Shown here: in pieces, positions 1 through 32,000 of the stretch
Layout: each line of letters opens with the position of its first letter
How positions within the stretch are numbered: the stretch's first letter is position 1
Assembly (NCBI GenBank): GCA_963699255.1
Contig: OY969425.1
Location: 1,380,001-1,412,000 of the forward strand
Length of the DNA: 32,000 nucleotides
Direction: 5' to 3'
From: an uncultured bacterium
GTDB lineage: Bacteria > Margulisbacteria > WOR-1 > CAVSGV01
The notes under the pieces: generated by a model
The model's input: only the letters and a program-made list of their open reading frames with translations
What the model was told of the DNA's origin: nothing
Databases searched by the model: none
Made by a program: the position numbers and the translations under genes

Positions 1-1
1 T

Positions 2-385
2 GGGCTTGTATATAATATGTCAGGCGAAAAAGGCAGGGCAATCGATGATTACGGGAATGCAATCAATTTGAAGCCTGATGACCCAGACAGCTACAATAAT
101 CGTGGAGTTGCATACGATGAACAAGGCAAATTTGACCTGGCGATCAAAGATTACAGCAGCGCCATTGAGTTATCGGGAACTGAACCAGACTTCTATGGTA
201 ATCGCGGTTTCGCATATTTTGAGTCAGGCATATATGACAAGGCAATTGACGATTACAGTATGGTCATTAAATTAAAACCTGAGGAACCAGACACCTACAA
301 ACATCGTGGAGATGCGTATTATGAGCTAGGCAAGTATAAATTGGCTGAAGAAGACTTTGAAATGGCCCGAAAATTATCGAAATAG
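2..385 (+). CDS. TPR repeat protein (5' end runs off the window)
   Basis: ORF 17..385. The frame stays open back to nt 2 (GLVYN before the first Met already fits the repeat). There are three to four 34-aa TPR units with the pattern AIxDYxxAIxLxPxxPxxYxNRGxAY. Confidence 0.85.
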   Translation, partial: GLVYNMSGEKGRAIDDYGNAINLKPDDPDSYNNRGVAYDEQGKFDLAIKDYSSAIELSGTEPDFYGNRGFAYFESGIYDKAIDDYSMVIKLKPEEPDTYKHRGDAYYELGKYKLAEEDFEMARKLSK

Positions 386-395
386 TCTCTTAAAC

Positions 396-1724
396 CTATT
401 TGACCAAGCTTGCCAATCTATCAATATCTGTTTTTTTGACCATCTCTGTTACGGCTATAAGCATGTGATTTTTTAGCTCAGGATAGAACCTGCCCAGATC
501 AAGCCCCCCGACAATATTATTCTCAAGCAGTTTCTTATTTATTTGATCCACAGGCCTTGCTGTTTTTATCACAAACTCCTTGAATGACGAGGCTTTGAAG
601 GCAACGAACTTCGAAAGTTGTTTTTTCGCGTAGTTCGTTTTCTGCAGGCACTGATCGGCAACTTCCCTTAGGCCGGATTTTCCCATTGTCGCCAGGTAAA
701 CCGTCGCCGCCAGCGCGCAAAGGGCTTCGTTAGAGCAGATATTCGAAAAAGCTTTTTCCCTCCTGATGTGCTGCTCTCTTGCCTGTATCGTCAGCACATA
801 ACCGCGCCGGCCTTTTGTGTCAACGGTCTCCCCGACGATCCTGCCGGGCATTAACCGGAGATATTCTTTCTTCACGGCGAAGATCCCTAGATACGGCCCG
901 CCAAAATTCTGGGGGAGGCCAAGCGACTGGCCTTCGCCCGTGACGACATCAGCGCCAATATCACCGGGGCGCTTGAGAATTCCGAGAGAGATGGGGTCGA
1001 CAGAAACTACCGATAACACCCCTTTGGATCTGGCGAGTTTCGAAAAAGCCTCAAGGTCTTCAGGGCATCCGAAGAAATTGGGATTAGCTAATATTATACA
1101 AGCGGTCCGGTCCGACAGCTTCTTGCCGGCCTCGGCAAAGTCAGATGTGCCAAGGGATTGCTGGTATCCGAACTCAATGGCTTCCCAGCCTGCCCCCGCT
1201 GCGTATGTATCCAGAACTTTCCTGTAATTCGGGTTCACGGCTTTTGAGACAAGGACTTCCTTTCTTCCCGTAAAGTGCACCGCCAGGGACGCGGCTTCGG
1301 CCAGAGACGTTGCCCCGTCATACATGGAAGCGTTCGCGGCATCCATTCCGGTCAAGGCGCAGATCAATGATTGATACTCGAAGATAGACTGCAGCATTCC
1401 CTGGCTTATTTCCGGCTGGTATGGCGTATATGAGGTGTAAAATTCGGACTTATTGATTATATGGCTGACAGTGCTGGGAATAAAATGATTGTAAGCTCCT
1501 CCCCCAAGGAAGGAAACAAGCTCTTTAGAGTTCTTATTCTGTTTGGCGAGATCTTCCAGCGATTCTTTAAGCTCGGTCTCGGACATTCCCTGTGGAGGGA
1601 CCGTCCCGACGCTATTTATCCTTACTTTGCCTGGAATGACCCTGAAGAGATCTTCGATGCTTTTGGCTCCGGAGGCGGATAGCATGCGCTCCTGATCGGC
1701 TTTGGTGTTTGGGGTATAACGCAT
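396..1724 (-). CDS. gcvPA: glycine dehydrogenase (aminomethyl-transferring) subunit 1
   Basis: 442-aa ORF with an MRYTPNT N-terminus. FLGGGAYNHFIP and YTPYQPEISQG blocks are typical of GcvPA. It lies directly downstream of gcvH. Confidence 0.9.
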   Translation of the reverse strand: MRYTPNTKADQERMLSASGAKSIEDLFRVIPGKVRINSVGTVPPQGMSETELKESLEDLAKQNKNSKELVSFLGGGAYNHFIPSTVSHIINKSEFYTSYTPYQPEISQGMLQSIFEYQSLICALTGMDAANASMYDGATSLAEAASLAVHFTGRKEVLVSKAVNPNYRKVLDTYAAGAGWEAIEFGYQQSLGTSDFAEAGKKLSDRTACIILANPNFFGCPEDLEAFSKLARSKGVLSVVSVDPISLGILKRPGDIGADVVTGEGQSLGLPQNFGGPYLGIFAVKKEYLRLMPGRIVGETVDTKGRRGYVLTIQAREQHIRREKAFSNICSNEALCALAATVYLATMGKSGLREVADQCLQKTNYAKKQLSKFVAFKASSFKEFVIKTARPVDQINKKLLENNIVGGLDLGRFYPELKNHMLIAVTEMVKKTDIDRLASLVK

Positions 1725-1730
1725 TCGGAA

Positions 1731-2108
1731 CTACTTTTTAAGCAAAGCTTCGTAATCAGATGCGGAAAGAAGCTTGTCCAGGTCGGAGGGATTCGCCATT
1801 TTTACTTTTATCATCCAACCTTCTCCATACGGGTCGCTGTTAACGGCTTCGGGCTTTGAAGAGAGGTTTGAATTAACCTCCGTCACCTCGCCGGATACGG
1901 GGCAGTAAAGCGTTGAGACGGTTTTTACCGATTCAACGACGCCGAACTCCTTCATCGAACTGTATTTTGTGCCGATCTTTGGAAGTTCCACGTAGACAAT
2001 GTCGCCGAGGCTGCTTTGAGCGTGGGAGGTAATGCCGATCGTCGCGATGCCGCCGTCAACTTTTACCCACTCGTGTTCCTTGCTGTATTTTAAATTAGCC
2101 GGGTACAA
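1731..2108 (-). CDS. gcvH: glycine cleavage system H protein
   Basis: 125-aa ORF with a TTG start at 2108. It has the HEWV motif and the lipoyl-lysine block VESVKTVS. Confidence 0.9.
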   Translation of the reverse strand: MYPANLKYSKEHEWVKVDGGIATIGITSHAQSSLGDIVYVELPKIGTKYSSMKEFGVVESVKTVSTLYCPVSGEVTEVNSNLSSKPEAVNSDPYGEGWMIKVKMANPSDLDKLLSASDYEALLKK

Positions 2109-2109
2109 C

Positions 2110-2448
2110 CTAGATCTCTTTTCCTTCCAGCTCTCTTACGCGGTATCCGGCATAAGTGAATATGACAGCGGCGACAAGTATCCTCGCGATGCTGTCGCCT
2201 ATCCTGTCAACAGCCATCCTGCCCTGATAGTATTCATCAAAGGACGGTCCGGATGCCTGTCCTTCACCGGCGCCAGTCCCCCCTTGCTGTCCCATCGGAG
2301 CTTCGATCCCCAATGATGGCGGCTTAAAAATAGTTAAACTTAGCGCCGAACTTACAATGTCGACCATTCCCCACATCAGGACAAAAAGCGTAACTAGGCA
2401 AACAACATAATAATAGACCTTTTTGATCGTTAATCTTTCAAAAGCCAT
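2110..2448 (-). CDS. hypothetical small membrane protein (2 predicted TM helices, Gly/Gln-rich loop)
   Basis: 112-aa ORF. A GGGAGGT RBS lies 7 nt before the ATG. Hydrophobic segments are VYYYVVCLVTLFVLMWGMV and ILVAAVIFTYAGY. Its stop is 1 nt from the gcvH start. I recognise no family. Confidence 0.6.
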   Translation of the reverse strand: MAFERLTIKKVYYYVVCLVTLFVLMWGMVDIVSSALSLTIFKPPSLGIEAPMGQQGGTGAGEGQASGPSFDEYYQGRMAVDRIGDSIARILVAAVIFTYAGYRVRELEGKEI

Positions 2449-2479
2449 ATAAATACCTCCCGTTCAGAATTTATAAGCA

Positions 2480-2508
2480 ATTTTACACTCCGGTTTTTAT
2501 CAAGTCAA
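2480..2508 (-). promoter_or_regulatory. sigma70-like promoter for the membrane-protein/gcvH/gcvPA unit
   Basis: The coding strand reads TTGACT-N17-TAAAAT, 31 nt upstream of the ATG at 2448. Confidence 0.4.
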
Positions 2509-2523
2509 ACGTTTATAATGCAT

Positions 2524-2550
2524 GAGACGCGAGATGAGAGACGCGAGATG
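2524..2550. repeat. tandem direct repeat, 2 x 13 nt (GAGACGCGAGATG, 14-nt period)
   Basis: Exact duplicate read directly from the sequence. It is a GC-rich island in an AT-rich intergenic region, about 15 nt upstream of the -35 box above. Confidence 0.8.
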
Positions 2551-2616
2551 CGATCAGAAATAAACTAAAAAATGCTCGTGCCGACATAGAACGGAACTCG
2601 ATAATAAATTCCCGGT

Positions 2617-3690
2617 TCAGCTGCGTTTATAGAAAGGAAGCTTAACGATCTCTGCTTGGACGTGCTTCCCCCTTATTTCCACATCGATGGCCGAGCCGAT
2701 CCCGGAATGCTCAGCCCTTATGTAACCCATGCCGATCGAGATGTTCAGGGTAGGGGACATTGTACCGCTGGTGACATATCCTATGACTTTACCGGCCTTG
2801 AATACTTTGTAGCCCTGCCTTGGAATGCCCTTCTCTTTTAACCTTATTCCTACGAGTTTCTTGGAAACGCCCACTTCCTTATGCATGACAAGGCTGTCCC
2901 TGCCGATAAAAGCTCCCTTATCAAGTTTCACTGCAAATGTGAACGGGGTTTCAAGCGGAGTTATTCCTTCGTTATATTCGTGCCCATAGAGGGGCATGCC
3001 AGCCTCAAGCCTTAGCGTATCCCTTGCTCCTAACCCGCAAGGCGTGGCGCCAAGCTCGATTAGTTCATTCCAAATCTTCTCGACTTTCGATATGTCGACG
3101 AACAATTCAAACCCATCCTCGCCAGTATATCCGGTCCTTGCAATCATCGATTCTGCCCCATCAATATCTGCAGAGGCTAATATTTGGTGATGCCCTAATT
3201 TATTAAGATCCGAACCGCAGATCTTTTGCAGTATCTCTTGTGATTTTGGGCCTTGCAGCGCAAGAAGAGAAAACTTGTCTTTAATATCGAGAATCTCAGC
3301 CTTTTCGAGATTGTTTTTTTTCAGCCACCCTATGTCTTTATCTGTGTTCGAGGCGTTGAGTACAAGCAAAACTTTGCCCCCCGGGATTCGGTAAACGAAA
3401 ATATCGTCTATTATCCCACCAGAATTATTTAATATAAGTGAATAGTGAGCAGAAAAAACCTTAAGTTTTGATAAATCGTTTGTGAGGGTTTTTTGAAGAA
3501 ACCCCTCCATATTTTCACCGGATACACTGACAATGCCCATATGCCCGATGTCAAAAATCCCCGCTGCGTTCCTCACCGCTTTGTGTTCGGCTATTATGCT
3601 TGAATAATATACGGGCATTTCCCATCCGGCGAAAGGCACCATTTTTGCCCCGAGTTTCACGTGGGCGTCATAAAGAGGAGTGCGCTTCAT
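2617..3690 (-). CDS. gcvT: aminomethyltransferase (glycine cleavage T protein)
   Basis: 357-aa ORF. The MKRTPLYDAHVKLGAKMVPFAGWEMPVYY N-terminus and the ARDTLRLEAGMPLYGHE block are characteristic of GcvT. Confidence 0.92.
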   Translation of the reverse strand: MKRTPLYDAHVKLGAKMVPFAGWEMPVYYSSIIAEHKAVRNAAGIFDIGHMGIVSVSGENMEGFLQKTLTNDLSKLKVFSAHYSLILNNSGGIIDDIFVYRIPGGKVLLVLNASNTDKDIGWLKKNNLEKAEILDIKDKFSLLALQGPKSQEILQKICGSDLNKLGHHQILASADIDGAESMIARTGYTGEDGFELFVDISKVEKIWNELIELGATPCGLGARDTLRLEAGMPLYGHEYNEGITPLETPFTFAVKLDKGAFIGRDSLVMHKEVGVSKKLVGIRLKEKGIPRQGYKVFKAGKVIGYVTSGTMSPTLNISIGMGYIRAEHSGIGSAIDVEIRGKHVQAEIVKLPFYKRS

Positions 3691-4781
3691 GGGTTCACGA
3701 ACTCAGACAGCGCATTGATGAATTTCTTGTTCTGCTCCGGCGTTCCGATCGTAACCCTTATGGATCCAGGCATTCCAAAGGAGGTAAGGGGACGCACTAT
3801 GACGCCTCGCCTCATAAGTTCTATGAAGGCCGCGTCGGCATCATCATTCAGGTTGATGAATATGAAATTCGCCTCGGTTTTCACGAAAGGCACCCCGAGC
3901 TTGTCCAGCTCCTTGTAAAGGTATGCCTTTCCCTCGGAATTGTTACTGATGCTTTTCTTGATGTGGTCGGAATCGGACAGGCCGGCTGACGCGGCGATCT
4001 GCGCAAGCCTGTTAACCGAAAAAGGCAGCCTAACCAGGTTCATGTACCTTATTATTTCGGGCCGCGCTATGGCATATCCGACCCTTAGTCCCGCAAGGCC
4101 GTATATCTTTGAAAAGGTCCTTACCACCACGACGTTCTTGTTATCCCTGACATACGCGAGGGAGTCCGGATAATCCTGTGATCCAACATATTCTCCGTAG
4201 GCTTCATCGATCACAACGATCGTATTTTGAGGGACCTTTGACATGAAAGAATCCATCTCTTTCCCTGTATTCATCGTCCCGGTCGGGTTGTTCGGATTGC
4301 AGACAAAGACCAATTTGGTCTTTGGGCCGACCGCCTCGGCCATGGCGGGAAGGTCATAAGTATAATTCTTCAGGTTTATCCTCACCATGGAGGCCTCCAT
4401 AAGGCGGGATACCATCTCATATGTTGAAAAAGTATTATGGGATATTATCACCTCATCCCCCGCGGAGATGTAGGCGAGGGCGATCAGAAGCATCAGCTCA
4501 TCGGAGCCGTTCCCTATGGCGATGTTCGCGGGGGTCATGTCCAGTTTTTCCGCCAGGAGCCGGTTAAGCTCATAACAGTTCTGGTCAGGGTATAAGTTGA
4601 TGTCTTTCGCGTATTTATTTACCGCTTCCAAGGCTTTAGGGGACGGACCAAGCGGGTTCTCGTTTGAGGCAAGCTTGATCACGCCGGAGATCCTCAGCTC
4701 CCTTTCGGCTTCTTCGACCGGCTTGCCGGGGACGTACGGCTTTATATTCCCTATATTTGGTCTGATGGGTTCTTTTGGCAT
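3687..4781 (-). CDS. hisC: histidinol-phosphate aminotransferase
   Basis: 364-aa ORF with the ASNENPLGPSP motif and the PLP-lysine block FSKIYGLAGLRVGY. Its stop overlaps the gcvT start (ATGA). Confidence 0.85.
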   Translation of the reverse strand: MPKEPIRPNIGNIKPYVPGKPVEEAERELRISGVIKLASNENPLGPSPKALEAVNKYAKDINLYPDQNCYELNRLLAEKLDMTPANIAIGNGSDELMLLIALAYISAGDEVIISHNTFSTYEMVSRLMEASMVRINLKNYTYDLPAMAEAVGPKTKLVFVCNPNNPTGTMNTGKEMDSFMSKVPQNTIVVIDEAYGEYVGSQDYPDSLAYVRDNKNVVVVRTFSKIYGLAGLRVGYAIARPEIIRYMNLVRLPFSVNRLAQIAASAGLSDSDHIKKSISNNSEGKAYLYKELDKLGVPFVKTEANFIFINLNDDADAAFIELMRRGVIVRPLTSFGMPGSIRVTIGTPEQNKKFINALSEFVNP

Positions 4782-4788
4782 GCTTTAG

Positions 4789-4816
4789 ATTATATCACAA
4801 TTATAAACCGTGTCAT
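4789..4816 (-). promoter_or_regulatory. sigma70-like promoter, leaderless-type spacing to the hisC ATG
   Basis: The coding strand reads ATGACA-N16-TATAAT. Only 7 nt (CTAAAGC) separate the -10 box from the hisC ATG, and there is no SD. Confidence 0.4.
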
Positions 4817-4835
4817 TCTTGTGGAGAAGCTCAGC

Positions 4836-5282
4836 TTAATAATCCGGCTCTGGCCGAACTATTTTTACGTTTTCCCTGTCGCCGGTGAGTTTGTAGCGGC
4901 TCCTTATGCCCTTTTCTTCTGAATAGCCGCCTGACTCCTGTATCACCTTTACAAAGGTAGAAAAGGAGTTGCCGGAGAGCAAAGCCTTTTTTATCTTTGC
5001 AATTGCCTCGTCCGACATGACGTTGTAAGGCATAAGCTTTTCCCCTTCAAAATATATTAGCGGCCTTGAAAATGATATTTTTTTGGCGGAAGGAATTCCG
5101 TACAGCCTGAACGTCAGTTTTCTATCGGTTGAAGCCGTCTCGATCATTATCGGGTGGCTGGTGTTATTCCTTATTTTCAGGTCCCTTGTTCCGCTGTATA
5201 TGGATGCGTCGCGGCCGAGCGGATAAATGGTAAAGTATATGTCATGGTTATGGCGCTCAACTATGTCCAGCCCCGCCAGCAT
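4836..5282 (-). CDS. VanW domain protein, C-terminal fragment (frame-shifted gene, part 2 of 2)
   Basis: ORF begins MLAGLDIVERHNH. The same frame stays open upstream and encodes FKEAFVIYNGALEPQYGGGSCQIATTLYNAA, the conserved VanW core. Confidence 0.8.
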   Translation of the reverse strand: MLAGLDIVERHNHDIYFTIYPLGRDASIYSGTRDLKIRNNTSHPIMIETASTDRKLTFRLYGIPSAKKISFSRPLIYFEGEKLMPYNVMSDEAIAKIKKALLSGNSFSTFVKVIQESGGYSEEKGIRSRYKLTGDRENVKIVRPEPDY

Positions 5283-5370
5283 GGCGGCATTGTATAAAGT
5301 AGTTGCGATCTGGCATGAACCGCCGCCGTACTGAGGTTCAAGCGCTCCGTTATATATTACAAAAGCTTCC

Positions 5371-6180
5371 TTAAACCCTCTTTTTAGACTGAAATTCCCC
5401 CAGGTTTTCCAGGAGGGAAAATGTTTCTCCAGAGATCATAATATAGCGGTTCAATCTTCCTGACGCGACCTTAATGTTGTGCACCCTGTTGGGCGAATCG
5501 TGAGAGCCGTAGTAAGTTGTATATTCGGAGAGAAGGTGTTTCGGTGGAAATTTCACTAAGGGTTTCGCATATACCCTTGGATAAAGGAGTGTCACCTCTA
5601 TCGTTGCCCGTCTCTCATTTTTATTGAGAGCGTCCTCCAAGTTGGCAATGGACCTTTTAACATTGACCTCCCTGCCGATCTTTTCCTTTGTGATCTTGTA
5701 CCTTCCTTCGTCGAGCAGCTTGAAAGTCGCTTCCTTTGATGAGGCATCAAAGCTGTTCGCGAGCGCTTCAAGGACGGCCCTGAAAGCTCTATTTTCCAGG
5801 GATAGCGCCAGGGGAATGACCTGTTTTTTATAGTTTCCAAGGACCCTTTTTGTAAGGTCGTCAATATAATTGTTTCGGTAAACGGTTGCGCCTGAATTGT
5901 TTATTGTCTTGCGGGGGGATATGTATATCCCGAGCTCCGATGGCTTGTATGCGATGATTTGACCTTCCAGGTCCAGCAGTATCTGGCCGTCAATGACCTT
6001 GTCAACTTCTGCGGTCTTCAGGTTATTGAAAGCTTCGAGCTTTGAAAAGCCGGATACATCCAGCTTCTCTATGTAGCAGTTAGGGGGAAATCTCCCGCTC
6101 CAGAACAGAAAATCCCAGATAACCAGGCAGATCAGGATGCAGAGAAGCGCTAAGGACAGGTATTTGGTTATTCCATGCAA
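5371..6180 (-). CDS. VanW domain protein, N-terminal fragment (frame-shifted gene, part 1 of 2)
   Basis: TTG start, then an N-terminal TM anchor (YLSLALLCILICLVIWDFLFW). It ends ...SGETFSLLENLGEFQSKKRV*, just where VanW homologues continue into the core found in the next frame. Confidence 0.75.
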   Translation of the reverse strand: MHGITKYLSLALLCILICLVIWDFLFWSGRFPPNCYIEKLDVSGFSKLEAFNNLKTAEVDKVIDGQILLDLEGQIIAYKPSELGIYISPRKTINNSGATVYRNNYIDDLTKRVLGNYKKQVIPLALSLENRAFRAVLEALANSFDASSKEATFKLLDEGRYKITKEKIGREVNVKRSIANLEDALNKNERRATIEVTLLYPRVYAKPLVKFPPKHLLSEYTTYYGSHDSPNRVHNIKVASGRLNRYIMISGETFSLLENLGEFQSKKRV

Positions 6181-6189
6181 GCGCTTAAA

Positions 6190-7389
6190 TTACTCTAGGA
6201 CTTTTACTACAGCTCCAGCGCCTACCGTGTGTCCGCCTTCCCTTATGGCGAGCCTCATCCCTTCCTCAATTGCCACGTCATCCACAAGGGTCACTTCCAT
6301 CTTTATGTTGTCTCCAGGCATGACCATCTCGACGCCCTGAGGGAGTTTTATCTCTCCCGTGACATCCGTGGTCCTTACGAAGAATTGCGGTTTGTAACCG
6401 CTGAAGAACGGCGTATGGCGGCCGCCTTCTTCCTTTGTCAACACATAAACCTGAGCCTCGAACTTCTTGTGGGGCTTTATCGTGCCAGCTTTTGCGAGGA
6501 CCATGCCGCGCTTCAACTCTTCTTTTTCAATGCCTCGGAGCAGAACTCCTACGTTGTCTCCGGCAATACCCTCGTCCATGGTCTTCCTGAACATTTCAAC
6601 GCCGGTGACAACGGCTTTCTTGTGCGCCCCAAGCCCTATGACCTCAACTTCCTCTCCAACCTTTACCTTGCCTCTCTCTATCCTTCCGGTTCCCACTGTT
6701 CCTCTTCCTGTTATCGAGAACACATCTTCGACCGGCATCAGGAACGGCTTATCTACATCCCTCTTTGGATCCGGGATATACGTATCAAGGGCGTTGGTGA
6801 GCTCAAATATAGACTTGCACCATTCGCAGGTGTCTTTTCCACATCCGCATTCCATGGCTTTAAGGGCCGATCCCCTGATGATAGGCGTCTTGTCGCCCGG
6901 ATACTCGTATTTACTCAGGAGATCCCTGGTTTCAACTTCTACCAGGTCGATAAGCTCTTTATCATCGACCATATCTATCTTATTAAGGTATACGACGATG
7001 TATGGAACATTAACCTGACGCGCTAAAAGTATGTGCTCCCTTGTCTGAGGCATAGGGCCGTCCGCCGCGGACACCACGAGGATGGCTCCATCCATCTGCG
7101 CGGCGCCGATGACCATGTTCTTTACGTAGTCCGCGTGGCCGGGGCAGTCAATGTGTGCGTAGTGGCGCTTTGCCGTCTCGTATTCGACGTGGGCTATAGC
7201 GATCGTGATACCCCTTGCTTTTTCCTCCGGGGCCGCGTCGATCTCGTCAAAAGCCTTTGCTTTTGCCATCCCTTTGGCGGCCAGACACTTTGTGATGGCC
7301 GACGTTAGCGTGGTTTTTCCATGGTCAACATGCCCGATCGTTCCCACGTTCACATGAACCTTTGATCTTACAAACTTTTCTCTTGCCAT
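6190..7389 (-). CDS. tuf: elongation factor Tu
   Basis: 399-aa ORF with [15 protein letters not shown] and NKID GTPase motifs. An AGGAGGT RBS lies 6 nt before the ATG. Confidence 0.97.
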
Positions 7390-7425
7390 AATAATACCTC
7401 CTAAGCATCAATTTGAGATTTGCCT

Positions 7426-7453
7426 ATTATACAGACGGGCTATATCTTGTCAA
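7426..7453 (-). promoter_or_regulatory. consensus sigma70 promoter for tuf
   Basis: The coding strand reads TTGACA-N16-TATAAT (TG immediately 5' of the -10), 36 nt upstream of the tuf ATG. Confidence 0.55.
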
Positions 7454-7497
7454 CTGAAAATTTTTGGTTTGTTTTATGGCAAAATTAGGTGTGTAGT

Positions 7498-7683
7498 TAA
7501 ATAATAGGGCTTAATAAGGCTTAAAAAGAGCAAGAAGTGTTATAGGAAAAGATATGTGCAATATGCGTAAAAAGTGAAAAGCATAATTTGTTCGTCTTAC
7601 ATAACTTATTCCACTTATAACTTCCACTTATTACGCCTGTTTCACTTTTTAAGCCCCATCGAGCCTTATTAAGCCTTATTTAA
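7498..7683. repeat. long imperfect inverted repeat with internal 10-nt tandem units
   Basis: Left arm TAAATAATAGGGCTTAATAAGGCTTAAAAAG (7498-7528). Right arm CTTTTTAAGCCCCATCGAGCCTTATTAAGCCTTATTTA (7646-7683) is its near reverse complement. An inner pair is GCGTAAAAAGTGAAAAGC / GCCTGTTTCACTTTTT. The tandem AAGCCTTATT occurs twice. Confidence 0.6.
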
Positions 7684-7688
7684 ACAAA

Positions 7689-7761
<73 letters not shown>

Positions 7762-7765
7762 ACGG

Positions 7766-9577
7766 TCAGAACTTGAACAACTCTTTGGCTTTTTTCTCCA
7801 GATCTTCTTTTGCTTTTTGTTCGGCTTTCTGCTTTTGACTGTCAATCTCTTTTTGAGCGGCCGTTACCGCTTCTTTCTTTTTGTTTTCTATCATCTTTTC
7901 GACCGGTTTTCCGAGTTTCGGTATAGGGATAGGCTTCTTAAGGGAGCCGGTCATCTCAAAATCAAGGGAGTACCAGCCGCTCTCATCCTTGAAAGCGTCG
8001 TATTCAGAAGAGACTTTATTTTTTGCCGGATTGAGCTTTAATGAAAGATCGTTGCCCTTAATGAATGCGAGGCTTCCGATGTTCGCGCTTCCGTTAAACG
8101 CAAGCTTGATGTCCCCCTTATCCCCGTTGTTAAGGTCGAGCTTGCTCAGCGTTACGACCTTGTCCGCGATCGAGAAGTTGGATTTGAATTCCTTGAACTC
8201 AATGTCTTCCTGAAGGGTTTTAAGCCCTATCTTTTCGCCGATCGCCGAAAGAGAGTTCAGCTTGGAAACCCTGCCGTTCGCTAGCAAAAAACTTCCCTTT
8301 CCTTTCGCGTTGGCTATGATATCGGGGGTTTCTATGCCCCGCCCGGCAAGCGTTATGTTAAAGCCCAGAGTGCCGTGCAGCTTATCCTTCAGCTCATTGT
8401 AGTCGGGAAGTTTTGTCAGGAACGAACCTATCATGTCGTTCGAGGCGGGCGTAGCGTCAAAACCCTTTGCGACGGCATTGATTGAGTAGCCGACGCCGCT
8501 CACTTTCAGGTCGACGGCCGCATCACCCTTTACGGTGCCACCGTAAGCTTTTAGCTCCTGCAGAACGATGTTCATGACCTTGTTCGACATCGTCCCCTTA
8601 AGGGCAAGCGAATCAAGCTTCATTTCCTTGTAGAGAATATTGTTCAGGTCAACATTGGCATCAAGCTTTATATTCGCCGGGATCGATTTCATTGTCCTGT
8701 TTATATTCGCAGTAAGCTGTCCGTAAGGCGCTGGTTTTTTCGTGCCAGTTCCCGAAACTATCGCCAGGAACTTGTCGGTATCGAGCTTCTTTGACGAAGC
8801 GTTCAGCTTGATCTTTGGCGCCTTGTCGAATTCGGAAACATCAACGTTAAATGATATCTTTTCCCCCGCGGCCGTTATGTCAAAATTCGAGGCTTTCGCC
8901 AGGGACTTGTTCATGTCCAACATTATATCTCCGCTCAAAGAGATCGGAACAGGCTTACCTTCATACAGACCCATAACGCTTACATTTAAATGTATCGGCT
9001 TCTTTGTAACGAGTGAAATCCCCGATATATTTACGTTCAGCTCTTTTAGCTGGCTGACCTTTCCGGCCTGATCAAGGGTAAGTTTACCGTTCACTATCGA
9101 GAATTTCGACACCATTATCGACACGGCCTCTTTCTTTTTTGCCGCTGTCTTAGGCGCCGCAGGTTTCTTTGCGCCCACAAGGTCGCCGTAATTTGAGGTG
9201 CCGTTCGCCCTCATCTCGACAAGGATCTCGGGGTTAACAAGTACGACCTTGTCTATGGCGACCGTGCCGCTTAGAAGTTTCCAGAGATCGTATTTAAGCT
9301 CAATGCTGCCCGCGGATATGAATGGCTTCGCCGCAAATCCCAACCTGTTGCTGACCGACAGGTCCTTTAGTTCTATGCCTGTAAAGATGTTGAACGATAC
9401 TTTGCCGATCTTCACGTTCCTGTGTATCGTTTCCGAAGCTTTCTGAGCAGCCATATCCTTTATCTTGTCCAGCGGAAGGAAGTAGGGGAGCGCTATTGCA
9501 GCAATTATTATAAGTATAATAAGAACTCCCAGAACGATCCCGAACCACTTTAGAGCTTTTTTTAAACCGCTTAACAT
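7766..9577 (-). CDS. AsmA family protein (outer-membrane biogenesis)
   Basis: 603-aa ORF with an AAGGAGG RBS. It has a single N-terminal TM, then a long beta-rich region with the AsmA-like N-terminus (LPYFLPLDKIKDMAAQKASETIHRNVKIGKVSFNIFTGIELKDLSVSN) and a Lys/Glu-rich tail. Confidence 0.75.
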   Translation of the reverse strand: MLSGLKKALKWFGIVLGVLIILIIIAAIALPYFLPLDKIKDMAAQKASETIHRNVKIGKVSFNIFTGIELKDLSVSNRLGFAAKPFISAGSIELKYDLWKLLSGTVAIDKVVLVNPEILVEMRANGTSNYGDLVGAKKPAAPKTAAKKKEAVSIMVSKFSIVNGKLTLDQAGKVSQLKELNVNISGISLVTKKPIHLNVSVMGLYEGKPVPISLSGDIMLDMNKSLAKASNFDITAAGEKISFNVDVSEFDKAPKIKLNASSKKLDTDKFLAIVSGTGTKKPAPYGQLTANINRTMKSIPANIKLDANVDLNNILYKEMKLDSLALKGTMSNKVMNIVLQELKAYGGTVKGDAAVDLKVSGVGYSINAVAKGFDATPASNDMIGSFLTKLPDYNELKDKLHGTLGFNITLAGRGIETPDIIANAKGKGSFLLANGRVSKLNSLSAIGEKIGLKTLQEDIEFKEFKSNFSIADKVVTLSKLDLNNGDKGDIKLAFNGSANIGSLAFIKGNDLSLKLNPAKNKVSSEYDAFKDESGWYSLDFEMTGSLKKPIPIPKLGKPVEKMIENKKKEAVTAAQKEIDSQKQKAEQKAKEDLEKKAKELFKF

Positions 9578-9604
9578 ATCCTTGCCTCCTTACCTCATCC
9601 CTAG

Positions 9605-9629
9605 CCCTTCCCCATGAAATGGAGAAGGG
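9605..9629 (-). other. stable hairpin (10-bp stem) without a U-tract
   Basis: CCCTTCCCCATGAAATGGAGAAGGG is self-complementary with one G-U pair. It lies between yqeY and the asmA-like gene. Confidence 0.3.
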
Positions 9630-9652
9630 AACCTTTACTCCAGTTACGTTTC

Positions 9653-9676
9653 CTCTCTCCTATTTATAGGAGAGAG
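9653..9676 (-). other. perfect 10-bp hairpin just after the yqeY stop (terminator or processing site?)
   Basis: CTCTCTCCTA-TTTA-TAGGAGAGAG. No U-tract follows on either strand. Confidence 0.35.
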
Positions 9677-9677
9677 T

Positions 9678-10130
9678 CTAGGAGTGAGGTTCATTTTTTA
9701 GAGCTTCGGACACGATCCTGCTGACGATGGACCCGTCCACATTCAAACCCTTACCCATCACGGCTTTCATGACCTTTCCGGTGTCCTTTGCCGATGTTGC
9801 GCCGACCTCTGCGATGATCTTGGCGACAACCTCCCTGACTTCCGACTCGGACATCATCTTTGGCAAATATTCTTCGACGATCTTCAGCTCGCCTTCCAGC
9901 TTCGCGACGGCTTCGGGTCTATTGACCTTTTTTGTTTCCATAATAGCGTCTTTCAGGCTTTTCGCGTATTTTTGGAGGATCTTTGTGATCTCGGCATCCG
10001 CAAGATCTCCCCTTGCGTTCACATTAAGGATCTTTGACTTCATCATTCGTATGACATCGAGCCTGGAGGCGTCCCTTGCCTTCATCGCGGCAGACAGGTC
10101 GTCATTTATCTTCTTGAACAGTTCAGCCAT
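9678..10130 (-). CDS. yqeY: GatB/YqeY domain protein
   Basis: 150-aa ORF with an AAGGGGGA RBS. The N-terminus ...INDDLSAAMKARDASRLDVIRMMKSKILN matches the YqeY family pattern. Confidence 0.85.
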   Translation of the reverse strand: MAELFKKINDDLSAAMKARDASRLDVIRMMKSKILNVNARGDLADAEITKILQKYAKSLKDAIMETKKVNRPEAVAKLEGELKIVEEYLPKMMSESEVREVVAKIIAEVGATSAKDTGKVMKAVMGKGLNVDGSIVSRIVSEALKNEPHS

Positions 10131-10160
10131 ATATAATCCCCCTTCGATATCAATTACATT

Positions 10161-10189
10161 AGTATATTTAAAAACCCAGGCGCTGTAAA
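10161..10189 (-). promoter_or_regulatory. candidate promoter for yqeY
   Basis: The coding strand reads TTTACA-N17-TATACT, about 30 nt upstream of the ATG. Confidence 0.35.
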
Positions 10190-10213
10190 GTTGTTTGTAA
10201 GGAATTCCGAAGA

Positions 10214-10241
10214 TTGACAGACCATATCACAGTTGTATAAT
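10214..10241 (+). promoter_or_regulatory. consensus sigma70 promoter for the small membrane protein gene
   Basis: TTGACA-N16-TATAAT with TG just 5' of the -10. The RBS GGAGGTG and the ATG at 10263 follow. Confidence 0.5.
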
Positions 10242-10262
10242 AAAAAATCCGGAGGTGAAATA

Positions 10263-10442
10263 ATGACCAAATATCAGATCCTTGTATTAGGTTTGCTTAT
10301 CGCAGGGATTTTATCCGCCTTATTAGAGGTTGTGTCTGTAAGCGGTAAAGGGATGATGTTCCAGCTCCACAGGGTATTTGCCGTGCTCACTTTGCTGGCG
10401 ATACTACTTTTAGGGTACAGGGCTTTCTTTTTGATCAGATAG
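10263..10442 (+). CDS. hypothetical small membrane protein (59 aa, 2 TM)
   Basis: ATG 7 nt after GGAGGTG. The TTG at 10233 in the ORF track lies inside the promoter, so it is not used. There are two hydrophobic helices and a terminator downstream. Confidence 0.6.
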   Translation: MTKYQILVLGLLIAGILSALLEVVSVSGKGMMFQLHRVFAVLTLLAILLLGYRAFFLIR

Positions 10443-10455
10443 TTACAATGTCATT

Positions 10456-10497
10456 AAGGCCATTATGGCCGGTAAGGCTATAATGGCCTTTTTATTA
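10456..10497 (+). terminator. rho-independent terminator
   Basis: Perfect 11-bp stem AAGGCCATTAT / ATAATGGCCTT running into a T-run (TTTTTATTATT). Confidence 0.65.
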
Positions 10498-10499
10498 TT

Positions 10500-11069
10500 A
10501 TGTTAAAAAAATGGAAACTATATAAGGAAGATCTAAGAATAAAGAACAGGGTCATGTTCCATGTCGTTGACTGGATCGAGTCGATCCTTGTCGCCCTGGT
10601 ACTGGCGCTCATTATCAGACAGTTCGCCTTCCAGACGTCGGAAGTACTCTCCGGATCGATGATTCCTACGCTTCTAGTTAAAGACCGCGTCATTGTTAAC
10701 AAACTTGTCTACAGGTATTACGGGAAGATGGAAAGGGGAGACGTTGTCCTTTTCAAATCTACCATACCGCCGCAGAGGGATTTTATCAAGAGATTGATCG
10801 GACTTCCCGGCGAGACCATTAGGGTCCGTGGCGGAATTGTGCTTATAGACGGCAAGGCGATCGATCAAAGCAAGTGGAACATAATCTGGGACAACTCAAA
10901 TTTCGGGCCGTTCAAAATACCTGATAACTCATACTTCTTCCTTGGCGATAACAGGCCGGACAGCTATGACAGCAGGTTCTGGGGAGCGGTGCCGCGGGCC
11001 AATATCATAGGAAAAGCCGATCTGCTGATATGGCCGCCCTGGCGCATCCATCTTTTTACTTCAAAGTAA
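10500..11069 (+). CDS. lepB: signal peptidase I
   Basis: 189-aa ORF with an N-terminal TM, the catalytic Ser block SGSMIPTL, the Lys block DFIKRLIGLPGE, and GDNRPDSYDSRFWG. Confidence 0.9.
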   Translation: MLKKWKLYKEDLRIKNRVMFHVVDWIESILVALVLALIIRQFAFQTSEVLSGSMIPTLLVKDRVIVNKLVYRYYGKMERGDVVLFKSTIPPQRDFIKRLIGLPGETIRVRGGIVLIDGKAIDQSKWNIIWDNSNFGPFKIPDNSYFFLGDNRPDSYDSRFWGAVPRANIIGKADLLIWPPWRIHLFTSK

Positions 11070-11122
11070 CAAACTTAACCTCAAAGAAAAGCATTTAACG
11101 GACATAAGCCCGAACACCAGAG

Positions 11123-12112
11123 TTACCTCAGTCTGACCACAAGAAAATAAGCACATGCGGAGATCACGGCAGCACAGGGGATCGTAAGTATCCATGCCCA
11201 GATTATAGCGCCGGCAACTCCCCAGTGTACGGCGTTCTTCCGTTGAATGGAACCGACCCCCATGATGGAAGCGGTGATCGTATGAGTGGTGCTCACTGGA
11301 ATTCCAAGCGCTGATGAGGCGAAAAGCGTCATGGCAGCGCCGGTTTCCGCGCAGAATCCGTCCACCGGCTTCAGTTTTGCGACTCTCTGTCCCATTGTTT
11401 TTACGATGCGCCATCCGCCGAACATCGTTCCCAGGGCAATGGCAGCATGACAGGAAATCACGATCCAGAATGGGATATGGAAAGTTTTGCCTAAAAGTCC
11501 GGCGCTGAAGAGAAGGCTCGCGATAATACCCATTGTTTTCTGCGCGTCATTGCCTCCATGGCCCATGCTGTAAAAAGCCGCGGAGACCAGCTGGCCCTTC
11601 CTGAAAAATTGATCCACCCTGCTGGGCGTACTGTTCCTGAAAAGAGAATATATGAACCTTCCGAACAGCGAACCCAGAAGAAGGCCCACGATAGGCGATA
11701 TAAAAATGAACGAAACCGTTTTTAGGATACCCGGCCAGAGAAGAGGGACGGTTCCGGCTTTAACGAGAGCGGCCCCTATCAATCCGCCGATCAGTGCGTG
11801 AGAAGAGCTTGTGGGCAGGGCCAGATACCATGTTATAAGGTCCCAGGCGCAGGCCCCGGCAAGAGCCCCGAAAACGACATACTTATCTATGATATTTATA
11901 TCGACTATTCCCTTGCCTATCGTGCCGGCAACGGTGAGGCCAAAGAAAAGGAAAGCGACGAAATTGAAGAACGCGGCCCAGACGACCGCATAGCGCGGTG
12001 ACAGGACACGCGTGGAAACTACCGTTGCTATTGAATTCGCGGAATCATGGAAGCCATTAAGGAAATCAAAAGAGAGAGCGAGAAGGATCAGGATCAATAT
12101 GCCAATGGTCAT
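11123..12112 (-). CDS. pit: inorganic phosphate transporter, PiT family
   Basis: 329-aa polytopic ORF with the GFHDSANSIAT signature near the N-terminus and GGNDAQK in the second half. Confidence 0.9.
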   Translation of the reverse strand: MTIGILILILLALSFDFLNGFHDSANSIATVVSTRVLSPRYAVVWAAFFNFVAFLFFGLTVAGTIGKGIVDINIIDKYVVFGALAGACAWDLITWYLALPTSSSHALIGGLIGAALVKAGTVPLLWPGILKTVSFIFISPIVGLLLGSLFGRFIYSLFRNSTPSRVDQFFRKGQLVSAAFYSMGHGGNDAQKTMGIIASLLFSAGLLGKTFHIPFWIVISCHAAIALGTMFGGWRIVKTMGQRVAKLKPVDGFCAETGAAMTLFASSALGIPVSTTHTITASIMGVGSIQRKNAVHWGVAGAIIWAWILTIPCAAVISACAYFLVVRLR

Positions 12113-12130
12113 TTAGACACCCCGGCTGCG

Positions 12131-12715
12131 CTAAGCATTCTTTACGACGATGCCCTCCACGGTATCGGCTACGTCCTCGCACATGTCTATGGCGGATTCA
12201 AGGTGATCGTAGATGTCGTTCCACTTTATTATTTCAACGGCGTCCTTGCCGTCGGAGAAAAGTTCGGCGATCGCGGCTTTGTGCAGCAGGTCGCCTTCGT
12301 TTTCCAGCCGGTTTATCTCAACGCAGTAATCCAGCGTCCGCCTCGAACGCTTTGGGTCCTTGAGGCTATTCACGGCTTTTCCCAATATCTCTATGGCCGC
12401 AATAAGGACCTCCGTCAGTTTCAGGGTTTCGGGTGTCGGTTTTTTTATCTTGTAGAGCTGGAGGCGGTCCGCGGTGGCAAGTATGTAATCGAGTACATCA
12501 TCAACTTCGCTGGTGAGCTGATGAATATCTTCCCTGTCTATCGGGGTAATGAACGTCCTGTTCAGCTTGTCGAAGATCTCGTGGGTAAGTATGTCCCCCT
12601 CATGCTCTAAGTCTTTTATGTTCTTGATCTTCTGTTCAATATTCGTGTAATCGTTAAGAAGGTCCTTGAAAGCCTGTCCGGCCTTGATGAGATTGTTCGA
12701 GGCGCGCTCGAACAT
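12131..12715 (-). CDS. DUF47 (PhoU-like) phosphate-transport accessory protein; the true N-terminus is apparently frame-shifted
   Basis: 194-aa ORF adjacent to pit (the usual pairing). An ATG at 12753 with RBS GAAAGG opens MFSFFPRDEN in another frame, which looks like the real N-terminus. Confidence 0.85.
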   Translation of the reverse strand: MFERASNNLIKAGQAFKDLLNDYTNIEQKIKNIKDLEHEGDILTHEIFDKLNRTFITPIDREDIHQLTSEVDDVLDYILATADRLQLYKIKKPTPETLKLTEVLIAAIEILGKAVNSLKDPKRSRRTLDYCVEINRLENEGDLLHKAAIAELFSDGKDAVEIIKWNDIYDHLESAIDMCEDVADTVEGIVVKNA

Positions 12716-12791
12716 TTCAAAGAATTTTCGTCCCTGGGAAAGAAGCTGAACATGGTTAACCTTTCAAAAGTTCTTATCTTAAATCAAGTAA

Positions 12792-12820
12792 ATTTTACAC
12801 GGAATTTCGGGCTAAAGCAA
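12792..12820 (-). promoter_or_regulatory. sigma70-like promoter for the DUF47-pit operon
   Basis: The coding strand reads TTGCTT-N17-TAAAAT, 38 nt upstream of the ATG at 12753. Confidence 0.45.
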
Positions 12821-12861
12821 GTTGATAATAAATGAAAGGCAAGATGTTAGATGAGAAAAAC

Positions 12862-12944
12862 TGGAGAGGGCTGGATTCGAACCAGCGAAGGCATAAGCCG
12901 TCTGATTTACAGTCAGATGCATTTGGCCACTTTGCTACCTCTCC
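12862..12944 (-). tRNA. tRNA-Tyr (anticodon GTA), long variable arm
   Basis: 83-nt hand fold: acceptor GGAGAGG/CCTCTCC, anticodon arm TCTGA-CTGTAAA-TCAGA, variable arm CGGCTTATGCCTTC, T arm GCTGG-TTCGAAT-CCAGC. No CCA is encoded. Confidence 0.9.
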
Positions 12945-13000
12945 GGACCAGACTGTCAGATTATCAGTATATCAGATAATCAGGAACACATTCAGTTAAA

Positions 13001-13029
13001 ATTATACGATAGGGGACGATCAAAATCAA
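13001..13029 (-). promoter_or_regulatory. candidate promoter for tRNA-Tyr
   Basis: The coding strand reads TTGATT-N17-TATAAT, about 56 nt upstream of the tRNA 5' end. The leader contains the small inverted repeat GATTATC...GATAATC. Confidence 0.4.
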
Positions 13030-13035
13030 ATTAGG

Positions 13036-13680
13036 CTATTTTATTGCTACGTAGAATAAGATCGCGATGAAATGGCACGCCGCACCAAGCAGAACAAGGG
13101 TGTGCCAGAGCTCGTGATATCCGAATTTCGGATGGACATTCGGCTTTTTTATCGTGTAGATCACCCCGCCGATCGTGTATATCACGCCGCCTATGACGAG
13201 CCACATCATTCCGCCCGCGGGCATGGCCTGGAAGAGCGGCCTTAAAGCGATCACAACAAGCCAGCCCATAAGAACATATATAAGCGTCGTAAGCCAACGC
13301 CACACGTCAATATACACGGATTGAACGACAATGCCGAATACCGCCATTCCCCATATAAGCCCGAATATGGTCCATCCCCAGGGACCTCGAAGCGTGTTCA
13401 GGCAAAAAGGAGTGTATGTCCCCGCTATCAGTAAATATATCGCGAGGTGGTCAAGCTTCCGGAAGATCTGGTATCTGCCGCCGGCCGATTGAGGAAGCCA
13501 GTGATAAAGCGTTCCGAATAGGAAAAGAATGAAAAGGCTGCCTCCATATATCGAGAAAGAAACGATCTTCCATACGGAGCCGCTTCCAAGCACGAGGAGG
13601 ATCACAAGCGCGGGGATCGAAAGGACAGCGCCGATAAAATGAAGAAAGCCTGCAACAGGTTCTTTTAACATGATCTTCAT
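13036..13680 (-). CDS. hemolysin III family (PAQR) membrane protein
   Basis: 214-aa 7-TM ORF with LDHLAIYLLIAGTYTPF and the C-terminal HELWHTLVLLGAACHF motif. Confidence 0.85.
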   Translation of the reverse strand: MKIMLKEPVAGFLHFIGAVLSIPALVILLVLGSGSVWKIVSFSIYGGSLFILFLFGTLYHWLPQSAGGRYQIFRKLDHLAIYLLIAGTYTPFCLNTLRGPWGWTIFGLIWGMAVFGIVVQSVYIDVWRWLTTLIYVLMGWLVVIALRPLFQAMPAGGMMWLVIGGVIYTIGGVIYTIKKPNVHPKFGYHELWHTLVLLGAACHFIAILFYVAIK

Positions 13681-15377
13681 AATATCTTCCAGACCTGCGC
13701 CCCGTCATTGACGTAGATCAACCTGTATTTCCATGGCTTTTTCTCAAGGGCTTCTTTCTTGTAGGCATTGTCGTACACCACTTTGCTTCCGATGTAAACA
13801 TAATCGGCCTTCAGGCCCACGGGCTTTTCTTCGATCGATTGTTCGGTCAAGAGCTGGAAACTGTGAGGATTCGTTATCCTTCTTCCGATAATTGCCGGGA
13901 TCCAAAGCCCAGCATCACCATAGTTGTTGGCAAAAACAGAACTTCTGCTTATGGTATTGTCGATCCATTTAAAGGCGCTCAAGTCCGCCTGCGTTACCGA
14001 GCACATTGAAACTGAATTATAAACATAAAAAACCGTATAAAAGGTGACCCCAACGGCTATCAAGGCGACCGATAATGCACCATTTCGGAATGCATTTGTT
14101 TTTGCTAAAGGAGCCACAAAGACGGAAAAAGGTATTATCATTAAAAGTGCTACGCGGCCCGGATATAATAGATAAGAAAAAGGAATAAGCCAGAACCTGT
14201 AATTGATGATAAGCAGGCATATAACAAGTGCTACTAACGCAAAAACAAAGAACTCTTTTGATCTTTCCTTCCACGAGACAAAGAAGCCGTAAACCGACAT
14301 GATAATAAAAGGGATTCCGGCGATCAGATCATATATAACAGATTTGATGTCAAAGTTCTGCCAGCCCCTTGCGTACTCGATCGCAGATTTTGTGATTGTC
14401 AATTTCGCGCTCATCAAGCAAGGTGAAAGGAAGATCAGCACACATGCGACTAACTGAAATGCCGTTGTCATGCCATAGTTGCGCTTATTTATGAAGAACA
14501 TGTAGTAAACAGCGATTATTATTCCGCCCGCCAGGAAAATTATCGGATGGGTAAGGTAAGCTGCGGCAAGCGCGAGAGAAGCAAAGATCATATTCATCAG
14601 TTCCTTTTCTTTTTTTATTTCAATTATAAGGGCAAAAGCCAGGATCAAAAAGAAAAGGGCTAATACTGTCGGGTTACCTCCCCACCGGATGATCCATTGA
14701 GGGCTCCTCGTAAGAAAACTTGTTAGAACGGATGAAAGCATCGCGGTTTTCTTATCGAAAAAATTCAAAAGGAACACGTATAGTCCGAAGGTTATCAGCG
14801 CGTGGGAGATGCATGATAAGAACAGGGCGGCTTTGAAAACAAGCACCCTGCCCAAAAGAGAGATCAATGCGACCAGGACGGGAAATCCGGATGGATACGC
14901 GCCGAAATTGGATACGGGAAGCAGCGGTTCGTATGTATCGGGGATCTTATCGTTATCGAATATCAGCCTCGCGATGTAGGAATGCATGCTCATGTCCGCC
15001 CCTGCCGGGGCCTGTTGGAGAAGAACGGGCACCAGTCTTAGTAGCGTCACGATCAAAAGGAGGAGAAGGATGGCCGCCTCATTTTTTTCGATGTTCAAAA
15101 AGATCTTTGCAACATTCTTGTAATTGAAGGCTGCGATCAGAACCGAAAGAATGAACACCGCGTAAACCGAACCCAGCAAAGAAATGCCAAAAGGCTTGAT
15201 CAGCCACGGGAAAACAATGAAAAAGGAAAGGGAAAATCCGATGCAGCGGACAACGATCTCAGACAATCCTTTTTTGCTGAAGGACCTTGAAAGGACGAGC
15301 AGTATCCCGGGTAAAACAAATAAAAAAACCGGCATTTGTCGGTAATTATACATCATTATATGCGTGGAAACAGCCAT
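13677..15377 (-). CDS. large polytopic membrane protein, GT-C-like putative glycosyltransferase
   Basis: 566-aa ORF with more than 10 hydrophobic helices and a ~110-aa C-terminal soluble domain. It overlaps the hemolysin-III gene by 4 nt. The functional call is by architecture and context only. Confidence 0.45.
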   Translation of the reverse strand: MAVSTHIMMYNYRQMPVFLFVLPGILLVLSRSFSKKGLSEIVVRCIGFSLSFFIVFPWLIKPFGISLLGSVYAVFILSVLIAAFNYKNVAKIFLNIEKNEAAILLLLLIVTLLRLVPVLLQQAPAGADMSMHSYIARLIFDNDKIPDTYEPLLPVSNFGAYPSGFPVLVALISLLGRVLVFKAALFLSCISHALITFGLYVFLLNFFDKKTAMLSSVLTSFLTRSPQWIIRWGGNPTVLALFFLILAFALIIEIKKEKELMNMIFASLALAAAYLTHPIIFLAGGIIIAVYYMFFINKRNYGMTTAFQLVACVLIFLSPCLMSAKLTITKSAIEYARGWQNFDIKSVIYDLIAGIPFIIMSVYGFFVSWKERSKEFFVFALVALVICLLIINYRFWLIPFSYLLYPGRVALLMIIPFSVFVAPLAKTNAFRNGALSVALIAVGVTFYTVFYVYNSVSMCSVTQADLSAFKWIDNTISRSSVFANNYGDAGLWIPAIIGRRITNPHSFQLLTEQSIEEKPVGLKADYVYIGSKVVYDNAYKKEALEKKPWKYRLIYVNDGAQVWKIL

Positions 15378-15413
15378 GACATCATGAACGAACCCGGCTT
15401 TTCTGCTTGCCTG

Positions 15414-16121
15414 TTATGACTGGGCGATTATCAGGATGGATTGCCCGAACGGCAACCGGATGAAGTTTTCGATCAGGGATACTACCGGCACGATGAACTT
15501 ATCGTAAAAAAGTATCCTCTTCTCTGCGGGGCTTTTAGCCCTTAGGACCCTGCTGTACAGGAACCAGCTGAAGGCGCCCGTGAAGTTCACATATCTGCTT
15601 TTGACTATCTTGAAGCCAGCCTCATGTAACATGAGCTCCAGTTCCTTTTTGTTGTATCTTCTATAATGCCCGAGCTCTTTATCAAGGGTCCCGTATATGG
15701 CGTTGAGCGCCGGCACGAACAATATGAATTTACCGCCGGACTTCATGATCCCGTGAATATTTCGCACGACTTTTTTGTCATCTTCAATGTGTTCCAGGAC
15801 GTTCAGGCATATAACGGTGTCAATTCCCTTTTCCCGGACCATGTTCAATAGCTCAGGGGCATTAATATCAGACTTGAAGATCTCGATGTTCTTGTCCTTC
15901 GAGAACTCCGCCGTTAAGTAGTTATAACACTCCTCCGAGGGCTCAACGGCGGCGACATATTCCCTGTTGCTGATGAAGCTTATGAACGTCCCATACCCGC
16001 TGCCGATGTCCAGGACCCTTTTGCCAACGAAATCTTTGTACATGCTGAAAACCCAATTGTTGTAATTGGTCGTCTTGGTCATATACGGCAGCCATGATGT
16101 GTGGGCCGATGGTTTGTTCAT
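15414..16121 (-). CDS. class I SAM-dependent methyltransferase
   Basis: Motif I VLDIGSGYGTF, then DTVICLNVLEHIEDD. I prefer the start at the ATG at 16121, which is preceded by AAAGGAGAG. The track start at 16157 lies inside a TGTATAAT box. Confidence 0.75.
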   Translation of the reverse strand: MNKPSAHTSWLPYMTKTTNYNNWVFSMYKDFVGKRVLDIGSGYGTFISFISNREYVAAVEPSEECYNYLTAEFSKDKNIEIFKSDINAPELLNMVREKGIDTVICLNVLEHIEDDKKVVRNIHGIMKSGGKFILFVPALNAIYGTLDKELGHYRRYNKKELELMLHEAGFKIVKSRYVNFTGAFSWFLYSRVLRAKSPAEKRILFYDKFIVPVVSLIENFIRLPFGQSILIIAQS

Positions 16122-16145
16122 GCTCTCTCCTTTGTTTCCGGCAAT

Positions 16146-16174
16146 ATTATACATCAAGGGCAGCTTATTATGAA
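16146..16174 (-). promoter_or_regulatory. candidate promoter for the methyltransferase gene
   Basis: The coding strand reads TTCATA-N17-TATAAT (preceded by TG), 24 nt upstream of the ATG at 16121, with an SD in between. Confidence 0.35.
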
Positions 16175-16196
16175 ATCGAGCGATTTGTTGTATAAT
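16168..16196 (+). promoter_or_regulatory. candidate promoter, leaderless-type spacing to the ATG at 16204
   Basis: TTATGA-N17-TATAAT (TG just 5'). Only 7 nt (TGGAGCG) separate the -10 from the ATG. Confidence 0.35.
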
Positions 16197-16203
16197 TGGA
16201 GCG

Positions 16204-17955
16204 ATGAAAAAGTGTGCCCTTCATATCGCGGTAGCCCTGACTGTAATTGCCAGCATTTATGCTTTTTTCAATCTCCTTAGACCGCTTGATGTTTTTCTTT
16301 GGGATGAGTCCCATCACGGATTCTACGGGATGCAGATATATAATGACCTTAAGGCGGCGGATCTCGGGTCATTTTGGGCCCACACGAACAATCAGGCGCT
16401 CTGGATGCCGCTTCATTCGTGGTTTGACGGCGTGTTCCTCTTGATATTCGGCTTCTCGTATACTTCCGCGAGGCTTTCGAGCCTTTTCCTTTTTTTCGTC
16501 TGTTCCATATTGATATATTTGATCGGCCTTGAACTCTCAAAGGCAAAGGGCTGGATTATAGGTCTTACAGCGGTGCTGTTCTATCTTACCTCTCCGGCCA
16601 TACTTCATCTGGCGACCGTCAACATGCAGGAAATGCTCGGGATCCTCGTGTGTCTTATTACAGTGTATTTCATAGTTCGTAACACTTGCGTCGTTGCCGC
16701 AAGGGAACCTCTTGCGATAGGTTTTTTATTGAGCATCGCCTATTGGGCCAAACAAAATTACGCGATGGTCACGGTGTTCGGGGTGTTTTTGTTCCAGATG
16801 TCCCTTTTGTGGGATTTGAGAAAAAAAGGGATCCCTCCTAAACCGGCCGGTCAAGGCAAAGACAAAAAAATGTCTTCCGGAAATGTAAAGGAGAACAGGT
16901 TTTATTCATGGATCCTCGATAATGTTCTTATCATCGCGGGGTTTTTGCCGCTCTTTATGCTCTGGTGGATAATGCCGCCATTCCAGCGGAAGTATGGTTT
17001 AGCCGTCACCTTTCGTCAGGGGTCCGTAACCGGCATGAAGACCTCCATCCTGTTCGAGTTCTTCGGGACGGCCGCATTCTACGTTCAATCGTTCATCACC
17101 AGCTATAATCTGTCATTCTGGGTCGCGCTCGGCTCCCTGGCCGCGGTGATCGCCTCCTTCTTCTTTTTCCGTGACAAGAAAATAAGGATCATCTCTTTGA
17201 TGTTTTGCGCAAACCTGATATTTATTAGCGTAATGTCATTCGCGCAGGAGAGATATCTTGCCACGGCCGCGCCTCTTGCTTTCATATTACTTGGATATTT
17301 TGGCCTGGCGATATTTGAAAGGCTTGCGAGCTTCAGGAAGATCCTGATTGCGGCTTATATTTTACTTGCGCTGATCGCCGCATCCTTCGCCTATGACCTT
17401 GTTAACTTAACGGAGTATACCAAGGAGGTGGCGAACAGAACATTAATGTCTTTTATTTACCCCGACGCCTTAAACCGGTTTTCACCTCCCTTTCTATTTG
17501 GTTTGGCAAAGCGGCCGGCTTTCACCTATCCCAAAGACTTCGCCGAGAATAAATACAAAGGTTTTAAGACCTCGCCGAGGTCAAAGCTACAAGACGCCCT
17601 GAACTTTTTTTCTTCAAACATTGAAAGGAACAAGTCTATTTCCACAATGATAAGCACTGCTCATGTGAGCCCTTATGTGATCTACTGGAACTTCCGTGAC
17701 TGGGGCGCCAATGTATTTACGGTGAATGATATGGGGCTTATAGGCAGATATTTCTGGATCTCGGATTATTTTATAGACCTGGATATTTCTCCAGACTCGC
17801 CTTATTATCCCGATGTGTATGAAAAACGGTGGAAAGACATATGCCCCGTTCTTTTGAGGGGCGGCTATATCAGGCTGGCCGCCAAAAAAGAGTTCAGCGA
17901 TCTGGGGTTTACGGCAAAAATATACAAGCGGGAAGGATTCATTAACTTTCAGTAG
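16204..17955 (+). CDS. GT-C fold glycosyltransferase (family 39/83-like, ArnT/PMT type)
   Basis: 583-aa polytopic ORF. The first-loop acidic motif is FLWDESHHGFYGMQIY. It has many TM helices and a ~170-aa C-terminal soluble domain. Confidence 0.65.
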   Translation: MKKCALHIAVALTVIASIYAFFNLLRPLDVFLWDESHHGFYGMQIYNDLKAADLGSFWAHTNNQALWMPLHSWFDGVFLLIFGFSYTSARLSSLFLFFVCSILIYLIGLELSKAKGWIIGLTAVLFYLTSPAILHLATVNMQEMLGILVCLITVYFIVRNTCVVAAREPLAIGFLLSIAYWAKQNYAMVTVFGVFLFQMSLLWDLRKKGIPPKPAGQGKDKKMSSGNVKENRFYSWILDNVLIIAGFLPLFMLWWIMPPFQRKYGLAVTFRQGSVTGMKTSILFEFFGTAAFYVQSFITSYNLSFWVALGSLAAVIASFFFFRDKKIRIISLMFCANLIFISVMSFAQERYLATAAPLAFILLGYFGLAIFERLASFRKILIAAYILLALIAASFAYDLVNLTEYTKEVANRTLMSFIYPDALNRFSPPFLFGLAKRPAFTYPKDFAENKYKGFKTSPRSKLQDALNFFSSNIERNKSISTMISTAHVSPYVIYWNFRDWGANVFTVNDMGLIGRYFWISDYFIDLDISPDSPYYPDVYEKRWKDICPVLLRGGYIRLAAKKEFSDLGFTAKIYKREGFINFQ

Positions 17956-18307
17956 CCCTGGAAGCCGAGTTGCTTCTTTGTTTTACCACCTCATACATTA
18001 CAACAGCCGCGGCAACGGATGCATTAAGTGAAGAGATCTTTCCTTTCATCGGGATAGACACCACCTCATCGCAGTTCTCCTTTACGAGCCGCGATATGCC
18101 CTTTCCTTCGGCCCCGATGACTATCGCGGTCGGAAGGTTGAAATCGAATTCGGTAAAGGGCCTTTTTCCGTCCCGATCTATCCCAATTACCCAGATGCTG
18201 TTTTCCTTGAGGGTCCTGATGGCGTTGTTCAGGTTCGTTTCTCTCGCGACTGGAACGTATTCAACGGCCCCCGCAGATACTTTTGCCACCGTTTCCGTAA
18301 GGCCCAC
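17942..18307 (-). CDS. rlmB: 23S rRNA (guanosine-2'-O)-methyltransferase RlmB/TrmH family, C-terminal fragment (frame-shifted gene, part 2 of 2)
   Basis: SpoU motifs IVIGAEGKGIS and IPMKGKISSLNASVAAAV. The track starts at a GTG, but the frame is open and homologous up to ~18556 (VERLSPEILKTKS...LEDPHNLGAIIRTADASG). Confidence 0.85.
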   Translation of the reverse strand: MGLTETVAKVSAGAVEYVPVARETNLNNAIRTLKENSIWVIGIDRDGKRPFTEFDFNLPTAIVIGAEGKGISRLVKENCDEVVSIPMKGKISSLNASVAAAVVMYEVVKQRSNSASRATES

Positions 18308-18528
18308 CGCTCTTCTCTGAGGGATTATTATCCCGTGAGTTCCGGAAGCATCCGCCGTCCTGATTATTGCTCCCAGGTTATGAGGATCTTCGAGGCCGTC
18401 AAGGATAACATAAAATGCCGGTTCGTTCCTCGACCTTGTGATCGCCAGCAGATCATGGACATCAACATACTCTTTTGCTGAGGCAAATGCGATGACGCCC
18501 TGGGCGGATCTTGTTAAGCTCTTTGTTT

Positions 18529-18702
18529 TCAGTATTTCGGGAGAGAGCCGCTCGACGGGATATTCCTCTCTCTCGCCGTATGCAGGATCTCCGCGATCGC
18601 CGAATGGCGCTCAATATCGGTGGATACCAGTATCTTGTTCAGCGCCCTTCCCGAGCGCAGAGCTTCGAGTACCGGATTTCTTCCTTCTATCTGGTCGGAC
18701 AT
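18529..18702 (-). CDS. rlmB: RlmB N-terminal fragment (frame-shifted gene, part 1 of 2)
   Basis: MSDQIEGRNPVLEALRSGRALNKILV is the typical RlmB N-terminal (SpoU substrate-binding) domain. It terminates prematurely after ...ARERNIPSSGSLPKY*. Confidence 0.8.
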   Translation of the reverse strand: MSDQIEGRNPVLEALRSGRALNKILVSTDIERHSAIAEILHTARERNIPSSGSLPKY

Positions 18703-18724
18703 GATATTAATGTATGTAAGAGGG

Positions 18725-20110
18725 TCATTTTTGCTCCAGTACATCGTTAATGCCGGATGAAATGAAGAAAATTACGACCGGCATTATCAGCAAAGTGTTC
18801 CTGTTCACCGTGGTGCCGTCCAGGAGCCATGTGTAGTTCGGCGTAATGTAATAGATCAACACGAAAGCCGAAAAGCAAAACAGACATATCAAAAAACTGC
18901 ACAGCTGCCGGGGCTTAGAGGGATTTTTATTTGCCGGGAGCAGCATAATTATGAACATGACCACGAACATGAACCAGGCGATATTCCAGTTGCCGTAAAA
19001 GAAAAACCTTTTGTAGAAACGCTCTAATATCACGGGGATCCTGGATAAACATTCTATTGCCTTGCCGTATTCTATATTTTGCCAGATCTCCTTCGGGACA
19101 CGGTAGATGAGCTTAAAAAGCGACCAGGAGACCTTGAAAACAGACCCGATCAGAACATATACCAACACTTCTTTTGTGGTAGTTTTCAGGTCTTTTTTTT
19201 GCATCGCAAAGCAAAGCGCAAAGGTGGCCGCGCCGACGATCATCAGGTAGAAGCCTTCGTTCTTTGTCCACGCTCCTATCCCCGCCAGGAGTGCGGAAAT
19301 GATCAAGTGCCTTCTATCGCGGGATTCAAGGTAGCTGATCAGGAAAAACACGGAAGATGAAAAATATACGCAAAGGGGGAAATCGGTGTATGAAGAGCTG
19401 GAGTGGTACACCAATAGCGGCAGTGTTGTGAGCAGATATGTGGAAAAGAGGCTGAGCGACCTGCCGTACATCCTTCTCATTGAATAATAAAAAATTATCA
19501 CAAGGGCAAGAAGAAAGGTCGGGAATATAGCCTTGACCAGAAGATCGTTCCATGTACCAAGCACAGTATAGATCCATGTTTCAAAGAGCGGTATGTTGAT
19601 GGGGTAGTTGGGCTGGCCGCCGCCGGCATAATATCCATGCGTTTTGCCGAGCGAAAGCCCGTGCGCAAAAAAGAAAACCTTGGCCCTCAGGCTCCAATTG
19701 GCAAAAGCGTCAACATCCCCGATCGGCTTGATCAGGGCGGAAAAATAAGAAAAACAGATCCTGAGGAGTATCAGACCGGAGAACAGCCACTCATACCATT
19801 TAAGGCTCTTTAGCTTCGCGACGAATGCCGCGGCGCCAAATCGCGGCGCTGTCAGCTTTCTCGCGACTAAAACGAGAGGAAGAACAAAAAATACGGAGCA
19901 TGCGATAAGAATGCCCCGCAGGTCCATCGGCAGACCGAAGGCGCCGATAAGGAACATTATGAACGTCAGGATGCCGACCCCAAGGCAGTATGATACGGCA
20001 AGTTTTTCAAGCGGCTTAAGCAAGCCGTCTTTTGATGTGATCAGCTCGATCATGAGATAGCCCAGCAAGGCCGGGAAAAGAAAAGCGAATACCATTTTCA
20101 GCGTTATCAT
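18725..20110 (-). CDS. GT-C-like polytopic membrane protein, paralog A'
   Basis: 461-aa ORF with more than 10 TM helices and the loop motif IKPIGDVDAFANWSLRAK. It is a clear paralog of 25125..26501, sharing WNDxLxK, SLFxTYLL, LPxLVYH and RNxLxxMPVV. Confidence 0.6.
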   Translation of the reverse strand: MITLKMVFAFLFPALLGYLMIELITSKDGLLKPLEKLAVSYCLGVGILTFIMFLIGAFGLPMDLRGILIACSVFFVLPLVLVARKLTAPRFGAAAFVAKLKSLKWYEWLFSGLILLRICFSYFSALIKPIGDVDAFANWSLRAKVFFFAHGLSLGKTHGYYAGGGQPNYPINIPLFETWIYTVLGTWNDLLVKAIFPTFLLALVIIFYYSMRRMYGRSLSLFSTYLLTTLPLLVYHSSSSYTDFPLCVYFSSSVFFLISYLESRDRRHLIISALLAGIGAWTKNEGFYLMIVGAATFALCFAMQKKDLKTTTKEVLVYVLIGSVFKVSWSLFKLIYRVPKEIWQNIEYGKAIECLSRIPVILERFYKRFFFYGNWNIAWFMFVVMFIIMLLPANKNPSKPRQLCSFLICLFCFSAFVLIYYITPNYTWLLDGTTVNRNTLLIMPVVIFFISSGINDVLEQK

Positions 20111-21258
20111 ATGGCTGCGGCCCTCTTTAATATATACCGGTTTTTGCCGAAATCCGCATATTTGCTGTACCCTCTTCTCGGGATCTCGTCCGCCTTTACC
20201 GTTTTTTGCGGATCGTAAACAAGCACGTATCCCGCCTCGATCGTGCTCTCGTATGTCGGATAAAGGTAATACCTTGATTTTTCCCCGAAGTAAACGTCGC
20301 TCGGCGGAATAACAAGCGAGTATGTCGAGCCCGCGGGGATATTTTCGCGGCAGAACTTGAGGAAATAATAAAAATCATAGTAGCCCTCATTGGTTGAAAG
20401 CGCCTGTTTTTCCTCAAGGCTTTTGCCGCCGAATGTCTGGTAATCGATGATCCCCGACCTGAATTGATCGAAGGCCGTCCTGGCATCAAGCAGAAGCCAG
20501 AAAACAAGGCAGACCATGATCATCTTTGGCGGGATTATTTTCAACAGCTTGCCAGGATGATCAACCTTGATCCAGTAAATGACGATCAGCGACAGGGAAA
20601 TGAGGATCAGCAATGAATAAATATATGTGTTCACGGGGATCCCGTTGATCTTAGGCGCGTACATGAAGTTGATCGTCCCCGGCCTGGGCCTTTCAAGAGT
20701 GAAGAATTCCTGCCAGAACGACCTGGTCGCGAGCCAGGCGTTCGGCTCAAGGAATTTGAAATCTTTGATCTCGACAAGGCCTTCTTCGTTGATCGGGCTT
20801 AGGATCATCTGTGTTACGGTTGCGAACCAGCCGGAGTTCCTGTTCAGGTCGATCAGATAGCTGTAATACCCGTTGTTCAGGCCCGTCTGGAATTCGAGGG
20901 AATTGTAATAGCTGAACCCGGGATCGCCGATCTTTTTGAAGAATATCCTGCCCGTCATATAACTTTTATTGGACTTCATCCTGACCTCCAGGAACTTGAA
21001 CCTGGAAGCGTTTATGAATATGTTGTCCTTTGTTATCAGCAGAGGCAGAGATGATGTTGAGGTGAACGCCAGGATATTGTCTTTTAACGAAAGACCCACA
21101 ACCCCTGAATATGGCGACCATTCTCTTACCTCGGCCTCTTCGCAATATGAGGCAAATGAGAGCGCGATCGCAAAGGCCAGTATTGATAAAACAAACACAA
21201 GATTTTTCATCGGCGGCTTTGCTTGTGCCGGATCTTTTCTTTTGATCTGTTCGGGCAT
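20107..21258 (-). CDS. hypothetical exported/2-TM protein, unrecognised family, paralog A
   Basis: 383-aa ORF (the start may instead be the Met at 21210, MKNLVFVLSILAFAIALSFA). Layout is signal peptide, beta-rich domain, 2 TM helices, C-terminal domain. It overlaps the downstream GT-C gene by 4 nt and is a paralog of 27631..28680. Confidence 0.6.
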   Translation of the reverse strand: MPEQIKRKDPAQAKPPMKNLVFVLSILAFAIALSFASYCEEAEVREWSPYSGVVGLSLKDNILAFTSTSSLPLLITKDNIFINASRFKFLEVRMKSNKSYMTGRIFFKKIGDPGFSYYNSLEFQTGLNNGYYSYLIDLNRNSGWFATVTQMILSPINEEGLVEIKDFKFLEPNAWLATRSFWQEFFTLERPRPGTINFMYAPKINGIPVNTYIYSLLILISLSLIVIYWIKVDHPGKLLKIIPPKMIMVCLVFWLLLDARTAFDQFRSGIIDYQTFGGKSLEEKQALSTNEGYYDFYYFLKFCRENIPAGSTYSLVIPPSDVYFGEKSRYYLYPTYESTIEAGYVLVYDPQKTVKADEIPRRGYSKYADFGKNRYILKRAAAI

Positions 21259-21333
21259 AAAACAAATCTATATAATCACACCATCGTTGTCAAGTGATGA
21301 TAAACAGCTGCAAATTGTGTTAAAATCAAGCGC

Positions 21334-22767
21334 GTGATGGACAAAAACAGGGAAAATAAACTTAGTACCGCTTTTCAGATAATATTCTTTTTGTCGCTCT
21401 TTATTCTGTATGCCGTTCCTTCTGCCGGAAGGTTTTTTTACAGGGATGACTTCGCAGGCATATTCTGGTCAAGAATAGGATCGCTCAATGATCTCTGGAG
21501 AGTGATAGGCCGGCCTCTTCCCGGCAATGTCTTTTACAGACCTGTGGGAAATATCTTATATTCCCTGGATTGGTTCCTGTGGGGACCGAATGCCTTCATG
21601 TATTTCTTTCACAGTATTTTGTGGCAGCTATTCTCTATATATCTGATCTATCAGATAGTCAAGCTTCTGACCGACAATGAACATGTTGCCATACTTTCGG
21701 AAATTATTTTTCTCCTGTATTTCCCAATGAACAGCGGTTCGGTAAGCTTGTTATCGAACAGGCAGGCGGTCACGGCGATAACTTTCTGCCTCCTGTCATT
21801 TTACTATTTCTTTAAGATGAGAAAGGGTGGGGCGGCGAGATCCGCATCTTATCCGCTTTCTATACTTTTCTTTGCACTGGCCGTTTTCACGAAGGAATCG
21901 GCCATGCCACTGATATTAGTATTTGTGGTCGCCGATCTCCTTTATTTTAAGTCCGGAAAAAGGTTGTGGATACATTATTTGCCGTATTTTGCCGTCTTGA
22001 TCCTTAGATATATCGTAGGATTAATGGCTAGGGTCTCCTTGCCTTTTGGCGGAACGGTTCCTGATTATAGATATGTTCTCGGGAGCAATATATTGAATAA
22101 TCTTGTTTATTATCTTTCCTGGCTGCTTTTACCGGCGGTCGTGGTTATCGCTACCCTGTGTTTTTTGAGCTTAGTGAACGGATTAAAGATCGACAGAGAC
22201 AAAGCTTTCCCAAGGGAAATGTCCGTCTTCGGCCTTTCTTTTGCCCTGATCAATGTCTTGATATACCTGCCGTTTGGTGGGTACCGCCAGCTTGGATGGC
22301 TTCACATGTCGACGATAGGCATGGCGATATTTTTGGCCTCGCCGACATATTATTTCCTGAACCTTCTCTCCTCGAAGCAGAAAGTTAAAAAAAGCCTTTT
22401 ATTCGCGGCTGCGATCATGATCATCTTCTTGGTCGCGATCAGCGCGGTATTCCTGCCGTCGAAATTGATATTGAGGAACAGACAGGCGGGATACTCAAAG
22501 CGGTTCATCAGGGACTTCATTAAGCTGAACATAGAAAAGGACAAAAAGGTCTATGTGGTGGACATAGGCTCAAAAGATTACAGGCTGTCCGATACATTTA
22601 TATCTCCGATGGCCCAAAAGGACGTTCTGTATGAGGCGATATACCTTTTCATCGGGACTAAGACACCGAAAAGTATCCGCCTCGTGGATAAAGCGGGGGA
22701 CATCGGCAAGACAGATGCGAATACGGTGATACTGTATTACAGGGACGGCAAGATACATAAAGATTAG
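21334..22767 (+). CDS. GT-C-like polytopic membrane protein (putative glycosyltransferase)
   Basis: 477-aa ORF (GTG at 21334 or ATG at 21337). The first-loop motif is FFYRDDFAGIFWS. It has many TM helices and a ~100-aa C-terminal soluble domain. Confidence 0.55.
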   Translation: MMDKNRENKLSTAFQIIFFLSLFILYAVPSAGRFFYRDDFAGIFWSRIGSLNDLWRVIGRPLPGNVFYRPVGNILYSLDWFLWGPNAFMYFFHSILWQLFSIYLIYQIVKLLTDNEHVAILSEIIFLLYFPMNSGSVSLLSNRQAVTAITFCLLSFYYFFKMRKGGAARSASYPLSILFFALAVFTKESAMPLILVFVVADLLYFKSGKRLWIHYLPYFAVLILRYIVGLMARVSLPFGGTVPDYRYVLGSNILNNLVYYLSWLLLPAVVVIATLCFLSLVNGLKIDRDKAFPREMSVFGLSFALINVLIYLPFGGYRQLGWLHMSTIGMAIFLASPTYYFLNLLSSKQKVKKSLLFAAAIMIIFLVAISAVFLPSKLILRNRQAGYSKRFIRDFIKLNIEKDKKVYVVDIGSKDYRLSDTFISPMAQKDVLYEAIYLFIGTKTPKSIRLVDKAGDIGKTDANTVILYYRDGKIHKD

Positions 22768-22857
22768 CGTCAGATCTTTTTGGCAGGTCGTTCGACAAAG
22801 AAAAAAATGAGAGCATTATCTTTCATTGGCCGGATTAAGGAATGATCGGAGGGAAGA

Positions 22858-23544
22858 GTGCAAATAACGCCATACGACCAGTTTAATCCCTCTCCCTGGG
22901 GGGCACACACAAAAATAATCGAGTTAATAGGAACAGGCAAGAAAATATTAGATGTTGGATGCGCCACCGGTTTATTGGCAAATGAGCTTAAAAAGAAAGG
23001 CAATGCTGTATATGGGATTGAAGCGGATCCAAGGCAAGCAGAGATGGCAAAAAGATTTTGCGAAGAGGTTTTGGTCGGAGACGCGGAAAACATCGATATC
23101 CCATGGGAACAGGGCTATTTCGATACGATATTATTCGCCGATATTTTAGAGCATTTAAAATTCCCCGAAAGGCTTTTAACAAAACTCTCTAAATATCTGA
23201 AAAAGGATGGATTTATCATTGTTGCTCTGCCAAACATCGCCCATATAAGCATAAGGCTAAAATTACTTTTTGGCGTTTTTGACTACGAAGAAATAGGTCC
23301 TCTTGACAGGACTCATATCAGGTTCTTTACATATAAAACCGCAAAACGGATGATCGAAGATGCCGGATATCAGATCGGCAATGTGGATATATCAATACCG
23401 AATATTCCCCGGGGATTAGCGCTTGATAAACGGTTTCAAATATTTTTCAAGATCGCCCACCAAACGGCAAAACTCTGGAAGGCCGGGCTGGCATTCCAAT
23501 TCATTTTTAAAGCGAGCTTATCTGATACTGGAAGTGGTTTGTAG
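22858..23544 (+). CDS. class I SAM-dependent methyltransferase
   Basis: GTG start 6 nt after GGAGGG. Motif I ILDVGCATGLLA, then FDTILFADILEHLKFP. Confidence 0.75.
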   Translation: MQITPYDQFNPSPWGAHTKIIELIGTGKKILDVGCATGLLANELKKKGNAVYGIEADPRQAEMAKRFCEEVLVGDAENIDIPWEQGYFDTILFADILEHLKFPERLLTKLSKYLKKDGFIIVALPNIAHISIRLKLLFGVFDYEEIGPLDRTHIRFFTYKTAKRMIEDAGYQIGNVDISIPNIPRGLALDKRFQIFFKIAHQTAKLWKAGLAFQFIFKASLSDTGSGL

Positions 23545-23560
23545 CTGTATATAACCCGAA

Positions 23561-24253
23561 TTATTTCTTCTCGGCCGCCAGTTTATAAGCTATCGGGGCC
23601 AAGTTCAGCTTCCTCAATAAGATCAAAAAGATCTTTTTCAGGATATCGTACTCGGGCAGGGGGATAAAGGCGGACGACTCTTCAAGGAATTCATACCCTT
23701 TGGCCAGTTTCGACCTAATGTACCCGCGTGTCAGGGCATGCGGATGCTCTCTGTCGATAAAGTTAAAAAGTGAATGAAGGATAGAAACGATCCGCGCGTA
23801 AACATTCACTTCCAATATCAATATCCCTTTGCTGCGCAGGCATCTGTTAAGCTCCTTTAGCACTTTATCTGGATCGCTGCAGTGGTCCAGCACATTGATG
23901 ATCAGTATGACATCGAAATACGAATCTTCGTAAGGCAGCTCCTCGCCCATCCCGTCGATGAACTTGACGGCCGGATCCATCAGCTCCGGAAAACTCTCTT
24001 TAAAGAAAGACGCGAGCGGATCGATCGCGTAACGTTCGCCGGCCATAAAATGGACCTCTCCGTTCGCTCCGGGCCCGACCTGTAATATCCTTAAGCTTCC
24101 TTTGAAGTAGCGGTGTTTCTGGATGATCTTATCGATCCTGCCGGCTCTCCCGACCATTTCCTCACGCACCTTGGACATGTCCGAACGGCACCTCCATCTC
24201 TTCCACCACTCTCGTTCCAGGCTTTTGCACTTTTCCCATTTGTCATTTTTCAT
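23561..24253 (-). CDS. class I SAM-dependent methyltransferase
   Basis: 230-aa ORF with ILQVGPGANG and FDVILIINVLDHCSDP. It abuts the upstream GT2 gene with no gap. Confidence 0.7.
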   Translation of the reverse strand: MKNDKWEKCKSLEREWWKRWRCRSDMSKVREEMVGRAGRIDKIIQKHRYFKGSLRILQVGPGANGEVHFMAGERYAIDPLASFFKESFPELMDPAVKFIDGMGEELPYEDSYFDVILIINVLDHCSDPDKVLKELNRCLRSKGILILEVNVYARIVSILHSLFNFIDREHPHALTRGYIRSKLAKGYEFLEESSAFIPLPEYDILKKIFLILLRKLNLAPIAYKLAAEKK

Positions 24254-24727
24254 TCAGTATTTCACCATCTTTTCTTTTCTGAAAAAGTTCGCGGCAAGGA
24301 ACCACAGCTTCCTCACCTGTAATCCGACATAAAAGATAAGGCTCAGCGTCCTCGGGTAGCGCCCATAATAATATTTTTTGTAGAAATACCACGCGCTTTT
24401 ATGATATTCGATTATCCCGCGGTAGCTTTCTTTTCTGGTCGCGGCGCCCTTTGTGTGTATCACCTCGGCATCGGGGGTATACCATAATTCATGCCCCGCT
24501 TTGTGGATCCTGTAGCACCAGTCAACATCTTCGCAGTACAAAAAGAAATGCTCGTCCATCAGGCCCACCTCGTCGATGACGGACCTTCTGACCATAAGGC
24601 AGGCGGCCATTAAGTGCTCTACCTGATGGGGCTTATTATAATCTTCAAGCGGGTGATAATATTTTTTCGTCACCGGATTGTTCGGAAAGAGCCTTTGCAA
24701 GCCCAGCGTCACAAAAAGCATGACCAT
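24254..24727 (-). CDS. family 2 glycosyltransferase, C-terminal fragment (frame-shifted gene, part 2 of 2)
   Basis: [32 protein letters not shown] is the GT2 acceptor-side region. The frame is open upstream to 24781 and encodes [18 protein letters not shown]. Confidence 0.8.
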
Positions 24728-25128
24728 GGGATCCGGAAAACTTTTTCCTGATCTCTGGATGGATCCGTCCGGGTTGAGGATCTACATCCCACGGCACCCG
24801 CTTTTTGATGTTCTTTGATGAAGCGAAGCATAGCATCGATCGCATTCGGTTTGATGTGTATATCCGGATTCAATAAGAGGATATATTCCCCGCCGCTGGC
24901 TTTTATTCCCTGGTTTACCGCAGTGGAGAATCCGAGATTTTGTGAATTTGTAATTACTTTGACATTATTATATGTTGACCTTACCGCTCCCACACTGCCA
25001 TCCCTTGATGCATTGTCCACAACGGTCAATTCAATATCTCTAAGTGTTGTATTTTGATATATTGAACCAAGAAGGTTGAGCAAAATATCCTTGCTGTTGT
25101 AACTGACTATTATTATGCTTAGTTTCAT
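24709..25128 (-). CDS. family 2 glycosyltransferase, N-terminal fragment (frame-shifted gene, part 1 of 2)
   Basis: [23 protein letters not shown]...[10 protein letters not shown]...GFSTAVNQG...ILLLNPDI is the canonical GT-A N-terminal half. The frame goes nonsense after AGAVGCR. Confidence 0.8.
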
Positions 25129-26501
25129 TGTTTCCGTTTTTTGGTGCTTTTAGCCGGCGTCGACGGAGCAAGGGAGAGCCGCGGCATATCGAGCGTTAGA
25201 AGGTTCGCAGCGAGAAGCGCAACGACCGGCATGAACTGCAGCATATTCCGTACGGCAGGCGTTACATAGAAGAGCCAGCCATAAATGTCATTCTGCGAAA
25301 AAAAGTAGTATGACATAAAGCCGGCGAATTCAAGCGCGACGATCCCCAGCAAGAAAAGATTATACTTCTCAAAAAGCTTTTTGTAGTTGAAAACCACCAA
25401 TATGATAAGTACAGGCCAAACAATATTCCAATTGTCACGGGTAAATATGTAATCCGCAAATACTGACAGAAGGGGCGGGATCCTTGACAGGTCAATGGCG
25501 TGAAATCTCAGCGCTTCATGCGGGACAAAAAAGATCATCCTGATCATATATAGTCCGCCAAGCGCAACGGTAGCCGCTGATAAACTTTGTATCCATTTTA
25601 TTCCGAAAGCGTTCTTCAATCTCCCCGAAAATATCGTTGCAACGAACAGCGCCATAATTATGACCAGATGAAAGTAAGACTCGCTTTTGATCGTTGTTGT
25701 GGAAAGCAAAAAAATAAAGGACAGGATCAAATATCTTAGCTGCGGATTGTTAAGCCATAAGAAAAGAAAAGACACGCCCGCGAACAAATAGACAGAGAGC
25801 ATGAGGTCGCAATATTCGATCGTCGCGTGATAGACAAGAAAGGGGAGCGATATGAGGAGGTACGTTGCAAAAAGTGAAATTAATCTATCGCGGTTTCTTC
25901 GCACGGCGCAGTAAAAAAGCATCGCCAGAGAAATATAGTAAAGCGGGAAAGCGATCTTTCCCAGGATATCGTTCCACTCATTGAGGCAGACAAATACCCA
26001 GGTCTGGGATAACGGATTATGCTGGCCGCGGATAGTTTCAGGCAGGCTCGGAACATACGCGGTCCTCTCGATAAAATAGGCTTTTGCGCGGAACGAGTAT
26101 TGCGCCCAGGCGTCCCATCCACTCACCGGCTTTATCATCAGTGAAGAGAAGACGAAGAATATCTTAAGGAGGATCAAAGCGATCAGCAAGATCTCAAGGA
26201 GCTTCAGGTTTTTAAACCCCGAAAGGTCGAGATCGATCAGCCTGTTCTTAAAAGTTACATAGAGGCCCGCAAGCAGTATCGGAACGAGCGGGAGGCTTAC
26301 GGAAGATACCGTGAAAGGAATGTTCAGCTTTGTAAGAATAAAGAACATTTCGAAAGTTACGAACATCAGACCCACGCAGAATCCCAGAGCCAGCCTTTCG
26401 GGTAAAGTCGCATCATCCTTTTTGTATAAAACTAAATTAATAAAGCCAAGTCCGACCAGCGTGGGGAAGATAACCGCGTATGATGTCATCAGGTAAGCCA
26501 T
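25125..26501 (-). CDS. GT-C-like polytopic membrane protein, paralog B'
   Basis: 458-aa ORF with the loop motif IKPVSGWDAWAQYSFRAK. It is a paralog of 18725..20110 and overlaps its neighbours by 1 nt and 4 nt. Confidence 0.6.
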   Translation of the reverse strand: MAYLMTSYAVIFPTLVGLGFINLVLYKKDDATLPERLALGFCVGLMFVTFEMFFILTKLNIPFTVSSVSLPLVPILLAGLYVTFKNRLIDLDLSGFKNLKLLEILLIALILLKIFFVFSSLMIKPVSGWDAWAQYSFRAKAYFIERTAYVPSLPETIRGQHNPLSQTWVFVCLNEWNDILGKIAFPLYYISLAMLFYCAVRRNRDRLISLFATYLLISLPFLVYHATIEYCDLMLSVYLFAGVSFLFLWLNNPQLRYLILSFIFLLSTTTIKSESYFHLVIIMALFVATIFSGRLKNAFGIKWIQSLSAATVALGGLYMIRMIFFVPHEALRFHAIDLSRIPPLLSVFADYIFTRDNWNIVWPVLIILVVFNYKKLFEKYNLFLLGIVALEFAGFMSYYFFSQNDIYGWLFYVTPAVRNMLQFMPVVALLAANLLTLDMPRLSLAPSTPAKSTKKRKQ

Positions 26502-27649
26502 TAAAATTTACCTTTCTTAAGAAGCAGTATGCTTATAAAGAACGATGAAAATATCATCTGCAGGCCGAGCAACACCAGCGTTAAAGCGAACAACGCGGGC
26601 CTTACTTCCGCCAGGGCCCCGAATCCCGCTCCGATCCACTTTACCAGTATGAAAATATTCATGCCCAGCCCGATCAGGAACAATATCCCGCCCGTATAGA
26701 TACCCCTTTCAAGAGTGAAATACTTGAGGAAAAAGCTTATGAACCGGTCTTTTACCTCATATCCTTCGGTGTACGCGTAGCACTTGGCGAACAGGCCCGT
26801 GCTCAGTATCTGGGAACCAAGGATGGCAAGCGCGTTCCCCAGGACCATATAATGGATATCGAACACGAAGCGGCCGATCTTTAGCGGCCCGGGCAGGACC
26901 GCGAGCAGGAGGAACAGGCCGATCAGAGTGATCAACAGGCCGGGGAAAATAAAAAGGTAAGTGGGACTGTAGAAAAGCATGAACCGCAGATGACGCCATC
27001 CGTCCCTGAAAGTGTGCAGTTTTGACTCGCCCCTGCGCGGGTAATATACAATGGGGATCTCTGCTATTTTCAGGTTTTCCCTTGCCGCGTTAATGATCAT
27101 CTCAGAAGCGAATTCCATTCCTCCCGATTGCAGGTTCATCTTCAAAAAAGATTCTTTTGTCAGTCCGCGCATACCGCAGTTGGGATCAGAAACGCCGGTC
27201 TTGAAGAAAAGATTAAGCAGCCAGGCTATTACGGGAGTTCCAAAGTACCTGTGAAGAAGTGGCATCGCCCCCGGGATTATTTTCCCTTTTAACCTGCTGC
27301 CCACAACAAGGTCTGCGCCCTTTTGAAGCCTGTCAATGAACGGTTTAATGTCGGAAAAGTCATAAGTATCGTCCGAATCTCCCATAATGATGCACCTGCC
27401 CCGCGCACTGGCAAAACCTTTCTTATATGTATTTCCGTAACCTCTTTCCGGCACAGATATGACCCTTGCGCCCATGGTCCTGGCTATTTCAGCCGATCTA
27501 TCCGTTGAACCGTTGTCGGCAACGATTATTTCACCGGACAAGCCGGTGGATTCCAAGCCCTTCTTTGCCTTTGCAATGCAGGCGCCGATGGTCCCTTCTT
27601 CATTCAGGCACGGCATTACGATCGATATCTCTATGTTTTTTTCTTCCAC
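26501..27649 (-). CDS. family 2 glycosyltransferase with C-terminal TM helices (polyprenyl-phosphate sugar synthase architecture, GtrB/ArnC/Dpm1-like)
   Basis: 382-aa ORF. The GT-A domain shows ISIVMPCLNEEGTI, VADNGSTD and GDSDDTYD. Four hydrophobic helices follow in the last ~150 aa. Confidence 0.75.
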   Translation of the reverse strand: MEEKNIEISIVMPCLNEEGTIGACIAKAKKGLESTGLSGEIIVADNGSTDRSAEIARTMGARVISVPERGYGNTYKKGFASARGRCIIMGDSDDTYDFSDIKPFIDRLQKGADLVVGSRLKGKIIPGAMPLLHRYFGTPVIAWLLNLFFKTGVSDPNCGMRGLTKESFLKMNLQSGGMEFASEMIINAARENLKIAEIPIVYYPRRGESKLHTFRDGWRHLRFMLFYSPTYLFIFPGLLITLIGLFLLLAVLPGPLKIGRFVFDIHYMVLGNALAILGSQILSTGLFAKCYAYTEGYEVKDRFISFFLKYFTLERGIYTGGILFLIGLGMNIFILVKWIGAGFGALAEVRPALFALTLVLLGLQMIFSSFFISILLLKKGKF

Positions 27650-28680
27650 AGGATATATGCTCCTTCATTATATTTTTTGAAAAGACGGAACCCCGGATTT
27701 TCACCCAGAGTTTCCTTTAAACCTTTATCGTAATTGATGACAATAATATATTCAGGTTCCTTCGGGAAAAAGTTCAAAGGATACAGGAAATATTTCAGCC
27801 TGTCTCTATAAAAATTGCCGTTCGGGCCCGAGGAGAGTACAGATACGTCCGACCTGCTTTTGATCGATCCCCCGCAGAACTCTATGAACTTGTAAAAATC
27901 GCCTCCGACGATTACTCCGACAAGCGCCGCCCTTTTTTCCTCAAGGGACTTAAAATCATATCTATCAAAATCGCCTTTGAGTTGATGATATTGGTTGACG
28001 GAACTGCTGAACTCGAGGAGCCCCCAAAAAACAATGGCGGCAACGATCGCCGCTTTGCCGCAGTTTTGCCATGAAAAAGCAGGGTCTTTTGTTCTATAGA
28101 ACGAATAGGCGAACATGATAACAGAAGAAAGCAATATTATTACATAGGCATACCAGCTGATCGGGATGCCGCACAATCGTGTCGCCTCCATGTTGTTCAC
28201 GGTAGTCCCCAAAATGATCCGGCTGCCTGGTCCCCAAAATTCCCGCCAGCCTGATCTTATGTCCGTTATGAGGTTCGCAGGTTCGGCAACCGCCGATTCA
28301 ATGATAAATCCCTCCGTTCCGCTTTCCGGATGGATCACCAGCTGATTGATAGCTCCGGTCCAATAACGGCTCTGCAACCTGAGATCAAGCACATATTCCT
28401 TGCTGACATTTGATTTGTCGGCAAAGAACCAGATACCCGTTGGGCCGTTCGTTTGAGGACCCAGGGAGGAGGTCCAGAATAACCCGACCACTCCGCTTTC
28501 TTTTGATCTTATCCTCAAAACTATCGTTCTGAATTTATCCGAATCGATATTGTTCTCCGGTGTGCCTATGAAATATGGAGCGTTTGGCGGCTGCGCTATG
28601 GATATTTTTATCTGGCTTCCGAAAACCGGCAGATATAGAAGCGAAAGGATCAATGCCGAAAAAATAAATGACCGTTTCAT
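27631..28680 (-). CDS. hypothetical exported/2-TM protein, unrecognised family, paralog B
   Basis: 349-aa ORF with signal peptide MKRSFIFSALILSLLYLPVFGS. It has the same layout and conserved blocks as 20107..21258. Its start overlaps the aminotransferase stop (TAATG). Confidence 0.65.
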   Translation of the reverse strand: MKRSFIFSALILSLLYLPVFGSQIKISIAQPPNAPYFIGTPENNIDSDKFRTIVLRIRSKESGVVGLFWTSSLGPQTNGPTGIWFFADKSNVSKEYVLDLRLQSRYWTGAINQLVIHPESGTEGFIIESAVAEPANLITDIRSGWREFWGPGSRIILGTTVNNMEATRLCGIPISWYAYVIILLSSVIMFAYSFYRTKDPAFSWQNCGKAAIVAAIVFWGLLEFSSSVNQYHQLKGDFDRYDFKSLEEKRAALVGVIVGGDFYKFIEFCGGSIKSRSDVSVLSSGPNGNFYRDRLKYFLYPLNFFPKEPEYIIVINYDKGLKETLGENPGFRLFKKYNEGAYILWKKKT

Positions 28681-29603
28681 TAACTTAAGTTTTTAAGCGC
28701 TTCTTCGAATATGTTCACGGCGGTGTCTATCTGTTCTTTCGTGATGATGAGCGGCGGGATGAACCGTACCACCTGATCGTATTTTCCGCACGATATCAGT
28801 ATCAGCTGCCCTTTCAGGCAGGATTCCAATATCTTTTTGACCGTGTCGCTGTCGCGGAACTCAACGCCGATCATAAGCCCAAGCCCGCGGACATCAACGA
28901 TCGACGGGTAAACGCCCTTTAGTTTCTCAAGCTTCTCCTTTAAGTAAGCTCCCATCTTTAAGGCGTGATCGGCCAGTTTTTCTTTTTCTATGACATCGAG
29001 AGTGGCAAGCGCGGCCGCGCATGATACCGGATTGCCGGTCATGGTGCTTCCATGAGACGAAGGCGACCATTGCTTCATTACGGCATCCTTTGCAATTACG
29101 GCACCGAGCGGAAAACCGGAACCCAGGGCTTTTGCAACAGCCATGATGTCCGGGTAAACGCCGAAATGCTGTGAAGCGAACATCTTGCCCGTCCGCCCAA
29201 AACCTGTTTGCACCTCATCAAAAGCAAGCAGAACATCATACTTGTTGCACAGAGCTCTCAGCCCCGATAAAAATTCTTTTGACGCGACGATGTAACCGCC
29301 TTCTCCCTGAACAACTTCAACAATCACTCCGGCTATCGGGTTTGATTTCATGATCCTTTCAACTTCTTCAAGTGAATTGTCTTTTGAATATGGCGCGACA
29401 AAAACATTCGGGAGAAGGGGCTCGTACCGGTCGCGATATTTCTGTTTGGATGTTGTTATGGAAAGAGCGCCCAGGGTGCGCCCGTGAAAAGCGCCCTCAA
29501 AGGCGATTATCCCGGGTTTGTTTTTTACGTATTTCGCAAGCTTAATGGCTCCTTCTGTGGCTTCGGTGCCGCTCTGGCAGAAAAAGCTCATGGATGGTCC
29601 CAT
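28680..29603 (-). CDS. class III (ArgD/GabT-like) aminotransferase, C-terminal fragment (frame-shifted gene, part 2 of 2)
   Basis: FFCQSGTEATEGAIKLAKY, AFDEVQTGFGRTGKMFA, and the PLP-lysine block MAVAKALGSGFPLGA. Confidence 0.85.
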   Translation of the reverse strand: MGPSMSFFCQSGTEATEGAIKLAKYVKNKPGIIAFEGAFHGRTLGALSITTSKQKYRDRYEPLLPNVFVAPYSKDNSLEEVERIMKSNPIAGVIVEVVQGEGGYIVASKEFLSGLRALCNKYDVLLAFDEVQTGFGRTGKMFASQHFGVYPDIMAVAKALGSGFPLGAVIAKDAVMKQWSPSSHGSTMTGNPVSCAAALATLDVIEKEKLADHALKMGAYLKEKLEKLKGVYPSIVDVRGLGLMIGVEFRDSDTVKKILESCLKGQLILISCGKYDQVVRFIPPLIITKEQIDTAVNIFEEALKNLS

Positions 29604-29893
29604 GGGAGAAATTTTGACAGCTTTTCTGCAAGTAGAACATTAGCCTCGTAATATACTATTCCGGCTCCCGCGTGAATGAGGGTTTCAGCCTGCTTAACCG
29701 CGGCGGCGACCACTTTCGGATGGCAGTGGCCAAGGTTTGTCACAGCGATCCCGCAGGCAAAATCGAGATATTTCTTGCCGCTCTTTGAAATAAGGTATGC
29801 GCCTCGCCCCTTTTCTATCTCAATGGACGTGTAATGGGACAGGGCAGGGGACAATACCTTACTGGCTCGTGACTCCAAACTTTCGCTTTTCAT
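29588..29893 (-). CDS. class III aminotransferase, N-terminal fragment (frame-shifted gene, part 1 of 2)
   Basis: GAYLISKSGKKYLDFACGIAVTNLGHCHPKVVAAAVKQAETLIH is the typical N-terminal region. It ends ...LAEKLSKFLPWDHP* where homologues continue into SGTEA. Confidence 0.8.
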   Translation of the reverse strand: MKSESLESRASKVLSPALSHYTSIEIEKGRGAYLISKSGKKYLDFACGIAVTNLGHCHPKVVAAAVKQAETLIHAGAGIVYYEANVLLAEKLSKFLPWDHP

Positions 29894-29901
29894 ATCGGAT
29901 T

Positions 29902-29930
29902 ATTATACTAGCCTCGCCGATTTGTGACAA
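29902..29930 (-). promoter_or_regulatory. sigma70-like promoter, leaderless-type spacing to the aminotransferase ATG
   Basis: The coding strand reads TTGTCA-N17-TATAAT. 8 nt (AATCCGAT) separate the -10 from the ATG at 29893, and there is no SD. Confidence 0.45.
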
Positions 29931-29948
29931 TAGCGACTAATAGCGGGG

Positions 29949-31880
29949 CTAGAAGTTGAACGTTCCTTCAAACGAGAGAAGCGTCGCCTGGAAACTATTA
30001 ACGGGGGTGATCCTGTCCATGTAGTTCGCCCACTTGATCGCGACCTTAAGAACTATGCTGGAGAGGATCATTTGCCCGGTCTGCGGCACCACAATGTTCA
30101 CGGACAGCGACTGAATGATCTTTGTGAAATCCTGGTCAACGAATGACCCGCCGAGGATTTCACCGCCGTTGTCCTCTTGTGACCAGTCATAGTTCGCGGT
30201 CCCATATGTGAACACTCTGTATACGGCGTGCGCGTCAATATCCGACTTGTGGGCGCTCTGGTCCGGTGTGCTTGTGACCTTTACGCTGTAATTCCCTGAG
30301 AGGTCCAGGTTATCCATGGCTTTATAAGTAGTTCCAATGCTTGTCGTCTGACTTTGGGATATGGTGTCGACCGGGGTAATGGGATCGTCATTTTTATTTA
30401 TGTAATCCTCCTGTCCGATACCTGTAGTTATGGACCAAACACTGATCGGCGACACAGTGAAATCGTAGTTCTGGTCAAATGTCCTTGTATCCGTTGAGAC
30501 CTCAGAAGTTCCCACCGGACCCTTCATTAAGCTTGTGGCGAGATTATATTTCGTGGTCAGTTTGTAATTTGAGCCTGAAAGTGCCGTATGGTCGATCGAG
30601 TATGTGTTCGCATTTCCTGAAGTCCTTACGCCGTTCTCCAGAAGAGAATCATCTATCGATCCCGACCAGCCGAGCGAGGTTGAAGAGTACGGGGTGAGCC
30701 TGATATCAGCGGACGAGCGCTCGGTCTTCGGGTTTCCGAAAGCGGTCGTGACGGTCGGAGTTTCCTGGCGGTTATGATCTACGCTTGTGGTAAGTTGATC
30801 AATGGGCACGAAGTCGGCGTGATAAGTTTCATTGACCGTAGATTGTGCCGCGCCTGATAGGAGATCATATGAATTTTGGCCTATTTTATTCCAATATGTG
30901 TATAGTTTTTTAATGTTGCCAAAGGTCAGGTCCCAGTTTAAATTGGAACTTAGATCGTCGGTTTCTTGTCTTTGTACGGTTTTTCCTTGCGACCTGCTTC
31001 CAGCTTCGTATGATATTGTGCTCGCTTGGTTCACCTGGTAATCCAGTATCCATTTAACTCTCTTGGTGAAATTAAACGTGTCGCTGGTATGAAAATAATC
31101 TATTGTCGAATCCTGCGGAAGGACCTTATCCTCCGTGTCCGTGTAAGACAGGGTCTTACTTGCGTCATTCGAGTTGGAAAATCCGAATTCCCCCCAACTT
31201 AATGAATTGGGCACTACGCTAAGTGAATAAGCGAGCGACTTGGCGTCATTATTGTGTATCGCACCTTTCGAAAGCAGATCATCCATTGTATCGTATTCCC
31301 TTAGATTGAAATTAACCTGCGCCAATCCCAGAGTATTGAATCCGGTCGACAAGTTCGTGTCATAAGCATGCAGGAACTTATCGGGATAGTTGTTTATCGG
31401 AGTATTGGTCTCCTTCCGGTCGGCGGAGAACCAGAAACTCGACCAAAAACTCGGGAACGGCGTCATTTTTGTGTACGCATGCTTGTAATCGCTTCCCAGG
31501 GGAATGGAAGTGCCGCCCATAGGAGAGAAATCCGCGTCAACTTTCTTGTAATCGGCGGCAAACTCCAGGTTCGGAAGCGGTTTGATATCTCCGCCGAACT
31601 TATATGCGCTGCCTTGTTTTTCGGTTACCGAGGTCACTATCCCGGCGGAACTTTGATAATTGTAATCTATGGAGATAACATCAGCGGTTGCGGGGACTAT
31701 TATGAAAAAGGTCAGAACGCCGTATCCTCCGGAAGAGTTCGAGTCATAGAAGAATGAATATTGGTCGTCCCTGTTCAGCTTTTGTCCATTCATGTAGACC
31801 TGGTCACTTCCGTCTATGATCGTTCCGGGACTCTTTAAATTAAAAGTACTTGGATACGGCGTTGCCGTTGAACGTTTCAT
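29949..31880 (-). CDS. putative outer-membrane beta-barrel protein (main fragment; the gene appears to continue upstream in another frame)
   Basis: 643-aa Ser/Thr/Asn/Asp/Tyr-rich ORF. It ends ...SFQATLLSFEGTFNF with aromatic residues at -1/-3/-7 (an OMP beta-signal). There is no signal peptide at the track start. Confidence 0.6.
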   Translation of the reverse strand: MKRSTATPYPSTFNLKSPGTIIDGSDQVYMNGQKLNRDDQYSFFYDSNSSGGYGVLTFFIIVPATADVISIDYNYQSSAGIVTSVTEKQGSAYKFGGDIKPLPNLEFAADYKKVDADFSPMGGTSIPLGSDYKHAYTKMTPFPSFWSSFWFSADRKETNTPINNYPDKFLHAYDTNLSTGFNTLGLAQVNFNLREYDTMDDLLSKGAIHNNDAKSLAYSLSVVPNSLSWGEFGFSNSNDASKTLSYTDTEDKVLPQDSTIDYFHTSDTFNFTKRVKWILDYQVNQASTISYEAGSRSQGKTVQRQETDDLSSNLNWDLTFGNIKKLYTYWNKIGQNSYDLLSGAAQSTVNETYHADFVPIDQLTTSVDHNRQETPTVTTAFGNPKTERSSADIRLTPYSSTSLGWSGSIDDSLLENGVRTSGNANTYSIDHTALSGSNYKLTTKYNLATSLMKGPVGTSEVSTDTRTFDQNYDFTVSPISVWSITTGIGQEDYINKNDDPITPVDTISQSQTTSIGTTYKAMDNLDLSGNYSVKVTSTPDQSAHKSDIDAHAVYRVFTYGTANYDWSQEDNGGEILGGSFVDQDFTKIIQSLSVNIVVPQTGQMILSSIVLKVAIKWANYMDRITPVNSFQATLLSFEGTFNF

Positions 31881-32000
31881 TTGTGCTCACGGTCGTATAT
31901 ACCTGATCGGTCCTTGACCTTGCGAACGATCCCCCGAGGTTCAGGTAATCCCCCACCTGCAAGGTGAAATCGGTCCCAACAACATCGTGCGATATGGGGC
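31840..32000 (-). CDS. upstream fragment of the same OMP gene (partial, runs off the window)
   Basis: The open frame from the window edge reads PISHDVVGTDFTLQVGDYLNLGGSFARSRTDQVYTTVSTNETFNGNAVSKYF*. Composition is the same, and a 1-nt change at a T4 run joins it to ...NLKSPGTIIDGS. Confidence 0.45.
   Translation of the reverse strand, partial: PISHDVVGTDFTLQVGDYLNLGGSFARSRTDQVYTTVSTNETFNGNAVSKYF

Follow-up and report, generated by a model that had tools for sequence, protein, structure and literature searches.

Well-studied bacterial GT-C enzymes, such as those of the ArnT, PglB and GtrC types, are treated as single-chain proteins, and EmbC is similar to AftD. A periplasmic partner is known for the cellulose synthase BcsA, namely BcsB, which is membrane-anchored, combines carbohydrate-binding β-sandwich and α/β domains, and has its gene beside that of the transferase. 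For glycosylation by way of a lipid carrier, the known systems are described as having three components (PMC11127046): in these Gtr-type systems (GtrA/GtrB/Gtr; CsbB/GtcA/YfhO; pentofuranose) a GT2 attaches a sugar to polyprenyl phosphate, a GT-C passes it on at the outer side of the membrane, and the genes are clustered. In mycobacterial AftD the CBMs are found on the GT-C chain itself (bioRxiv 10.1101/2019.12.22.885152), so that periplasmic β-sandwich domains of the CBM type stand beside a GT-C acting on a complex glycan acceptor. In eukaryotes, GPI mannosyltransferase I is a PIG-M/PIG-X (Gpi14/Pbn1) heterodimer (PMC9306709), its GT-C catalytic subunit needing a small accessory membrane protein with a domain on the non-cytoplasmic side; the non-catalytic subunits of the eukaryotic OST are comparable more loosely.

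We have analysed a locus in which two GT-C genes, GT-C-A and GT-C-B, are each accompanied by a gene for a membrane protein here termed X (Table 1). The window, i.e. the whole 32,000-nucleotide stretch of DNA analysed, carries the cluster ORFs where the original prediction had placed them, all on the minus strand. The reported 4-nt overlap of the first pair corresponds to a shared ATGA, which contains the stop of X-A and the start of GT-C-A.

Table 1. Genes of the cluster and regions of X-A, with positions in the window
Feature	Position	Strand	Length	Description	Basis
GT-C-A	18725..20110	-	461 aa	GT-C of the PMT_2/ArnT type; ~105 extra aa at the N terminus, predicted to form three TM helices	PMT_2
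X-A	20107..21258	-	383 aa	Long form of X, a GT-C partner family with no annotation	ORF, AF2 model, homologs
X-A residues 277-383	20110..20430	-		Predicted periplasmic α/β C-domain (GKSLEEK, DFY.F, YYLYP, YILKR); conserved family core	
X-A residues 209-276	20431..20634	-		TM hairpin; TM2 reaches into the periplasm and bears the conserved FWxLLDxR..DQ.R motif	Alignment, AF2, hydropathy
X-A residues 174-206	20641..20739	-		Amphipathic helix and low-confidence, yet conserved, linker (P191, T195, N197, G206)	Alignment, AF2
X-A residues 41-170	20749..21138	-		Predicted periplasmic β-sandwich, CBM-like fold; W144 and Q150 invariant	Foldseek
X-A residues 17-38	21145..21210	-		N-terminal signal peptide or signal-anchor helix, then conserved Cys-Glu-Glu	Hydropathy, AF2 helix 17-33, alignment
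SAM methyltransferase (MT)	23561..24253	-		MT and GT2 genes recur beside X/GT-C pairs in other genomes	
Soluble GT2	24254..25128	-		Read as two ORFs owing to one frame switch; intact, 290 aa, in L019	
GT-C-B	25125..26501	-	458 aa	Paralog of GT-C-A; shares its N-terminal extension and invariant residues	BLASTP, alignments
GT2 with C-terminal TM helices	26501..27649	-	382 aa	Between X-B and GT-C-B	PF00535, 2.6e-25
X-B	27631..28680	-	349 aa	Paralog of X-A	BLASTP

X is an unannotated family of membrane proteins. The 383-aa protein had been left without a family, and indeed neither Pfam nor NCBIfam scans of X-A, X-B, 22 homologs, distant members and 10 of the short forms described below (mini-X) gave anything above noise, a profile of X found no match among all PDB sequences, and each homolog that has a name at its source is called a hypothetical protein. 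The layout originally proposed, a signal peptide followed by a β-rich domain, two TM helices and a C-domain, agrees both with hydropathy, which indicates three hydrophobic segments in each of X-A and X-B, and with the AlphaFold2 model of X-A (mean pLDDT 75.5), composed of a helix at 17-33, a β-sandwich at 41-170, a TM hairpin at 209-232 / 235-276 and an α/β domain at 281-379; its pTM of 0.50 makes the mutual placement of the domains unreliable. Both soluble parts are predicted to be periplasmic, as had been claimed, and the lysine-rich loop between TM1 and TM2 fits such a location. A Wzz/PCP co-polymerase was considered and rejected, on account of the signal helix - domain - TM-TM - domain topology and of no Wzz match in Pfam.

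The two copies are old paralogs. X-A and X-B align by BLASTP at E 1e-24 (26% identity over 308 aa; phmmer 3e-28), so the proposed paralogy passes a statistical test, and the alignment contains all seven of the ordered motif blocks that had been pointed out. The GT-C is likewise duplicated, GT-C-A and GT-C-B matching at E 1e-45 with 33% identity over 456 aa. Identity between copies A and B is 22-29%, against 79-83% between each copy and its ortholog in L019, a related genome with the same layout (82% for X-B), which indicates that the duplication is old.

The N-domain of X has a CBM β-sandwich / jelly-roll fold according to Foldseek. The region is modelled in X-A at pLDDT 81-91, except for one 10-residue block at 71, and its matches in the PDB are CBM86 (6sgf), CBM29 (1gwk) and CBM4/30/11/6, with E values of 2e-6 to 1e-4, a target TM-score of about 0.6 for the best ones and 10-17% identity. 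It belongs to no described CBM sequence family, since 24 X-family members gave no Pfam match at E<=1 and the X profile none in PDB sequences. The same domain recurs as repeats in large secreted proteins with SLH, β-helix, GDSL/CBM96 or Por-tail domains. We observe in addition that W144 and Q150 are invariant and that the domain shares proteins with carbohydrate-active and cell-surface domains. The resemblance in fold, at 10-17% identity, suggests that the modelled domain may bind glycans, and the CBM fold fits an acceptor-binding role as in AftD; the domain of X differs in being on a separate membrane protein, in being dispensable for the family and in having no detected sequence similarity to AftD. 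As for BcsB, which X resembles in the features given above, BcsA is a GT2 processive synthase, the domain order and topology are unlike those of X, and no BcsB structure is among the fold matches listed.

A distinct scenario resulted from the comparison of X across genomes. The constant companion of the GT-C is not the β-rich domain but the last TM helix of X together with the C-terminal α/β domain. Indeed, mini-X proteins, of 112-187 aa, consist of one TM helix and the C-domain, retain TM2 as the sole TM helix of X, lack both the CBM-like domain and TM1, and adjoin the same GT-C subfamily as long X. They form 95 clusters, the named ones all being hypothetical proteins and the named matches belonging to Omnitrophota. 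Since mini-X is paired with the same GT-C subfamily, acceptor binding through a CBM cannot be the obligatory function of X; the suggestion of an acceptor-binding subunit agrees with the fold of the N-domain but, as far as it relies on a CBM, does not extend to the whole family, and the CBM-like domain is best read as a lineage-specific, putative glycan-binding add-on. The C-domain has no recognisable relative, and its role is suggested by conservation in the sequences. In a separate model of the C-half (pLDDT 81.5) Foldseek found only Rossmann-like noise in the PDB (best E 0.23), the C-domain HMM matched X proteins only among all ORFs of the window and 19 loci, and a C-half profile search in a word-indexed database returned 24 matches only. 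Across diverse members a single polar residue of this domain, K284, is nearly invariant, which argues against X being an enzyme and points to a non-catalytic protein.

The association with the GT-C was analysed in both directions. In the window and the fetched loci, a same-strand GT-C of this subfamily follows 23 out of 23 X-family ORFs, most often with the stop of X overlapping the start of the GT-C; in copy B, both in the window and in L019, a GT2 gene separates X from GT-C. Conversely, 23 metagenomic loci were fetched by the GT-C pattern alone and scored when at least 340 nt of upstream DNA was available; all 16 scorable loci have an X-family ORF directly upstream of the GT-C (7 long X and 9 mini-X). 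The distance matrices of X and GT-C are correlated (Mantel r 0.81, within-genome paralogous pairs included), a value reached by 0 of 10000 permutations. Part of the synteny reflects shared ancestry, as most loci belong to a few uncultured phyla. No X::GT-C fusion was seen among about 290 proteins listed, which include the best 150 of 2437 profile matches. Genomic contexts vary with lineage, being LPS-core-like in Omnitrophota and Wzz/Wza-linked in some Saganbacteria-type loci, whereas in the window a giant outer-membrane-like protein adjoins. These results support that X and GT-C are a co-inherited unit, and the expected co-occurrence of X homologues with GT-C genes is borne out; strict adjacency of the pair is lost in copy B, where the 382-aa GT2 intervenes. 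The literature searched contains no description of such a GT-C partner protein.

The reading we favour, and consider reasonably probable, is that the short PMT_2/ArnT-type GT-Cs of one subfamily have in X an inner-membrane partner without catalysis of its own, most likely bound to them as a physical subunit. We infer from the evidence above the physical contact between the two proteins, the lack of catalytic activity in X and its binding of glycans, as well as the identities of donor and acceptor given below. It is unlikely that X instead merely assists the assembly or stability of the GT-C, as PIG-X/Pbn1 would for PIG-M, with no share in substrate binding. The strict linkage, a single-pass core whose extracytoplasmic domain is small and in which few polar residues are conserved, and the precedent of a catalytic plus accessory subunit in the GPI-MT-I heterodimer (PMC9306709) are all compatible with such a role, which sequence by itself does not tell from that of a subunit, but a pure chaperone would have little evident use for the CBM-like domain gained by long X. 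PIG-M/PIG-X belongs to the eukaryotic ER and resembles X in working logic only, with no sequence match in the PDB search and no significant fold match of the C-domain.

The partnered GT-Cs form a recognisable group. GT-C-A matches PF13231 (PMT_2) at 6e-10, with 40 bits against a gathering cutoff of 26.1, and no PDB sequence by phmmer; GT-C-B has no Pfam match of its own and is linked to the family via GT-C-A (E 1e-45). Hydropathy reveals 12 partly overlapping hydrophobic segments in each. In the alignment the residues P129, D134, K144, D189, D243, K283 and R437 are invariant, as are E35, G17 and G44. X-linked GT-Cs keep the aspartate D134 of EL1, the first extracytoplasmic loop, as a conserved acidic position within a K128-P129-x4-D134 element (P129 and D134 in 17/17, K128 in 16/17). 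The three-TM N-terminal extension, with its invariant G17, E35 and G44, is common to X-linked GT-Cs and absent from the unlinked 583-aa GT-C of the window. Partnered GT-Cs stop at the last TM helix, without a soluble domain, as would be expected if X and the short GT-C were a split enzyme, the C-domain of X being homologous to the in-cis C-terminal periplasmic domain of longer ArnT/PMT_2-type GT-Cs. The longer GT-Cs nearby (583 aa) do end in a soluble domain, the sequence pattern of which is loosely similar. However, hhalign of the X C-domain against that of the 583-aa family gives a probability of 0.2% (E 0.25), the C-domain HMM finds X proteins only, the Foldseek search contains no ArnT, PMT or other GT-C (best E 0.23), and the X-first gene order is the reverse of a simple fission. 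The split-enzyme idea was rejected for this lack of support, and we regard it as improbable.

It is similarly improbable that X is a protein substrate of the GT-C, or acts at a later step on its product, such as export or ligation, with no complex being formed. PMT-type GT-Cs do glycosylate proteins, and the poorly ordered linker of X is conserved, with invariant T195 and N197; but this linker is absent from mini-X, no Ser/Thr-rich tract is found in X, and tight translational coupling together with co-divergence across deep paralogs fits a stoichiometric partner better.

In respect to Gtr-type systems, the locus likewise encodes with a GT-C a GT2 polyprenyl-phosphate glycosyltransferase, recognised by sequence match at 26501..27649, the start of which overlaps X-B by 19 nt. 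This protein has an AglJ-type match at 2.7e-41, below the curated cutoff, all its NCBIfam equivalog matches being sub-cutoff, and its best PDB match is the Pyrococcus DPMS (5mlz, 3e-13). From these similarities it is probably a polyprenyl-phosphate hexose synthase and the likely donor supplier for GT-C-B. The original prediction had overlooked this synthase inside copy B. The adjacency of a DPMS/AglJ-like sequence to GT-C-B may also be noted as context for a lipid-linked donor. The window differs from Gtr-type loci in having no separate flippase gene and in the extra N-terminal three-TM segment of its GT-C: the gaps between large ORFs from 13.0 to 29.9 kb hold no candidate ORF for a GtrA/SMR flippase (~120 aa, four TM), and PF04138 found no match among the larger cluster ORFs, those that were scanned. 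Relatives do contain a GtrA domain (L003, L006, L047), fused once to X: in one lineage, protein P0114 is a natural GtrA_DPMS_TM + X fusion (PF04138, 3.5e-14) in an operon GT2 - MT - GtrA::X - GT-C, with the N-terminal helix of X coming after the GtrA domain. Although no GtrA or SMR gene occurs in the minimal loci (X - GT-C - MT - GT2) or in the window, it is most improbable that X itself flips the lipid-linked sugar as the missing third, four-TM component of a Gtr-type system, as X has 2-3 hydrophobic helices and mini-X a single one, no PF04138 similarity is found in X, P0114 joins X to a GtrA domain distinct from it, and GtrA is found besides X at other loci.

Returning to X as a partner subunit, the system is best read as polyprenyl-phosphate-sugar-dependent periplasmic glycosylation. 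X and GT-C would be produced from translationally coupled genes. A cytoplasmic or membrane GT2, in copy B the DPMS-like protein, would charge polyprenyl phosphate with a sugar; the lipid-linked sugar would be flipped across the membrane, in some relatives by a GtrA-type protein; and the GT-C would pass the sugar to a cell-envelope glycan at the periplasmic face. The X core, with one TM helix and a periplasmic α/β domain of about 100 aa, would dock on the GT-C and either lend it stability or supply the missing part of its periplasmic substrate site, the GT-C itself having no soluble periplasmic domain. In Margulisiibacteriota-type genomes, including the present one, X would have gained a second TM helix and the CBM-like β-sandwich, which may hold the glycan acceptor close to the active site.

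This type of GT-C probably acts as a two-protein unit and not alone. A wider proposal, which we advance tentatively, is that the C-domain family of X is an unrecognised obligate second subunit of a whole bacterial GT-C clade, whose enzymes would be heteromeric like GPI-MT-I and OST in eukaryotes, with the partner forming part of the periplasmic substrate site and lineage-specific add-ons (CBM-like domain, GtrA fusion) coupling acceptor capture and donor flipping to catalysis. Gtr-type systems have no fourth, strictly linked partner protein; with a partner whose two-way linkage to one GT-C clade is strict across at least two uncultured phyla, the components would rise to four, and X would match, on the bacterial side, the accessory subunits known from eukaryotic GT-Cs. 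A by-product of the analysis is a CBM-like domain family with no Pfam model, repeated also in many large secreted proteins. The results provide an annotation rule for about 100 mini-X clusters and similar numbers of long-X proteins, now unnamed or hypothetical, and the X/GT-C pair, being short and co-expressible, would offer a tractable route to acceptor recognition by GT-C enzymes.

The 383-aa membrane protein X-A ends inside the start of its partner glycosyltransferase gene, GT-C-A, the ATGA being common to both (...GCC ATA TGA / ATG ATA ACG), as the original prediction had described. Its paralogy to X-B is evident from pairwise alignment (26% identity over 308 residues, E 1e-24; phmmer 3e-28), in which all the motif blocks listed at the outset are present, and GT-C-A and GT-C-B are 33% identical end to end (E 1e-45). 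The original prediction that both partners have a second copy holds, but copy B is split by a GT2 gene, whose start overlaps X-B by 19 nt. Among solved structures this GT2 comes closest to the Pyrococcus dolichol-phosphate mannose synthase (5mlz, 3e-13); its similarity to AglJ-type and dolichyl-phosphate hexose transferases scores below the curated cutoffs. Since a related genome (L019) has the identical two-copy layout, with orthologs 79–83% identical, the duplication is old. The extra SAM methyltransferase of the window, a paralog of the adjacent one (E 1e-12), is missing from L019, which is colinear elsewhere.

Features of the window, with strand and length where reported
Feature	Coordinates	Strand	Length (aa)	Remark
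Polytopic membrane protein	13677..15377	(-)	566	
PMT_2 protein	16204..17955		583	no X link
SpoU methylase	17945..18702			one frame switch
GT-C-A	18725..20110	(-)	461	above Pfam PMT_2 threshold
X-A	20107..21258	(-)	383	
X-A residues 41–170	20749..21138			CBM-like domain
Polytopic membrane protein	21334..22767	(+)	477	
Extra SAM methyltransferase	22858..23544	(+)		
SAM methyltransferase	23561..24253			
Soluble GT2	24257..25128			one frame switch
GT-C-B	25125..26501	(-)		paralog of GT-C-A
GT2 with C-terminal TM helices	26501..27649	(-)	382	between X-B and GT-C-B
X-B	27631..28680	(-)	349	
Class-III aminotransferase	28683..29893			one frame switch
Giant outer-membrane-like protein	29952..31998			one frame switch; also delimited as 29949..31880 and upstream to window end

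The four frame switches are relative to intact orthologs in L019; at the two sites inspected, in the aminotransferase and the soluble GT2, homopolymer runs lie nearby, so that indel errors in the assembly are a likelier explanation than pseudogenes. No such switch interrupts X-A, X-B, the two GT-Cs or the DPMS-like GT2.

All 23 X open reading frames examined (some 19 once redundancy is removed), from the window, Margulisiibacteriota, Saganbacteria/WOR-1, one Desulfotomaculaceae MAG and one Planctomycetales MAG, precede a GT-C-A/B homolog on their own strand, with stop and start overlapping in nearly all pairs and a GT2 gene intervening in the two copy-B pairs (window, L019). For the reverse direction, a GT-C-only pattern found 23 metagenomic loci, seven of which were dropped for having ≤170 nt of upstream DNA; an X-family frame lies directly upstream in all 16 that remained (about 14 non-redundant). 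This is the long form of X in seven, with GT-Cs 42–50% identical to GT-C-A, and a short form, mini-X, in nine (27–31%); two more mini-X loci, L020 and L048, have an identical arrangement. Pairwise distances of X and GT-C co-vary (Mantel r 0.81, reached by 0 of 10000 permutations) and the A and B pairs of one genome diverged in parallel, results which bear out the predicted co-inheritance. Linkage this clean in both directions is unusual and points to a putative heteromeric bacterial GT-C, the evidence being all genomic and the organisms uncultured.

The AlphaFold2 model of X-A (24 homologs as input, mean pLDDT 75.5) reproduces the anticipated layout, with an N-terminal hydrophobic helix (residues 17–33), a β-sandwich (41–170), an amphipathic helix (174–185), a conserved linker modelled with low confidence (188–206), a TM hairpin (209–232 and 235–276) whose second helix runs on into the periplasm, and a small α/β domain (281–379). 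In line with the model, hydropathy gives three hydrophobic segments in each of X-A and X-B, and the lysine-rich loop between TM1 and TM2 predicts that both soluble parts are periplasmic. Foldseek comparison of the N-domain with the PDB yields CBM86 (6sgf), CBM29 (1gwk), CBM4, CBM30, CBM11 and CBM6 (E 2e-6 to 1e-4; 10–17% identity; target TM-score ~0.6 for the best), and the C-terminal half, modelled separately (pLDDT 81.5), has no significant PDB neighbour (best E 0.23). Neither Pfam nor NCBIfam has a match for X, in agreement with its having been considered unassignable to a family.

A word-indexed search with X-A returned only 24 clusters, hypothetical wherever a source name was given, and a profile run against 1.84 billion representatives gave 2437 proteins with E≤1e-3, of which 109 had E≤1e-30. 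The TM and C-domain part is found in 96 of the 170 X-related proteins examined; the others have the N-domain only, in 2–8 copies, within large secreted proteins (for example P0033, P0044, P0045, P0050, P0055, P0067 and P0068) that also have SLH, fn3, β-helix, GDSL/CBM96 or Por-tail domains, company typical of CBMs. The N-domain is thus a mobile module, for which Pfam has no model, and looks like an undescribed CBM-type family.

Three variants of X are informative, the most important being mini-X (95 clusters; 112–187 aa), which consists of a single TM helix at the N-terminus followed by the C-domain and nothing else; it has no Pfam match, and its named members are all hypothetical proteins of Candidatus Omnitrophota/Omnitrophica, one Makaraimicrobium included. 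Another, P0114, joins a GtrA/DPMS TM domain (PF04138, 3.5e-14) to a complete X in a natural fusion; its near-identical cluster mate P0195 lies in an operon (L047 3209-7786) ordered GT2, methyltransferase, GtrA::X and GT-C (E 1e-34 against GT-C-A), placing donor synthesis, flipping, partner and transferase in one transcription unit. Finally, P0122, P0147 and P0149 (520–545 aa) have a ~150-aa β-rich insert in the C-domain, where it separates the YY..Y strand from the final hairpin.

The X-linked GT-Cs (454–480 aa) end at a TM helix and so have no soluble periplasmic domain. Judging from the K128-P129-x4-D134 motif kept in the first periplasmic loop, and from K144, D189, Y241, D243, K283 and R437, they look catalytically competent. 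Their ~105-aa N-terminal extension (residues 1–105 of GT-C-A and GT-C-B), which comprises three predicted TM helices and the invariant residues G17, E35 and G44, precedes the canonical TM1 and catalytic loop and may be where X docks; the 583-aa PMT_2 protein has no such extension, its TM1 (residues 4–22) being followed by a DE motif. Two more divergent GT-C-like enzymes acting in this glycan pathway may be represented by the 566- and 477-aa polytopic proteins, which have no match in Pfam or NCBIfam; the former keeps its place near SpoU in L004, L007 and L019.

In the lipid-carrier route of extracytoplasmic glycosylation, polyprenyl phosphate is charged by a GT2 and flipped by a GtrA or SMR protein, after which its sugar is transferred by a GT-C (PMC11127046). 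The gene surroundings of X/GT-C fit this route, in which X would be a fourth, strictly linked component. A flippase role for X is unlikely because mini-X has a single TM helix and a separate GtrA is fused to X or found beside it; that X is an enzyme is likewise unlikely, since K284 is the sole nearly invariant polar residue of the C-domain across diverse members, other conserved positions being aromatic, aliphatic or proline. The reading with most support makes X a non-catalytic subunit that would associate with the GT-C through its TM helix and C-domain, stabilising the enzyme or completing its periplasmic substrate site; some lineages would have added the CBM-like domain to hold the glycan acceptor. 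We consider this reading as a whole, in which we infer physical contact, glycan binding and the roles of both domains, reasonably probable, and the functional partnership alone much more certain. Its working logic is similar to that of the PIG-M/PIG-X heterodimer (PMC9306709). For the CBM-like domain AftD is a parallel, as it holds its glycan acceptor in this way with CBMs that are on the GT-C's own chain and not, as in X, on a separate protein (bioRxiv 10.1101/2019.12.22.885152).

As to possible acceptors, the pair lies in Omnitrophota-type loci amid two GT9 heptosyltransferases, a GmhB-like phosphatase, a DegT aminotransferase, an epimerase and short GT2s, a context that suggests putative LPS core or lipid A decoration. 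The LPS-core-like cluster around mini-X/GT-C in L048 (74-9591; Omnitrophota), with two GT9, a GmhB-like HAD phosphatase, DegT, an epimerase and several GT2s, is reminiscent of Arn-type amino-sugar modification; L020 (958-10698) has four GT2s, a radical-SAM/B12 enzyme, an L048-type phosphatase and an epimerase. The pair adjoins Wzz and Wza genes in metagenomic loci L003 and L006, and comes after the giant outer-membrane-like protein and the class-III aminotransferase in the window and in closely related loci. This giant protein (1371–1518 aa; L001 1917-6209, L004 2171-6727, L005 2393-6772) has no Pfam match, its window copy has an outer-membrane β-barrel-like C-terminus (...GTFNF), and it is kept directly upstream of aminotransferase, X and GT-C in Margulisiibacteriota-type loci; it might be a glycosylation target or merely syntenic. 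No Pfam/NCBIfam model, source annotation or published description of the partner protein was found; the glycosylation route itself is already known.
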